From positions 1 through 58,822 of IMG/VR virus record IMGVR_UViG_3300035210_000087: a stretch of DNA of 58,822 nt, one strand, 5' to 3'. Both the position numbers and the translations under genes were made by a program. The DNA is from a virus. Its lineage: Duplodnaviria; Caudoviricetes. Positions within the stretch are counted from its first letter, which is position 1. Every line of letters begins with the position of its first letter. The notes beneath the pieces were generated by a model, which saw only the letters and a program-made list of their open reading frames with translations, was not told where the DNA came from and did not search any database. Below are positions 1 to 58,822 of this stretch, piece after piece.

Positions 1-48
1 CAGGCATACTACGACATCGCGCGGCGCATGAACGACAAGCTGATCTGA
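1..48 (+). CDS. C-terminal fragment of a gene running in from the left edge (QAYYDIARRMNDKLI*)
   Basis: Frame-1 open codons with GC3-rich usage ending at TGA 46-48. Confidence 0.4.
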   Translation, partial: QAYYDIARRMNDKLI

Positions 49-140
49 CGCAGGGGGGTGCGGACGCTGCGGCGCCCGCATCTCTCTGCGCCAGGTGCGC
101 GGACCGCCGGCAATGCAGCCTGCGGATAGAGGGACCACGA

Positions 141-935
141 ATGGCACTCAGCAAGAAGAGGGCGAGCGCCGCCGGGAAGAACCGGCAGAAGCCGTTGCCC
201 AAGCGCAAGCCGGTGAAGGAGCGGGTGTACCGGACCCGCGAGGCCATCCTCGCAGACCTGACGGAGATCGTCGCCAAGGTCGAGATCGAGGCCGCCAAGC
301 CCCGGACCAAGGACCTGGAATGGCAGTATGCCCGCAGCGGGCCGCTGTCCAAGCTGCGGGAGAAGACCACCGACCTGGGGTATGAGCTGCGGAGCACGGT
401 GCAGCACGACCCGCTGCCGGAGGAGGACGGGCTCGGGGATAGCTGGGCCATCTCGGAGACCCTCATCGACCGGGCGTTCGCGGCGAAGCCTGGGGAGGTG
501 CCGACGTGGACGCAGAGCGGAGCCTTTTTGCTATGGGCTGGGCGCATCCCGGTCCTGTGCGAATGGGGCGGCTGGGTCCACCCCGCGGCCGCTGTCTGTG
601 CGGTGGCGCCCAACCTGCCTTGGTTCAAGCCGGGCGGCTACCAGTCCGGAAGCGCCTCCACGCTGCCGGCCAAGGCGCTGACGGTTGACGGTTTCTTCCG
701 GGGCTCGATCGCGGCCTTCCTGAAGGCGCCCGATCTCAAGCTGCACCCGCTGACCGACAACCCAAAGTTGCGGGGTGAGTGCCGGCTCGGGGTCAAGACG
801 CCGCTCGACGGGGTGAGGCAGGCGGTGGAGGGGCATGGGGAGTGGCTGCGGCTGGCTCTCGCGCGGGGCCCGGTGCAGCCTATCCAGATGCCGCACCACC
901 TGCCGGCGATCCAGCTTTCGTTCTTAGGCGCGTAG
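141..935 (+). CDS. hypothetical protein (264 aa)
   Basis: Long ORF, GAGGG RBS upstream, coding-like codon usage. Confidence 0.75.
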   Translation: MALSKKRASAAGKNRQKPLPKRKPVKERVYRTREAILADLTEIVAKVEIEAAKPRTKDLEWQYARSGPLSKLREKTTDLGYELRSTVQHDPLPEEDGLGDSWAISETLIDRAFAAKPGEVPTWTQSGAFLLWAGRIPVLCEWGGWVHPAAAVCAVAPNLPWFKPGGYQSGSASTLPAKALTVDGFFRGSIAAFLKAPDLKLHPLTDNPKLRGECRLGVKTPLDGVRQAVEGHGEWLRLALARGPVQPIQMPHHLPAIQLSFLGA

Positions 936-993
936 CTAAACCAGGAGATAGCGGGGCGGCTCGCTGCGGCGGGCCGCCTCCAAGGAGCCAACA

Positions 994-1212
994 ATGAGCG
1001 GATTTGTCGTTGCGATGGGGCCGTGCCTCGCCTGCGGCCGCGTGTTCACCTTCAACCCCCACCTGGTCCCGTCGCTGCCGTGGAACGGCACGAAGGAGCC
1101 GATCTGCCGGACCTGCATGGAGGCGTCGAACCAGAAGCGGGTGGCGGCTGGAAAGGAGCCGCACCGGATCATGCCGGGGGCGTACGATGAGATGCCCGAG
1201 AGCGACCTATGA
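994..1212 (+). CDS. small zinc-finger protein
   Basis: AAGGAG RBS; CLAC...CRTC pairs; stop overlaps next ATG. Confidence 0.7.
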   Translation: MSGFVVAMGPCLACGRVFTFNPHLVPSLPWNGTKEPICRTCMEASNQKRVAAGKEPHRIMPGAYDEMPESDL

Positions 1213-1772
1213 GCGACAAGCCCGGGTTTGAGCTCGTCTTCTCCGACAAGGATGGTCCGCGCGGCTGCGGGAGCTGCACCCTCTGCTGCAAGCTGGTGCC
1301 CGTCCGATCCATGAAGAAGCCGGCGAACACGCGCTGCAAGCACCAGCGGTTCGGCCAGGGCTGCCGCATCTACGACAACCGGCCGGCCGAGTGCCGGTTC
1401 TGGTCCTGCCGCTGGCTGAGCATGGAGGACGCCGCCGGCCTGACGCGCCCGGACCGCTGCCACTACGTCGTGGATGTCATGCCCGACGCCATCACCATCG
1501 TGCATCACGACACCGGCGAGCACATCCCGCTGCCGGTGGTGCAGGTGTGGGTCGATCCGGACTACCCGGACGCCCACAAGGACCCGGCTCTGCGCGCCTA
1601 CCTGGAGCTGCAGGGCAAGGAGCACAACTGCGCGGCGCTGATCCGCTTCAACTCACGCGACGCCATCGTGCTGATGCCGCCGGCGATGACCCACGATGGG
1701 CAGTGGCACGAGCAGCACTCAAACCTGCGGATGGGAGTGCGGGACAAGGACGGAATACCGGCCGGGGAGTGA
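1209..1772 (+). CDS. YkgJ-like CxxCxxCC zinc/iron-chelating protein
   Basis: CGSCTLCC ... C ... CRIYDNRPAECRFWSC signature. Confidence 0.8.
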   Translation: MSDKPGFELVFSDKDGPRGCGSCTLCCKLVPVRSMKKPANTRCKHQRFGQGCRIYDNRPAECRFWSCRWLSMEDAAGLTRPDRCHYVVDVMPDAITIVHHDTGEHIPLPVVQVWVDPDYPDAHKDPALRAYLELQGKEHNCAALIRFNSRDAIVLMPPAMTHDGQWHEQHSNLRMGVRDKDGIPAGE

Positions 1773-1868
1773 GCGGTGTTCGGCCTTGCCGAAGAGGCTT
1801 AACTTGAAACCAGCAGGCCGGCGGGGCTGGGAAGAAACCCCGCCGGCCAAACGTAAAGGACTGCGGGA

Positions 1869-2045
1869 ATGCCCAACACGCCTGCGTTTTCAGATTGTGC
1901 CTACCCCGAAGATTGTCAATGCGCCGCTCGCGGCTACCAGCACGAGCGCGACCACTGCGCCGTGGCGGCGGTGATCGAGGCCGCCAAGGAGATCGGCTTG
2001 GACACCGAGGCGCTGTTTGGCGAACTGCCGCGTGATCCAGAATGA
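1869..2045 (+). CDS. hypothetical protein (58 aa, MPNTPAFSDCAYPEDCQC...)
   Basis: Read manually; AAAGGA RBS, stop overlaps ATG at 2042. Confidence 0.55.
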   Translation: MPNTPAFSDCAYPEDCQCAARGYQHERDHCAVAAVIEAAKEIGLDTEALFGELPRDPE

Positions 2046-2254
2046 GCGACACCCCGGAGGACCTGGTGCTGGTGCTGCTGCGCGGCATCAGGACGGACAT
2101 GACGGAGCTTCGCGCCGACATGCTGGAGGTAAAGGAGCGGCTTGGATTGCTGGAGGCGCAATACTCATCCATTTCCCGGCGCGTCGATCGTGTGGGTGGC
2201 GACATCGAGCGCATCAAGCGCCGGCTGGAAATCGCAGAGGAAACGACACCATGA
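2042..2254 (+). CDS. small coiled-coil protein
   Basis: Heptad-like LRADMLEVKERLGLLE; ATGA coupling on both sides. Confidence 0.75.
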   Translation: MSDTPEDLVLVLLRGIRTDMTELRADMLEVKERLGLLEAQYSSISRRVDRVGGDIERIKRRLEIAEETTP

Positions 2255-2580
2255 CCGGCTGGGAGGATCGCTACCGCGTGGCCGCCGAGCGGTGCGCCGA
2301 GCTCGCCAACGTTGAGGGCAACGGCCTGGTGCGCGAGGCGCTCATCGACGCCGGGCACAGCTTCCGCAAGGCCCAGGCGCAGCATCGGGAGATCAAGCAG
2401 AAGCGGGACGACACGCGCTTCACCATTTTCCAGGAAGGCGACTTGTCCAGCGCCGAGCGCGGCATCGCCTTCGAGGAAGCCGAGAGGTCAATCCACTACC
2501 GCGACAAGGGATGGCGGATGCTGCCGGACGCCGAGTTCGACGCGCTGGTGATCTACACGATGATCGAGCGGGGGGAGTGA
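2251..2580 (+). CDS. hypothetical protein
   Basis: ATG 2251 coupled to the previous stop, GAGG RBS. Confidence 0.7.
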   Translation: MTGWEDRYRVAAERCAELANVEGNGLVREALIDAGHSFRKAQAQHREIKQKRDDTRFTIFQEGDLSSAERGIAFEEAERSIHYRDKGWRMLPDAEFDALVIYTMIERGE

Positions 2581-3176
2581 TGTCGTTTTCCTTCACGCCC
2601 CCCGCGACGCTCGCTGTCGGCCAACGGTGCAGCGCATTTGACGACGCCGGAATGCTTGGCGAGGGCATCCGACTGGTGGCGGACGCCAAGCATGCGCCGG
2701 TGATCTGGGCGCTGTTCCGCCGCCCGACGCCGCGGGAAATCCGCTGCGCCGGCGCGGAGAGCGGCACCAAGCTGAAGCTCGCGCTGGTGCCGGCCGGCAA
2801 GCACACGATGTTCATGCTGATGGACTTGCCGGGACTGACACAGGGGTGGGCGGACGCGCCGTTCAGCCGCGGGCTGCTGCCGCCGGGGCTGCAAGAGCTG
2901 ATCCCCCGGACGGAGCGGCAGGGCTACCTCTGCTCGCTGGTGCTGCTGGATACCGACACCCGGATCGTGCATGCCCTGCGCGTGTTCTCGGTTTCGCCGA
3001 AGTTTTCGGAGACGTTCGACCAACTGTGCCGGGACCAGCTCGCGAACATCGACACGTTCAGTCCGGACGCGCACGACGCAGAGATCCAGGCCGCCTACAG
3101 GAAGTGGCCGAAGGCGGACGCGATGGTGAAGCACGCGCTGGTCGTCGAGACAGCCGGGGTCAAGGAGACGTTCTGA
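2580..3176 (+). CDS. hypothetical protein (198 aa)
   Basis: TGATG coupling, GGGGAG RBS. Confidence 0.75.
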   Translation: MSFSFTPPATLAVGQRCSAFDDAGMLGEGIRLVADAKHAPVIWALFRRPTPREIRCAGAESGTKLKLALVPAGKHTMFMLMDLPGLTQGWADAPFSRGLLPPGLQELIPRTERQGYLCSLVLLDTDTRIVHALRVFSVSPKFSETFDQLCRDQLANIDTFSPDAHDAEIQAAYRKWPKADAMVKHALVVETAGVKETF

Positions 3177-3397
3177 TGGCACGAAATTTTCGGGGCTTTT
3201 GTGCGCCGCCATCATTTCCGATTGGCCCCGGCGATCGTGTGGAGAGCGGCAGCGGCGAAGACTACGACACCGGCACCGTGTTGGATGGCGATTATGCAGA
3301 CAGACCGGCACCGGGAGAAAACATGCGATGGATCGGCTGGGATTGCGGCGTCAAGACATGGACGCACGTCGATGACCTGAAGATCATCGGGAAGTGA
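3176..3397 (+). CDS. hypothetical protein (SH3-like beta-rich)
   Basis: TGATG coupling, AAGGAG RBS; GDRVE..GTV..WIGWD pattern. Confidence 0.65.
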   Translation: MARNFRGFCAPPSFPIGPGDRVESGSGEDYDTGTVLDGDYADRPAPGENMRWIGWDCGVKTWTHVDDLKIIGK

Positions 3398-3415
3398 AAA
3401 TTGGAGCGACGGACG

Positions 3416-3619
3416 CTATTCCCTCACCACTGACGCCTTCCACCCGCGGCAACTGAACAGCGCCCGCAGCTCGTCCGAGGTCCTCCGGAGGCAATGCTTC
3501 CGGAGGATCGGCGCAGCTTCCACGCACACGCCATTTTCCACGATGATGCCTGCAACGAATGTTGGCGCGACAACACGCACCAGCGTAGTAATCCGGGCAT
3601 CAACAAGGCGGTGTGACAT
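3416..3619 (-). CDS. small hypothetical phage protein
   Basis: LVRVVAPTFVAGIIVENGVCVEAAPILRK..GWK resembles a small phage protein family; start uncertain. Confidence 0.5.
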   Translation of the reverse strand: MSHRLVDARITTLVRVVAPTFVAGIIVENGVCVEAAPILRKHCLRRTSDELRALFSCRGWKASVVRE

Positions 3620-3947
3620 GGGCATTCCCATCGGCGGAACGGTTGACCTTTCACTCGCGCCGGTGACCGGCACACTCGGAGCAGTCGGAAACGGCTCGCC
3701 GTTCCAGCCCGCACCGGGCGAATTCAATCTCCTGATCTACGGAACTTTCGTCGCGACTTTGGTGGTCGAGAAGACCTCCAACGCCGGAACGACCTACGTG
3801 CCGCTATCCATCGACCTGTACGGCACGGCGATCAGCCTGACCGGGGCGGCGGCCCTGCAGCTCAACGACCGGGAGCAGGGCAACTCATATCGCGTCCGGA
3901 CGACGGCCTGGACATCGGGCACCGTCAACTATCGGTGGTCGCAGTGA
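3618..3947 (+). CDS. putative virion structural protein (head-fibre base/adaptor)
   Basis: Gly/Thr-rich beta protein directly upstream of two fibre genes. Confidence 0.6.
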   Translation: MGIPIGGTVDLSLAPVTGTLGAVGNGSPFQPAPGEFNLLIYGTFVATLVVEKTSNAGTTYVPLSIDLYGTAISLTGAAALQLNDREQGNSYRVRTTAWTSGTVNYRWSQ

Positions 3948-5161
3948 CGGCAGCGGCCATAGCGGCTGCTGTTTTCCCGCACATCCGGCCGACTTTAGAG
4001 CCCAGGGCATCGTCGAACGTCTTTCAGTTTACATCTCGGATGCCGGCCGCTTTCACGTTCGCCCGCGCCTCGGGATCGACGCAGTTCGACCCCAGCTTGC
4101 AGCTTTCCTATTTGGGCAACGAAGTTCCGGACATCGAATATGAACCGGCGACGCTCCAGCCTCTTGGCCTGGCGCTGTTCGGGCAACAGCGCAACGACAG
4201 CCCCAACAACATAGCGGCAGGGATAGCCAACGGCGGGGTGCATAGCTACGCCGTATCAACGGACATCGCCCCGCCATACCCCGGCGCCACGGTCTGGAAG
4301 CTCACGAAGGGCGCGAACCCGGACTCCAATTTCTGCAACGCCAACCAAATCACCTGCCCCGTCTCGTCGGCGATATTCGGGTCGGTGTGGATGTATATTC
4401 CTCCGTCCAGCACAGCCACCCTCGCCCGCATTAGCTGTGATGCGGCGAGCGCGAACATTGCGTGGAAGCCCTACGATTTGGCCAACAAGGGCCGGTGGCA
4501 GCGGCCATGGCGGCTGTACACGTCAAGCTCATCGGCGGCCAACACGGGCTGCCAAATCCGCATTGACGGCATGACGTCAGGCCATTCCCTCTACGTGTGC
4601 CTGCTGCACATGGCGATCTCCACCGCATATTGCCCGACCATCGTCACCAGCGGGTCTGCGCTCACGCGCGCATTAGAAACGCTGCGCCTGTCCGACGTGG
4701 CCTTTGCGCCGATGCTGAATGCCCCGTGGAAAACAGCCATTGTCGAGGTGACGATACCGCAGCTTCCGGCCGCCGGAAGCGCCAACCTCCTGCAGCTCGA
4801 TGACGACACGGACAACAACAGGGTCCTGCTGCGCTACGACGCAACCGGGGCCGCGATCAACGGGTATCGCGTGGTGGGCGGGGTCGGATCGGCGGCGGCT
4901 CCGGTTGGCACCACAACCTCGGGCGCGGTGATCCGCGTCGGAATTACGATGAACGCCACGGACGCGAAGTTCGTAGGGCCGACCGGCACCATCGCGTCAC
5001 TCACCGGGGGGGCGCTCGCACCGACCAAAATGCGCATCGGCAACCGCGCCGTCGCTGGCTCGAACATCCTGAACGGCTACGCGCGGCTGGCCGCGACCTA
5101 CCCCTACACCGTGAGCGACGCGCGCCTGCAAGCCATGATCGTCCTTGGAGCACCGCTATGA
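3944..5161 (+). CDS. putative head spike/fibre protein with LamG/ConA-like C-terminus, paralog 1
   Basis: FTFARASG N-terminal motif, TRALETL linker, LNGY..YPY.VSD.RLQA C-terminus; GTGA coupling. Confidence 0.7.
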   Translation: MTAAAIAAAVFPHIRPTLEPRASSNVFQFTSRMPAAFTFARASGSTQFDPSLQLSYLGNEVPDIEYEPATLQPLGLALFGQQRNDSPNNIAAGIANGGVHSYAVSTDIAPPYPGATVWKLTKGANPDSNFCNANQITCPVSSAIFGSVWMYIPPSSTATLARISCDAASANIAWKPYDLANKGRWQRPWRLYTSSSSAANTGCQIRIDGMTSGHSLYVCLLHMAISTAYCPTIVTSGSALTRALETLRLSDVAFAPMLNAPWKTAIVEVTIPQLPAAGSANLLQLDDDTDNNRVLLRYDATGAAINGYRVVGGVGSAAAPVGTTTSGAVIRVGITMNATDAKFVGPTGTIASLTGGALAPTKMRIGNRAVAGSNILNGYARLAATYPYTVSDARLQAMIVLGAPL

Positions 5162-6462
5162 CGCAGATCGGGTCGCTGGTCTCGTCGCACGTTCGCCCGC
5201 AGTGCGGCAGGCCGTCTACCGGGAGCGTGTTCTCGATGCTCTCGCAGCTTTCGCCGAGCTTCAGCGTCAGTCGCGGGTCCAATTCATACCAGTTCGACCG
5301 CGCTGGGTCGTTGGTGGTGGCTGCGGCCGACACGCCTGCGATCTGCTTTGACCCCGCGACGCAGGCGCCGCAAGGCTTGTGGATCAATCAGGCCCAAACG
5401 AACTACGTTGCAAATCCGCGATGCGAGGGCGGGGTTGCCGGATCGCCCGGAACGGTCCCGACATCATGGTCGTTTTTGGCGACGGTAGGCGGTGTAACGC
5501 GCGAGATGTCGGCGCCTACTGTGGAAGACGGCATCCCGTGCATTGATCTGCGTTATTACGGAACGCCAGCCCTCACGAGCTTCATGTCACATTACTTCCA
5601 GTTTGCGACCGCGACACCGGCGACGCCGGGGCAGTCATGGACCGGCGCAATGAATGTCCGTCTGGTGGGCGGCACATTGGCAAACACGCGGTTTGAGCAG
5701 CGGGTTATTACCAGGAACTCCGCCCAAGGCGGCGTCGATTTTTCCACGCCGATATTTGTTCCGTCGACAAATCGCCTGTCTACGTGCCGCCTCTCCACGA
5801 CAATTGCCTCCGCGTCAGCGACCACCGCATACGCGAACATTGGGTTTGGTATTCAGGTGACTGTCGGCATGCCGATTGATTTCACGATCCGCGTCGGCGC
5901 GCCCACCCTGGCACAGTCGTCAATCACCCAGCCGATCATCTTGCCTCTGGCCGGAGCGCAAGGGAACTCGACGCGCGCCGTGGATACGCTGCGCCTGACG
6001 GATGGCGCGTTTGCTCAGCGCGTGAACCCGACCCAGGGAACCATTGTCGTTGACGCCGTGATGCTGCGCTCCGTTGCGCAGAACGCGCTTGCCCGCGTGC
6101 TTCAACTCAATGACGGCAGCATCAACAACACGATTGATCTATTTGTAACAGGCACTACCGTTGCCGCGCAGGTTGCTATAGCTACCGTGCAGCAGGGATC
6201 GACGCCGGGCTACCCGGCGTCTGCGGGCGAGCGTGTGCGATACGTGCTCCGCTGGCAGCCCGGATCGGTGCGTCACGCAGCAATGGGCAACCTATACGGC
6301 ACCATCACGACAGCGCTGCCGACAATCTCCCAGGTATGGATCGGCAATCGCCCAGACACCGGCAGAGCGTTGAACGGCTACGTCGAGAAGGTCGCCATCT
6401 ACCCCTACGCCGTAAGCGACACGAGACAGCAAGCAATCTCAGTGCTGGGAGCACCGTTATGA
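5158..6462 (+). CDS. putative head spike/fibre protein, paralog 2
   Basis: FSVSRGS, GLWINQAQTNYVAN, TRAVDTL, LNGYVEKVAIYPY motifs; ends VLGAPL like paralog 1. Confidence 0.7.
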   Translation: MTQIGSLVSSHVRPQCGRPSTGSVFSMLSQLSPSFSVSRGSNSYQFDRAGSLVVAAADTPAICFDPATQAPQGLWINQAQTNYVANPRCEGGVAGSPGTVPTSWSFLATVGGVTREMSAPTVEDGIPCIDLRYYGTPALTSFMSHYFQFATATPATPGQSWTGAMNVRLVGGTLANTRFEQRVITRNSAQGGVDFSTPIFVPSTNRLSTCRLSTTIASASATTAYANIGFGIQVTVGMPIDFTIRVGAPTLAQSSITQPIILPLAGAQGNSTRAVDTLRLTDGAFAQRVNPTQGTIVVDAVMLRSVAQNALARVLQLNDGSINNTIDLFVTGTTVAAQVAIATVQQGSTPGYPASAGERVRYVLRWQPGSVRHAAMGNLYGTITTALPTISQVWIGNRPDTGRALNGYVEKVAIYPYAVSDTRQQAISVLGAPL

Positions 6463-6836
6463 CAGCGTATTTCGATTATCGCTTCCGCTTTCTGGCAACG
6501 GAGAGCGGCAAGACGAACGCTGCCGCGGCGCTCGAAGCGCTGCGCGCGGCAGGCGCCTGGGTCGGCACGAATGAAGCCCCCGTGAACATGCTGGGGGACC
6601 CGATCCCCGGCATGCCGGGCGTGCTCGGCGCGGTGGGGCGCGCTGCTTTCTCGTATCAGGAAGAGGGCGTGGGGCCGCTCATCGAGGTCGCGGCTGTTGG
6701 GGATCCGGCCTACTACTACGTGGCCATCCGCACGAAGGTGTCGCCCGACAAGGTGCCGCCGACGCTGCCAGCGACATTCGGCTTGGAAGCGGTCGACGAG
6801 GAGACCAGCGCCGCTTTGCTTGGCGTGTGGGCGTAG
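6459..6836 (+). CDS. hypothetical protein, possible fibre-associated chaperone
   Basis: ATGA coupling to the fibre gene. Confidence 0.65.
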   Translation: MTAYFDYRFRFLATESGKTNAAAALEALRAAGAWVGTNEAPVNMLGDPIPGMPGVLGAVGRAAFSYQEEGVGPLIEVAAVGDPAYYYVAIRTKVSPDKVPPTLPATFGLEAVDEETSAALLGVWA

Positions 6837-6916
6837 CTTGGGTTAAACAGACCGGCATCGAGACAAGCCTGCTATTTTAGGGCGTGGGCCGACTACTGGA
6901 TTTTGGGAATAATCCA

Positions 6917-7867
6917 ATGCGCAGCGAGCTCCTTGACGTTGTGGCGTGTGTTGCCAACCCGGTGCGAGAAAAGGCGCGCATAGCTCTGGCGCTGCCGTTC
7001 ATTGACCACATGATCGCATCCGGGGTGCGGCTTACCATTGTCGAATGCGCTTATGGCGAGCGGCCATTTGATCTGGTGCCGTCTTCGCCAGCGGCGTTCA
7101 CCCACATCGGCGTGCGCGCGGCCGGAAACACGCTGATGTGGAACAAGGAGAGCCTGTTGCAGATCGGCCTGGAGAGGCTGCCGGACGACGCGAAATACGT
7201 CTGCTTCTGGGACGCGGACATTCACTGCCGGAATGAAGATTGGGCGGCGGAGGTCGTGCATGCGCTGCAGCACCACGAGGTCGTGCAGCCGTGGTCGAAC
7301 TGCCTCGATCTCGGATCGCACGGCGAAGTGTTGGAGGTGCATACAGCGCTTTTCCGGCTGTATCGCGAAGGCCACACGATCGTGCAGGGGCCGAACGTTG
7401 GGCGCGTCCCCTACAAATTCGGCCATCCGGGTTTTGGCCTGGCCTTCACCATGCGCGCACTCGACAGGCTGGGCGGGCTGATCACCACGGCGGCATTGGG
7501 GGCGGCCGATCATCACCAGTGCATGGCGCTGCTGTCGCGCGTTGACGACAGCATTCCGCGCGCAATGACGCCCGGCTACAAGGCGCCGCTGCGGGCGTGG
7601 CAGGCCCGCGCCGATCGCTTCATCCACAAAAATGTGTCGTTCATTCATAACGTTGTCGAACACGGCTACCACGGTGAGAAGGCCCAGCGCGCCTACGTGT
7701 CCCGCTGGGACATCTTGATCAAGAACGACTTCGATCCGGCCTGGGACATCAAGCGGAACAGGTATGGCGTCCTCGAGCTCGCCGGCAACAAGCCGAACCT
7801 GCGCCATGAGATCGACCTCTACTTCCGGCGGCGAGACGGGGATCGCCCCTCGACGGCGATCGCATGA
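6917..7867 (+). CDS. putative GT-A fold glycosyltransferase
   Basis: WNKESLLQIG, YVCFWDADI (DxD), HPGF, GAAD and H-x-YHG motifs. Confidence 0.7.
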   Translation: MRSELLDVVACVANPVREKARIALALPFIDHMIASGVRLTIVECAYGERPFDLVPSSPAAFTHIGVRAAGNTLMWNKESLLQIGLERLPDDAKYVCFWDADIHCRNEDWAAEVVHALQHHEVVQPWSNCLDLGSHGEVLEVHTALFRLYREGHTIVQGPNVGRVPYKFGHPGFGLAFTMRALDRLGGLITTAALGAADHHQCMALLSRVDDSIPRAMTPGYKAPLRAWQARADRFIHKNVSFIHNVVEHGYHGEKAQRAYVSRWDILIKNDFDPAWDIKRNRYGVLELAGNKPNLRHEIDLYFRRRDGDRPSTAIA

Positions 7868-8256
7868 TGGCCGTCGATCCAGAGGGGTGGCGTACCTGCC
7901 CGATCGGTTCGTGCCAACGACATGGCGCGTGCATGTACCATCCATGCCGGAATTGGGCGCTGCCGGCCGGCGCCCCGCCGGCGGTCGGCCTGATCACCGC
8001 GGCGCTGCAGGTCGCCACGGAGGCCATCTACATCGGCGGCGGCACCAGCGATCCTGACCTGTTGGCATTGGCCGAGCAGTTCGCGGCACAGGATGCGCGG
8101 GCGGCCGTGGTGGCGTTCTTGCGTGCGCTGCCGGGCCGCTTCCCGCTGCCCAGCCGCACCGGCTCGGACTGCAGCGTGTGGGGCGCCATGGAGGGCTGGC
8201 ACGCGATGCTCGCCGATGCCGTGGAGGACGCGAAAATACCCCCCAAGCCCAAATAG
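7864..8256 (+). CDS. hypothetical protein
   Basis: Coupled ORF with Cys-rich N-terminus. Confidence 0.55.
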   Translation: MMAVDPEGWRTCPIGSCQRHGACMYHPCRNWALPAGAPPAVGLITAALQVATEAIYIGGGTSDPDLLALAEQFAAQDARAAVVAFLRALPGRFPLPSRTGSDCSVWGAMEGWHAMLADAVEDAKIPPKPK

Positions 8257-8261
8257 GCCGG

Positions 8262-8456
8262 TCAGAGCATCCAGAGCATCCGGCAGAGGTGGACTGACGA
8301 GGACGGCGGGATGCGCAACACCCGCTGCGCTTCGAGCTCGCACAGCGTTTGCCGACGGTGCAGCTCGGCCGCGAGGATGTCCCGCGCGGCAATGGACAGC
8401 GCCATGAACGTTGGAACCAGCAGCACCAGCAGCATCAGCATGCGGCGCAGGCTCAA
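8262..8456 (-). CDS. small membrane-anchored protein
   Basis: Hydrophobic N-terminus; overlaps upstream stop. Confidence 0.5.
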   Translation of the reverse strand: MSLRRMLMLLVLLVPTFMALSIAARDILAAELHRRQTLCELEAQRVLRIPPSSSVHLCRMLWML

Positions 8457-8695
8457 CGGAGGGGGGCGACCATGTAGCGGCGCCAGGCTATCTCGGAGGC
8501 CACCAGCTTCACGACCGCGTCGGTGGTCATGTGCATGGCCGCCGCAATGGCCGCGAGGTCGCCCGGGCTGGCTTTGCGCTCTCCCGTCAGGAGGTGGCTC
8601 ATTTTGGTCCGCGAGCAGCCGATCGCCTCGGCGAGCTCGCGTTGATTGCGGAGGCCGGCGGCGCGCAGCGCGGAGGTGAACTCGCGAGAGCGCAT
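8453..8695 (-). CDS. XRE/Cro-family helix-turn-helix protein
   Basis: GLRNQRELAEAIGCSRTKMSHLLTGER HTH. Confidence 0.8.
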   Translation of the reverse strand: MRSREFTSALRAAGLRNQRELAEAIGCSRTKMSHLLTGERKASPGDLAAIAAAMHMTTDAVVKLVASEIAWRRYMVAPLR

Positions 8696-8913
8696 CAATC
8701 CACCGCCACGGCGCAAGCCAGCGAGCAGAACACGGCCGGTCCGCTGTAGGGCGTGCCGCACTGGTCGCATTTGCGCTCGGGGTAGCCGTCCACGCGGTAG
8801 CGGCTATCCCACCCGCAGCTCGGGCAGACCGAGAAACTGGAATGGATGCGGCCGCGGCTGTCGCTCAGCGACGCAACGTGCAGCACCTCCTGGCAGATCG
8901 GGCACCAACTCAT
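8695..8913 (-). CDS. zinc-ribbon protein
   Basis: CPIC, CPSC, CDQC, FCSLAC motifs. Confidence 0.7.
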   Translation of the reverse strand: MSWCPICQEVLHVASLSDSRGRIHSSFSVCPSCGWDSRYRVDGYPERKCDQCGTPYSGPAVFCSLACAVAVD

Positions 8914-9116
8914 GGCGCGGGCTTCTTTTTCCGGCGCCGCTGCTTGTGCACGGGCTGCGCGGGCTGGCGCGGCCGGATCGCCCGCGGCAGCGGATGCTTC
9001 GGGTCGCTGCAGGTGGGGCAGGTGCGCGGGTAGCCCGGCGGATCGGGGTCGTCGAACGAGGCGCAGCAGCACTCACAGAGCGAGCCGTCGAGCACGAGAT
9101 CGGCAATATCACCCAT
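8910..9116 (-). CDS. small Cys-rich phage protein (MGDIADLVLDGSLC...)
   Basis: MG-x-IAD-xx-LDG-x-LC..GYPRTCPTC is a recurring phage motif. Confidence 0.65.
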   Translation of the reverse strand: MGDIADLVLDGSLCECCCASFDDPDPPGYPRTCPTCSDPKHPLPRAIRPRQPAQPVHKQRRRKKKPAP

Positions 9117-9354
9117 CGGAGCGCCTATACGGGTTTGACCCCAACCTCTGGGGCACGAATTGCCCCGCGCCGCCCCAGGAGCCACTGGAAGGCGGCGCGG
9201 GAGTGGGCTGGTGGGCGACCTTGGCCGGACACGCTCCACCAACCCAACTACGGCGGTCACGCACAGGGCGTTCTTCCACCGGCAAGAGAGGGTCGCGGCG
9301 CCCCTTTCTGGACGACGCCACGACCCGGCAGCCACGCCCCAGGCGTCGGCCGCG

Positions 9355-9447
9355 TCACAAGACCCACACGATCAGCCACAACAGCGCCCACAGGACGGTC
9401 GAGAGCCCGACGATCAGCAGCGTGGCGGCCCAAAGGGGGAACGGCAT
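9355..9447 (-). CDS. 30-aa single-TM peptide (MPFPLWAATLLIVGLSTVLWALLWLIVWVL)
   Basis: Read manually; entirely hydrophobic; directly downstream of the holin candidate. Confidence 0.45.
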   Translation of the reverse strand: MPFPLWAATLLIVGLSTVLWALLWLIVWVL

Positions 9448-9473
9448 TTCGGATTTCCCGTGATAACTTCCGC

Positions 9474-9878
9474 TTACCGCGGGTTATTCGCCGCAGCCGT
9501 AAAGGCCGCCGCGTAGCGCGGTGTGGATACGGCCGCGAGCTTGCCGAACTCGCCGGAAATGATGCCGGCCAGCGTCTTGTCGGACACCCCGAGCTTCTCG
9601 ATGGTCTCCGGCATCCGCTCGTGCAGCATCGTGACCGCGCCGGAGATCATCGCCGCCTTGACGGCCTGCCCGTCGCCGTGCCCGGCGGGCGGCAGGCAGG
9701 CCAGGGTGTCGTGGATGTTGGCGGCCAGCCGGCCGGCACCACCAACCACGCGGGCCACCAGCTCGTTGTGCGTGCGCTCGCGGAGGTAGACCGCCGCATG
9801 GCCGAGCACCCAGCTCGCCAGGGTGGAGAGCACCAGCGCGATCGGCACGGCAAACACGTCTGCCAGGTCCGTGATCAT
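9474..9878 (-). CDS. putative holin
   Basis: N-terminal TM helix; coupled to the endolysin stop. Confidence 0.55.
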   Translation of the reverse strand: MITDLADVFAVPIALVLSTLASWVLGHAAVYLRERTHNELVARVVGGAGRLAANIHDTLACLPPAGHGDGQAVKAAMISGAVTMLHERMPETIEKLGVSDKTLAGIISGEFGKLAAVSTPRYAAAFTAAANNPR

Positions 9879-10447
9879 GACGGATTCTCCGGTGTGGTTC
9901 CGACCAGCGCGGAAAGAAACGTTGCGTGGTGGATTGCGAGCAATGAGCAGCAATCCATTCCGTTGACGATACGGCGGGCCTGCGTCGGGTTGTTTACCAG
10001 TGCGTTGAAGTATTGATCGAGACAATGACCAGTAAAGTCGCCGTCGCGCATGCCGTCGAGCAGGATTTGCGCTGCGTATTTCGGCTGCATGACCAGATCG
10101 GGATAATGAACAAAATCAACGTCGAGCTTCTTGGATTGGCGCTCGTAATTGTATTTCCACGTCAGTTGAACGAAGCCGCGCCCGTAGTAGACGTGCCCCG
10201 TGGTGGCGTCCCGCTCGCCGTAGGCCCGGCCGCTGCCGTGCCCCACCTCCTCGATCGGCATCATGGTGTGGTCGGTCTCGTGGTAGGTCGTCGCCAGGGC
10301 GTAGGCCAGCCACCGGATCGGCGCCCCGCCGTAGGCCGCGTCCCAGCGGTCCAGGATCGCGTCGGTGCCGTCGACCGTGCCTTGGGTCAAATGGCCGCGG
10401 AACAGGGTGCGGCGCATCTGGCCGAACAGGGTTTTCCGATCAATCAC
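9875..10447 (-). CDS. endolysin, glycoside hydrolase family 19
   Basis: LATTYHET..PIEE and YYGRGFVQLTWKYNY GH19 motifs. Confidence 0.92.
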   Translation of the reverse strand: MIDRKTLFGQMRRTLFRGHLTQGTVDGTDAILDRWDAAYGGAPIRWLAYALATTYHETDHTMMPIEEVGHGSGRAYGERDATTGHVYYGRGFVQLTWKYNYERQSKKLDVDFVHYPDLVMQPKYAAQILLDGMRDGDFTGHCLDQYFNALVNNPTQARRIVNGMDCCSLLAIHHATFLSALVGTTPENPS

Positions 10448-11192
10448 GGGCGCTACCCCCAGAAACCGCCGTAGAGGCCTCTACAGGCCCCTCCGGCTCT
10501 GGCGGCTCCACCCCACTGGAAAAGTCGCCAGGAGCCTCTGGCGCCCCTGCGTCGCTGCCAGGGGCCGGCAATGCCAGCCCCTCCAGCACCACGCCCAAAT
10601 ACTGCATCTTCGACCCTCGCCGCCCCACGGTCCGCCACTGCCGGATGACTGCGGCATTCATCCGTCTGGCTACCTCGCGGAGCGCGAGGTCAACGATCTG
10701 GTCCTGCCGGCGATGGGAGCCGAGCACCGTCCGCCGCAGGCCGGTCAGCGCCGCCAAGGCCGCGGAAAGGCTGCACATTTGCATCGCCAGGGCGTTGCCC
10801 TCGGTGATCGTCAGGCCAACCAGCTCGCCGGGAGAGACGCGCCGCCGGGCCGCGATGATGGTGGCCTGCGCCCACGGGCAGCCGTAGGCGTCGATGTCGA
10901 AGACGTTGTAATTGCTCAGATCAATGGCGCGCATGACGCGCTCGTTGGGCGCGGCAAAGGCCAGCCGGTCGGCCGGCCAGTAGGCCTTGAGGTCGCAGCC
11001 CGTGTAGTCGGCGGCCTCGCGCCAGATGGTCGCGTGCATCTTGCCCGCGCCGGCGAAGGCGTCGAACACCGCCGCCTGACCGGGGCCGATGGCTTCCAGC
11101 ACCAGCCGCCGGATTTGGACCTTGGCGGTCGCCGCGGAGCTCGCATTGTCGCGGCTCTCGGCCAGCGCGACCTCATGGCCCATGCGGCTCAT
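10440..11192 (-). CDS. SAM-dependent methyltransferase-fold protein (TcmP-like)
   Basis: VFDAFAGAG motif I and FDIDAYGCPW motif. Confidence 0.65.
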   Translation of the reverse strand: MSRMGHEVALAESRDNASSAATAKVQIRRLVLEAIGPGQAAVFDAFAGAGKMHATIWREAADYTGCDLKAYWPADRLAFAAPNERVMRAIDLSNYNVFDIDAYGCPWAQATIIAARRRVSPGELVGLTITEGNALAMQMCSLSAALAALTGLRRTVLGSHRRQDQIVDLALREVARRMNAAVIRQWRTVGRRGSKMQYLGVVLEGLALPAPGSDAGAPEAPGDFSSGVEPPEPEGPVEASTAVSGGSARD

Positions 11193-11542
11193 GGCGGGGG
11201 GAACCCCAGCACCCGCCGGGTTTCCTCGGCCACCGCGAGGTTCATCTCGACGCCCTCTGGCACCGCCCGATAGCCGGGAAACTTGGTCTGGTAGAGCTGG
11301 TCCAGGAGCCACGCCTCAACGCCCATCTGCGTCTGCACCTCGCTCTCGGTGACGATCCCCTTGGCGATCAGCACCCGCATCAGCGCCGAGAGCTCCACCC
11401 GCGTGACAAGCCGGCTTTCTTGCAGGTCGCGCATCGCGGGGACGCCAGGCGCGTGCCGCCCAATCTCGCCGAGGTGCCAGGCGGCCAGCACGCCGCGCCA
11501 CTTGCACAGCGTTTCGACGGCTTCGCGCCAAGGGGGCATCAC
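11189..11542 (-). CDS. hypothetical protein
   Basis: Coupled ORF in the operon. Confidence 0.7.
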   Translation of the reverse strand: MMPPWREAVETLCKWRGVLAAWHLGEIGRHAPGVPAMRDLQESRLVTRVELSALMRVLIAKGIVTESEVQTQMGVEAWLLDQLYQTKFPGYRAVPEGVEMNLAVAEETRRVLGFPPP

Positions 11543-12123
11543 GAGGGCACCCCCTCGCCGCGCATGGTGATCCCGACATCCGCCGTCACGTCGGGAAACT
11601 CGGCCAGCAGCACGCGGACCCGGTCGAGCACGAGCGCCTGCTTCGCCAGGGGGCCGGTGACCGAGATCCAGAAATCATCCTGCACCGGCCCGGTCGCGAC
11701 CTCGCGGATTTCCAGCGTCTCGCCCAGGCCGCCGAACAGCTTGGCCGCCTCGCCCTCGGTGAAGCCGGTGGCGAAGCGGTCCGCCGGCGCCACCTCGCGC
11801 AGCAGCTCGGCCACCATCTCGGCGTCGTCGGTGGACAGGTCGCCCAGCCGGTTGTCGCTGAGCATCACCCGGTCGGCGGTGGCCTGGTCAACGTCCCAGA
11901 TCACCGCCGAAATTTCGGTCCAGCCCAGCCGGGTCGCCGCCTGCACGATGCCGTGGCCGGCGATGATCTGCATGTTCAGCCGGCGGATCAGCACCGGCTT
12001 GTGCTGACCATCCGCCCGCAGGCTCGCCATGAGCCGGTTGATCTGGTCCTCGGAGTGCCGGCGGGGGTTGCGCGGGTTGGCGATCAGCCGGGAGATCGGC
12101 ACGGTTTCCAGGGTGGGTTTCAT
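11539..12123 (-). CDS. ParB/Srx N-terminal domain protein
   Basis: NPRNPRRH..SLRADGQHKPVLI..IIAGHG..DNRL. Confidence 0.85.
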   Translation of the reverse strand: MKPTLETVPISRLIANPRNPRRHSEDQINRLMASLRADGQHKPVLIRRLNMQIIAGHGIVQAATRLGWTEISAVIWDVDQATADRVMLSDNRLGDLSTDDAEMVAELLREVAPADRFATGFTEGEAAKLFGGLGETLEIREVATGPVQDDFWISVTGPLAKQALVLDRVRVLLAEFPDVTADVGITMRGEGVPS

Positions 12124-12398
12124 GCCGCCTGCGCCGCCAGCGCGATCCAGTCGCGGACCTTCTGGTGCGAGCCCCAGGCGTGCGGCGGCAGGTTGTGGTG
12201 CATCCACATGGCCAGCCGGGGCATCTGCTGGCGGAGGTGCTCGTCGGCCAGCACCATCGACCACGTCCAATCGTTCGCCAGGATGGCCGCCAGGGGGTGG
12301 GTCAGCGGCGGCGCCTCGCCGCGGAACAGGTAGGCCCCCATCATGGCGGCGAGCTCGGGGACCGGCATCCCGCCCCACTGGATGTTCTCCACACGCAT
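12120..12398 (-). CDS. hypothetical protein
   Basis: Coupled ORF; AAILAND..AD..WMHHNLPPHAWGS pattern. Confidence 0.7.
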   Translation of the reverse strand: MRVENIQWGGMPVPELAAMMGAYLFRGEAPPLTHPLAAILANDWTWSMVLADEHLRQQMPRLAMWMHHNLPPHAWGSHQKVRDWIALAAQAA

Positions 12399-12682
12399 CA
12401 GGCATGCCCAGCCGGCGGCTTGAGGTCGAGCCGGGCCGCCATCTCGATCCCCATGCTCAGCGTGACGGCGGTGACGTAGGCTCGCTGCGGGTTGCCGCCG
12501 GATACCGCCACGCACGCCCGGTAGGCTGTCTCACCCAGGCAGGCGAGCCATTCGCTGGCGTCGGTGCCGGCTGGGGTGGCGGCGCCGATCGCCCTCCAGA
12601 GCGCCTCCGCGAGCTTGTCGATCGGCTCGCCATCGGACTTTTTCGGCAGCGGCGGCAGGGGCAGTCCGATCACATCCGGCAT
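12398..12682 (-). CDS. hypothetical protein
   Basis: GGGAG RBS; TGATG coupling. Confidence 0.65.
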   Translation of the reverse strand: MPDVIGLPLPPLPKKSDGEPIDKLAEALWRAIGAATPAGTDASEWLACLGETAYRACVAVSGGNPQRAYVTAVTLSMGIEMAARLDLKPPAGHA

Positions 12683-12828
12683 GCTGAGCTCCCGATTGCT
12701 GCGGCGGCTAAAACGATCACGACCAGGAACAACGCGCCCAACGCCACCGCACTGCGGAGCAGGCGCGTCAGCATGCGTTCGGAGGCGCGGTCAGCGGCGT
12801 CGTACGGGTCTTCCGGAGGAAAGCTCAT
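12670..12828 (-). CDS. small membrane protein (52 aa)
   Basis: Read manually; ATGA coupling; AVALGALFLVVIVLAAAAI TM segment. Confidence 0.5.
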   Translation of the reverse strand: MSFPPEDPYDAADRASERMLTRLLRSAVALGALFLVVIVLAAAAIGSSACRM

Positions 12829-13562
12829 GGCGCGGGGGCTCCTTGCCGCATGGCTTGCAGGATCTCGGGCGTGAGGGCGCCGCCGCGGCGCTGCATGCCC
12901 GGACGCGAGGGGTCAGACCGGGCCGCCGGCGGGTTGGGCACGAGGTGGAGGTTCTCGGGCGCGTGCTTCTCGATGAGGCCGCGCAGGAGGGTCAGGCAGA
13001 CCGTGATGCTGCCGAGCGGCGGATCGCTGCCGTCGGGCATTGGCGCCAGGATGCCGCGGACGCTTTCGCCGACCTTCGCCGCGTCGCGCCAATCGGCCAC
13101 GACGGCGGCGGTATCGCCGCTGACCAGCAGCCAAGCGCCATGAGCGTGGTGTTTCAGCAGTCCGAGCATGTGATCGCGCCCCGACACGTTCCTCGGCCCG
13201 CCGGCATTGGCGAACCCTTCGGCCTCGTGCTTCTGGAAACGCTTCAGCCACAGCGCTTCCATGGCGGTGAGCTGCAGGCGGCGGTCGCCGGCGGGCGCTG
13301 GCAGGGCGCGGCGGGTGTCCTGCAGCTCGCGATACCAGGCCGAGAGCGCGGCCGTGAGCTCCGCAAACGAGGGGAAGAATTTGAACTGCGGGGCAAGGCT
13401 GGCGAGGCTGGCGGCACAGAAGGCGTCGGTGTGGTGCTCCAGCAGGCTGGCGTAGAGGGCGATCTTTTCCCTCATCGCCCGGTCATCGGCGCCAACGTGG
13501 GTCAACTGCGCGAGGTCGGCCAACCAGGCCGAGATGTGCCGGAGCCGGTCTTTGGGGGTCAT
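12825..13562 (-). CDS. putative helicase loader/replication partner (lambda P position)
   Basis: Follows the initiator gene; FKFFPSFAEL motif typical of G39P-like loader/inhibitor proteins. Confidence 0.55.
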   Translation of the reverse strand: MTPKDRLRHISAWLADLAQLTHVGADDRAMREKIALYASLLEHHTDAFCAASLASLAPQFKFFPSFAELTAALSAWYRELQDTRRALPAPAGDRRLQLTAMEALWLKRFQKHEAEGFANAGGPRNVSGRDHMLGLLKHHAHGAWLLVSGDTAAVVADWRDAAKVGESVRGILAPMPDGSDPPLGSITVCLTLLRGLIEKHAPENLHLVPNPPAARSDPSRPGMQRRGGALTPEILQAMRQGAPAP

Positions 13563-14380
13563 TGGAGCATCCTTGGGGCGTGGTCGGTGGCGGCCGTGCT
13601 CTCGCCCTCGTCGTCGTCATCGAGGTGCATCGCCGCATCGCCGTAGCTGGGGAGCCCCCAATCCTCCCGGATCCGCGAGATGACGTTGCCGCGGGCGTTG
13701 GAGCGCTTGCGGCGCTGGCACGCGCTGACAAGCCAGCCCTCCGGGTCGATAGGTTTAGTTTCCTCGGCGTCGATCAGAATGGCCATGAGGCGGGCGCAGT
13801 CGTCGCCGAGCATCTTGAGCAGTCGGCCGAGCAGCCCCCTCGCCTTGCGGGGAGGCAGGCCGGTCAGGGCTTGGACGATCGGCGTCCCGTCCTGCCAAAG
13901 CTGAAGTCTGACCCCCCCTTTCACGACCCCATCGGGCGCACTCCGCGCCACACCGTTAGGTGTGATTCTTCTACTGGAGAGTCCTTGGAGAGTTGGGGTG
14001 ACACTGGTGTCACCCTTTACGGTCGTATTTGTCACCCTTTCTCCCGGCAAAGGGTGACAGCGTGTCACCTTTTCCGGCGTAGCTTTCGTTGCGGCCTCGC
14101 GTGCCATCAGAAGTTGGTATTCGGACGAATGGCCGCGTCCGGTTCCTCGCTCAACTGCAATGAACCCAGCCGTCTCAAGATCGAATATCGCGCGCTGAAC
14201 CGACCGCTTCGAGGTCCTAAGCTCGCGCGCCAGCCGGGCCAGTGTTGGGAAACACTTCCCATTGTGGTCGGCGTATTTGGCGAGGATGACCAGCAGCAGC
14301 CGGGTGAAAGTGGTCAGACCCTCGTCGGTCAGGTTCAGCGCCCAGAGCAACGGCGCCCAGCCATTGACGCGGCCCGTCAT
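13559..14380 (-). CDS. phage replication initiator, winged HTH (lambda O analogue)
   Basis: LLLVILAKYADHNGKCFPTLARLARELRTSKRSVQRAIFDLETAGFI; internal iterons. Confidence 0.85.
   Translation of the reverse strand: MTGRVNGWAPLLWALNLTDEGLTTFTRLLLVILAKYADHNGKCFPTLARLARELRTSKRSVQRAIFDLETAGFIAVERGTGRGHSSEYQLLMAREAATKATPEKVTRCHPLPGERVTNTTVKGDTSVTPTLQGLSSRRITPNGVARSAPDGVVKGGVRLQLWQDGTPIVQALTGLPPRKARGLLGRLLKMLGDDCARLMAILIDAEETKPIDPEGWLVSACQRRKRSNARGNVISRIREDWGLPSYGDAAMHLDDDDEGESTAATDHAPRMLQ
13996..14073. promoter_or_regulatory. putative replication origin iterons inside the initiator gene
   Basis: GGGTGACAC-tg-GTGTCACCC palindrome (13996-14015), TGTCACCCTTT (14030-14040), AAAGGGTGACA-gcg-TGTCACCTTTT (14049-14073). 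Confidence 0.75.
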
Positions 14381-14655
14381 GGCCCACCGAGCGCGGCGCA
14401 GGCCACGAACGAGAGCACGAGGGCGGCGGGCGAACGGTCCTCGCGGTGGAGGACCTGAACCGCGCAATCGCGTCGGCCACTGGCGACCAGCGCGCGGCAG
14501 ATCGACACCAGGGGCGCGGGGCCGACGTGGCTTAGCCGGCCGCAGGTGATCCGGTCGCCGTGCAGCAAGGCCACGACCGACCGGATGGGGGAGGCCAGCG
14601 GGACGGTCCCACTGTGGCGGTTGACCCGCCCGGCCAGAAATGTTCCGGGGGTCAT
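14377..14655 (-). CDS. hypothetical protein
   Basis: ATGA coupling on both sides. Confidence 0.6.
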   Translation of the reverse strand: MTPGTFLAGRVNRHSGTVPLASPIRSVVALLHGDRITCGRLSHVGPAPLVSICRALVASGRRDCAVQVLHREDRSPAALVLSFVACAALGGP

Positions 14656-15152
14656 GCAGCTCGGACACGCCGCCCCCGCAGCAGCAGGCAGCCGTAGATC
14701 CAGGTGACCCGGGCGTCCGCTTCGTCATCGCCCAGCCCCGCCCAGCCTTGCCGGGCGCACCATGCGATGACGTGGTCCTTGGCGGTGCCCTTTGGAAATC
14801 GGCCTCTCCCCATGACGCGAGCCCGGATGGTCGTCGAGCTCTCGTCGGCAAACGGAATGCGAAGGCGGAAACAGGTGCTTTCGGCGTGGTACGAGAGTCC
14901 CTGCAGCAGCGAGGCGCTGGTCTGCCTCTTCTCGAAAAGCGGGCGCTCGGCGATCACCCAGCCGGGCTGGTAGGCGGCGCACGCAGCCTCGAGCTCGGAC
15001 ACCAGGGCGCAGAAAGCGCGCCCCAAGTTGTCGAGGCCGGGCAGGTGCCAGACGCCGGATATCGGCTCCCGGTCGTTGATCCCGCCGTAACACCACCCGG
15101 ACGAACGGCTGAGATCGAGCGCCAGGACCCCGCCGGGGCCCGGACCACTCAC
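14652..15152 (-). CDS. RuvC-like Holliday junction resolvase
   Basis: VLALDLS..GW, VIAERP, DDEADA acidic catalytic motifs. Confidence 0.85.
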   Translation of the reverse strand: MSGPGPGGVLALDLSRSSGWCYGGINDREPISGVWHLPGLDNLGRAFCALVSELEAACAAYQPGWVIAERPLFEKRQTSASLLQGLSYHAESTCFRLRIPFADESSTTIRARVMGRGRFPKGTAKDHVIAWCARQGWAGLGDDEADARVTWIYGCLLLRGRRVRAA

Positions 15153-15676
15153 ATGGGGAGTCCGGCATCTCCGCTCGCCGCCTTGCGTCCGCGCTTCTTC
15201 GGCGGTGCCGCCATCTCTTTCGCGATCTTCGCCTGTCCGCGGCGATAGCCGGTGTCCCAGGCGCCGTAGATTTCGGTGCCGGCCGTGTGCGGATTTTCGT
15301 CACGGTCGCCGCCGCGCAGCCCGACCTTGTAGCCGGCGCCGTCAGCTTCCCAGGCGTTGTGCGTGGCGGCTGCGTCTTCGGAAACTTCCACTGAGGTAAA
15401 GAGCTCGGCCTGGACGACCGGGATGTTGAGCAGCGCCAAAATGCGGATGCGATCGCGCATGTCGCCGCGCAGGCGATCGGGGTCGCGGCTGCGATCCTTC
15501 AGGCTGACGGCCAGCATCTTGCTGTTGCAGCCATCGCTTTTCGCCGCCTTGAGCCGGCCCTTGTACTCGGCCTGGGCCTCCTTCATCGCTTCGAGCGCGT
15601 CGGAGCACGCCCGGATGTGATGTTGGTAGGTTTCGTCAGTTACGTTCGAGAGCGCGGCGGCGAGGCTTTTGGCCAT
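15149..15676 (-). CDS. GapR-like N-terminus plus RMF-like C-terminal motif protein
   Basis: YKGRLKAAKSDGCNSKML (GapR/DUF2312-like) and GYKVGLRG..NPH..WDTGYRRGQ (RMF-like). Confidence 0.55.
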   Translation of the reverse strand: MAKSLAAALSNVTDETYQHHIRACSDALEAMKEAQAEYKGRLKAAKSDGCNSKMLAVSLKDRSRDPDRLRGDMRDRIRILALLNIPVVQAELFTSVEVSEDAAATHNAWEADGAGYKVGLRGGDRDENPHTAGTEIYGAWDTGYRRGQAKIAKEMAAPPKKRGRKAASGDAGLPM

Positions 15677-15917
15677 TGGGGACTCCGACAACAATCTGAG
15701 TGGAGTGCGGCACCGAACGCAGGATCGCCTCGACGGTGAGATCCAACTTGCACTTCGCGGCCAGCCCCGAGAGTTGGAGCGCCCGACCCGGCGGGATTCC
15801 ATCCAGTCGCCACGAGCTGACCGTCGAAGGGGCTGTGCCAAGCGCCTGCGCAAGCGCCGACGTTCCGCCAAACAGGTCCACGATCGAATTGACTGTCATC
15901 TCGGAAGTTTTGGCCAT
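15636..15917 (-). CDS. Cro-like transcriptional regulator
   Basis: IVDLFGGTSALAQALGTAPSTVSSWRLDGIP; first gene of the leftward operon. Confidence 0.85.
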   Translation of the reverse strand: MAKTSEMTVNSIVDLFGGTSALAQALGTAPSTVSSWRLDGIPPGRALQLSGLAAKCKLDLTVEAILRSVPHSTQIVVGVPNGQKPRRRALERN

Positions 15918-16077
15918 TTACCCGTTCACTTCGGTCGCCGGCACGAGGACACTTTCTAGCTGCGGAAATCCCTTCACATCAAGCGAAAGTGAAGATTATT
16001 ACATTTCAAATTACGGGTAAGGCGAAATGGGGCCGTTTCCAGAACGTTGCATGCCGCTTGTCATGTTGCCCGGCAGA

Positions 16078-16108
16078 TTGACTTCGGGCAGGCGGAAATC
16101 AACTATTG
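16078..16108 (+). promoter_or_regulatory. putative sigma70 promoter with overlapping operator in the divergent control region
   Basis: TTGACT -35, ~17 nt, AACTAT; inverted repeat TTGACTTC-N9-GAAATCAA. Confidence 0.5.
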
Positions 16109-16160
16109 AAACTCGTCTCCGAGAGGGCTTCATTCCGGTCAACATTGAAGGCGCCGGGAG

Positions 16161-16409
16161 ATGGCACAAGACGTTGTTGAGCTGCGTTTGGAGACCCCAG
16201 ACGGCCTGATCGTCTATCTCCTTGTCGACCGGCAGCGCGGTTTGCCGCCACGCAGCGATCCCCCGGACCCCGGACAGGCCCGCGAAGCCGAGTTGATCCG
16301 GGTTTACTGCGAGGACGGGAAATTGCCGGACCGGGAAACGTCGCGCTGGGCCGAGGGGTGGTTCGGCGAGAATTCGGACGCCGCCTTCGATGGCGCGGAA
16401 GTTCGATGA
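16161..16409 (+). CDS. hypothetical protein
   Basis: First ORF of the rightward operon, coupled to the next gene. Confidence 0.65.
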   Translation: MAQDVVELRLETPDGLIVYLLVDRQRGLPPRSDPPDPGQAREAELIRVYCEDGKLPDRETSRWAEGWFGENSDAAFDGAEVR

Positions 16410-17359
16410 CCGGAACGTTGTTGGGCGCGGGCATCTATTTCGGCGTCCCTGCGGACGTCTATCACGCTGATCCGTGTCCAGAACCGTCCCTCTCTCATTC
16501 AATAGCCAGAACGATCGCTGGCCGCAGCGCAAAGCACGCGTGGCAAATTCATCCGCGCCTGAATGGCGAGTATCGGAGGAGCGCCCCAACCCAGGAGATG
16601 CAGGACGGGAGTTGCATACACGCATATGTACTCGGGGGACACGAAAACTTAATAGTCACGGTTGACGCCGAGGATTGGCGCACCAAGGCAGCCCAAGAAA
16701 TCCGCGACGCAGCGCTCGCCGAGGGGAAAATAGCCGTCCTGAAGAGGCGTATCCCTGGACTCCAGGCTGCCGGAGAAGCGGCTTGCAAGGCGTTGAAAGA
16801 ACACGAAGATAGCTCGGAAATATTCGCCTCAGCCGAAAAGGAGGCGACGGTTATTTGGCAGGAGGGCGGAATCTATTGCCGCAGCCGGGTCGACCTCCTG
16901 CCGAACGATCCGGCGGCCACGGTTTACGATTTCAAGTTCACCACCAAGAGCGCCGCGCCCGCCGATTACGAGAAAACGGTCTGGAGCACGCTGGCCACCC
17001 AGGCGGTGTTCTACAGCCGTGGGTTGGAGGCGGCCCGCCAGGTGAGGCCGCGCGGATTCAAGTTCGTGGCCTGCGAGATGTCGCCGCCGTACGGCGCCGC
17101 GGTGTTCGAGATCGGAAACGATCTGTGGGCGTATGCAGAGGACCAGATCGACACCGCCATGATCCAGTGGGCGACGGCAATCGAGAGCGGATCGTGGCGG
17201 AGCTACCCGCGCCGCACCGTCACCGTGGGCCTGCCGGGCTGGTTGGCGAACCGCTGGGAAAACGAGCAGACGCTCACCCAGATCGGCCGCCGCGCCTCGA
17301 TGGAGCGCGTCGAAGCCGTCGCCGGCGTCGCCAAACGGCTCGGGAAGCCGCTGTCATGA
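16406..17359 (+). CDS. RecE/exonuclease VIII-like PD-(D/E)XK nuclease
   Basis: YHADP..SLSHS, CRSRVDLL..YDFKFT, QAVFY motifs. Confidence 0.88.
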   Translation: MTGTLLGAGIYFGVPADVYHADPCPEPSLSHSIARTIAGRSAKHAWQIHPRLNGEYRRSAPTQEMQDGSCIHAYVLGGHENLIVTVDAEDWRTKAAQEIRDAALAEGKIAVLKRRIPGLQAAGEAACKALKEHEDSSEIFASAEKEATVIWQEGGIYCRSRVDLLPNDPAATVYDFKFTTKSAAPADYEKTVWSTLATQAVFYSRGLEAARQVRPRGFKFVACEMSPPYGAAVFEIGNDLWAYAEDQIDTAMIQWATAIESGSWRSYPRRTVTVGLPGWLANRWENEQTLTQIGRRASMERVEAVAGVAKRLGKPLS

Positions 17360-17532
17360 GCGCGAAGTATGGGGACACGCCGGAAGCCACCAAGGCCGAG
17401 ATCGCCGACCTGAAGCGGCTGCTGGCCGTAGCTCGGCTGGAGCGGGATTTGCTCGACGCGCAGGTCCGCTCCGCCATGAAGCAAATTGCGCTCATGCGGC
17501 GCGCGGCGGCGCGAAAGCACGCAGCCACATGA
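17356..17532 (+). CDS. small coiled-coil protein
   Basis: ATGA coupling on both sides. Confidence 0.6.
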   Translation: MSAKYGDTPEATKAEIADLKRLLAVARLERDLLDAQVRSAMKQIALMRRAAARKHAAT

Positions 17533-18539
17533 CGATCACCTGGGAGCCGGCCCGGCGCGATGGATTTGGCTGCTTTATCGCGTTGGCTGGGGCTTCGCGC
17601 TCCGGCAAGACCTTCAGCGCCTTGGAGCTCGCGACTGGCATTGCCGGGCCGCGCGGCAAGATCGCCTGCGTCGACACCGAAGCCGGTAGAATGAGCCATT
17701 ATGCCACCAGTTTCGCGTTCAGCCGCGCCAACCTGAGACCTCCGTTCTCGCCTGACCGTTTCGCCGAACATGCGTTATCCGCAGAGCAGGCCGGCTTCGC
17801 CGTCCTCGTCATCGACAGCTTCTCGCTCGAATGGGCTGGCGAGGGCGGTGTGCTCGACTGGCACGAACGTGAGCTGCAGAGGTTGGCCCCGAGCGGCAAT
17901 GAGGCCGAGCGCAAGAAGAAAAGCCGCACCGCCTGGATCAAACCCAAGGCGGCGCACAAAGCGATGATGAACAGCCTGCTGCAGCGGAAGATACCGATCA
18001 TCTTTTGCTTGAGGGCCGAAGAAAAATTCGACGACAACTTCCGCCCGTTGGGATGGATACCGCAGCAGGACAAGAGATTTATTTTCGAGTGGACCGTGTC
18101 GCTGACGCTTTCGCCGGCCCGCCCCGGTGAGCCCGATTACGACTTGCCGCACAAGTTGCAGGATCAGCACCGCCCGCTGTTCCCCGAGGGGAAGAAACTC
18201 ACGGCCAGCGCAGGCGCCGCGCTGTGGGCCTGGGCCTGCGGGGATCTGCCGCCGCCAGCGCCCTCCACCGAAGCTGACGAGGCGACACCGCGCCAGGTGC
18301 AGGCCAACGCAGAGGACCGCGCCGTGTTGTTCGTCGCCGAACTCAAGGACGCGATTGCCAAGGCCGGGACCAGGCCGGCGCTCAACGCCCTGCTCGACCA
18401 GAAAGCCGTGCGCGCCCGGCTCGACCGGCTGGTTGAGGCGCACCCGGACAAGCACCGCGAGGTCATGGCTGCCGTGCAAACCCGCGTCGCTGACATCGCC
18501 GCGGCCGAGATGGGCCAGGAGGAGGAAGCGCCGGCATGA
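17529..18539 (+). CDS. AAA ATPase, Sak4-like recombination protein
   Basis: Walker A GASRSGKT, VDTE, Walker B VLVIDS, EWAGEGG; adjacent to the RecE-like gene. Confidence 0.85.
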   Translation: MTITWEPARRDGFGCFIALAGASRSGKTFSALELATGIAGPRGKIACVDTEAGRMSHYATSFAFSRANLRPPFSPDRFAEHALSAEQAGFAVLVIDSFSLEWAGEGGVLDWHERELQRLAPSGNEAERKKKSRTAWIKPKAAHKAMMNSLLQRKIPIIFCLRAEEKFDDNFRPLGWIPQQDKRFIFEWTVSLTLSPARPGEPDYDLPHKLQDQHRPLFPEGKKLTASAGAALWAWACGDLPPPAPSTEADEATPRQVQANAEDRAVLFVAELKDAIAKAGTRPALNALLDQKAVRARLDRLVEAHPDKHREVMAAVQTRVADIAAAEMGQEEEAPA

Positions 18540-18985
18540 TCGACCTGCTGAACTATACCCGGCTGCGGGAGGACCTGGAGGCGGCGGCCACGCTGGCTGA
18601 CATCCAGGCTGTCCGCGAACGGGCGCGCGTGCTGGCGGCCAACGCTGCCGAACGGCCTGATCGCGCTTCGTGGCGCGATCTGTTCGTCCGCGCCTCATTC
18701 CGGATGGGCGAGATCAGCAACGATCTGCCGAAGGCGCACAGGTTCCACACATCGCGCGCGGGCGACAAGCCGAAGGCCCTTCAGCTCATCGAGGCCAAGG
18801 TCAGCGCAATCACGATCTCCGAATTGGAGCGGCTGGCTGGCCGCACCCCGGCGCGGCGGGCGGCAGCCAAGGCCGTGATGGAGGCCTATCTCGCGGAGGC
18901 CAGGAGGACCGCGGTCATCCCGACGGTATCGAAGCTGCGGCTTGCAGTGGAAAATTCGGCGCTAACGAAAACCCATATACCGTGA
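18536..18985 (+). CDS. hypothetical protein
   Basis: Coupled ORF with GGAGGA RBS. Confidence 0.65.
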   Translation: MIDLLNYTRLREDLEAAATLADIQAVRERARVLAANAAERPDRASWRDLFVRASFRMGEISNDLPKAHRFHTSRAGDKPKALQLIEAKVSAITISELERLAGRTPARRAAAKAVMEAYLAEARRTAVIPTVSKLRLAVENSALTKTHIP

Positions 18986-19026
18986 CATAAGCACTGCGGC
19001 GGAAATTCCGCCGTAGGAGCCACCCG

Positions 19027-19908
19027 ATGGCTGCGAAGAAAAAAGAAGAAGAACCGGCCACGATTGTCGTTGAGCCGCTCGAAATCGGCGAGATGAAGTT
19101 TCACCTCATCGGAAATTCGCCGTTCATTTTCAACACGATGAGCGAGAAGGTAAAAATCTATCTGCTGATCCCGCCGCCCGGCAAGAAGACGGCCGCGGAC
19201 AAGGCGGCCACCCTCAAGCACGACCCGGAGCAGGAGTTTCGGGATAGCGCCTCGCGAAACCTCGGCAACACCTGCGCCACCCGCCTCTGCCACCCGACGC
19301 CCGCCTTCAAGAACGCCATCGCTTCGGCCGCGCTCGACATGCCGGGCGCCGCCAAGACGGAGATCGGCCGCCTGAGTTGGGTGACGGGATACGCCGTCGA
19401 CATCTACGGGATCCCGAAGCTGCTGATGAGCGTCGTGAAGATGAACAACGCGGCCAGGACGCCCGATGTCCGGACGCGGGCAATCCTCATGGAATGGGCT
19501 TGCAGTTTCACGATCCAGTTTGCGAGGCCGAAACTGACGGCTCAAGCAATGACCAACCTCGCTGTCGCGGCCGGCATGATCCGTGGCGTCGGCGATTTTC
19601 GCCAGGAAAAGGGCAAGGGCAGCTTCGGGCGCTTCCAGGTCGTTGGGCCTGACAACCCCGACTACAAGCGGATCATCGCCACCGGCGGCCGGGGAGCGCA
19701 GGACGCCGCCCTTGAAGAGTGCGAGCCGGCTGACGACGAAAGCGAACGGCTGTTGAGCCTCTACAAAATCGAGGCCGCCCGCCTCGGTCGCGAGCCGGTG
19801 CGCCGCCCTCCCCCCGTCGAGAAGATTGCCAAGAAGAACGTCGCCGCCGGCGCTGCCGTCGCCAAGCGCCAGGCCGCCAAGCGCAACGGGACAGGAGCAC
19901 GCAAATGA
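19027..19908 (+). CDS. stand-alone Cas7/RAMP-like RNA-binding protein (candidate VIPR-type effector)
   Basis: RAMP motif order: FHLIGNSPFIFN, HPTPAFKNAIASAA, R-T-R..W, and Gly-rich loop GVGDFRQEKGKGSFGRFQV; AGGAG RBS. Confidence 0.8.
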   Translation: MAAKKKEEEPATIVVEPLEIGEMKFHLIGNSPFIFNTMSEKVKIYLLIPPPGKKTAADKAATLKHDPEQEFRDSASRNLGNTCATRLCHPTPAFKNAIASAALDMPGAAKTEIGRLSWVTGYAVDIYGIPKLLMSVVKMNNAARTPDVRTRAILMEWACSFTIQFARPKLTAQAMTNLAVAAGMIRGVGDFRQEKGKGSFGRFQVVGPDNPDYKRIIATGGRGAQDAALEECEPADDESERLLSLYKIEAARLGREPVRRPPPVEKIAKKNVAAGAAVAKRQAAKRNGTGARK

Positions 19909-20378
19909 GCGCCCGACTGGAGGTGCTTGCCCTCGCCGACAAGCACAAGGGGAAGTTCACCCCCGCCATGCTCGTGGCTGCGGCCAGGAAGCCGACCTCG
20001 GCGCTGCACCGGCGGTTTGAGTGGGACGACACGATTGCCGGGCAGAAATACCGGCTTTACCAGGCGCGGCTGATTATCAACGTGGTCGTCATGCCGTCGA
20101 TCGCCGGCAAGACCACTGTTGCGATCCCGGTTTTCGTGAGGAACCCGGAGATGGCATACAACGTGCAGGGATATGTTGCGGTCGAGCAACTTGCTGCCAA
20201 CCCGGAATCCGCGATGGAGAGCGTCAACGCTGAGTTCTCGCGGGTGCTGCAGGCGTTGACGCGGGCGCGGCATTTGGCTGTGGCGCTCGGCTTCGCCAGG
20301 GACATTGACCGGCTGATGGAAGATGTGCGCAAGCTCGCGGGCCGGATCCCGTCGCCCCCTAAACGCAAGGCGGCGTGA
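19905..20378 (+). CDS. accessory protein coupled to the RAMP-like gene
   Basis: ATGA overlap; TPAMLVAAARKPTSALHRRFEWDDTIAGQKYRLYQARLII phage motif. Confidence 0.8.
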   Translation: MSARLEVLALADKHKGKFTPAMLVAAARKPTSALHRRFEWDDTIAGQKYRLYQARLIINVVVMPSIAGKTTVAIPVFVRNPEMAYNVQGYVAVEQLAANPESAMESVNAEFSRVLQALTRARHLAVALGFARDIDRLMEDVRKLAGRIPSPPKRKAA

Positions 20379-20385
20379 GCCGGTA

Positions 20386-20951
20386 GGATGTCACGGAACG
20401 GCGAGGCTGGGTGCGGCTAGGCGGGGCGGGGCATGGCCCGGCTCGGCCGTCAAAGCAAGGCTGGGCATGGCGGGGCTAGGCGCGGCATGGATCGGCGCGG
20501 CCGTCTCGGCTTGGCACGGCTCGGCTAGGCCCGGCAGGGCGAGGCACGGCTTGCCCAGGCAGTCGTGGCGGAGCCCGGATTGGCCCGGCCCGGCCCGGCT
20601 CGGCACGCCACGGCGCGGCTCGGCCGTCTTGGCAAGGCATGGCTCGGCGCGGCGCGGCGGGGCATGGCGCGGCCGTCTACACCCGGCCAACAATGGACCG
20701 GAGAGGCATGGTGCGGCGCGGCCCGGTAGGGCCGTCCACATCGGGGCAGGCAGCACGAGCCTGCCCTTCGTGCCGAAAGACCAACGGATGTCACGGAGAG
20801 GCAGTCTTGGCTTGGCTAGGCACGGCCCGGTCGGGCCAGGTTCGGCAGGGCCGTCCAGGATCGGCTAGGCATGGCAAGGCCGGGCTTGGCTCGGCAGTCC
20901 AGGCAAGGCGGGGCGCCAAGGTGCCGGTGGGGAGCGATCCTCGCCGGCACC
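20386..20951 (+). ncRNA. GGY-NN pentamer array segmented by GGC(C/A)GTC; candidate guide-RNA array
   Basis: 5-nt periodic GGC/GGT/GGA plus variable dinucleotide; delimiters at 20386, 20445, 20499, 20558, 20622, 20671, 20730, 20786, 20800, 20849, 20893; closing GNRA hairpin 20920-20951. Confidence 0.8.
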
Positions 20952-21036
20952 GACCCCTATACGGGATACCCGCAATCAGGGTCTTGCCAAACTGTCATCA
21001 ATCAAGGCAGCGTAACGGGCCGGCATGGGGCCGGCA

Positions 21037-21070
21037 AAAGAAAGGGCCGGACCCCGAAGGACCCGGCCCT
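21037..21070 (-). terminator. rho-independent terminator
   Basis: Minus strand AGGGCCGGGTCC-TTCG-GGGTCCGGCCCT followed by TTCTTTT. Confidence 0.7.
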
Positions 21071-21280
21071 AACCTTTAGATGGAGGAGAAGCGAAACCGA
21101 GAAGCACCTCGGCACACCCGCAACGCAACCACCTTTGATGCAGCGCCTTTGCAGGGCGCGGGATCACCTAAGGAGTGACCCCAGCATCATAGAGAAATCG
21201 GCTGCCGTCAAGCTGCATCGTTGCAGCTTACGCGGGTGTGCGCGCCTCTCGGTTTCGCCTCTCCCCGATCGGGAGATGAG

Positions 21281-21916
21281 ATGCACATTTCGCCGCCCCC
21301 GAAGCACCGCGCCGGCGCCACAAGTGAGGCCCCGCCGCCCGTAGATTTCAGCCCGGCCGAGATGCATCTGTGGCGGTGCCGCGCCTGGGAGGCCTTCCGC
21401 ATCGGCGCCATCAACGGGGATCACTACGCCCTGATCTTGGCTCTGTCGGGGGGCATGGCCCTCGGGCTCCCTTACTTCCCCAGCCTCGCCAACATCGCCG
21501 AGATGGTCGGCCGCTCAAGAACCACCGTGCGCAAGTGGTTGGGGCGGCTGCAGAAGGTCGGGCTGCTGATCATCATCCCCCGGAAGGTCCTGGTGCCGTG
21601 GCTGGGCAGCCGCCGGGGCGGCATGCAGGGGGTGCAGACCACCAACGCCTATCTGCCGCGCCTACCGGAGCCGGATGAAGTTTTCGAGCCGCGCCGCCGC
21701 AACTGTGAGGCCGTCCAGCGGCCAGGACTCAAGGGTAGTTCTATTAAGAAGAAAGAAGAGGGAAATCAGCCTGTTGACAACTCGCGGTCGCAACAACTGT
21801 CCCTGGAGTGGGCGGGATCGCTGGCGCCATGGGAGAGGCGGGCGGCCTTGGATGCCAGAACCGCCTCGGTAGAGGCAAGGCTGGCAGCGGAATATGCCAG
21901 GAGGCGGGTGTTCTGA
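21281..21916 (+). CDS. second winged-HTH replication-type protein (plasmid RepA-like)
   Basis: FPSLANIAEMVGRSRTTVRKWLGRLQKVGLL and QTTNAY motif; start uncertain. Confidence 0.65.
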   Translation: MHISPPPKHRAGATSEAPPPVDFSPAEMHLWRCRAWEAFRIGAINGDHYALILALSGGMALGLPYFPSLANIAEMVGRSRTTVRKWLGRLQKVGLLIIIPRKVLVPWLGSRRGGMQGVQTTNAYLPRLPEPDEVFEPRRRNCEAVQRPGLKGSSIKKKEEGNQPVDNSRSQQLSLEWAGSLAPWERRAALDARTASVEARLAAEYARRRVF

Positions 21917-22184
21917 CGCACAAGCCGCCAGCGTTTCACCAACATTTGGTTGAGCAAACAGGCCGCGGAAAGGCGGCAACGGAAGAGCTGCGCTGTCCAC
22001 CTAGTTATCTCGGGCAGTTAGCTAGGCAGTCTCAGCAAGCGCGAGACTCCCGGCCCCGGAATCCCACCCGGTGGGAGAGCTGCGCCCGGAGAGATTTGAC
22101 CCAGATCAAGAGTGCGTGAAGACCTGAAGTTCAGTCCGGGCGCGTAACTCCAAAGAGCGCAGAGTGTAACTGCGTCAACTCAAC

Positions 22185-22748
22185 TTATGGTTGACTTGCC
22201 TCGATGCTGGCGCCGACAAGTTCGCGTCCCTCTCCTGGGGTCGCATCGGGATCAACTGGCGGCGGCGCTTCCCTCCCTGGCGTCGCCGCATCTTTGTCAA
22301 CGATGTCGGGCTGCCAAATTTCATCGAAGGTTTGCCCGTTTGCCCGGATGGTTTGCCCGGTTTGCCTGGACCGGCGGACCAGCTTTCCTGGTAGGCCGCG
22401 CGCCTCCCGCAGCCTGATCCTGGCGGCGCCGTAGGCCTCCCGCGCCACGCTCCGGGGCAAGCTCGGCGCGACGGCGCCAACGGCTGCGACAGCTTGCAGC
22501 AAGGCCGCGAGATCAGCGGTCTCCACCGTCACCAGGGCTGGTAAAACCTCCGGTTTGTCTGGTTGTCCCGGCGGTAAAACCTGTGTGCCCGCGTCGATCG
22601 CGGCCTGGGTGTCGACGGCGCGGACCAGGAATTCGCCCATTGTCTCGCCAGCCCGGGTAGCGGACGCTGCCATCTTCAGGCGCGTGGCGATTGGCACCGC
22701 CTTGATCGTCATCGACTTGTCGGTTCGCCGCGGCTTGCCTTCGGTCAT
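22185..22748 (-). CDS. ribbon-helix-helix DNA-binding protein
   Basis: MTIKAVPIATRLKMAASATRAGETMGEFLVRAV; GGAG RBS. Confidence 0.7.
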   Translation of the reverse strand: MTEGKPRRTDKSMTIKAVPIATRLKMAASATRAGETMGEFLVRAVDTQAAIDAGTQVLPPGQPDKPEVLPALVTVETADLAALLQAVAAVGAVAPSLPRSVAREAYGAARIRLREARGLPGKLVRRSRQTGQTIRANGQTFDEIWQPDIVDKDAATPGREAPPPVDPDATPGEGRELVGASIEASQP

Positions 22749-22764
22749 TGCTATCTCCGGCCAA

Positions 22765-22815
22765 GGAAAACCTGGTTTTACCATTGGTTTTACCGTTTCC
22801 GAAATCGGTAAAACC
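22765..22815. promoter_or_regulatory. GGTTTTACC/GGTAAAACC repeat cluster (operator or centromere-like sites)
   Basis: Copies at 22774, 22786, 22807, near-copy 22765; two more in the RHH gene at 22540 and 22573. Confidence 0.6.
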
Positions 22816-22880
22816 ATCTTCACGTTGACCGGCAACGAAAGCATATGCCATTCCGTTGCTTCTAAAGCGAAAGCACACTC

Positions 22881-23762
22881 ATGTCACAAGGCGATCTACG
22901 CTCCCGAATAGCAACACTTGAGAGAGATGGATGGTCAGCAACGAGAACGAGAACAGGACTGATACAAGTCACTCATCCATCAGCACCTAAACCAATTACC
23001 GTTTCTCCACGCAGCCACGGCCAACGAGATTTAGCTAACTTTGACGCCGCTGTCCGCCGCGCGCTCGGCGGGAGCAAGCCAGCCGACAAACCGGCCGCTC
23101 AGGAGCGCAAGGCGCACAAGCCCCGAACGCTCGCCACCGACTTCCACATGCCCGCCCTGGCCGGCGACCGCCTCGCGGCAATGCCCCACACCGAGGCCTA
23201 CGCCCCGGCAGTCAGCGACCCCCCATCGGAATCAGCCCTCGCGTCAGCTCTCCGCGCCTCTCGCAAGGCGGCCATCTCGATGGCGATTGAGCGGCTGCAG
23301 GCCTCCCCGTCCATCGCTCCCAGACCGCAGCAGGCAATGACGCCGATGCCCCAGCCGTCCCGGCGGCAGCGGCAGCAGGACCGGCCCATTCCAACCAGGC
23401 CGCTGGCCCCGTTCGAGGCCCGGCCCCGCGTTTCAGAAAGCTCGGCGACCTTTCCCAATCCGCAGCCCGCCGAAACAAAGCCTCCACCGAAAGCCTACGT
23501 GTGGGATCCAATCCGGGGGGGCTTTGTTGACGACCTTGCGCGCGAGGACGAGGCCAAGCGCTTGGCGGCGCAATGGGGCGCGCACTGGGGCGCGGCGATC
23601 CGGGCCGCCCGCGAACGCCGCGGGTGGAGCCAGACCGACCTAGGCGCAGAGATCGGGAAGACCAGCATGAGCGTGTCGCTGTACGAGCGGGAGAAGGTGC
23701 GGCCGTCAGCCCAAGCGCGGGAGAAGTTGCTGAGGGTGCTCGGCGTCACGGTGCCGGCGTAA
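22881..23762 (+). CDS. HicA-like N-terminal domain fused to C-terminal XRE HTH
   Basis: LERDGWSATRTRTGLIQVTHP..ITV; IRAARERRGWSQTDLGAEIGKTSMSVSLYEREKVRP. Confidence 0.7.
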   Translation: MSQGDLRSRIATLERDGWSATRTRTGLIQVTHPSAPKPITVSPRSHGQRDLANFDAAVRRALGGSKPADKPAAQERKAHKPRTLATDFHMPALAGDRLAAMPHTEAYAPAVSDPPSESALASALRASRKAAISMAIERLQASPSIAPRPQQAMTPMPQPSRRQRQQDRPIPTRPLAPFEARPRVSESSATFPNPQPAETKPPPKAYVWDPIRGGFVDDLAREDEAKRLAAQWGAHWGAAIRAARERRGWSQTDLGAEIGKTSMSVSLYEREKVRPSAQAREKLLRVLGVTVPA

Positions 23763-23967
23763 ATTCCGCCGCGCCACAGCAGCACCGGCGGATCGCTTCC
23801 GCGAGATCGGACTGTGCCGTGTCGAGCGCGGACTTCGCCGTGCAGAGCTCGTAGTCCAGTTGATCGACGCGCGCACTGGCCAGCGCGACGGTGCGCCGCA
23901 GGGTGCCGATGAGGTAGGCGGCCTCGCACAGCATCGGCTGTTCATTCACGTTGAGGTCGAGCGTCAC
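23746..23967 (-). CDS. small coiled-coil protein
   Basis: GTG start with AAGGAGG RBS, coupled to the upstream stop. Confidence 0.55.
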   Translation of the reverse strand: MTLDLNVNEQPMLCEAAYLIGTLRRTVALASARVDQLDYELCTAKSALDTAQSDLAEAIRRCCCGAAEFTPAP

Positions 23968-24353
23968 GGCCGGTCCTCCTTTGCTGCCTCCGTCAGATAC
24001 GCGGAGAGCTTTGTGACTGCGTCGCGGGCTTCGGTGAGGGCGCGACCGTACCGAGGCCCGGCGGGGGTCTTTTGCAGGATCGCCATCGCCACCTGGGCGC
24101 GGCGGTTCAGCTTGCGCAGCTCGGTCAACTGCAGCGTGCTCGTAGAGCTGGCGGCGACCGAGAAGGAGTCCCCGACCGCGGCGGCATACTGCTTGGTGAG
24201 CTTGCTGGGCGGCTCCGGTTGGCGCGGCGCCTCGGCGGCGAGCGCTGGCGGCACCGGAAGCACCGGAAAAGGGGCGGGGAGTTCCTCGCTGTGCGGCTGG
24301 CACGCGGCGAGCATCCACGACAGCGCGAGCCAGCATGCTCGTGCCGTTACCAT
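23964..24353 (-). CDS. lipoprotein, possible o-spanin
   Basis: Signal peptide with lipobox LAAC, then Pro-rich stretch. Confidence 0.55.
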   Translation of the reverse strand: MVTARACWLALSWMLAACQPHSEELPAPFPVLPVPPALAAEAPRQPEPPSKLTKQYAAAVGDSFSVAASSTSTLQLTELRKLNRRAQVAMAILQKTPAGPRYGRALTEARDAVTKLSAYLTEAAKEDRP

Positions 24354-24769
24354 TTCCGGGGGACTTTCGGTGCCGGACTGATGAAGTCGAAGATGAAGCC
24401 CACGCGCTCGCGCTCGACGGCCATCTGCTCATGCACGCTGACCAGGTCCTCGCGGAGCTTGTCGACCTGAGCGGTCAGTTGGCGCAGCGCGGCTTCGATG
24501 CGGGCGGCTTGGGCCAGATCGGTGTCGCGCAGGGAGGATGAGGTCCGGACAACGTCCGCCAGCGTGCCCACGCGGCTGGACAGGGCGCTGGTGGTTTCCT
24601 GGAGTTGCCTGATCTCGCGTTCGGACTCGATGTTCGAGCGCAGGTGATTGGAGAGCGAGGAGGCGACCCCGAACACGCCGGACAGGCTGGCTGCCAGAGT
24701 TGCAGCCACCCACCAATATCGTTTGGCGACTGCAATTCTGGTTTCTTGTGTGGCCGGACGCGCGGTCAT
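24347..24769 (-). CDS. membrane-anchored coiled-coil protein, possible i-spanin
   Basis: N-terminal TM helix then coiled coil; overlaps the lipoprotein start. Confidence 0.5.
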   Translation of the reverse strand: MTARPATQETRIAVAKRYWWVAATLAASLSGVFGVASSLSNHLRSNIESEREIRQLQETTSALSSRVGTLADVVRTSSSLRDTDLAQAARIEAALRQLTAQVDKLREDLVSVHEQMAVERERVGFIFDFISPAPKVPRKW

Positions 24770-24817
24770 GCCATTTCGCCGATGTGGGGGCGGGGCCACG
24801 CTTAGCCCCGCCTGGTG

Positions 24818-25156
24818 TCAGGCTTTAGCCGGTGGAGGATCAGCCGCGGGGGCCTTGGCCGGCGCGGCTTCGGCGGGTTTCTCGGTCGCTGCCGGCTTGG
24901 CAGGTGCAGGTGCGGGCGCGGGTGCCGGCGCTGGCGCAGGCTTGGTCTCAAACCCGGTGTTGGCCGCAGCAGCGGTCGCAAACGGGAGGATGGCGCTATC
25001 AAAGGCCGTGTTGAAGGCGCCGATGGCAGCCGGATCTACGCCGCAGGCACGGTGCGCCGCCGCGATCCCTTGCAGCAGGAAGATTACCGACTGCGCGACC
25101 GTCGTGGTCTCTTCCACCTTGCGGCGCAGGGCCTCGAATTCACCAGCCATCAGCAT
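24818..25156 (-). CDS. Ala/Pro-rich hypothetical protein
   Basis: PAPAPA low-complexity tail; start uncertain. Confidence 0.55.
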   Translation of the reverse strand: MLMAGEFEALRRKVEETTTVAQSVIFLLQGIAAAHRACGVDPAAIGAFNTAFDSAILPFATAAAANTGFETKPAPAPAPAPAPAPAKPAATEKPAEAAPAKAPAADPPPAKA

Positions 25157-25284
25157 GTTCCAGTTCTTTGTGCGAGAAATTTCGGGCGCGGCTGATTGCA
25201 CCGCGCGATATACCGGAGCGGCGTAGAGCTACGCCATAAGTTTCAGTAGTGAACCATTTACATCCTTTGTCGCTTGGGTGCCGA

Positions 25285-25665
25285 TCAGCCCGGCAACGCT
25301 AGGAGTTCTGCGGTTCTGGCCGTGTCGATTGCGCCCTCGGCAACGAGAAGCGCAAGCCAGTTTGCGGCCCGCGGCTGGGCGAGGTCGATCCAGCCTTGGG
25401 CCAAGCCGACCGTCAGGCCAAGCTGAATGGTCGGGTTGGAGAGGCACGCGGCCTGCACTTCAAGTTGCTCCGCCGCAGTGAAGCGGGCGAGCCATGCTGA
25501 TGCCGAGATGATGGAGGGCGGCGGCGGTGGTGTGTAGGGGGTTGGGGTGTTCCCTTCCTCCTGCCACTTCAGGAACGCCTGGTAGTCGGCATTGCCGGGG
25601 TCGGCCGGGATGATTGCGCCATCGGCCTCGCGGGAGACGGCGCCGTTTTCCAGAGCTTGATACAC
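25285..25665 (-). CDS. putative tail fibre assembly protein
   Basis: IPADPGNADYQAFLKWQEEGNTP motif; follows the fibre gene. Confidence 0.75.
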   Translation of the reverse strand: MYQALENGAVSREADGAIIPADPGNADYQAFLKWQEEGNTPTPYTPPPPPSIISASAWLARFTAAEQLEVQAACLSNPTIQLGLTVGLAQGWIDLAQPRAANWLALLVAEGAIDTARTAELLALPG

Positions 25666-25674
25666 GCGATTTCC

Positions 25675-26757
25675 TTAAAGGTCGGCCGACAGGGCGACGG
25701 TGCCGGAGAACATGGTGGCGCCGCCCGCGGAAGACGTGGCGGCGTAGTAGGCTGATGACGCGGTGAGCGAGGCGGCCGTCATCGTTGCGGCGTTGGTGTA
25801 GGCCTGCCCACTGAGGGCCGCGGTCGGCGCCACGCGCATTTCGATCGGGTGCATGACGGTGTAGCCGTAGGCCTGCGAGGCGGACACGTAAGTTGTCAGC
25901 TTCGCGGCCACGATCTGGTAGTGCCGCTTGCAGGCTGCGAGGTCGGTGGCGTCGCTGACCGCGCTGAACGGGTTCAGCACCGCCGCCTCTTCGAGCATCA
26001 CGTTAACGAGCTGCAGGGTGTAGCTCTGCGGGGTCACGCCCCACGACGCCCAGCCCGCGCCGCCGGACATGAGGAAATCGAGGATCAGCTTATGGTCATT
26101 CCCCGAGCCGACTGTCTTGCCGGTCAGCGAGGGCAACGTGAAAGTGGATGAATAGCGCGCCCACGTTGTCGACAGGGTCACGGCAACCGGGGCCAACTGG
26201 ACCAGGGCGGACCCGCCAGACCCGAAGCTCTGGCCGAGAGAGAACGCCAACTTGGGCGTGCCCGACGTTGCCCGTGCCGTGAACGACACCGTGACAACCT
26301 TGCCGGCCAGCCGGCGCACGTTTTCGAGGTTCGTCGAGACGCCGCAGAAATCGTTGTAGGCCGAGCCGCCTACCACCACGCCCTGCCAGTAGTGGGTGAC
26401 GGACTGGTCGCCGATCGCCGTACGGTCGGCATCTGCCGCGGCAACCAGGGTGGCCGAGCAGGTGCAGCCGGCGGACAGCCAGATGAACCAGCGATCGGCG
26501 GTGTAGCTGGCGGCTGTGGTCCACGGCCCGGCGCCGCGCTGCTGGACACGAAATTGGGCATTCAGAACGTAATTGCGGGCATTGGCCGAAGCCGAGACGG
26601 CCGCGGCGGCGCGGTAGGCGGCAATGTCAGTGTACCCGGCCACGACATAGGCCAGATACCGGGGATAGGCCGTGCCATCGACGGTGACAGGGTCGTTGTA
26701 GCCGTAGCCGGCGAGCAAGGCCGTGTCGATCGTGATGCCGTCCCAAACGTTCACCAT
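25675..26757 (-). CDS. tail fibre/receptor-binding protein with carbohydrate-binding module
   Basis: RNYVLNAQFRVQQRG..YTADRW and DLAACKRHYQ..MRVAPT motifs. Confidence 0.8.
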   Translation of the reverse strand: MVNVWDGITIDTALLAGYGYNDPVTVDGTAYPRYLAYVVAGYTDIAAYRAAAAVSASANARNYVLNAQFRVQQRGAGPWTTAASYTADRWFIWLSAGCTCSATLVAAADADRTAIGDQSVTHYWQGVVVGGSAYNDFCGVSTNLENVRRLAGKVVTVSFTARATSGTPKLAFSLGQSFGSGGSALVQLAPVAVTLSTTWARYSSTFTLPSLTGKTVGSGNDHKLILDFLMSGGAGWASWGVTPQSYTLQLVNVMLEEAAVLNPFSAVSDATDLAACKRHYQIVAAKLTTYVSASQAYGYTVMHPIEMRVAPTAALSGQAYTNAATMTAASLTASSAYYAATSSAGGATMFSGTVALSADL

Positions 26758-26767
26758 CGGGTGCGTC

Positions 26768-28255
26768 CTAAGCTATGATTTCTGTGAGCTCGAAGGTGGT
26801 GTCGATCAGGCCGTGCGTTGCCGCAACGAGCGCCGACAAGGTCGACAGCCGCGACAGGAAGCACTGGCGCGGGAAGTTGGCCGGATCGTCCGGGTTCCAA
26901 ACGAAGTAGACCTGCCCGGAGACGCCCAGCAGGTATTGCATGTCGTTGGCCCACGTCATCGCCTCGGCTTTCGGCAGGTGGTTCACCGAGAAGCGGGCAA
27001 TCCGCCGTCGCGCCCTCTGGTCGAAGAAGTCAGCGCCGCCGGCCGTGGTCTGCACCACCGTGCTGTCGTTGTTGGCCCAATTCGCCCCGTAGACGAAGTT
27101 GCGCGTGGGCTGCCAGCCGGCGGCAAACACAAAGCGGGGTAGCTCGAAATAGCCATCGGGATTACCCACGTCGGAAATCTCGACAAGCCAGTAGCGGGCA
27201 TTCTGTGCGGCCGGGAAGACCGTCAGCCACGGCATCGGATAGATCAGCGCCGCCTCCGGATCCATGCGGCCATCCCACAAGGACGGGTCGCCCCAGGCCA
27301 GCGTTCCGGGCGCGTAGAGCTGGGAGTAGACATCCTGCCAGCCGGTATCGACCACGGCGGGGTTGTCGGGGTTGATCGCCACGGGATCGGCGCCAAACTT
27401 GCTCAGGCGCAGCAGCTCGGCCGCGGAGAGCTCGCCATCATAGACCGCGCCGTAGAGCGGTGCGCCGCCGGTCAGCGCAGGCCCCGCCTGGTGCCCGGTG
27501 TAGAGCCACCACGGGGCGCCACCCAGGAACATGCTGGTGTAGGCCGGATAGGTGCCGGCGTGCGGGCCGGTGCCGCAATGCACGCCGTTGCAGTAGACCG
27601 AGATGGCGCCAGGGGAAAAGCGCACAGCGGCCCGGTTCCGCCCGACGACAACCGGGGCCATGAAGACGTTGAAGTTGGGCGAGGTGCAGGTGAAGTAGGT
27701 CGATCCGGACGCTGTCGAGATATAGCAGCACTCCGAGAAGCCGGAGGCGGTGGAGAAGCCCCCCAGCGCCCCGGCATTGGCCGAGCCCACCCACTCCGTC
27801 ACCCATGTGAACGAGCCGGTGGCTGATCCGGCCGGCGGATCGACCCGCACGCCGGAGACCGGGTAGGCGTTGGCCGTCTCGTAGCCAACCGCCGGATCAA
27901 CGTAGCCCATGACCTCCGCGCCGAAGCTGGTCGCCGTCGCGAGGTCGAGCGCATAGGAGGGCGAGATGTCGGTCGCGCCGGTGTTGCTGCAGCCGCGCAC
28001 GCGGACCTTGGCGGTGCGGGAGGCATTGGATCGGGGGAGCGCCACCAGGCGCACGCCGCGCGTCAGCCCGAGATCAGCCCAGAACTTCGTCGATGCGGCC
28101 AGTGCGTCGGTTGAGCGCGCAACGCTGGCGAAGTCGCGCTTGAGCAGGTTGGACAGCGGGAGCGCACCACTCCACGAGCCACCGGACAGCGCGACCGTCG
28201 CAATCGACGGGTCGGGGTAGAGGTAGTCAGGATAGCCGAGTACAAGGTTGCCCAT
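26768..28255 (-). CDS. tail tip protein with LamG-like insertion
   Basis: Position in the tail module; PLSNL..VARST, RYWLVEISD..NPDGYFEL. Confidence 0.7.
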   Translation of the reverse strand: MGNLVLGYPDYLYPDPSIATVALSGGSWSGALPLSNLLKRDFASVARSTDALAASTKFWADLGLTRGVRLVALPRSNASRTAKVRVRGCSNTGATDISPSYALDLATATSFGAEVMGYVDPAVGYETANAYPVSGVRVDPPAGSATGSFTWVTEWVGSANAGALGGFSTASGFSECCYISTASGSTYFTCTSPNFNVFMAPVVVGRNRAAVRFSPGAISVYCNGVHCGTGPHAGTYPAYTSMFLGGAPWWLYTGHQAGPALTGGAPLYGAVYDGELSAAELLRLSKFGADPVAINPDNPAVVDTGWQDVYSQLYAPGTLAWGDPSLWDGRMDPEAALIYPMPWLTVFPAAQNARYWLVEISDVGNPDGYFELPRFVFAAGWQPTRNFVYGANWANNDSTVVQTTAGGADFFDQRARRRIARFSVNHLPKAEAMTWANDMQYLLGVSGQVYFVWNPDDPANFPRQCFLSRLSTLSALVAATHGLIDTTFELTEIIA

Positions 28256-28259
28256 CCGG

Positions 28260-29834
28260 TTATCCCCAAGCGTAGATGGTGGTCTGGTTGTTGGCGAAGT
28301 CTTCGATCATGCCGATGACCAGCAGGAACTTGCCGGCCAGGCCAAAGCGGTCAGTGGCGATCGAGATGGTGGTGCCCAGGTCCACCGCGGAGGCGAGCTC
28401 TGGCGGAACGACAATGGTAACCAACAGGCGCCGGGCTCCGTAGAGATTTATCAAACGCGAGGCCTCGGTGTTGGAGAACAAGGCCGTCATCAGACAGGTG
28501 TTGAACTCCATTGGCTGCGACGTTGGATTGCGCCCGGTGCTGGTTGCTGGATCCCATATCGCTGGCATCGACCAAACGGTGTAGCGGTATTCGTTGGCGA
28601 GATAGTCTTTGCGGGCCGCGGTGACGGCGCCAGCAACGTTCGCCCCGGAAAGCGTCAGGAAGGTGCGCGCGTAGCCCAGCTTGACCTGATAGGTCGGAAT
28701 GCCGCGCGACTGATCCGCCGTCGGCTGCAGCACGATGACCGAGCCCGACGTGTTCAGGAGTTGCTGCTCGGTAAAGGTGACGACGGCTGGCCCGGTCGGC
28801 ACAACCAGCATGGTGAGGTTGAATTTGCCAAGCCGGTTTGGCGTCCAGCTTGCCCCGACGCTGCCCAATACGAGGTCGAGGACATCGCCCACCTTGGCGC
28901 CCGCGCCGGCCGCAACGAAGTGCCCGCACCCGCCATCGGCTGACAGGTTGAGCGCCGCCACCCCGAGGATGTCACCGGAGGACACGCCAGCGCGCTGCAG
29001 GACGGCATTCGCGATGTCGGCGGCCTTCGCCGCTGACAGGTTGGCCGAGGCCGTGATGGGCAAAGACGGACTTGAGCCGAGGCGGATGTAGCACCCCTCT
29101 GCCCCCGACCCGAGCGAGTAGTCGTAGGTCGCCGCGGCAGGCGCCGTTGCTTCGAGCGCCGCGGCATTGGCCCGCGAGGTCCCGACCGGGATGGCGTTGC
29201 CGCCCTCCCACACGCCGCCGATCGCAGCCACGGGGTCGGCGCTCAGGTGGTAGATCAGCTTGGAGCTGTTGACGCGCGTGGGCTCGAAGCCCGCCGGGGA
29301 GCCAAGCACCAGGGGCATCGTCTGCCCCTTGATGTCGTCGATCGTGCCGTCGATGCCGGCCGGCAGCACGTTGGTGCCGCCGTAGCGTGTGGTCACCAGC
29401 AGCTTGTCGGCCACCTCGGACCGCCTGTCGCGGATGCGCGCGGTGACGGTGCTCTCGGTGACATCGAGCTGGTCCAGCGTGCCCACGAGGACGGTGGTGA
29501 AGCTGGCGCGGGCGGCGCGCTGGTCGCCGCGCAGGATGGTGATCGCCCGGCCGTCGAAGTCGTAGTTCAGGAGGTAGTCCAGGCCGCCGTCGAGGTTGGC
29601 GAGCTCCACCACGCCGGCATTGACGCTGCCGGCCCCTCGCGTGGCGCCGGCCGCCCACATATGCCGCTCGTAGGAACCCGGGGAGATGACGCGCGGATAG
29701 TAGATCGTGTTGGCGGGCGTCTCGGCCGGCTTGGTGACGTAGCCCACGCCCGTGCAGTAGCGCAGCGTCTCAAGCGCCCCGCCGGCGCTGACCGGCTGCA
29801 GGCCCACGATCTCGATAAGGTAGATGGTGCTCAT
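28260..29834 (-). CDS. tail tip/hub protein
   Basis: Follows the tape measure; GVVELANLDGGLD, DIKGQTMPLVLG. Confidence 0.7.
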   Translation of the reverse strand: MSTIYLIEIVGLQPVSAGGALETLRYCTGVGYVTKPAETPANTIYYPRVISPGSYERHMWAAGATRGAGSVNAGVVELANLDGGLDYLLNYDFDGRAITILRGDQRAARASFTTVLVGTLDQLDVTESTVTARIRDRRSEVADKLLVTTRYGGTNVLPAGIDGTIDDIKGQTMPLVLGSPAGFEPTRVNSSKLIYHLSADPVAAIGGVWEGGNAIPVGTSRANAAALEATAPAAATYDYSLGSGAEGCYIRLGSSPSLPITASANLSAAKAADIANAVLQRAGVSSGDILGVAALNLSADGGCGHFVAAGAGAKVGDVLDLVLGSVGASWTPNRLGKFNLTMLVVPTGPAVVTFTEQQLLNTSGSVIVLQPTADQSRGIPTYQVKLGYARTFLTLSGANVAGAVTAARKDYLANEYRYTVWSMPAIWDPATSTGRNPTSQPMEFNTCLMTALFSNTEASRLINLYGARRLLVTIVVPPELASAVDLGTTISIATDRFGLAGKFLLVIGMIEDFANNQTTIYAWG

Positions 29835-32800
29835 CGGGCTGCCAGCCGCTTGGCGGAGCCGGCCGCTTGCTGGGCCACCGTGGTGTTCTCCTGCACCGCC
29901 TGCACGGTCGCGATGTGCCCCTGGGCCGCCACCTGCGTGGCCGCCGCCTGTGCCCTGCGCAGCGCCGCGAGCTCCGCGCGCACGGCGCGCAGCTCAACCA
30001 CCACGGCCTGGTTGTCGTTGGCGCGGTAGCTGCCCGCATTCATTCCCGGCAGCACGTCGGCATAACGGGCAGCCTGGGATGCGTTGACCACATACTCGCC
30101 GCCGGCCAAGCCGATGGTGCCGCCGCCGGCATAGGCCGCGATGACGCTGTCCTTGTTCCAGACGCCGTTGCCGACCCAGCCGCCGGCCGCCATCCCGTGC
30201 GTGGACTTGTATTCGGCCGTGCTCTGGATCCCGCGCAGGACCTCGCCGGATGAGGCGCCGCTCTGCATCATGGCGACCCAGAAGGCCAGGCCTTCCGCAT
30301 CCGGGGCCCGGCCCAGCGCGCTCCGGTAGATCGCCGTCACGGTCGTTGTGGCGCGGGACTTGTACTCGTCGGTGCCGGCCATGGCCCGTTCGAGGGTCGA
30401 GAGGGTGACGCCGCCGGTCGCAAGCTGGCCCTGCCAGTAGGTCAGGCCGGCAGCATCCGGGGCGCGGCCGAACATCTCCTGGTAGGCCTGGGTGACGGAG
30501 GAAACAGGCTGCGGGCCAACAAGCTGCGCTGCCGTTGCGGCCTGCGCCGTGCCGCTGACATCGGAGGCCAGGGCAGTGGCGCCGGTGGCGCGCTGGTCGG
30601 CCGCCAGCTTGGCCGCGTAGGTGCTGTCGGTCAGCGCCTTGAGCGCATCGAGCGTGGCCGGCGCGACGGCGCCCATCGCCTGCACGGCCGCCAACTGCGC
30701 CTTCAGCACGGTGAGCTGCTCGCCGAGCAACTTGACCTGCTGCTCTTGCGGGCTGGCGGTGTCGACCATCGCCGCGGACGCTGCCGTGAGGGCTTTCTGC
30801 ACGGCCTCAAACTCGGCCGCGTAGCCGGGGCCAGCCTTGCCGTAATAGCTCTCGGCCAGCGTCAGCCGGGTGGTGGCGTCGGTCTGAAGCTGGGAGGCGG
30901 CAGCCGTGCGCTTGGCGGCATCCACGGAAGTGTCGCTGGCCGTGGCAGCCGATGCGGCCATGGCGGTGCGGGCCGCCGCGAGCTTCTGCTCTGGGGTCAA
31001 CGGCGAGGCGGCGGACGTGAACAGGCCGGCGGCGAACTTGGTCAGCGCCTCGGCTGCCGTGCGGAGGCTGGTCGCCAGGGTGGTGGCCGAGGAGGCTGCG
31101 GTTTCGTTGGCAGAGATCGCGCTGTTGAGGGCCGTCTCGTAGGCCGACCGCGCCGTGGTGTAGGCGTTGTTGGCTGCCTCGGCCGCCTGGACCGCCATGA
31201 GGGCGTCGATCTGCACGGCCGTTTGCCAGGAGGAAAGGCCGAGCTCCTTCAACGCCGATGTCGCGGTGACGATCTGATCCCTGAAGGTCGCCGCATCCGA
31301 GGACGAGGTGACCAGGCCGGAATTGCCGGTGACGGTGGCGAGCCGGCCGGTGAGGGCATCGGTCCAGTCGTTGAGCCCCTGCGCCTGCTTGGCGGCGAAG
31401 TCCCTGATGATCTTCTGCCGCTCGGCCACCTGCGTCCGGGTGAGCTGCGCCACCAGGTCGGCATATTCCGCCGTGGTCGCGTAGGCGCTGCCGAACGCCG
31501 TGGTCAGGGTGCCCATGAACGACAGCATTTCGGTCTTGGCGCTGGCGGCGGCGGTGGCCAGGGACGTGACCAGACTGCTGGGGGCGTTGTCGTTCGCCAC
31601 GTTGACGCGCGCTGCCATGGACGCGCGCTCAGTGGCCACCGTTGCGGCCGCCGCGTCGTTGAGCGCCTTGATGCTCGCCGCTCGCTTGGTGTTCAGCACG
31701 TCTTCCGACAGGCCGTATTTGACGGCCGAAACTGTGGCCGCGTCGAAGCTCGTGTTGACGCTGTTGATCGACGTTTGCAGCGTGCCGATGCTGTCGACCG
31801 TGACGCCAGTGAGCTTGTCGAAGTCGGCGGCGGCTTGAACCCCTGCGGCCAGATCATCCCATGTCGTGAAGGTGTTGTTGGCGAGGACCTGCTTCAGCGC
31901 CGCGCTGCCGGTTGCGGAGCTGAACGTGAACGCCTTGGCGGTATCCTGGAAGCTGGACTGCTCGCCGGCCACGCCGGTGTTGTTGCCGCCGACGATTGAG
32001 GTTCCTGACGCGACGATGGCGTGCTCGGTCAGGTAGGCGTTGACCTTCGCCATGGCGGACATATCCGCCGTCCACTGCTCCTTCGCGACGTTGTTGTAGT
32101 GCTCGTCCGACGTGACGAGCTGGCCGCTCTCGTTGGCGCTGACGTGGTAGCCCCATCCGTTGTGCGCGGCTCCCGGCCCGAAGAAGGAGCCAGCAATGCC
32201 GCCGATGAGGCCGCCGATCGCTGAGCCGATGGGCCCGAACACCATGCCGATGGTGGCCCCGGCCGCGGCGCCCACCATCGCCTGGTCGTTGTGGCCCGGG
32301 TTGATGGCGCTCCCGGCCAGCGTGCCGGCGCCGAAGCCGATGCCCCATCCCGCCACATAGGTGCCGACGGTGCCGGCGATGCCAGAAAGCGAGCCGGAGG
32401 ACATCTCCGCTGTCGTGCCAGCCATCTCCGCCGCCGGGACCTCACCGGCCACGAACGCCGCCTGGCTGGACGACAGGCCAGTGCCGAGGTTGGTGACGCC
32501 CCATTGGTCGATCGAATTGACCACGCTGCCCCAATCGACGCCCATCAGCTTCGACCCGCTGGAGGCGGCGCTGAGCAGTGACGAGCCGTTGCTGAGCAAA
32601 GAGCTGCCCGTTGAGCTCGTCTTGGCCCCGCTGCTGGATGTTCCGGAGCCGCTGACCAGCGTGTTGTTCGTCGTGTTGATGATCGCGGAGCCGTTGGTCA
32701 GGCTGGTGCCGCTGTTGGTGATGAGGTCGCCGCCGATCGACGTGGTCGGCTTGTCCTCCGCCGTTGACGCCAGGCCGAGCGCGCCGAGGATCGACGTGCC

Positions 32801-35800
32801 CCACGATGTCGGGCTGAGATCGACGTTGCCACCAATCTTTTCCGCCACCCCCGACAGCGTCGTGAGCTTCTGGCCGTCCATCGCGTTCAACAGCGGATTG
32901 AGGATCGAGATTTTCAGCGCCCATTCGCCGAGCTGCGTGCCGATCCCCTGCAACACGGTCTTGAAGTTGACGCCGGCCGCAGAGCCTTTCACGAAGGCGT
33001 CGGTGATGCTCGATCCCACCGTGGTGAAGATGGAGGTCATCTCGCTGGCGATGTCGGCGCTGACCTGCGTTTCCTTGGCGAGCTTCTGCTGTGCCGCCGT
33101 CTGGCGCACCGCCGCGTCAATGGACTGCTGGGCCACCTCCGGGCTGAGCTTCTGCAGCGTCTTCTTGGCCTCGATCTCGGCCTTGAGCGCGGTAAGCACC
33201 AGGGCGCGCTTGTCGGCATCCATGCCGAGGGTGGTGATCTCGGCCTCGATGTATTGGGTGCCGAGGTTGGTGTTGAGGGTGGCGCGCTGCGTGGTCTCGT
33301 TGGCGAGCGCCGCGCTCTGCTTGTCGAGCTTCGCCGTCAGCGCCGTGACCTTGGTCTCGTACTCGGCGGACCCTTCCTTGGTGGTCTTGCGGGCCTCTTC
33401 CTCGGCCTTGATCCGGTGCGTCAGGGTGACGGTCTCGGCACCGCCGGCCGCCAGCGAGGCGGTCAGCCGGTCATTGCCGGCCGTCGCCCGGTCCATCGCG
33501 TCCATCTGGTCGCGAAAGCCAGCATCGAGCTCCTTCAGGCGCAGGACCCGGCCGCGGTCAAGCTGCTCCTGGCTGGCGCCGGTGAGGCCCATTGCCTTGG
33601 CGGCTTCGTTGAGCTGCTGGTCGGTCTTGGCGAGCTCGCGGGTGGCGCCGCTGGCAACATCAGCGCTGGACGCCTGTTGCTCCATCGAGTGCAGGAGGGT
33701 TTCGACGGGATCGCGGCTGGCGTAGAGCGCGCCCTTCGTCGCCTGCAGCCCGCGGTTGATGGCGGTGTTGGCCTTGACGCCTTCCTCGCCCATCGTCTGC
33801 CACAGCGCGACGCCCGAAGGCGTGATCTTGTCCAACTCGGCCCGCGCCGCCTGGAACATCTTGAGGTTGCGCTCAAGGCCTTCGTGCGTCTCGTCGAACA
33901 CATGGAGCCCGGCGTAGAGCTTCTGGGCATCTTGGATGAGGCCCTTGGCGTCGGAGCTCGTGGCGCTTGGCGCCGGCGGCTGGTCGTAGACAGCGCCGGT
34001 GGGCGCGGTCGCGGTTGCCGTGGTCGTGGTTACCGGGCCGGATTCTCTGCGGGCAGTGCGATCCCAATGGCTGCCGCCGCTCTCCTTCAGCGCGATCCTG
34101 AGCGCGAAGTCGATCTGCTTGGGGTTGGCGCCCTGCGCCGTGGCCTCGGCGATGATGTCCTGCCGGGCGATCTCGGGCACGTCGCCGGCCCGGCGCGAGG
34201 CCACGTCCTGCGCATAGTAGGAGGCGTCCACCTTCCTCTTGGTGGAGGTTCGGCCGGCCTTGATGTTTTCGAGACCCAGGTCGCCCTGGAAGTAGGCCTG
34301 CGCGACATCGGCCTCGATGCCGTTCCACCTCTCCCACGCCTGGAGGATGCGCTTGATGCCGCCCTTGATGTTCTGCGTGTAGTCGGAGGAATTGACGCCA
34401 AGGTCGCTGGCAGTGCCATCGAGAAGCTGGAACATGCCGGTCGCTGTGGAATCGGGGTTCTTCAGCACCGGGAAGTTGCTGACGGTGTAGTTGGTGTCGC
34501 CGCGCGACGTGACCGGGCCGGATGTGCCGGTGGGGATGTGGATCGGGATGTTGGGGGCAGGCCCGGAAAACAGCCGCTCCATGCGGCCGGCGTCCTGATC
34601 CGACAGCTTGATCTGTGCGCGGACCGCCTCGATCCGGTTGACCAGGCGCTCAAGCCTGTCGACGACAAAGGTCAGCCCGACCACCATCGCCCCGCCGACC
34701 GCCTCAAGGATCGGCCCAAGCTGCTGCTTCAGCTTCTCGAACGACTTGCTGAGCTTGTCGAGCGCCTCGCCGGCGTCGTTCACGGGCTTGGAGGCGCCGC
34801 CAACGGCCGCCGTGAGGGCTGCGATCAGCTTGGCCGTGGCGGCGGACTTGTCGCCACCGGCCTGGATGTCGGCGATGTATTTTGCCAAGCCGTAGCCGAC
34901 AGCCTTCAGCCCTTCGTCGGCGAGCTTCTTGGCCTCTGTACCAGGGTCGCGGAAGGCCAGCGCCAATTCCTTGGCGGCTTCGGGGGCGGTCTTGCCCATG
35001 ACTTTGGCAAGGTCGGTGGCGAGCTGCAGCAGCACGTCCATGTTCGCCCGGGCTGTCGCAAACTCCGGCGTCGAGCCAATGATCTCGGCCGCCGACTTGG
35101 CATCCTTCCGGTTAAGGCCGGAGATGGACGCCGCCGCCCTCTTGGCGGAGGCCTCGATGTCGTGGGCAAGGGTGACGTAGTCGTCGTGGGTGCCGCGGAG
35201 GTGCTGCGCCAGTTCGTTCAGCTTGGAGATGTGGCTTTCGTGCGCCACGATGGCGGCAACGCTCATCCCGACCAAGGCCGCGGTGGCGGTTATCGCCGCG
35301 TAGCGCAGGCTGAAGATGGCTTCGATGATGCTGCCGACACGCTTTGCCACGCCCGCCATCGTGTCGAAAAGGTTCTGGTTCATCTCAGCCAGCACCATCA
35401 GCGAGCCGGGGATGCGGCTGTAGGTGCCGATGAGGGCTTCGTGCGAGATGACGATGAATTCGCGGATGGCGTTGGAATTGACGGCCGTGCCGTTGGCGGC
35501 TGAATGCGAGTGGCTGATCTGCTCGGTGGTCGCCCGCTTGTAGGCGGCCTCGACCTGCTGCAGATCCACGATCATCTGCTCGTCGGAGATGTGCCGCTCT
35601 TTGTTGGCGGCAACGATGTCGGCGGTTTGCTTGATCCGGGTCTGCTCGGCGGCAAAGACGTGGTCGATCGACGACTTGGTGCTGGTGTAGGACGAAATCA
35701 TTTTGGCGTTGGCGTTCGCCACATCGACCGCCGCCGCGGCGGCCTCACGCTCAGCTTTGGCCGTGTCCGAGACGGCGTTGTAGACCTCCATGTAGCGGAC

Positions 35801-37171
35801 GTAGGCGGCGGCAAGCGTTGCGTTGGCCTGGGCGCGCTGGCTCTCGTCGGCAGCCACGGCGGTCGTGGCCGCGACCACGGCGCGCTCGTAGGCCACAATA
35901 GCGGCATAGATCGGGTCAACACCGGCACGGGCAGCCGCCAGATTGGCCGTGTTCGCCGCTACGGCCGCGCTGTTCAGCCGCAGCGCTTCGGTGGCCAAGC
36001 TCTCGGCGTTCGCCATGGTCTCGGTCGAGCGCACCACCTGGGCATGGTTGGCGCGGAGCTGCGCCATGATCGCAGCCGCAGCTTCCTTGCTGCGCGTGCC
36101 GGCATCGACGGCAGCGGCAAGCTCGATCTCGGCGGCGGCAAGTTGCTGCTCGGAACGGAACACCGGATCAATGGAGGCGTGCCAGGCATCGAACCGGGCT
36201 GAAATGGCCGCCACACCGGCAGCCTGCTTGGCTGCGGCGGCAGCATTCTGCTCCATGGCCGCGGTGACGAAGGTCAGCGATGACAGCGTGGCATCGAGGA
36301 CGGACTTCGCCATCGCAATGGCGCGGTTGGTGTCGTCCTGGGTGATGCCGGCGTGGCCGGTCGCTGCGGTGGCGATCCGCACGGCATCGTTATAGGTGTT
36401 CCAGGCGGCAGCCGCGGGATCGAGGCTGCCTTGCAGGCTGCGGAAGCTGGACACGATCGCCGCGGACTTGGCGGCGTTGCGCTCGACCTCGGCGGTGTTG
36501 CGGCGCAGCGCCTCGGCGGTGCCGTCGAGCTCGGCAACCGTCTCGGCGTAGGCAGCGCGGACCTTGGCGACTACGGGCGCCACGCCGGCCCAGGTGGTGA
36601 TGTTGTTGTTGACAGCGGCCGTGCAGACCGCCAACCGCTCGTTCTGGGTGGCGAGCGCGCCCTCCAACGGAAACATTTCATTGCGCAGAGAGGCGTAGGA
36701 CTGCCCGGCCTTCGCGACCGTGGCGGCCTGCTGCTGCTGGCTGCGCTCCGCCTTGCCCAGTGCCGCGTTGAAGCCGGAAAGCTCGAGAATGGTGCTGCGG
36801 TAGATTTGGAGCGAGAGCTCCTTGACGGCGTTGGCGGCGACCTCCGAGACCTTGAGCCGTTCGACGGCCGTGTCGCAGATGTCGAGCGCACGCTGGTAGT
36901 TCGCCAGGGCGCCATAGACGGGGTCGAGCCGTTCCTTCAGCCCCTCGTAGGAGAGCGCAGCCCGCTGCACTGCGGCCGCGTTGGCGGCGGCGCCTTTCTC
37001 GGCGATCCCCTGCTTCTCCGTGACCGCGACGAACGCCGCTGCCACCCTGCCGATCGCGCTCTCCAGCGTCGCCATGTCGGAGGCGCCGCCGGCGGCAATT
37101 GCCTGCAACGCCGCCTTGAAGGTCTCGGCCTCGCGCAGCGTCAGCCGGATCGAAAGCGTGCCACCAGCCAT
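29831..37171 (-). CDS. tail tape measure protein with lytic-transglycosylase-like segment and two DUF4214-like repeats
   Basis: 2446-aa Ala-rich helical ORF after the tail chaperones; ATGMFQLL and IALKESGG; FGRAPDAAGLTYW / LGRAPDAEGLAFW. Confidence 0.9.
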   Translation of the reverse strand: MAGGTLSIRLTLREAETFKAALQAIAAGGASDMATLESAIGRVAAAFVAVTEKQGIAEKGAAANAAAVQRAALSYEGLKERLDPVYGALANYQRALDICDTAVERLKVSEVAANAVKELSLQIYRSTILELSGFNAALGKAERSQQQQAATVAKAGQSYASLRNEMFPLEGALATQNERLAVCTAAVNNNITTWAGVAPVVAKVRAAYAETVAELDGTAEALRRNTAEVERNAAKSAAIVSSFRSLQGSLDPAAAAWNTYNDAVRIATAATGHAGITQDDTNRAIAMAKSVLDATLSSLTFVTAAMEQNAAAAAKQAAGVAAISARFDAWHASIDPVFRSEQQLAAAEIELAAAVDAGTRSKEAAAAIMAQLRANHAQVVRSTETMANAESLATEALRLNSAAVAANTANLAAARAGVDPIYAAIVAYERAVVAATTAVAADESQRAQANATLAAAYVRYMEVYNAVSDTAKAEREAAAAAVDVANANAKMISSYTSTKSSIDHVFAAEQTRIKQTADIVAANKERHISDEQMIVDLQQVEAAYKRATTEQISHSHSAANGTAVNSNAIREFIVISHEALIGTYSRIPGSLMVLAEMNQNLFDTMAGVAKRVGSIIEAIFSLRYAAITATAALVGMSVAAIVAHESHISKLNELAQHLRGTHDDYVTLAHDIEASAKRAAASISGLNRKDAKSAAEIIGSTPEFATARANMDVLLQLATDLAKVMGKTAPEAAKELALAFRDPGTEAKKLADEGLKAVGYGLAKYIADIQAGGDKSAATAKLIAALTAAVGGASKPVNDAGEALDKLSKSFEKLKQQLGPILEAVGGAMVVGLTFVVDRLERLVNRIEAVRAQIKLSDQDAGRMERLFSGPAPNIPIHIPTGTSGPVTSRGDTNYTVSNFPVLKNPDSTATGMFQLLDGTASDLGVNSSDYTQNIKGGIKRILQAWERWNGIEADVAQAYFQGDLGLENIKAGRTSTKRKVDASYYAQDVASRRAGDVPEIARQDIIAEATAQGANPKQIDFALRIALKESGGSHWDRTARRESGPVTTTTATATAPTGAVYDQPPAPSATSSDAKGLIQDAQKLYAGLHVFDETHEGLERNLKMFQAARAELDKITPSGVALWQTMGEEGVKANTAINRGLQATKGALYASRDPVETLLHSMEQQASSADVASGATRELAKTDQQLNEAAKAMGLTGASQEQLDRGRVLRLKELDAGFRDQMDAMDRATAGNDRLTASLAAGGAETVTLTHRIKAEEEARKTTKEGSAEYETKVTALTAKLDKQSAALANETTQRATLNTNLGTQYIEAEITTLGMDADKRALVLTALKAEIEAKKTLQKLSPEVAQQSIDAAVRQTAAQQKLAKETQVSADIASEMTSIFTTVGSSITDAFVKGSAAGVNFKTVLQGIGTQLGEWALKISILNPLLNAMDGQKLTTLSGVAEKIGGNVDLSPTSWGTSILGALGLASTAEDKPTTSIGGDLITNSGTSLTNGSAIINTTNNTLVSGSGTSSSGAKTSSTGSSLLSNGSSLLSAASSGSKLMGVDWGSVVNSIDQWGVTNLGTGLSSSQAAFVAGEVPAAEMAGTTAEMSSGSLSGIAGTVGTYVAGWGIGFGAGTLAGSAINPGHNDQAMVGAAAGATIGMVFGPIGSAIGGLIGGIAGSFFGPGAAHNGWGYHVSANESGQLVTSDEHYNNVAKEQWTADMSAMAKVNAYLTEHAIVASGTSIVGGNNTGVAGEQSSFQDTAKAFTFSSATGSAALKQVLANNTFTTWDDLAAGVQAAADFDKLTGVTVDSIGTLQTSINSVNTSFDAATVSAVKYGLSEDVLNTKRAASIKALNDAAAATVATERASMAARVNVANDNAPSSLVTSLATAAASAKTEMLSFMGTLTTAFGSAYATTAEYADLVAQLTRTQVAERQKIIRDFAAKQAQGLNDWTDALTGRLATVTGNSGLVTSSSDAATFRDQIVTATSALKELGLSSWQTAVQIDALMAVQAAEAANNAYTTARSAYETALNSAISANETAASSATTLATSLRTAAEALTKFAAGLFTSAASPLTPEQKLAAARTAMAASAATASDTSVDAAKRTAAASQLQTDATTRLTLAESYYGKAGPGYAAEFEAVQKALTAASAAMVDTASPQEQQVKLLGEQLTVLKAQLAAVQAMGAVAPATLDALKALTDSTYAAKLAADQRATGATALASDVSGTAQAATAAQLVGPQPVSSVTQAYQEMFGRAPDAAGLTYWQGQLATGGVTLSTLERAMAGTDEYKSRATTTVTAIYRSALGRAPDAEGLAFWVAMMQSGASSGEVLRGIQSTAEYKSTHGMAAGGWVGNGVWNKDSVIAAYAGGGTIGLAGGEYVVNASQAARYADVLPGMNAGSYRANDNQAVVVELRAVRAELAALRRAQAAATQVAAQGHIATVQAVQENTTVAQQAAGSAKRLAAR

Positions 37172-37878
37172 CAGACGGCCCCCTCTCCAAGTCCCACGCG
37201 CAGTTCGGTGGCGAGTTTGTCCAGCGCGCGGGCGTGCGCGCCGTCGATGTCGATCCGCTTGGTGAGCGTCACCGAGGGCACCAGGATGAACAGCGGCACG
37301 CTGCCGCCGCGCGGCACGCCAAGGCCGCGCTGCTTGCTGCCGCGGATGACCTCGCCTTTGCCGATCCGGTTCGGCGCCCGATAGATGAGCAACTGCCGGC
37401 CGCCGCTCAGCGGGATCGAGAAGAGGTTCTGCTTCCCGAGCCGCTTTTCCACCATTTCGATCTGCGCAGCCCGCCGCAGCGTGCCGCCGTGGCCGCCGGT
37501 GGCCGCGACACCTTCGCGCGGTCGCGGCAGCTTGGTGTCGCCGAATCCCATGGCAATGGCTTCGGGCGTTGGGATCGCCAGGAAACGACCGTGCTTGTGC
37601 GTGATGTAGGCGCCCTGGTCGAACACGCGATGGAGCAGGGTGGCGTTGGAGTAGACCAACCCGGCCGTCTTGAGAGATGCGTGCGACGGATAAACCTTGA
37701 GGCGCCAGGCATTCGCCAACCCGCGACCCAGGCCGGCCGCCTCCACCTGCGCGCGGAGCTCGATCTGCGCCGAGGTAGCGGCCTTGAGCACGGCACTGCG
37801 GACGGCGATCGCCATCTCGTCGATGTGCCGCGCGACCGCCGTCGTCAGGTCGTGGGAGAACTCAGAGGTGAGGCGCAT
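37171..37878 (-). CDS. putative tail completion/neck protein (DUF6441-like)
   Basis: LRAQVEAAGLGRGLANAWR..YP, FLAIPT, PLFILVPSVTL. Confidence 0.7.
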   Translation of the reverse strand: MRLTSEFSHDLTTAVARHIDEMAIAVRSAVLKAATSAQIELRAQVEAAGLGRGLANAWRLKVYPSHASLKTAGLVYSNATLLHRVFDQGAYITHKHGRFLAIPTPEAIAMGFGDTKLPRPREGVAATGGHGGTLRRAAQIEMVEKRLGKQNLFSIPLSGGRQLLIYRAPNRIGKGEVIRGSKQRGLGVPRGGSVPLFILVPSVTLTKRIDIDGAHARALDKLATELRVGLGEGAV

Positions 37879-38177
37879 CAGGCATCACCTTCCTTGTCCT
37901 TGGCGAGCTCGGCCTCAACAGCGTTCAGGATCGCGAACGCATCGAGCAGCCACGCGGCCTGATCGTTGTATCCGCCGTCATCAGGCAGATGCGTCATGCC
38001 GAATTCTCCCCGGCAACCGGACCAAATCTGCAGCACCGGCCAGATGTCCTGCGGCAGAACCGAGCAAGGGTCTTCGTGGAAAACCTCGCCGAGAATGGTC
38101 CAGCTCTCGCCGGGGTCTAGCTCGACTGCGAAATCTCCTGGCCTTCTGGAGACCCAGAAGGCGGTTCGGAGTTTTTT
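37878..38177 (-). CDS. tail assembly chaperone frameshift extension (gpT part of gpGT)
   Basis: -1 frame open from slippery A AAA AAC to a TGA overlapping the next ATG; encodes HLPDDGGYNDQAAWLLDAFAIL. Confidence 0.8.
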   Translation of the reverse strand, partial: KKLRTAFWVSRRPGDFAVELDPGESWTILGEVFHEDPCSVLPQDIWPVLQIWSGCRGEFGMTHLPDDGGYNDQAAWLLDAFAILNAVEAELAKDKEGDA

Positions 38178-38752
38178 CTATCCTCGTCTCCCGGCCGCAT
38201 CAGTTCGAGCGCGCGACCGCCGATCTCGATCACGTCCACCGCGTCAAGCCGGTCAAGGAGATCGTCCGGAACCACACCGTTGGACTGGCGGAAAGGCAGA
38301 TCCACATTGACCCACCCCCGCAGCGCATGGGACGCGGCGAGCGGCGGCGCCAGCATCGAGAACATCGTGCGCGCCGCCATCAGCCGGCCGACCAGCGGCG
38401 ACACGCGCATCTGGTCTTCAATGACCTGATATGCCTCGATCAAGTCCGGGGACACTTCGGCCGCATCCGACGTGCCATCGCGCGTCACGATTTCCGCGGC
38501 CTGGTAGGCTTCCACAATGGCGATGAACGGGGCCGCGGTGTCGGGGTCGACATCATCGAGCGCCTTGCGGACCGCCTTGATGATCTCGGCGTTTGAGGGG
38601 TAGCGCGTGACCCCGCGATAAACGAGGTCCGCGTTGAACCGCGCCCGCTCCCAGTAGGTGAGGGGCGCGATGATGTAGACCGGAGCGTCAGGCTTGTCGC
38701 GATGACGCTCCGGGGTGAAACGGTCAGTTTGCCGTCGGGAAGTCACTGCCAT
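38117..38752 (-). CDS. tail assembly chaperone (gpG-like)
   Basis: Between tail tube and tape measure; slippery site near the 3' end. Confidence 0.8.
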   Translation of the reverse strand: MAVTSRRQTDRFTPERHRDKPDAPVYIIAPLTYWERARFNADLVYRGVTRYPSNAEIIKAVRKALDDVDPDTAAPFIAIVEAYQAAEIVTRDGTSDAAEVSPDLIEAYQVIEDQMRVSPLVGRLMAARTMFSMLAPPLAASHALRGWVNVDLPFRQSNGVVPDDLLDRLDAVDVIEIGGRALELMRPGDEDRKNSEPPSGSPEGQEISQSS

Positions 38753-39915
38753 CAGAAATGCACCAGGATCAGACCTGCGTCCGCCACGGTCGCCTGGAAC
38801 GGCAGCGTCTCGGCCATGAGGTTGTTGCGGTCGGTGGGGGTGTTGCCCGTGTACATGATGCCGGGGCAGACCACGCCGATCCGGTTGCCGGCGGTGCTGC
38901 CGAGCGTCGCCGCGAAGCCGGTCACGCTGCCGTTGGTGAAGTTGGTCATGCGGCCAACGGTCTCGGTGACAGACATCAGCGGATCGAGCGAGCCCTTACA
39001 GTCGCGCTGGGTGATGATCGACGGGTCAAAGCCAAGCGCCGCTTCCGGGTTCTCCGGCTGGATGACCGTGACCCCGGCGTCGAAGCTCATCTTCGAGACG
39101 CGCACCACGTTGCGGTCCAGGCGGCACTGGCCACCGATGAAGATTGGCGGCTGGCCGGTATCGACCACGAAGCCGGTCGGGAAGGCCAAGGCCTCCATCC
39201 CAACGAAAATGCCCGTCATCGTGAATTTCAGCGTGCCGGCGCCGCCGGTCGGGACATCGAGCGTCCACGAGCCTTGCATGCCGGTGAAGCGCCAGGCCGC
39301 GCCGTCGATGCAGACCAGGATGGAGCACGACTTGATGATGCTTTGGTCGCTGGTCGGCGTGTACCGGATGTGCTGCGGGATCGCCGCCGTGGTGGACGTG
39401 GAGAGCACCGGGGAGAAGGTCGAGGACAGCGAGGCCACGAGCCCCGTGTTGTCCAAGATCCAGGTGGTGATCGGCGTCACCGGATTGACGGCCAGCGTGA
39501 CCGGGGCGCCCTGGTAGAGCGAGTTGGTGGCGACATAGCCGGTGCCGAGCGTCGCCGTCGTCGCGGTGCCGGCCGTGAGGGCGCTGGCCGAAATCGCCGT
39601 GACGATGCTCTCCTTGTAGCTGCAGCAGGGCATCAGCTTGCCCCACTTCGGCGCCGTGCCGGCCGCGCCACTGCCGCGCGCCATGCAGGTAATCGTCACC
39701 GTGCCCTTGGTGCCGGCCGCGATCGGCGGCGCGTCATCCAGGGAGCCGATCATCTCGGGGTTGGCAACCTGCGACTGCGCGAAGGAGATCGACGCATCCG
39801 CGCGCATGTAGTCCGTTGCCGTCGACGGAGCAGCGCCAGACCAGATGTCGGTGCCGGCTGTGGTCTCCTGCTTAACCGCAACGATGGCATTCCGTTTGCG
39901 GACATACGTCGGCAT
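38752..39915 (-). CDS. major tail tube protein
   Basis: VAVKQETTAGTD N-terminus; position after the tail terminator; AGGAGG RBS. Confidence 0.8.
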   Translation of the reverse strand: MPTYVRKRNAIVAVKQETTAGTDIWSGAAPSTATDYMRADASISFAQSQVANPEMIGSLDDAPPIAAGTKGTVTITCMARGSGAAGTAPKWGKLMPCCSYKESIVTAISASALTAGTATTATLGTGYVATNSLYQGAPVTLAVNPVTPITTWILDNTGLVASLSSTFSPVLSTSTTAAIPQHIRYTPTSDQSIIKSCSILVCIDGAAWRFTGMQGSWTLDVPTGGAGTLKFTMTGIFVGMEALAFPTGFVVDTGQPPIFIGGQCRLDRNVVRVSKMSFDAGVTVIQPENPEAALGFDPSIITQRDCKGSLDPLMSVTETVGRMTNFTNGSVTGFAATLGSTAGNRIGVVCPGIMYTGNTPTDRNNLMAETLPFQATVADAGLILVHF

Positions 39916-39926
39916 ATTGCGTCCTC

Positions 39927-40376
39927 CTAATCGGCAATCGGATTGCCGTAAGCAGTGTGGAACGAGATCGTCAGGGCGAGGCTCGACAACATCAGAGGCG
40001 CCTGGCTTTCCTCTGCGGTGACGACGCGGGTCTCAAACGAGGCCTCGGCCGTGTCTGTCACCACACCGCCGAAGGTTGGGTCGGCCATGATCGCCACGAG
40101 CGTGCGCAGGTAGAGCGCGTTGGCCGTGGGGCCGAGATCGTCATCGACAGCCGCCGTCACCGTCGCATCGACAACTGCCTGCATCTCGTAGGCGGTCTCG
40201 CCGGCGCTCATGGTGTTGTCCGCCGTGTGCTGGCCGTCGTAGACGATCAGCAGCGGGGCTTCCTCCGCATCCGGCACGCTGCGCCGGTTGCGCTGCACGG
40301 TGACGTCAGGCAGCGCCGCAGTGAGCTGCGCCGTCAGTGCCGCCATGACCTGCTCGCGCTTGGACAGATCAGGCAT
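39927..40376 (-). CDS. tail terminator protein
   Basis: SKREQVMAAL..ADPTFGG; synteny. Confidence 0.75.
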   Translation of the reverse strand: MPDLSKREQVMAALTAQLTAALPDVTVQRNRRSVPDAEEAPLLIVYDGQHTADNTMSAGETAYEMQAVVDATVTAAVDDDLGPTANALYLRTLVAIMADPTFGGVVTDTAEASFETRVVTAEESQAPLMLSSLALTISFHTAYGNPIAD

Positions 40377-40683
40377 CGGTCAGCACCAGCAGCCAGCGCA
40401 GGTTGCGCGCGTCGGCCGTCGCCTCCACGACCTCGTAATCACCGGAGGACGTGGTGAGTAGGTCGCCCTTGCGCGGCTTGGTCGGAACCTCCGACTGCAG
40501 CAGGTGCGCCGACTGGACCGAGGTCACGGCCTTCAACTGCCCCAGGCTCGGATATTGTGCCGAGGGCGAAAACAGCATGGCGCTCACCTGCAGAAGACCG
40601 CCGGCAATGGGGGCGTAGACCGCCTCCACCGCCAGGTCCTCGCAGGCGAAGATGCTCGCCATGCCATCCTCGAGAACGCCCAC
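40369..40683 (-). CDS. head-tail joining protein (gpFII-like)
   Basis: SEVPTKPRKGDLL..YEVV..W; follows the capsid gene. Confidence 0.75.
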   Translation of the reverse strand: MGVLEDGMASIFACEDLAVEAVYAPIAGGLLQVSAMLFSPSAQYPSLGQLKAVTSVQSAHLLQSEVPTKPRKGDLLTTSSGDYEVVEATADARNLRWLLVLTDA

Positions 40684-40695
40684 TGACTGCCGAGC

Positions 40696-41748
40696 TCAGC
40701 TCTTGGTCAGGCGGAACAGCGACTTGGGACGCATGCACGCGATCAGCGGATTGCTCTGCAGCTCGAACACGCGCCGGCTGTCCGTCTGCCGCTCGCGACG
40801 CTGCAGCAGGTAGTAGGGCAGGCCAACGCCGGAGATCGTGTCGAATGTGTCCGCCGGCGCGAAGAACGACTGGAACAGGCCGGGGACGCCGCTCATGAAC
40901 GCCCGTGCTTCGTTGGTCGGGACCGCGATCACGCCATCATCGGAACCGCGATAGTTGATCCAGGTGATGCCGCCGAACACGATCGCGTCGTAGGGCAGGA
41001 TTTCCGTGATCTGCGCCAGAGCGTTGGGCGAGGACATCGCGCCGAGCTTGCGCGCCGCGGTGACCTCCTTGCTGACCACGAGCGCGTCAAAGAAGTTGTC
41101 GCCGCAAAGGACGACCGTGCGGCCGCCGTCCATCGCCATGCCCTGAAGCGCCAGCACCATCGAGCGTCGGATGGTGGTGCAGGCCTGCGTCAAGATCGCC
41201 GTATCGGTCCCCATCGTCGAGACCGGGATGTTGATCGCGGTCGGCCGGGACACGCCGAAGAACGAGAACCAATCGTAGAGCAGGCGGCTGTTGTCCGCGT
41301 CGTAGACCTGTCCGTCGATCGCACCGAGATACAGGTGCTCCATGGTCGCGTTGATTTGCTGCCGCAGGCCAACCGGCCCCTCGACGCGCTGTTCAACGAG
41401 CCCCTGCGCAGTCTGCAGGTTGAGGCTGCCGGTCGCCCGCATGGCGAGCAGCTCGTCGGCATTGACCTCGGCCTCGCGCGCCAGATGGACGACTTCCATC
41501 ACGCGGGTCTTGCCGCGGATGATGTCGGCCTGCGACGGCGGCGAGCCGCGCGGAGACGTCTGGATCAGGGAGATGGCGCCCGCCAGCTCGTCGAAGCTGA
41601 CGTATTTCGTGTAGACGCCCTCGCCGGTGAACAGGTTCATCTTCGACAACAGGCCCGGATAGAACGGGATGTTGCGGTTGACGAACGCAGTCAGCGAGAT
41701 GTTGGTGAAGGCGTCCTGGTTGAAGATGTCTACGATGAGGTCGGCCAT
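40696..41748 (-). CDS. major capsid protein (lambda gpE family)
   Basis: DIFNQDAF..LT, LIQTSPRGSP, FAPADT, ELQSNPL..CMRP. Confidence 0.92.
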   Translation of the reverse strand: MADLIVDIFNQDAFTNISLTAFVNRNIPFYPGLLSKMNLFTGEGVYTKYVSFDELAGAISLIQTSPRGSPPSQADIIRGKTRVMEVVHLAREAEVNADELLAMRATGSLNLQTAQGLVEQRVEGPVGLRQQINATMEHLYLGAIDGQVYDADNSRLLYDWFSFFGVSRPTAINIPVSTMGTDTAILTQACTTIRRSMVLALQGMAMDGGRTVVLCGDNFFDALVVSKEVTAARKLGAMSSPNALAQITEILPYDAIVFGGITWINYRGSDDGVIAVPTNEARAFMSGVPGLFQSFFAPADTFDTISGVGLPYYLLQRRERQTDSRRVFELQSNPLIACMRPKSLFRLTKS

Positions 41749-41763
41749 GATGCTGCGCTCCGC

Positions 41764-42132
41764 CTACCGGACGATGATGCCAAGGGCGACAAGGGCAGCG
41801 AGGGCCGTGACCTTCTGCGGCCCGGTGATGCCGGCAGGCCAGGTCAGCAGGTTGCCGTTCACTTCGCACTGGCGGACGTTGACCGTCTGGATCACGTCGG
41901 CCGAAGCAGCCGCAGCCTTCGCGTAGAGGATGCCGGCGGCATTCTGGCTGCCATCGACAGCCGCCGGGGCAAGGATCACATACTTGCCGCCAGTCGTGAT
42001 CTTGCCGAGCACGGTGCCCGGATCGAGATCGGCGCCAGACGCAATGGTCACTTGCTCGCGGCTGAGTGAGCCATTGGCCTCCGACACGAGATGAGCGGCC
42101 CGCCGGGGCCCCTCGGTGAGAACGGTGGCCAC
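41764..42132 (-). CDS. head decoration protein (gpD-like)
   Basis: SEANGSLSRE..GTVLGKIT..DGSQNAAGIL. Confidence 0.9.
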   Translation of the reverse strand: MATVLTEGPRRAAHLVSEANGSLSREQVTIASGADLDPGTVLGKITTGGKYVILAPAAVDGSQNAAGILYAKAAAASADVIQTVNVRQCEVNGNLLTWPAGITGPQKVTALAALVALGIIVR

Positions 42133-42134
42133 GG

Positions 42135-42659
42135 CTATGCCCTCCGGTTGTTGAAGCGCGCGTAGACATCATGCGCGGCGGGGATGGACGCCCGCGGCGC
42201 ACTCGGATCGTTGGCGGTGAAAATCGCCATGGCATCACCAGCAGCGGCCTTGGCGGCAAATGCCATCTCGCGGGCCGCGTCCTGGCTCATCCCGTTCTTC
42301 ATCACCACGGGCAGCAGTGCCGAGAGGTTCATGCGCTGCAGATCTGTGGCGATAGCGCGGACCTCGGCGATGCGGGCATTGACCATCGGCAACGACGCGC
42401 CAACCGACAGAAGCCCAACGATCAGGGCGGGAAAGCCGGCGTCGGTGCAGAGCTGCGCAAGCTCCTGCGCGCCAGCGGAGGTTTCGCCGAGAACTGGCGC
42501 ATCGAGCGACTGAAGCTGCGAGGGCGGGGGCAGCGCCACGAACGCCGGGGGCACGCCTTCCGGCTCAGCGCAGCCAAGAAACTCGGTAGCCGGATCGGGG
42601 GAAGCAGCTTCCTCCGTCAAGCGGGCACCAGGCACGGCCTGGCGCGGTGTCATCGCCAT
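42135..42659 (-). CDS. nested in-frame scaffolding protein (Nu3-like)
   Basis: Internal GAGGAG RBS before ATG (MAMTPRQ) after the protease domain, as in lambda C/Nu3. Confidence 0.6.
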   Translation of the reverse strand: MAMTPRQAVPGARLTEEAASPDPATEFLGCAEPEGVPPAFVALPPPSQLQSLDAPVLGETSAGAQELAQLCTDAGFPALIVGLLSVGASLPMVNARIAEVRAIATDLQRMNLSALLPVVMKNGMSQDAAREMAFAAKAAAGDAMAIFTANDPSAPRASIPAAHDVYARFNNRRA

Positions 42660-43469
42660 GATGGTCTCCTCGATTGTGGAGAGGGAGTCGGCAAGACCTG
42701 CCGCGACGGCCTCGGCGCCCATGAAGGTGCCGGCCTCGGTTGCGCGCACATCCTCGACAGAAAGGCCGCGATTGATGGCCATCTGCTGGCAGAAGGCGCC
42801 GTAGAGCGTATTGACCTGGGTCTGGCATCGGGCCAGCGCTTCGTCGGTCAGCGGCATCGTCTCGACGCCGTCGATCTTGCGCGCACCCGCGTAGATGTAA
42901 GTGACCGAGACGCCGGCCGAGGCCAGCGCCTTGGAGACATCGGCATGGTACAGGACCACGCCAATTGAGCCGGCGATGCCGGTGGACGAGAGCGAAATGG
43001 AGTTGCAGCCGGAGGCGATGGCGTAGGCCGCGCTGCAGGCCCGCGAGTTCACCATGGCCTTGATCGGCTTGCGCTTGCACGCCGCCATGGCCGCGATCTT
43101 GGCGCTGAGCTCCAGCACCCCGGAGGCCTCGCCGCCCGGGCTGTCGATGTCGAGCAGGATCCCGGTGACATCGCTGTCAGCGAAGGCGTCGCACAGCATG
43201 TCGTCGAGCGCCTGGTAGGAGCAGAGGCCAGAGGCGGCATCCATGCCGCTGCCCCGGTGCACGAGCTCGCCGACCACGGGAATGATCGCGGTGCCGGCCA
43301 GGAATTGATACTGGCGCGGGTTGGGCATGTCGGTGGTCGGCACCTCGCCGTCCCACCCTTGCAGCCGGGCGCCCGGCAGCAGCGCGTGCAGCACGGCCGC
43401 GCCGGCGCCGGGCTCGATGAGCTGCGGGCGGCACACGAGGGAGGCCACAAACCGGCGTGCGATCCTCAT
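42135..43469 (-). CDS. S49-family capsid maturation protease (gpC-like)
   Basis: ILLDIDSPGGE, ACSAAYAIAS, GSIGV. Confidence 0.92.
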   Translation of the reverse strand: MRIARRFVASLVCRPQLIEPGAGAAVLHALLPGARLQGWDGEVPTTDMPNPRQYQFLAGTAIIPVVGELVHRGSGMDAASGLCSYQALDDMLCDAFADSDVTGILLDIDSPGGEASGVLELSAKIAAMAACKRKPIKAMVNSRACSAAYAIASGCNSISLSSTGIAGSIGVVLYHADVSKALASAGVSVTYIYAGARKIDGVETMPLTDEALARCQTQVNTLYGAFCQQMAINRGLSVEDVRATEAGTFMGAEAVAAGLADSLSTIEETIMAMTPRQAVPGARLTEEAASPDPATEFLGCAEPEGVPPAFVALPPPSQLQSLDAPVLGETSAGAQELAQLCTDAGFPALIVGLLSVGASLPMVNARIAEVRAIATDLQRMNLSALLPVVMKNGMSQDAAREMAFAAKAAAGDAMAIFTANDPSAPRASIPAAHDVYARFNNRRA

Positions 43470-45040
43470 GGCTTCTTGCCCTTCTTCGCTGGCGGCGGGT
43501 CCTGTGCGGCGTCCGCAGCTGCTCCGGCGTCAGGGGCGGCGATCGCAGCTGGTGCGGCGGCCTTGGTGCCGAAAGAGAGCCCAAGCGCCTCTTCCCGCGC
43601 GTGGTCGTCGGCAAGCTGGGCGTCCACGACCTCGATGTCGTCGCCCCGCTCCGCAACCTCGGCCTGCCGCGAGGTGAGCCCGAGCGCGATGGCTTCGCCG
43701 GTGGCGGCCACGTCCTGCACCGGGTTGAGGTATTCCCAGCGCTCCGGGCGCCACTCGCAGCGGCGAAGGTCCTGCTCGTTGACCGACTTGGGCACCACCA
43801 GCGCCCCGGAAGACAGCGCGTAATCGACGAAGCGGGTCCACACCGGGGTGCAGAACTGCGCGGCCACCAGGTTGAACTGCCACTGGCGGACGGTTCTCTT
43901 GAAGGTGCCGAACATCGCCCGGAACGTCCGGTCGTTGGTGTTGCTCCAGTCGCCGGTGAGCTCCTCGTAGATGAGGTCAGCGCCGGCGGCGACAGTGCGG
44001 TAGGTAGCGGTCAGGAAGGTGTCGAAGTTGCCGCCGACATCGCCCGGGGAGTTGAAGACCACGTCTTCGCCGGCCTCCAAGTAGGTCATGGTGCCGGGCT
44101 CCATCGCCACGTCAGGCGGGCCGCCGTCGGCCGCCTCGCTGATCGGCCCAAGCGTCTCCTGCACGTTCTGAGGCAGCACCATTTCGGCCGCCGGCTTGCG
44201 GATGAAGCCCACGATCAGGGCCACCATCTGCTTCCGGAGCAGCTCGGCATCGAGATACTGGTTGACCTGATAGAGCGTGGTGATCGCGGCGCTGAGCCAG
44301 GGCAGGCCGCGCAACTGGCCGATCCGGGACACATTGTACATGTGCGCCACGTCCTCGGCCGACACGCGGACCGGCGTCGGGGAGATCGCCGGGAAGCCGG
44401 TCAGGAACTCGCCGGGATGCTGGGGCAGCACCCAATAAGCGGTCCGCTTGCCGATCGGGTTGCGCTCGATGCTCTGCACGATCGGGTTGAGGCGGTCGGG
44501 CACCGCATAGGAAAGCGGGAGCTGCTCGCTCGGGATGAGCTGAAGTTGCAGCGGCACCGGCAGGCCGTCGCTCAGCTTACGGGTGCGCAGCCGGCAGAAC
44601 GATTCCCCGGCCTCGACCATCTCCGACACCGCGAGCGCCTGCAGCCCATAGAAGTCGAGCACGCCGTCAGCGTCGGCAACCGCTGTCCAATCGGCCCAGA
44701 GCTCGGTCAGCGCCGCCCGGACCTTTGCGTTTTTGCAAAGCGGGCGCGGCTTGATTCCGCCGCCAACCGTGTGGGTGGACAGCAGCGACATGGAGCGCCG
44801 CGCCATCGGGTTGTTGCGCCGGGCGTCGCGGCTCCGGCGGATCAGCTCGTCGGACGAGGCATTGACGACGGCATTGGGCCCGGAGCTCGTCGGCCGCCAT
44901 GCCGCCATCCGGCGCGTGACGCTGGCACCGTGGTGGGGGTTGGGCTGCGGCGTCAGGCTGGCGGCCAAGCTGTCGCTCATGGCGAAGCTGTTGAGGCCGG
45001 CGGCCTTGACCCGGATGCGCGGCTTGGTTGGCGCGTCCAC
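43466..45040 (-). CDS. portal protein (lambda gpB family)
   Basis: RSRDARRNNP, PLQLQLIPSEQL, GQLRGLPW, LTGDWS, YLNPVQD; probable GTG start. Confidence 0.93.
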   Translation of the reverse strand: MDAPTKPRIRVKAAGLNSFAMSDSLAASLTPQPNPHHGASVTRRMAAWRPTSSGPNAVVNASSDELIRRSRDARRNNPMARRSMSLLSTHTVGGGIKPRPLCKNAKVRAALTELWADWTAVADADGVLDFYGLQALAVSEMVEAGESFCRLRTRKLSDGLPVPLQLQLIPSEQLPLSYAVPDRLNPIVQSIERNPIGKRTAYWVLPQHPGEFLTGFPAISPTPVRVSAEDVAHMYNVSRIGQLRGLPWLSAAITTLYQVNQYLDAELLRKQMVALIVGFIRKPAAEMVLPQNVQETLGPISEAADGGPPDVAMEPGTMTYLEAGEDVVFNSPGDVGGNFDTFLTATYRTVAAGADLIYEELTGDWSNTNDRTFRAMFGTFKRTVRQWQFNLVAAQFCTPVWTRFVDYALSSGALVVPKSVNEQDLRRCEWRPERWEYLNPVQDVAATGEAIALGLTSRQAEVAERGDDIEVVDAQLADDHAREEALGLSFGTKAAAPAAIAAPDAGAAADAAQDPPPAKKGKKP

Positions 45041-45041
45041 C

Positions 45042-45278
45042 TCAATATCCGCTGCAAACCATCCCGCGGAAGGCCCGGATCGGTCGCAGCCAGAAATCCA
45101 CGCCGGCAGTTGAGGTATTGGCGCGCACGTCGGCCTGCATGGTCTGCAGGAGCAGCAGCGCCTTGTCGACGGGGATGCGCGTGATCTGCGCACCGTCCGG
45201 ATAGGCAACGTGGCCGGTGATGCCGGCTCGGGCGATCTCTGCCTTGAGGGCGTCTACATCAGCCTGCGTGTACGCCAT
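45042..45278 (-). CDS. head-tail joining protein (gpW-like)
   Basis: MAYTQADVDALKAEIA; lies between terminase and portal. Confidence 0.8.
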   Translation of the reverse strand: MAYTQADVDALKAEIARAGITGHVAYPDGAQITRIPVDKALLLLQTMQADVRANTSTAGVDFWLRPIRAFRGMVCSGY

Positions 45279-47264
45279 CTATCGACCGATCCTCGCCATA
45301 TATGCCGATCGACCCACACGACGATGCGGGCCAGCCGGCGGTGCTTGGGGGGGATGCGGCCTCGGGGGGGTGAATGGACCCCCAGGCGGCTCCGTTTCGG
45401 AACCATCTTGGTTGGGCCGGCGGCGGAACAGGGTCCAAAACCCTTCTCCGTGCCGGTCGGCACCCAAGATGTAGAGGGCCGCGCGGGCGTAAACCGCACA
45501 ATCTAGCCCCTCGTTCCGTTCTCGCGTTTTGCGCCATTCTCGCTTCGTCTGTCCAGCGCGATCCTTGGTCGTTACCAGTTCTTCGGCCACCATTTGCTTG
45601 ACGGCCTCACTGTCGCACCATTCCGGGAGGTGGACCCAGCCGGCCGGGAAGCCGACACCGTCGCCGCGCGACAGCCAGAGCCGGCGGTAGAAGTCAGACT
45701 TGTAGGTGCTGACTGAGACGTTCCAGATCGCCAGCCCGCGCCTGAGTTTCTGGCCGTTCCAAGAGACATCCACGAAGGTCGGGCCGCTCACCGGCTGGCG
45801 GCGATCGAACCCCTCAACGCCACGCATGCCGAGGATGCGGGGATCGCGCAGCCGGCGGAGCTGGCCGTAGATCGCCGCGGTGTAGAGGCCGGCGACATCG
45901 ACGCCAACCTGATGGATGCGCATCGTCCCACCGTCGGCGCAGGGCCAGTTGGTGGCGAGCAAATCCGCCATTTCGTCCCAGGTTTCCGACTGGGACGGGT
46001 TGCCCCAGACGATTTCACGGGCGATCAGCCAGGACGTGAAGCCTGGACCCCACGCCCACACAAAGAGCTCAAGTCGGTCGGCCTGGTTGTCGATTCCCGC
46101 CGTCAGAACCAGTGCCTCGGCGGGGATAATGCCGGCATCAAGCGGCTCGCGGCGCTCGACCAGCCGTTCCCAGTCCGGCACGTCGCCCTTGTCCTCCCAA
46201 AGCTCGGCCAGCGCGGTGTTGAGGAACACGCGCAGCAGCTCGGGATCGTCCTTGGCCTCGAGGAAGTCGCGGGTGGTCTCAACAATCCGCCGCCACGGGC
46301 TGTAGAGTTCGGAAATGGTGTAACCGGCGATGCCCTGGAACGGCTTGGAAGCCCGCCAACTGCCGACCGACACCGCAAACCGGCGCTCGGCCTCTGACCA
46401 TGGCTTGTCGCACGCCTTGCAGTGCAGTTTCGCCGTCCGCCAGTCGTTGTCCGTCCACTTCACCTGCGAAAAAGTGAGCGTTTGCATGGTGCTGCAGTGC
46501 GGGCACGGGACGAAGTAGCGCCGCTGGTCAGATCCCTCGAACGCTTTGTCGATGCGCGAGCGGCCCAATGTGGTTGGGGAGCTGCAAAGGATAATCTTGC
46601 GGTTCCAAAACGTGGATGTGCGCTTGATCGCCAGCGCCAGCGGGTCGCCTTCCTTGCCGGCGGAGGCGGGATAGCGGTCGACCTCATCGCAGAACAGGAC
46701 GCGGATCGGCCGCATGGCCAGGCCGGCGGCGGCATTGGCGCCCACGATGGTGACATGGCCGCCAGGGAAGACCTTGTGCAGCACGCGGTTGCCGCTGTCC
46801 CAGGACCGGGCCGGCTTGACCTTGGCGGCGAGGGCGGGGCTGTCGCGCAGCATCGGGCGCAGCCGGTCGTTGGACCACGCTTCAGCCGCTACCTCGTTGG
46901 GGGTGACGTAGAGCATCGCCGAGGGGTCGCTCGCGATGTAGTAGCCGACGCCATTGTTCAGGATTTCCGTCTTGCCGACCTGCGAACTCCACTTGAGCAC
47001 CACCTGTTCCACGGTCGGATCGCTGATCGCGTCCATGGGCTCGCGCTGATAGTTGGCGCGCTTGGTGTTCCACTGGCCGGGCTCGGCGGAGGCCTCCGGA
47101 CTTAGCCGCCGGTGGCGGTCAGCCCACTGGCTCACCGTCAACTTCGGCGGCGGCGTCAGCGTCCGCAGCATCATCATCGCCGCTTCCGCCAGCCCAGGCG
47201 GGCCGATCAGCTTCAGGCTCGGCTGCGTAGACGGGAGTGCTAGCGAGAGCTGCGAGGATGTCAT
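45279..47264 (-). CDS. terminase large subunit (lambda gpA family)
   Basis: SSQVGKTE Walker A, LFCDEVDRYP Walker B, SSPT, CPHC, LTAGIDNQ, NEGLDC; start uncertain. Confidence 0.95.
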   Translation of the reverse strand: MTSSQLSLALPSTQPSLKLIGPPGLAEAAMMMLRTLTPPPKLTVSQWADRHRRLSPEASAEPGQWNTKRANYQREPMDAISDPTVEQVVLKWSSQVGKTEILNNGVGYYIASDPSAMLYVTPNEVAAEAWSNDRLRPMLRDSPALAAKVKPARSWDSGNRVLHKVFPGGHVTIVGANAAAGLAMRPIRVLFCDEVDRYPASAGKEGDPLALAIKRTSTFWNRKIILCSSPTTLGRSRIDKAFEGSDQRRYFVPCPHCSTMQTLTFSQVKWTDNDWRTAKLHCKACDKPWSEAERRFAVSVGSWRASKPFQGIAGYTISELYSPWRRIVETTRDFLEAKDDPELLRVFLNTALAELWEDKGDVPDWERLVERREPLDAGIIPAEALVLTAGIDNQADRLELFVWAWGPGFTSWLIAREIVWGNPSQSETWDEMADLLATNWPCADGGTMRIHQVGVDVAGLYTAAIYGQLRRLRDPRILGMRGVEGFDRRQPVSGPTFVDVSWNGQKLRRGLAIWNVSVSTYKSDFYRRLWLSRGDGVGFPAGWVHLPEWCDSEAVKQMVAEELVTTKDRAGQTKREWRKTRERNEGLDCAVYARAALYILGADRHGEGFWTLFRRRPNQDGSETEPPGGPFTPPRPHPPQAPPAGPHRRVGRSAYMARIGR

Positions 47265-47706
47265 GGACCGCTTCGGTGAGAATGGCGTGGATGGCCGCGA
47301 GACCCGGAGCGGCCTCGATGAGCGGCGCCACACGCGAGGGAAGGGCGAGCAGTGCGGTGCGGACAAGCGTCGCGAGGGCAACCCAGGCGCCCCCGACAAC
47401 GGACTTTTCGAGCACCAACCCATCAAGCAGATCAGCTTCGCGCAGCGCCTTGCGCGCACGGGCCGCCAGCAGCAGGTCCTTGGATGAGGGCGCGGCGTTA
47501 TCGTTGCCGTCGTTGCCGCCGCCACGTTTTCGCAGGAAGCGGATGTATCCCTGCACGCACGGAATGACCTCGTAGCGTTTCGCCACGGGCAACGGGATCA
47601 CACCATTGCGGGCATGATAGTAGACCTGGCGCTCTGTCATATCGAGCAACCGGGCAATGACTGTGGCGGGCGCAAATCCGCCGCCAACTTCGGGTTCGGC
47701 AGCCAT
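47119..47706 (-). CDS. terminase small subunit (Nu1-like)
   Basis: IARLLDMTERQV..GVIP..YE...VQGYIRFLR winged HTH upstream of the large subunit. Confidence 0.88.
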   Translation of the reverse strand: MAAEPEVGGGFAPATVIARLLDMTERQVYYHARNGVIPLPVAKRYEVIPCVQGYIRFLRKRGGGNDGNDNAAPSSKDLLLAARARKALREADLLDGLVLEKSVVGGAWVALATLVRTALLALPSRVAPLIEAAPGLAAIHAILTEAVHDILAALASTPVYAAEPEADRPAWAGGSGDDDAADADAAAEVDGEPVG

Positions 47707-47930
47707 GCAGTCAGCTCCACGAAAGTTAGGGAGCGGGCTGGACGGCGGCCACCCTCGGCCTTATCGGACCCGATACATCAAGGCCATTGCTGGCACTCGA
47801 CTTGCCGATATTGGGGGCATTTGATGTGAAACGCGAATTTTAAGCTGTATCTCGGGTTGCACCGGGCGTCTGCCACCCTCATTGGTTCCGACGCCGTAGG
47901 GTCCCCTGGCGCCGTCACATCTCACTGAGA

Positions 47931-48400
47931 TGTTATCGCGATCGCGAAACCACGTTTCTGTTATCGCGAAAAGAGAATAACGTTTAAGTCATCGCGATTG
48001 CAGAACCACGTTTATGTCATCGCGCGCAAGCAACCACGTTTATGTCATCGCGCAAAGCGAACAACGTTTTAGTTATCGCCGATTAGGAATGACGTTTGTG
48101 TTATGGCGTTTAAGGAATGACGTTTAAGAGATGGCGCATTGGGAATAACGTTTAAGAGATGGCGCATTAGGAATGACGTTTAAGAGATCGCGAAACAGGA
48201 ACAACGTTTCTGTTATCGCGAGTAAGGAATGACGTTTAAGAGATCGCGCATTGGGAATGACGTTTAAGAGATGGCGTTTAAGGAATGACGTTTAGGTTAT
48301 AGCGCCAACGTAACCACGTTTAAGTTATCCCTACTAAGGAACAACGTTTAGGTTATCGCGCTATCGAGATGACGTTTTAGTGCTCGCGCCATCGGAATAA
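47931..48400. repeat. 28-bp-period degenerate tandem array, 16 units
   Basis: ACGTTT core every 28 nt from 47952 to 48372; consensus about N6-GAAYVACGTTTNNGWBATSGCG. Confidence 0.92.
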
Positions 48401-48853
48401 CTGGTAACTGTCATGTATCACTTGAGCGAATGACAGCAATGCAAGAATATCATTAGGTCATATACTTTACTCTTCCGGGAAGTATGCAAATACCAAGGGC
48501 TTGAAATTGCTCACTTGATTACATGGTTACTCTAGTTCGTTTCGCTTTCCGTATGCCTCTAGAAAGGCCAGGGATGGGCCACTAGAGGCTTGCAGTGATT
48601 TCAGGTATCGCACTAGCGGGGTGGTAGGTTGCAAGCCGCTGGCGACATTTTCCACTTACGGAAAATAGGGCTTATTCTGTATAGTTGCTTATACGCACGG
48701 CACGTTTATTGCTGTCGTGCCATGGTATGTTTGCGGAGTATTATGGTATGTTTCTACTAGGTAACAGCAATTTGTATAACACGTTTTTCCCATACGCGGA
48801 TATGAGAGCACTACTGCAAAGGCAATGTTGCCTTGCAGAAAGGAGAAACCACC

Positions 48854-49234
48854 ATGGCAAAGCCTGCTTCTACTCCTGCTTCTACTCCTGTCATCTCTGA
48901 AAAGGACAAGCTGTTAGCTTCTGCTCCCATCCCTTCACAGCAAGAGATTGATATGCAGGTTGCTGCCTTTGAAGCCGCAAAGCAGAAGGCATTCGTTGAT
49001 GCTTGTGCTGCCTTGGGCTTGGTAGCAAAGCCCAAGGCTGAAAAGTCAAGTGAGCCTGTAGACTATAGGGAGTCTGGTATCAAAGCCGCTGCTACCTATA
49101 AGGCAAAGCTAGAGGCAGAAAGGAAGGCAGCTTTCGCCGCTGGCAAGCCGCTGCCTCTTTCCGCTGGCCAGAAGGCAGCTTTGACCAAGCTGCAGAAGCA
49201 GGCAGCTTGGGAGGCCAAGAACAAGAAAGGCTAA
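48854..49234 (+). CDS. Ala/Lys-rich basic protein (126 aa)
   Basis: AAGGAG RBS; GCT/GCA/TCT-rich codons unlike the rest of the genome; own terminator. Confidence 0.8.
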   Translation: MAKPASTPASTPVISEKDKLLASAPIPSQQEIDMQVAAFEAAKQKAFVDACAALGLVAKPKAEKSSEPVDYRESGIKAAATYKAKLEAERKAAFAAGKPLPLSAGQKAALTKLQKQAAWEAKNKKG

Positions 49235-49257
49235 GCCTCTCTCCTAGGTTAGTCGCA

Positions 49258-49289
49258 AGGGCCACCCGCAAGGGTGGCCCTTTCTCTTT
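49258..49289 (+). terminator. rho-independent terminator
   Basis: AGGGCCACCC-GCAA-GGGTGGCCCT then TTCTCTTT. Confidence 0.88.
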
Positions 49290-49292
49290 GTA

Positions 49293-49530
49293 CCCTGGCC
49301 CCTGGCCCCTGGCCCCTGGCCCCTGGCCCCTGGCCCCTGGCCCCTGGCCCCTAGCCCCTAGCCCCTGGCCCTGGCCCCTGGCCCCTAGCCCCTGGCCCCT
49401 AGCCCCTGGCCCCTAGCCCCTGGCCCTGGCCCCTAGCCCCCGGCCCCTAGCCCCTGGCCCTGGCCCCTGGCCCCTAGCCCCTGGCCCCTAGCCCCGGCCC
49501 CCTGGCCTTGGCCCCGGCCCCGGCCCCGGC
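49293..49530. repeat. 7-mer tandem repeat (CCCCTGG/CCCCTAG family), about 34 units
   Basis: Directly visible; G-run strand is minus. Confidence 0.92.
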
Positions 49531-49540
49531 AATCCATGCC

Positions 49541-49760
49541 GTCTAAGGAATGACGTTTCTGTGTTTGCGTGCTGGCAAACACTGCTATGTCATCGCGATT
49601 GCAGAACCACGTTTAAGTTATCGCGTTTACGGAATGACGTTTAAGTTATCGCGTTCGGAGAACCACGTTTAAGTTATCGCGCCATCGCCATGACGTTTCG
49701 TTTATCGCGGGAAGGCAATAACGTTTAAGTTATCGCGCCATCGCCATGACGTTTCTGTGC
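49541..49760. repeat. second 28-bp-period array, 8 units, same family and orientation
   Basis: Cores at 49553, 49581 (degenerate), 49609, 49637, 49665, 49693, 49721, 49749. Confidence 0.9.
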
Positions 49761-49913
49761 GAACCGTCCTGACGACGTTTGGATTTTGGCCGGGAAAGGC
49801 GATCTCGCTGGTGGGGGCGCGCTGCTAAGCCGCATCGTTTAAGGAGCCGGGCGTTAAAACGACCCCCCCCGTTGAAATCTTGGCCGGAAAACGGTCGGCG
49901 AATAGAACTTTTT

Positions 49914-50213
49914 TCAGCCGGCGCCATCTCGGCGCTCGTGCTCGCCAGCATCGCGTTCGGCTGCGCGAAGCCGCTCGATGTCGCCGCGACGCATTCCCCA
50001 AAGTGGCGGCTTGCGCCTGGCCTGGGAGAACGCGCGCCACTCACGCAGGAACTCGGCGAGCGAGAGCGGGATCGGCCGGCGACCGGCAAGCATCTGCATG
50101 ATCGTGCCCGGCGTCGAGCCCAGCCGCTTGATGAGATAGTTGTGCGACCAGCCGATTTCGACGAGGCACTCGCGCATCTCTTCGGGCAGCATTGGTTCAG
50201 TATCGTCGCTCAT
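49914..50213 (-). CDS. HTH transcriptional regulator
   Basis: MLPEEMRECLVEIGWSHNYLIKRLG..LAGRRPIP; AGGAG RBS. Confidence 0.7.
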   Translation of the reverse strand: MSDDTEPMLPEEMRECLVEIGWSHNYLIKRLGSTPGTIMQMLAGRRPIPLSLAEFLREWRAFSQARRKPPLWGMRRGDIERLRAAERDAGEHERRDGAG

Positions 50214-50289
50214 TGCGTGTAGCTCCTGCAAGTAATGACGTGACGTATGCGTAGTCGGCGGCCGAACGAACTAGATTTTTTTCATCAAC

Positions 50290-50325
50290 TTGACTTGGAC
50301 AAGGCCAGCAAAACTGTCATTATGT
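50290..50325 (+). promoter_or_regulatory. putative early promoter
   Basis: T-tract then TTGACT/TGGACA and a CATTAT element. Confidence 0.4.
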
Positions 50326-50330
50326 GACCT

Positions 50331-50430
50331 CTTCCCTTGCCTTGCCTTCCCTGCCTTCCCTGCCTTCCCTGCCTTCCCTTGCCTTCCCTGGCCTTCCCTG
50401 GCCTTGCCTTCCCTGGCCTCGCCTGACTTC
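50331..50430. repeat. pyrimidine-rich 4-5-nt periodic tract (minus strand GGC/GGG-NN)
   Basis: CCTTG/CCTTC/CCTGG pentamers directly visible. Confidence 0.8.
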
Positions 50431-50476
50431 GCCAAAGGCAATAATGCCTCGGCGAACACCTAGCGGAAGATGACAC

Positions 50477-50770
50477 ATGATGGACCCAACAAAATACGCC
50501 GAGCAGATCAAGCAGCTTGGTGCTGCGACTAGGGATGGATGGGCTGCGGCGGCTGACATTGAGTTGCGGCAGCAGTTCTACAGAGGCGCCAACGCCCTGG
50601 TGGAGACGGGCCAAGCGAAGTCGATTGAGGATGCTTTTCTCATCATGCTTCGCGCCGACGGAAGTTATTCCCCTGCCACAGCCTACGCCTTCCTTGCAGG
50701 CTTCCACCTCCATTTCACACTAGAGGCAATGGAGATGGCGGCGGCGATGGATAAGCAACAGCCTAACTAA
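50477..50770 (+). CDS. hypothetical protein
   Basis: First ORF of the early run. Confidence 0.7.
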   Translation: MMDPTKYAEQIKQLGAATRDGWAAAADIELRQQFYRGANALVETGQAKSIEDAFLIMLRADGSYSPATAYAFLAGFHLHFTLEAMEMAAAMDKQQPN

Positions 50771-50857
50771 CAGGCCGGCGGCTCGCTGCCAGGAGGGCGG
50801 CGGGTCTTTCGCCCTGCAACTGGCGGGCACTGAAGCCTGCTAATGAGGATAAAGCGA

Positions 50858-51274
50858 ATGAAATACCTGATTACGGCGACCAGGACACTCACAGCCTACC
50901 AGCGTGCAGAGTTCGATGTTGAGGCCGAGAGTGAGAATGCGGCTTGGGAGATCGCCCGAAAGAAGGACGCCGACTGCGAAATCAAATGGGAGGACAGTCG
51001 CGAGACAGACCCCAGTCAAGCCGAGTTCGAGATCGAGGAGGACGGACCCTACACCGAGGACCTCGCCGACGAGATGCCCGACCCCGAGGATCAGCCTGTT
51101 CCCGAATGGGCAAAGGCAATGGTGGCGAACTATCGGAAGCTCGCGAACATCCCCGCCAGCGCGACCGACTGGCGCATCTACCTGGTGACCCAAGAGCTCG
51201 CGGACCACCTTGATAGCGACGAGAAGATTCAAGCCATGCGCTGGGCGTTCGAGAATGAGGGCCCGGAAGCATGA
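50858..51274 (+). CDS. hypothetical protein (DpnD/PcfM-like N-terminus)
   Basis: GAGG RBS; FDVEAESENAA motif. Confidence 0.7.
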   Translation: MKYLITATRTLTAYQRAEFDVEAESENAAWEIARKKDADCEIKWEDSRETDPSQAEFEIEEDGPYTEDLADEMPDPEDQPVPEWAKAMVANYRKLANIPASATDWRIYLVTQELADHLDSDEKIQAMRWAFENEGPEA

Positions 51275-51513
51275 GCAGCGACGAAGAGGCTATTGACTAC
51301 GCCACCACGCCGCTGGCTTACCGCTGGAGCTTCCGGGTGCAGTTGACGGACCTTGAGGAGCGGGAATGGACAGTGACAGCGACAGATGTCGCAGACCCAC
51401 GAAAGAAGGTCACGTTTCCCATCTGGGCTGATGACGAGGGCGAAGCCATTTACATCGCGAACAGATGTGTTCGCAGGGGCGTTCCCGACCAGTTGGAGCC
51501 GGCCACCCCCTAG
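51271..51513 (+). CDS. hypothetical protein
   Basis: ATGA coupling. Confidence 0.65.
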   Translation: MSSDEEAIDYATTPLAYRWSFRVQLTDLEEREWTVTATDVADPRKKVTFPIWADDEGEAIYIANRCVRRGVPDQLEPATP

Positions 51514-51634
51514 CGCCTGACACCCTGCCCTGCCAGCCCCGGACGCCAGCACGGCGCCGGGGCTTCAGGTGCGTCGGGGACCTAGAGAACCGGCCCATAG
51601 GCAATGAAGCCTGCGGAAGAGAAGGACAAAGACC

Positions 51635-51874
51635 ATGTCTACGACTATCGGCAATCTCGGTGTCGTGCCGGTCTACTGGTGCGGCAAGCCTCCAGCCATC
51701 TGCGACATCTGCGACCGACCCATTGAGAACGTGTTCATTGATGGGCGGACCCGCATGGGGCCGTGGGCGAACATGGATGCTGGCTGCCATAGCATGGTGG
51801 GCATCGGCCTTGGTACAGGCCGGGGCCAGCGCTTCGAGTGTGTCGAAGCCGGGTGGCTTAAGACAGCCGGCTAA
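51635..51874 (+). CDS. small phage protein with Cys/His ligands
   Basis: CDICD..FIDGRTRMGPWANM..CH..GLGTGRGQRF; AAGGA RBS. Confidence 0.75.
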   Translation: MSTTIGNLGVVPVYWCGKPPAICDICDRPIENVFIDGRTRMGPWANMDAGCHSMVGIGLGTGRGQRFECVEAGWLKTAG

Positions 51875-51919
51875 ACCTGCGGAGGGGAGGGCGCAAGCCC
51901 TCCCTGACGGGAGAAGAAC

Positions 51920-52162
51920 ATGACCACGCCAATCCGAATGGACCAGAACCTCACGGCTCTACGCTCTGGATTTCCGGCTGACGCATATGTCGAGTTCCGG
52001 TTTTACGACAAAGGCCAGATCGTTGACATATGGCGGGGGCCGTTGGGGCGGATGCTCCGATTGTTCAACGACACATGGCCGTGGGCCGGAAAGATGGGGT
52101 GGACTGCAACGATTGAGGAAGTCACGCCGGGCAATGAAGCCGCGACGTGGATTGGAGGCTAG
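51920..52162 (+). CDS. hypothetical protein
   Basis: GGGAG RBS. Confidence 0.65.
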   Translation: MTTPIRMDQNLTALRSGFPADAYVEFRFYDKGQIVDIWRGPLGRMLRLFNDTWPWAGKMGWTATIEEVTPGNEAATWIGG

Positions 52163-52163
52163 A

Positions 52164-52763
52164 GTGACACGACCATTCAGGCCAATGCTGGCCGCGCCGA
52201 TAGACTTCGAGGTGCTGACCTTTCCGATGCTCGCAAGCGTCAAGCTGGACGGCATCCGGATGGTAGTCGCCGGAACTGACCCGGTTGCCTACTCGCGAAG
52301 CATGACGCCGCTACCGAACAGGTGGTTGCAAGCCTGGGTGCAGCAGCGGCCAGAGCTGCAGGACTGCGACGGCGAGTTGGTGGTTGGTGATCCAACGCTT
52401 CCGGGATCGCTGAGCAACACGGTGTCTGCGGCAATGTCGATTGACGTGCAGATGCCGCCTTTTGGCTTCTACGTCTTCGACAGCATTGGCAGCCAGCGCA
52501 CCATCTACCGGCACCGGCTGATGTTCCTGGAGGCGCTGCCAAGGTATCGCGACCAGTCAAAGAGCCTCGGCCAGTATCACGTTGTCGAGCAGGTGCTTGT
52601 CTCTGACATGCAGGAGTTGGAGGCGTTCGAGAACACGGCGCTGGCCGCTGGGTATGAGGGCGTGATGCTCCGCGACCCTGATGGTTTCTACAAGCAGGGG
52701 CGGACATCCGTGAGCGGCGCCGAGCTGCTGAAGCTCAAGCGCGGCATCGAGGAGGCTGGCTGA
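52164..52763 (+). CDS. ATP-dependent DNA ligase adenylation domain only (no OB fold)
   Basis: PMLA, KLDGIR (motif I), DGEL, YVFD, EGVMLR (IV), LLKLKR (V), then stop; GGAGG RBS before GTG. Confidence 0.85.
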   Translation: MTRPFRPMLAAPIDFEVLTFPMLASVKLDGIRMVVAGTDPVAYSRSMTPLPNRWLQAWVQQRPELQDCDGELVVGDPTLPGSLSNTVSAAMSIDVQMPPFGFYVFDSIGSQRTIYRHRLMFLEALPRYRDQSKSLGQYHVVEQVLVSDMQELEAFENTALAAGYEGVMLRDPDGFYKQGRTSVSGAELLKLKRGIEEAG

Positions 52764-52942
52764 TGGCGCGCAAGGTGAAGCGGCCGGCGTGGAAGATCGA
52801 GGCGCTGTTGCCGACTGGCGAATGGGGGTGGGTGCTGCAACCACCGTATCGCAGCCTGGAGGACGCGCAGGCGGCGGCCGACAGGATGCACGAGCAGACG
52901 CCCAAGACCACCTTCCGGGCAGTGAGGGACGAGGACCAATGA
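52763..52942 (+). CDS. hypothetical protein (59 aa, MARKVKRPAWKIEALL...)
   Basis: Read manually; coupled on both sides, GGAGG RBS. Confidence 0.65.
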   Translation: MARKVKRPAWKIEALLPTGEWGWVLQPPYRSLEDAQAAADRMHEQTPKTTFRAVRDEDQ

Positions 52943-53205
52943 CGAAGGCGCCAAAGAAGCAAAAGATGCCGGAAGACGCCGTTCTACTGGAGAACCCGTT
53001 GGTCGTGATGTTCGACGATGGAAGCGGCCACGTTATCACGCACCTGTATGCACCGGAGGGGAAGACGCACGAGGATTTCGGCCTGCTGATCTGCGACCTG
53101 GTCAGGCACGTCGCACGTTTCTTCAAGGTCAGCGAAAACGCCGTTTGGATGTGGGTTGATCTGGAGCGCAAGAACCCGACGACAGACATCACGACGCACA
53201 ACTAG
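52939..53205 (+). CDS. hypothetical protein
   Basis: ATGA coupling, GAGG RBS. Confidence 0.7.
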   Translation: MTKAPKKQKMPEDAVLLENPLVVMFDDGSGHVITHLYAPEGKTHEDFGLLICDLVRHVARFFKVSENAVWMWVDLERKNPTTDITTHN

Positions 53206-53297
53206 CGGCGCGCGGAGGGTTGCGCCGCTTGCGGGCGGCGCAGCTCCCTGCGCACTGCAGGCCGCGGGCAATGGAGCCAGCGAGAAGGAGAGAGACC

Positions 53298-53756
53298 ATG
53301 GAAGCGATTTGGATCAACGCTAAGGACAAGACCATCACGAAGATCGAGTACAGCGACCTCAATCACATGCGCCGGCTGGTGGATGGCCCGATTGAGATGG
53401 CCTACCACTGGCCGACCGGGGAGGTGCTCTACGTCGACGAGGAGGGCTTGCGGAAGCCGACCCGCGGCTGGTTCCGGATTTCGACCCGCACCGACCAGCC
53501 ACTTTCGGGCAACGGGCTGATCGTCGGCCGCGAGATCAATGATGCCGGGCACACTGCGCCGCTGCTGCTCACCGTTGACCAGGTGGCGGCTATGGTGGAG
53601 TTCGCCACCGACGAGCATGTGGCCTCGTGGGCGAAGGCGAACGCCAGCGAGCCATCGGTGAAGGTGTCGTTCGCCAATCCTGACGGCACCTGGACCACCG
53701 AGGTCCTCGGCACGTTTGGCGAGATGATGGGTGGCTTGCCCAAGGACAGGAAGTGA
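53298..53756 (+). CDS. DUF3846-like protein
   Basis: LVDGPIE..LYVDEEGL..LSGNGLIVG; AAGGAG RBS. Confidence 0.75.
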   Translation: MEAIWINAKDKTITKIEYSDLNHMRRLVDGPIEMAYHWPTGEVLYVDEEGLRKPTRGWFRISTRTDQPLSGNGLIVGREINDAGHTAPLLLTVDQVAAMVEFATDEHVASWAKANASEPSVKVSFANPDGTWTTEVLGTFGEMMGGLPKDRK

Positions 53757-53992
53757 CGGGGTATCGCGAACCGGCGCTCTACGACCGAGTGCGGTTCAGT
53801 GCTGCGTTTTGCCGCAACACGGGACAGCACACCGGCTGGACGCCGTTCGCGCGGGGGGTAGTGGTCGCGGTTGACTACCCCATCAAGCGGACTGCGAGCT
53901 ATGCGATAGCGACGGTGGCGTGGGACGACGGGAAGATGACGAAGGTGAACCTCGCCAACCTGATCGGCGAGAACATGCAGGAGACGGACTGA
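53753..53992 (+). CDS. hypothetical protein (SH3-like)
   Basis: GTGA coupling; DRVRF..RGVVV..TVAWDDG. Confidence 0.65.
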   Translation: MTGYREPALYDRVRFSAAFCRNTGQHTGWTPFARGVVVAVDYPIKRTASYAIATVAWDDGKMTKVNLANLIGENMQETD

Positions 53993-54204
53993 TGGCAGAG
54001 AAGCCAACGATCACGATCACCGAAGCGCAGTATCACGAGGCCCGCGACCAGGACCTCGGCTACTGCCTGGCCTGCGGGGCTGAGCGCGAGTGCTGCGAGC
54101 CTGATGCCCGCAAATACGAGTGCGAGGTGTGTGGGGAGAAGCAGGTCTACGGCGTCGAAGAGTTGCTGATAATGGGCCGGGTCACGTTCAAGGAAACCGA
54201 GTGA
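53992..54204 (+). CDS. zinc-ribbon protein
   Basis: GYCLACG..EPDARKYECEVCGEKQVYG. Confidence 0.75.
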   Translation: MAEKPTITITEAQYHEARDQDLGYCLACGAERECCEPDARKYECEVCGEKQVYGVEELLIMGRVTFKETE

Positions 54205-54380
54205 TGCCGAAGTTCAAGGTCCGTGTGTGCGAGAAGCAGGAGCGCCACTGCGATTTCGTGATACTGGCGCCATCTAAAGCCTCGGCGAAAGCGGAGGCGC
54301 TCAGGCTGGTGAGCAGCGGGATGGCAAATTGGAGTTACGAGGATCACGACGTGCAGAGCGCAAAAGTGGTGCCCGAGTGA
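54204..54380 (+). CDS. small protein (MPKFKVRV...)
   Basis: TGATG coupling; paralog-like to the next gene. Confidence 0.65.
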   Translation: MPKFKVRVCEKQERHCDFVILAPSKASAKAEALRLVSSGMANWSYEDHDVQSAKVVPE

Positions 54381-54619
54381 TGCCAAAGTTCAAGATCGGC
54401 GTTATCCGGAAGCAGACGCTCGAAGAGAAGGCCGAGATCGAGGTTGAGGCTGAGAGCGCCGTGGAGGCCGCATTGCTTGTGGCGGAAGCCTACAGCAAGA
54501 ACGGAGACGAAGCCGCCGTCAACGGAGAGAAGCTGATCTTCGAGGGCGAGGAGCTCACCGACTGCACTTGTGACTACGGCCACTGGCCTGACGGCGAGGA
54601 ATGGGAAGCTCTGCTGTAG
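54380..54619 (+). CDS. small protein (MPKFKIGV..., DpnD/PcfM-like)
   Basis: TGATG coupling; IEVEAESAVEAA motif. Confidence 0.65.
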   Translation: MPKFKIGVIRKQTLEEKAEIEVEAESAVEAALLVAEAYSKNGDEAAVNGEKLIFEGEELTDCTCDYGHWPDGEEWEALL

Positions 54620-54652
54620 CGACGTTGTTACAGTTGTGCAACCTGCCCAACC

Positions 54653-54952
54653 ATGACACAATTATTTTCCACCCAAAGCAGGAGGGCGCAGATCGAAGAC
54701 GACGAGCGAAGGGCACTTGAGGCTGAGTTTCTGGCGAATATCGCCAAGGAGCGAGCCACAAACCCGGACATCGACCAGCAATACCGGGAGCTAATTCCGG
54801 ACATCCGTGCGCGGATGATCGCGATTATCGAACGGTTTGCCGAACCGAAAGACTGGGTCGAGGAAGAAGTTCTGCATCTCGCAAGGCGGGAACTGGCGTT
54901 TCTGGCGAGCGAGGAATTCAAACTCGGCACACTGAAGCAGAGGACGAACTAG
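54653..54952 (+). CDS. hypothetical protein
   Basis: Charged helical ORF; weak RBS. Confidence 0.55.
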   Translation: MTQLFSTQSRRAQIEDDERRALEAEFLANIAKERATNPDIDQQYRELIPDIRARMIAIIERFAEPKDWVEEEVLHLARRELAFLASEEFKLGTLKQRTN

Positions 54953-54994
54953 GCGACCGACAGGCAATGAAGCCAGTCGAGCAGGAGACCACGG

Positions 54995-56143
54995 ATGAAA
55001 GAGAAACAGGGGCCAACCAACGGCCTCGCCATAGGCGGCCCAACCAATGAGGCGGAAAAGGTCGTCAACACGATTGAGACCCTGACCCTCCCGGCGGCGT
55101 TGCTGATGGCAGCGGAAAGCGTCAGCGCCAAGAAGGCGCCGGAGGAATATCCGCTCATCACCAGCGTCTATCTCCACGTCAAGGACGGCAAGGGGCGGGT
55201 GGTGTCGACCGATGGGCACCGCATGTTCATCGGCACCTTCCCGCTACCCACGAAGGCGGAGGGCGGCACCCCGAGCTGGTTGCGGGCGGGCATCATGCTC
55301 TCGAACCAGGGGATGAAGGCGAAGATCGGCCTGATTACCAAGGTCGAGGCCACTGACACGCTGCGGATTTCGGGGATGAAGGGGGCGGCGAAGGTCAGCC
55401 TCTCGGATCCAGGGGACCGGGCAGTGTTCGCGGTCGACGTGATGGCGGGCACCTGGCCGGACTACGAGCGCCGGCTGACATCCACCAGCTTCGCGCAAGT
55501 GGCGGTAGACGCCGAAGGGAACCCCGTCGAAGAGAGCGTCACCCGCGAGTGGCAGGCCGTGGGGATCAATAGCAGCTACCTCAAGTCCTGCGGCGAGGTT
55601 GCCAAGCTGCTGGAGGCGGGGCTGCCGGCTGCCATGCGGACCAAGGAGGGCATGGCGGTGCGGACATTCGGGGGCGGCACCGAGACCGCGCCGGTGGTGT
55701 TCGCCTTCGACGGCTGGCCCGGGTCGCTGCTGGTGCTCAACCCGGCGCTCAGCATCAATCCGGAGATGAGCCGGGAGACAGCGGCCATCCTGGCGCCGGC
55801 GGCCCGGCTGACGATCGCCGCGCTGACGGCGCACAGGACGCGCCAGCTCATGCGGATGGAGAAGGCCACGACTGACTGGGAACGGGAGGATGCCCGCGCC
55901 AAGGCGGCCGACTTCAGCGCCAGGATCGCGGCGGTGCAGGACAAGGTGATCGCCGCCGCCGCCGCCATCGCAGCCGAGAAGGCGAAGCCGACCATCAAGG
56001 CGGAACCCAAGCCCGAGCCAGAGCCGCAGGACAAGGCGGAGGACGAGCCCGAGCCCGAGGACGAGCGGGATGATGATGCCCCCACCATGGGGCCGGCGCC
56101 CAAGACGCGCCGCACGAAGATCAACGTCGGACCCGCCAACTGA
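54995..56143 (+). CDS. DNA polymerase III beta-clamp-like protein with acidic tail
   Basis: ITSVYL..VVSTDGHRM, GTWPDYER, VGINSSYL resemble clamp domains II-III. Confidence 0.7.
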   Translation: MKEKQGPTNGLAIGGPTNEAEKVVNTIETLTLPAALLMAAESVSAKKAPEEYPLITSVYLHVKDGKGRVVSTDGHRMFIGTFPLPTKAEGGTPSWLRAGIMLSNQGMKAKIGLITKVEATDTLRISGMKGAAKVSLSDPGDRAVFAVDVMAGTWPDYERRLTSTSFAQVAVDAEGNPVEESVTREWQAVGINSSYLKSCGEVAKLLEAGLPAAMRTKEGMAVRTFGGGTETAPVVFAFDGWPGSLLVLNPALSINPEMSRETAAILAPAARLTIAALTAHRTRQLMRMEKATTDWEREDARAKAADFSARIAAVQDKVIAAAAAIAAEKAKPTIKAEPKPEPEPQDKAEDEPEPEDERDDDAPTMGPAPKTRRTKINVGPAN

Positions 56144-56190
56144 CTGGCAGGGGCGGCCGGTGGCCGCCCCGCGACCTTGGGAAGATCACA

Positions 56191-56901
56191 ATGAGCGACG
56201 ACGACAAGACCAAGCAGGCGCGGATCGCGCGCCTGCGTGCCCTCATGCAGAAAACAACGCAGAACGGCTGCACCGAGGCCGAGGCCCAGGCTGCGGCTGC
56301 GATGGTCGACAAGCTACTGGGTGAATACGAGATCGACCTGACCGAGCTGGAGGTCAAGTCTCAGGACATCATCCAGCTCGACGTTGAGTGCCGGGAACAC
56401 GAGGTCACGACGGCCGCGCTGGACATCGCCAACTTCTGCGACTGCCGGGTGTGGTTGTCGGGGCCGTCGATCTGCTTTCTCGGACTTGAGCTCGATGTTG
56501 AGGTGGCGGAATATCTGACGCTGCTGTTCGTGCGGGCCATAGATCGCGAGACAGCATCTACCACGTTCATGAACCCGGCCTATGCCGCGCTACCGAAGCC
56601 AGCCAAGCGCGAGTTCGTGCATTCGTTCCAGGCCGGAATGGCCGTGCGGCTGGGCGAGCGGCTCAAGGAGATGAAGTCCAAGCGGGATTGGACCGCGAAG
56701 GGCAGCGGCACCGACCTGGTGGTGGTGAAAAGCGCCCTGGTCAACCAGGCCTACGACGGCCTGGGCCTCAAGTTGGGGCACGGCAGAGGGAGGGCGATCA
56801 AGGACACCGCGGCCTTCGCCGCTGGTCGCGTGGCCGGCCAGGGCGTGGCGCTGAACGCTGGCGTGAAGGGCAGCAAGTCGCAGACGGGGCAGATCAAGTG
56901 A
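56191..56901 (+). CDS. DUF2786-domain protein
   Basis: RIARLRAL..GCTEAEAQAAAAMVDKLLGEYEI; SFQAGMAVRL. Confidence 0.8.
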   Translation: MSDDDKTKQARIARLRALMQKTTQNGCTEAEAQAAAAMVDKLLGEYEIDLTELEVKSQDIIQLDVECREHEVTTAALDIANFCDCRVWLSGPSICFLGLELDVEVAEYLTLLFVRAIDRETASTTFMNPAYAALPKPAKREFVHSFQAGMAVRLGERLKEMKSKRDWTAKGSGTDLVVVKSALVNQAYDGLGLKLGHGRGRAIKDTAAFAAGRVAGQGVALNAGVKGSKSQTGQIK

Positions 56902-56930
56902 GATACCGGCAAGGGCGAGAGCCCAACGCA

Positions 56931-57080
56931 ATGGCGCTCTACACGCGCGAGATGTGGATGCGGATCCCGGATGAGCTGTTCGCGGACATCACCGCCGCAT
57001 CGCAGGAGCGGAAGCTCTCGCGGATTGATCTCATCATCGAGTGGCTCACGAAAGCTGTTGAGGCGGAGAGGCGCAAGTGA
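56931..57080 (+). CDS. Arc/RHH-like DNA-binding protein (49 aa)
   Basis: MWMRIPDELFADITAASQERKLSRIDLIIEWL. Confidence 0.65.
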   Translation: MALYTREMWMRIPDELFADITAASQERKLSRIDLIIEWLTKAVEAERRK

Positions 57081-57370
57081 GCGAGCTCAAACCCATGCGG
57101 CCGGCGGCGGAGTTTTCCGCCGTGGCTACCGCCGCGGTGTTTATCCACGATCCCAACCACTTCCTTCGGGTGTTCCGCTACGCCGCTGACAACGGCTTGG
57201 ATGATCAATTCCTGCGGACGCTTGGGCGGCTGATGCAACTGCTGGCGACAAGGGGAGGCGAGATATGGCCATACGGACAGGACGAACCAAACCTCGCATG
57301 GCGTGGGTGTGGAATGGTCGGCGTCATGTTTTTCCACCGCGACATCCGCGAGTGGTCGATGCACACATGA
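57077..57370 (+). CDS. hypothetical protein
   Basis: GTGA coupling. Confidence 0.7.
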   Translation: MSELKPMRPAAEFSAVATAAVFIHDPNHFLRVFRYAADNGLDDQFLRTLGRLMQLLATRGGEIWPYGQDEPNLAWRGCGMVGVMFFHRDIREWSMHT

Positions 57371-57501
57371 TGCGTGCGCTGCTGGCGGACCTGCTCGATT
57401 GGGCGGAGATGATGGGCGGCTGGGAGGCGCCCGTGTGGGAACGTGCGAAAGAGATGCACGATGCGCTCCCACCGAAAGAGGACCAGGATGGCGCAGACTA
57501 A
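57367..57501 (+). CDS. small hypothetical protein (44 aa)
   Basis: ATGA coupling; LLDWAEMMGGWEAPVW. Confidence 0.55.
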   Translation: MMRALLADLLDWAEMMGGWEAPVWERAKEMHDALPPKEDQDGAD

Positions 57502-58243
57502 GACGGGACGCCTCAAGGTAACTGCCGCGTGGGCTAAGATGTCTGTTGCGGAATACCTGAACCGGAAAGCCGGTGGAATTAGCTTCTGCACTAAATGCAA
57601 GGCGTGGAAGGAGAACGTTGAATTTGGACCGGACAAAAGCCGCACAGACGGCGTCGCACGAACATGCAAAGCCTGCAGGGGGGCGCGCCACAAACTGACA
57701 TACAGGCCCAAGCCGAAGCGGACCGAAAAGAGGGTTTTCTCGGCCAAGGCTATCGCCAGCATGTCGGCGGGGCAGAAGCGGTCTTATGCCAACGGCCGCC
57801 CGGGCAACATGAGGGGGAAAAAGCACACGCTTGAGGCGCGGATAAAAATATCAAGGAGACTGCGGGCGAGCTACCAGGGCGGAAGAAAGCCAGCGTCATT
57901 CAAGGACGGAGACGCCAAGGAGCGATTGAAGCTGCGAGCCATGCCTGAATACAGAGCATGGCGATATGAAGTTTTCGCACGAGACAACTTCACATGCCAG
58001 GACTGCGGAGACGCAAGAGGCGGGAACCTACACGCGCATCACATCGAGCCGTTTGCAACGCACGAAGCGCTTCGGTTTGAGGTCTCAAACGGCGTCACCC
58101 TTTGTAGAGACTGCCACGACTTGAGGCACGCAGCAGCGGACGGAAAAAGGAGGCTAAAGCGAGATGGCTTCAGAACGAGGCACTGGAATAGGTTCCGGAA
58201 GCCATTCGATCCATTCGGAAAAGATTGGGAGAGCGGGGCGTGA
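57488..58243 (+). CDS. HNH homing endonuclease with NUMOD3 motif
   Basis: GKKHTLEARIKIS; VFARDNFTCQDCG..LHAHHI..NGVTLCRDCH; lower GC than neighbours. Confidence 0.9.
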   Translation: MAQTKTGRLKVTAAWAKMSVAEYLNRKAGGISFCTKCKAWKENVEFGPDKSRTDGVARTCKACRGARHKLTYRPKPKRTEKRVFSAKAIASMSAGQKRSYANGRPGNMRGKKHTLEARIKISRRLRASYQGGRKPASFKDGDAKERLKLRAMPEYRAWRYEVFARDNFTCQDCGDARGGNLHAHHIEPFATHEALRFEVSNGVTLCRDCHDLRHAAADGKRRLKRDGFRTRHWNRFRKPFDPFGKDWESGA

Positions 58244-58822
58244 CCACGAGGACAACTATTTCCTGGAGTCTGTCGTCATGGAATCCGAGCGTCGGATGTG
58301 ACAAGGTCAGCGAGGGATGCAGAAATTGCTACGCCGAGACCATGGTGTCACGCCCTGGGCTTGGCTTCGGGCATCCGTTCAACGAGGTGCGCTTGCACCC
58401 AGAGCGGCTTGCGCATGTGCGGCGGTTCAAGCCCGTCACCGGAGCAGACGGCCGGATAACGCCTCATCTCGTGTTCGTAAACAGCATGAGCGATTTGATG
58501 CACGACGCCATCCCGGACGCCTTCGTGCATCAGGTCTTCGACGTGATGGAGGCGAACCCGCAGACCGTGTTTCAGGTGCTCAGCAAAAGGGCCGTAAGGG
58601 CGAGGCGGTTCCTCGTCGATCGCTTCGGAGGGCGAGGCATACCGCAGCACATCTGGTTCGGCTTCACGGTGGAAACCAACGAGGTTGCCGGCCGGCTGAA
58701 GATCCTTCGCACCATCAAGGAACGGGTCGGGGGAATGGTAACGATGGTCAGCGTTGAGCCCATCGTCGGCCCAACTGACAAGCTCGACTTCGATGGTATC
58801 GCCTGGGTCATCACTGGCGGCG
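58240..58822 (+). CDS. DUF5131 (phage Gp37/Gp68) three-Cys protein, 3' truncated by the window edge
   Basis: GTG start; WNPSVGCDKVSEGCRNCYAE, FVNSMSDL, QVLSKR, SVEP, WVITGG. Confidence 0.9.
   Translation, partial: MTTRTTISWSLSSWNPSVGCDKVSEGCRNCYAETMVSRPGLGFGHPFNEVRLHPERLAHVRRFKPVTGADGRITPHLVFVNSMSDLMHDAIPDAFVHQVFDVMEANPQTVFQVLSKRAVRARRFLVDRFGGRGIPQHIWFGFTVETNEVAGRLKILRTIKERVGGMVTMVSVEPIVGPTDKLDFDGIAWVITGG

Follow-up and report, generated by a model that had tools for sequence, protein, structure and literature searches.

A probable VIPR locus with a compact, staggered GGY-NN array in a tailed phage from peat soil

VIPR (Viral Interference Programmable Repeat) systems, described in 2026 preprints, are a very recent addition to the known RNA-guided systems; phages use them to silence rival genetic elements. 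Types I-VII and accessory genes vap1-6 are distinguished, and a single type, that of SUSP1 and P. fulva, has been dissected so far. In the type II system of Escherichia phage SUSP1, the Vipr protein is gp039 (PDB 36pp), the accessory gene vap1 is gp038, and there are four vrRNAs. As described in the available text of the cryo-EM preprint, one SUSP1 protomer is bound per 5-nt unit, with GGY gripped, NN presented, and a gapped target (10.64898/2026.04.26.720927).

Here we describe a locus at positions 19027-20951 of the window (the whole 58,822-nt stretch of DNA analysed) from a peat soil phage, which is very probably a VIPR system of a tailed phage. The kind is already known, and the locus adds another member. 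Tailed-phage genes in the window encode a terminase, portal, capsid, tail fibre and endolysin. The phage has further large tandem-repeat regions at 47.9-50.4 kb. A first-pass annotation, made without database searches, had likened the locus to VIPR; the elements it listed are all present where it placed them, and such systems are in print (10.64898/2026.04.26.720920, available text). Its remark that the stretch has no cas1/2/3/5/6/8 and no repeat-spacer CRISPR also held, as Cas models of PADLOC matched 0 of 54 window ORFs, and no repeat-spacer array was detected in the window.

A minimal RAMP protein and its accessory gene

The vipr gene (19027-19908, plus strand) encodes a 293-aa minimal RAMP (Cas7-like) protein, assigned by AF2 modelling, Foldseek, VIA-align and profile search. 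Its product contains LIGNSPFIFN, PTPAFKNAI and GVGDFRQEKGKGSFGRF, which had been read as RAMP/Cas7 motifs, and the structure prediction and Foldseek search suggested at that time as a check agree with that reading. The AF2 model (pLDDT 87.7) shows an RRM core (beta1 19-29, alpha1 91-101, alpha2 172-186), a helical bundle at about 40-74, a long beta-hairpin thumb (123-167) and a Gly-rich loop (187-199), followed by a clade-specific C-terminal helical extension (210-252) and a basic tail. As modelled, Vipr has the Cas7/RAMP fold, with RRM core, thumb and glycine-rich loop. A Foldseek search of the model against the PDB gave 35 matches at E ≤ 1e-3, and the matches listed are all CRISPR-Cas entries, mostly Csm3 or type VII Cas7; the TM-scores are low (0.30-0.37 by query), which counts against the VIPR reading. 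In a VIA-align comparison with 48,161 chains, CRISPR RAMPs occupied ranks 1-25 (Z 8.8-6.6, model residues ~16-209), where a Z near 8 may reflect a common arrangement, a further point against assignment to VIPR. The protein corresponds to phrog_4652 (unknown function) and has no family match in Pfam, NCBIfam or PADLOC.

A profile built from 38 homologs was searched against 177,635 PDB sequences; its best match, at E 2.5e-4, was SUSP1 Vipr (36pp_D), followed by one at E 1.4. Judged by sequence, SUSP1 Vipr is the only credible solved relative of the protein. The hhalign comparison with SUSP1 gp039 (prob 94.3%, E 1e-7) covers only the C-terminal 51 columns and leaves the N-terminal two thirds unaligned, which weighs against the VIPR reading. 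Within these columns, R151, D190, F191 and R192 of Vipr stand opposite R138, D177, W178 and R179 of SUSP1, the GGY contacts reported in the available text of the cryo-EM preprint (10.64898/2026.04.26.720927). Among the 38 homologs R151 and R192 are invariant, and at least 90% retain D190. SUSP1 residues H17 and K33 fell outside what could be aligned with Vipr.

The vap-like accessory gene (19905-20378, plus strand; 157 aa) was recognized by alignment and by its position, a homolog following vipr in 81 of 123 loci. The first-pass annotation had this partner gene translationally coupled to vipr; the two overlap by an ATGA in which the vipr TGA (19906-19908) overlaps the vap-like ATG (19905-19907). 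An N-terminal motif, LH..FEWDD..A....R..QAR, is conserved in the vap-like protein, and its C-terminal region is helical. It corresponds to phrog_15946 (unknown function); no family match was found in Pfam, the PDB profile search, NCBIfam or PADLOC, and the ESM Atlas returned only viral hypothetical clusters. Comparison with SUSP1 vap1 gave a BLASTP E of 0.5 and an hhalign probability of 0.1%, and at this level of comparison the two proteins are unrelated. A prediction of the Vipr-Vap complex scored 0.00, the predictor making no call either way.

Just 5' of vipr there is a small hairpin whose GC stem has 5 bp, and after it a GGAG ribosome-binding site (18998-19019, plus strand; putative function, from sequence). 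This segment is identical in a sister phage, L044, whose genes are ~97% identical to those of the window, though the gene upstream is replaced there; identity between the sisters resumes at this point. A sigma-70-like promoter could not be identified ahead of vipr, which also counts against the VIPR reading.

Architecture and turnover of the GGY-NN array

The array lies on the same strand as vipr and contains 74 clean pentamers in 20400-20916 (plus strand), in which Y is C in 69 units and T in 5. The first GGY unit (GGTAG) begins 4 nt past the vap stop, and GGYNN units are unbroken from 20400 to 20916; there are ten exact runs of at least 3 units, the longest of 10. Autocorrelation of G at lag 5 is 0.43 in the array, versus ~0 in the vipr gene. 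Counting both window strands, 70 units fall in runs of at least 4, compared with a mean of 1.9 and a maximum of 12 (longest run 4) in 100 first-order Markov simulations. An ORF over the array (20323-20868) was rejected as a gene on the basis of its GC1/2/3 profile (0.69/0.75/0.76, versus 0.61/0.47/0.81 in vipr) and of period-3 power, which is 0.1 in the array and 13.6 and 19.9 in the two genes. The array had been described as a non-coding, same-strand tract of ~570 nt; strand and non-coding status stand, while the clean length is ~517 nt, the larger figure including the header and the 3' hairpin.

The array opens with a header (20379-20399, plus strand) containing the 12-nt motif GGATGTCACGGA at 20386-20397, which recurs at 20786-20797; the header is kept in L044 with two changes. 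Parsing, together with junction statistics from the family, divides the first sub-array (20400-20734, plus strand) into six GGYNN modules, at 20400-20449, 20459-20503, 20508-20562, 20567-20626, 20631-20675 and 20685-20734. GGC[C/A]G closes each of these; a TC and 2 or 7 further nt come next, moving the register by one base. A structured internal spacer (20735-20808, plus strand) follows, with a hairpin (20744-20766), the second header motif and a GGCAG-TCTT junction; the RNA fold of 20730-20812 has an energy of -37.9 kcal/mol (z -2.77). The second sub-array (20809-20916, plus strand) comprises modules at 20809-20853 (9 units), 20863-20897 (7 units) and 20902-20916 (3 units).

Downstream lies a conserved structured 3' region (20917-21042, plus strand), with a 10-bp hairpin (20920-20951) and further stems. 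The fold of 20898-21040 reaches -71.7 kcal/mol (z -4.35), and 0 of 200 shuffles were as stable. Stable structures follow both sub-arrays and are kept in L044, and most modules have a 4-9-nt link without a tail; the 3' region may be the tail of the final vrRNA, or that of the entire transcript. A GC-rich, 12-bp terminator-like hairpin at 21043-21070 was called on the minus strand by the scan, and could alternatively terminate the plus-strand array transcript. An Rfam search over 18900-21400 found no ribozyme or known RNA, with only sub-threshold sRNA matches, at 21043-21070.

The homolog search suggested earlier was for relatives with adjacent GGY-NN tracts: in the interval -1.5/+2.5 kb around vipr homologs, a run of at least 4 units on the vipr strand is present in 104 of 122 loci. 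Runs follow vipr in 100 of the 122 loci and precede it in 15; in 2 they are on the other strand. On the gene strand near vipr there are 7.35 units per kb; the opposite strand there has 0.075, and DNA at a greater distance 0.045. In the window and its relatives, 359 of 618 inter-run gaps are 4 mod 5, and in each of the 15 junction types listed (114 of the 120 four-nt junctions) the module-final unit has a terminal G, hence the 1-nt register overlap. The profile search recovered 3,538 cluster representatives at E ≤ 1e-3, and IMG/VR contains more than 459 relatives; the locus documents a large, mostly uncultured clade.

Comparison with L044 makes natural guide turnover visible between near-identical phages. 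Over three positionally equivalent modules, 41 of 52 NN sites differ, versus 7 of 78 GGY sites (Fisher p 1.5e-16); in the aligned sequences, GGY is fixed and NN hypervariable. In L044, modules 20631-20675 and 20685-20734 are unchanged and the other modules of the first sub-array are replaced. In the second sub-array, modules 20809-20853 and 20863-20897 carry other guides in L044, with GGY retained. The spacer is identical up to 20807, its final base differing, and the 3' region is near-identical, with a G-C to G-U change in a stem. Both array alleles are present in peat metagenome runs, and run X2 has both. Among the 6 peat metagenome runs listed, none was of RNA.

These patterns bear on the idea that the pentamer tract acts as DNA, for instance as a G-rich repeat that forms a structure or binds a protein, in the manner of iterons or of a recombination site, and that the RAMP-like protein binds some other RNA. 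GG tracts 5 nt apart might form two-tetrad G-quadruplexes, and the phage has the other large tandem-repeat regions mentioned above. However, the units keep a strict polarity relative to vipr across the 122 loci (3,221 on the gene strand, 33 on the other), NN sites turn over with GGY fixed, and the related SUSP1 protein has been solved bound to such RNA, according to the available preprint text (10.64898/2026.04.26.720927). We consider a role as DNA highly improbable.

Target searches and proposed mechanism

Targets were sought by matching NN with a 1-nt skip per unit, and the collection scans accepted perfect matches only; the VIPR authors' criterion, in the available text, is an NN match of at least 80% (10.64898/2026.04.26.720920). 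Neither the phage genome itself nor 890 kb of related loci contained a target above the shuffled-guide null, and the full set of guide windows of 8 or 9 units, taken from 124 loci, had 0 exact matches against all loci, as did the shuffles. Exact scans of IMG/VR with modules 20400, 20809, 20508 and 20631 gave 0, 1, 0 and 0 matches, and neither of two long L044 modules had a match. The single match (L124) falls within a holin-like gene, in a phage of low GC, and is probably due to chance. Metagenome scans returned 0 loci for module 20400 and 3 loci for module 20508, the latter representing 2 independent sequences, about the chance level. One of the two is a 45%-GC non-coding stretch and the other lies in a PhyH-like dioxygenase gene with the skips at wobble positions; both were taken as chance-level. 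These scans, with perfect matches required in the collections, yielded no credible natural target, which counts against the VIPR reading. Because perfect matches were demanded, the blank result is weak evidence.

The skip rule itself is established for type II only, according to the available text (10.64898/2026.04.26.720920). For DNA-over-RNA targeting and for the skip length, the distant SUSP1 type is the only one tested so far, and this too counts against the VIPR reading. The locus might encode a VIPR-type ribonucleoprotein whose readout is unlike that of SUSP1, directed at RNA (as Csm3 and Cmr4 are) or at DNA with another skip length or register owing to the staggered modules. The best fold matches of Vipr are the backbone subunits of RNA-targeting type III and type VII systems, and neither the 8 collection scans nor the 3 local scans gave a credible DNA target under the 1-nt skip. 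Against this, DNA-binding type IV and type I Cas7 are also among the VIA-align matches (8rc3_A, Z 7.7; 7sba_A, Z 7.4), the GGY-contact residues are kept, and the scans were strict. We regard a different readout as unlikely.

The blank scans would also be expected of an inactive remnant, in which genes and array are carried along without function, and several units are degenerate, e.g. in modules 20567-20626 and 20685-20734. However, both ORFs are intact with gene-like codon composition, the key Vipr residues are conserved, and the two co-circulating alleles differ in clean modules, which argues for active diversification; loss of function appears the least likely of the readings considered here.

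For a VIPR system in this locus, we propose the following mechanism. By extension from the SUSP1 work, vipr, vap and the array would be co-transcribed, and cleavage or partitioning of the array at the staggered GGCNG/TC junctions would yield approximately nine guide RNAs of 6-12 units each. Vipr protomers would polymerise along these, one per unit, with thumb R151 and G-loop D190/F191/R192 gripping every GGY and leaving the NN pairs exposed. The filament would then pair with double-stranded DNA matching NNxNNx..., one base being skipped per unit, and block transcription of competitor genes (phage, prophage or satellite). The Vap protein may assist in this. The first-pass annotation had likewise assigned one subunit to each 5-nt module, with GGY held and NN exposed to specify a gapped target, and this is the mechanism published for SUSP1 (10.64898/2026.04.26.720927, available text). 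Its preference for silencing over cleavage, on the ground that no effector nuclease is visible, fits our results: no nuclease or other known family was found in the vipr and vap-like products, and silencing rather than cutting is expected for this reason.

We further speculate that the array is a rapidly reprogrammed guide store in which guides are exchanged as whole cassettes, with RNA processing taking place at the conserved staggered junction (GGCNG then T/G-C), as well as the recombination by which guides are gained or exchanged. L044 and the window phage co-occur in the same peat samples and have in common the header, two modules, the spacer and the tail, with unrelated guides in the other slots. 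This idea is tentative, and we would give it rather less than even chances; the available text of the VIPR preprints describes no guide-exchange mechanism of such a kind. If true, cassette swapping would be the VIPR counterpart of CRISPR adaptation.

Comparison with known systems

The locus and SUSP1 have in common a phage-borne two-gene operon of a minimal RAMP and an accessory gene, GGY-NN repeats on the gene strand in flanking non-coding DNA, a G-loop GVGD[F/W]R with a thumb arginine, and the lack of cas genes and of a nuclease. In contrast to the ~200-aa SUSP1 protein, Vipr here has 293 aa and an extra C-terminal helical domain, the similarity being confined to 51 columns, and its partner gene is not related to vap1. 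The SUSP1 vrRNAs are separate, each with an AT-rich leader and a ~35-nt tail, whereas the modules here abut via 4-9-nt links, with only two structured spacers in the locus. The locus thus departs from VIPR type II, whose hallmarks are vap1 and a set of separate vrRNAs that each carry a pseudoknot tail.

The preprint also describes "staggered" VIPR arrays, in which vrRNA positions overlap by 1 nt, the end of one being the start of the next (fig. S18 legend, 10.64898/2026.04.26.720920, available text). The compact array here, with its 6-12-unit modules, 4-nt links and 1-nt register shift, probably represents this form, with which it shares the 1-nt overlap. A difference is that in the window the post-junction unit is GTC rather than GGC. 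To the known systems, the clade adds a different accessory protein and the compact staggered array.

A cultured relative was found in Gordonia phage UmaThurman (NC_031249), in which gp39-gp41 are annotated as hypothetical proteins. The Vipr profile matches gp39 (hhalign prob 99.5%, E 1.9e-22) and the Vap profile matches gp41 (prob 99.2%, E 5.6e-20), with a staggered GGY-NN array containing GGCAG junctions between them. Its gene order is vipr-array-vap, unlike the vipr-vap-array order here, and gp39 (207 aa, 27.7% identity to Vipr) is without the C-terminal extension. The UmaThurman array is annotated as a coding sequence, gp40, a warning that GGY-NN arrays are being annotated as protein-coding genes. 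As a cultured, unannotated example, UmaThurman offers a test bed for processing, the skip rule and the role of the Vap family.

The backbone subunits of class 1 CRISPR systems (Csm3, Cmr4, type VII Cas7, type IV Csf2) are the best structural matches of Vipr and share its RRM core, thumb hairpin and Gly-rich loop. Unlike the Cas7 families, the locus has no Pfam, NCBIfam or PADLOC match, no CRISPR array and no partner cas genes; the fold alone is shared. The VIPR step is 5 nt, versus 6 nt for Cas7, and the guide is made of repeats rather than of a spacer.

Vipr and its structural relatives

The vipr ORF (19027-19908, +; 293 aa) overlaps the start of the accessory gene vap (19905-20378, +; 157 aa) by its stop codon (ATGA). 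Searches of Vipr against Pfam, NCBIfam and PADLOC revealed no family match, and with PHROG included the sole match was phrog_4652, to which no function is assigned. Of 3,576 candidates from a word-based search, 824 qualified as homologs (E ≤ 1e-3); a single one is 98% identical and no other exceeds 59%. With a profile built from 38 homologs, 3,538 cluster representatives were retrieved (E ≤ 1e-3), of which 1,854 pass E ≤ 1e-10 and 423 pass E ≤ 1e-30.

The first-pass annotation had proposed a RAMP/Cas7-like fold, and structural comparison supports this. The AlphaFold model (pLDDT 87.7, pTM 0.77) contains an RRM core, a helical insert (residues ~40-74), a long beta-hairpin (123-167), a Gly-rich loop (187-199) and a C-terminal helical extension. 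Foldseek returned 35 PDB matches with E ≤ 1e-3; all rows listed were CRISPR-Cas entries, chiefly Csm3 and type VII Cas7, with query TM-scores of just 0.30-0.37. In VIA-align against 48,161 chains, ranks 1-25 were all CRISPR RAMPs (Z 8.8 to 6.6, model residues ~16-209). Since a Z near 8 by itself may reflect a common arrangement, the weight of this evidence lies in the uniformity of the match list.

Searched against the PDB, the single Vipr sequence gave one match, the 'SUSP1 Vipr protein' (36pp_D, E 0.094) of an Escherichia phage with a studied type II system. The 38-sequence profile matched the same chain at E 2.5e-4 (runner-up, E 1.4), and was used to locate the SUSP1 gene (NC_028808, gp039). 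Alignment of the profile with gp039 by hhalign (prob 94.3%, E 1e-7) covered 51 columns, spanning the final strand-helix-G-loop-strand of the RRM. In this alignment R151, D190, F191 and R192 lie opposite SUSP1 R138, D177, W178 and R179, described in the structural preprint as contacts to G1, G2 and Y3 (10.64898/2026.04.26.720927). Among the 38 homologs, R151 and R192 never vary, and at least 90% have D190.

A vap homolog follows vipr in 81 of 123 related loci. Vap had no match in Pfam, PDB profile, NCBIfam or PADLOC searches, fell only among viral hypothetical clusters in the ESM Atlas, and is unrelated to SUSP1 vap1.

Organization of the GGY-NN array

Units of GGYNN, with constant GGY and variable NN letters, make up positions 20400-20916 on the same strand as vipr. 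They include ten exact runs of at least 3 units, the longest of 10, and 74 clean units (Y is C 69 times and T 5 times). The lag-5 autocorrelation of G was 0.43 in the array and ~0 in vipr. The window contains 70 units in runs of ≥4; 100 Markov simulations averaged 1.9 and never exceeded 12. A 181-aa ORF across the tract was rejected as an artefact, its GC1/2/3 being flat (0.69/0.75/0.76 vs 0.61/0.47/0.81 for vipr). Period-3 power was 0.1 for this ORF, and 13.6 and 19.9 for the two genes, in agreement with the earlier description of the array as non-coding.

A 12-nt header motif (20386-20397 and 20786-20797, +) precedes both sub-arrays (20400-20734 and 20809-20916), which are separated by a structured spacer (20735-20808, +; fold z -2.77). 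The array is followed by a conserved structured region (20917-21042, +; z -4.35, its stability reached by 0/200 shuffles) and then by a GC-rich hairpin (21043-21070). An Rfam search of the locus revealed no ribozyme.

Modules in the window consist of 6-12 units. A terminal GGCCG or GGCAG, then TC and 2 (sometimes 7) bases, closes each module and puts the next one base out of register. Across all loci, gaps between runs were 4 mod 5 in 359/618 cases, and 0 mod 5 in 164 (degenerate in-phase units). Of 120 four-nt junctions, most were GGCAG|GC (39), GGCGG|TC (32), GGCTG|GC (10), GGCAG|TC (7) and GGCCG|TC (5). The last unit ends in G in all 15 listed junction types (114/120 junctions), and this terminal G also opens the next register. 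Such a one-base overlap fits the '1 nt overlapping positions' given for staggered arrays in the fig. S18 legend of 10.64898/2026.04.26.720920.

Related loci and guide turnover

A search for homologs with adjacent GGY-NN tracts was among the checks that the first-pass annotation proposed. Related loci comprised 43 from genomes (43/86 pattern matches confirmed) and the best 80 of at least 459 confirmed in IMG/VR (599 matches); tblastn recovered vipr in 122 of the 123, missing L042. At least one run of ≥4 exact GGYNN units was present on the gene strand within -1.5/+2.5 kb in 104/122 loci, and several of the 18 others are short or cut contigs. Runs lay downstream of vipr in 100 loci and upstream in 15, and 2 loci had one on the opposite strand. 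Near vipr the gene strand carried 7.35 units/kb, compared with 0.075 on the opposite strand and 0.045 at greater distance.

A tblastn search of 50,697 phage records detected Vipr in just four Gordonia phages (five records), at 26-28% identity. In one of these, UmaThurman, gp39 matched the Vipr profile (prob 99.5%) and gp41 the Vap profile (prob 99.2%), with a staggered GGY-NN array between them; the locus adjoins integrase, repressor and excise genes. This array (2583-2906 of locus L131; NC_031249 33362-33685) is annotated as protein-coding gp40, which is probably a mis-annotation.

A near-identical sister phage in IMG/VR, L044 (48,283 bp, 91% complete by CheckV), shares 97% DNA and 98% protein identity in vipr, and 91% in Vap. 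Synteny is ~90% apart from the gene immediately upstream of vipr. This 149-aa gene (18536-18985), which has no family match, gives way to unrelated sequence in L044, and thus marks a variable gene slot. In L044, a 188-nt insertion (4880-5067) separates vipr and vap, and encodes a 62-aa mini-ORF resembling the Vap N-terminal motif.

The two arrays have in common the header, two modules, the spacer, one short module and the 3' region. The remaining L044 slots hold different guides, and its module count is higher. In three positionally equivalent modules, NN positions differed in 41/52 cases and GGY positions in 7/78 (Fisher p 1.5e-16). An L044-like allele was present in peat metagenome runs X2, X4 and X5, each with the same joint, at which 179 nt are replaced by 71 others; X2 also has contigs with full identity to the window throughout the array. 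Run X1, which may be the source sample, was left out of this count.

Genome context and comparison with published VIPR systems

The window is a single 58,822-bp virus record of a tailed phage, encoding large terminase, portal, protease, major head, tail-fibre and endolysin proteins, together with a ParB-like protein, a RecE-like exonuclease, an AAA_24 ATPase and a replication-initiator-like HTH protein. The closest cultured terminase is from Roseobacter phages (46% identity), and the vipr locus sits within the early/replication region. A 2,446-aa tail-module ORF (29831-37171, -) had no PHROG match at E ≤ 1e-5.

Other repeats occur elsewhere in the window. Tandem arrays of a 28-nt repeat (47930-48405 and 49531-49754; 15 and 6 copies, 60-81% alike) lie within a ~3-kb non-coding region adjoining the terminase gene and look like iterons or a centromere; the ParB-like protein of the phage is encoded at 11542-12405. 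A heptamer repeat (49266-49546; CCCCTGG/CCCCTAG as read on the plus strand, ~38 copies) begins exactly where sister record G001 stops, probably at an assembly break; a figure legend in 10.64898/2026.10.21.760802 mentions a period-7 array cluster, with no role assigned. A purine-rich tract of GGCNN alternating with GGGAA units, with GGCAG-GGAA junctions (50331-50430, -), occupies the intergenic stretch that separates a Cro-like HTH gene (49917-50231, -) from a divergent plus-strand ORF starting at ~50478. It matches the G001 VIPR array (71%, E 2.4e-4), and may represent either a degenerate solo element resembling a vrRNA or an operator region. Five consecutive GGYNN units (14728-14752, -) within a RuvC-like resolvase gene (14655-15152, -) are probably a coding coincidence.

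VIPR systems are described in a bioRxiv preprint (10.64898/2026.04.26.720920), according to which they combine the minimal RAMP protein Vipr with an accessory vap gene and with guide vrRNAs that carry 9-16 YNNGG repeats and a 3' tail. Each NN dinucleotide pairs with double-stranded DNA, one base being skipped per unit, and competing phages and satellites are silenced transcriptionally. Seven types and six vap families are given, with arrays including 'staggered arrays with overlapping vrRNAs'. Further preprints address the structural basis (10.64898/2026.04.26.720927) and a biological test (10.64898/2026.10.15.759431), and 99 VIPR-like array clusters were recovered in 10.64898/2026.10.21.760802. 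The kind is therefore already known, and the match to VIPR proposed in the first-pass annotation is supported: judged from sequence, the locus agrees with VIPR in every criterion testable at that level. In this clade, the array would presumably be transcribed and processed at its junctions, and its guides would target DNA rather than RNA under the skip rule. Collection scans and local scans found no credible guide targets, a blank that says little because the collection scans admitted perfect matches only.

Compared with the studied type II system of SUSP1, the window has another accessory gene, another array architecture and an extended protein. The SUSP1 vrRNAs are separate, each with an AT-rich leader and a ~35-nt tail, whereas the window modules are joined by short links.
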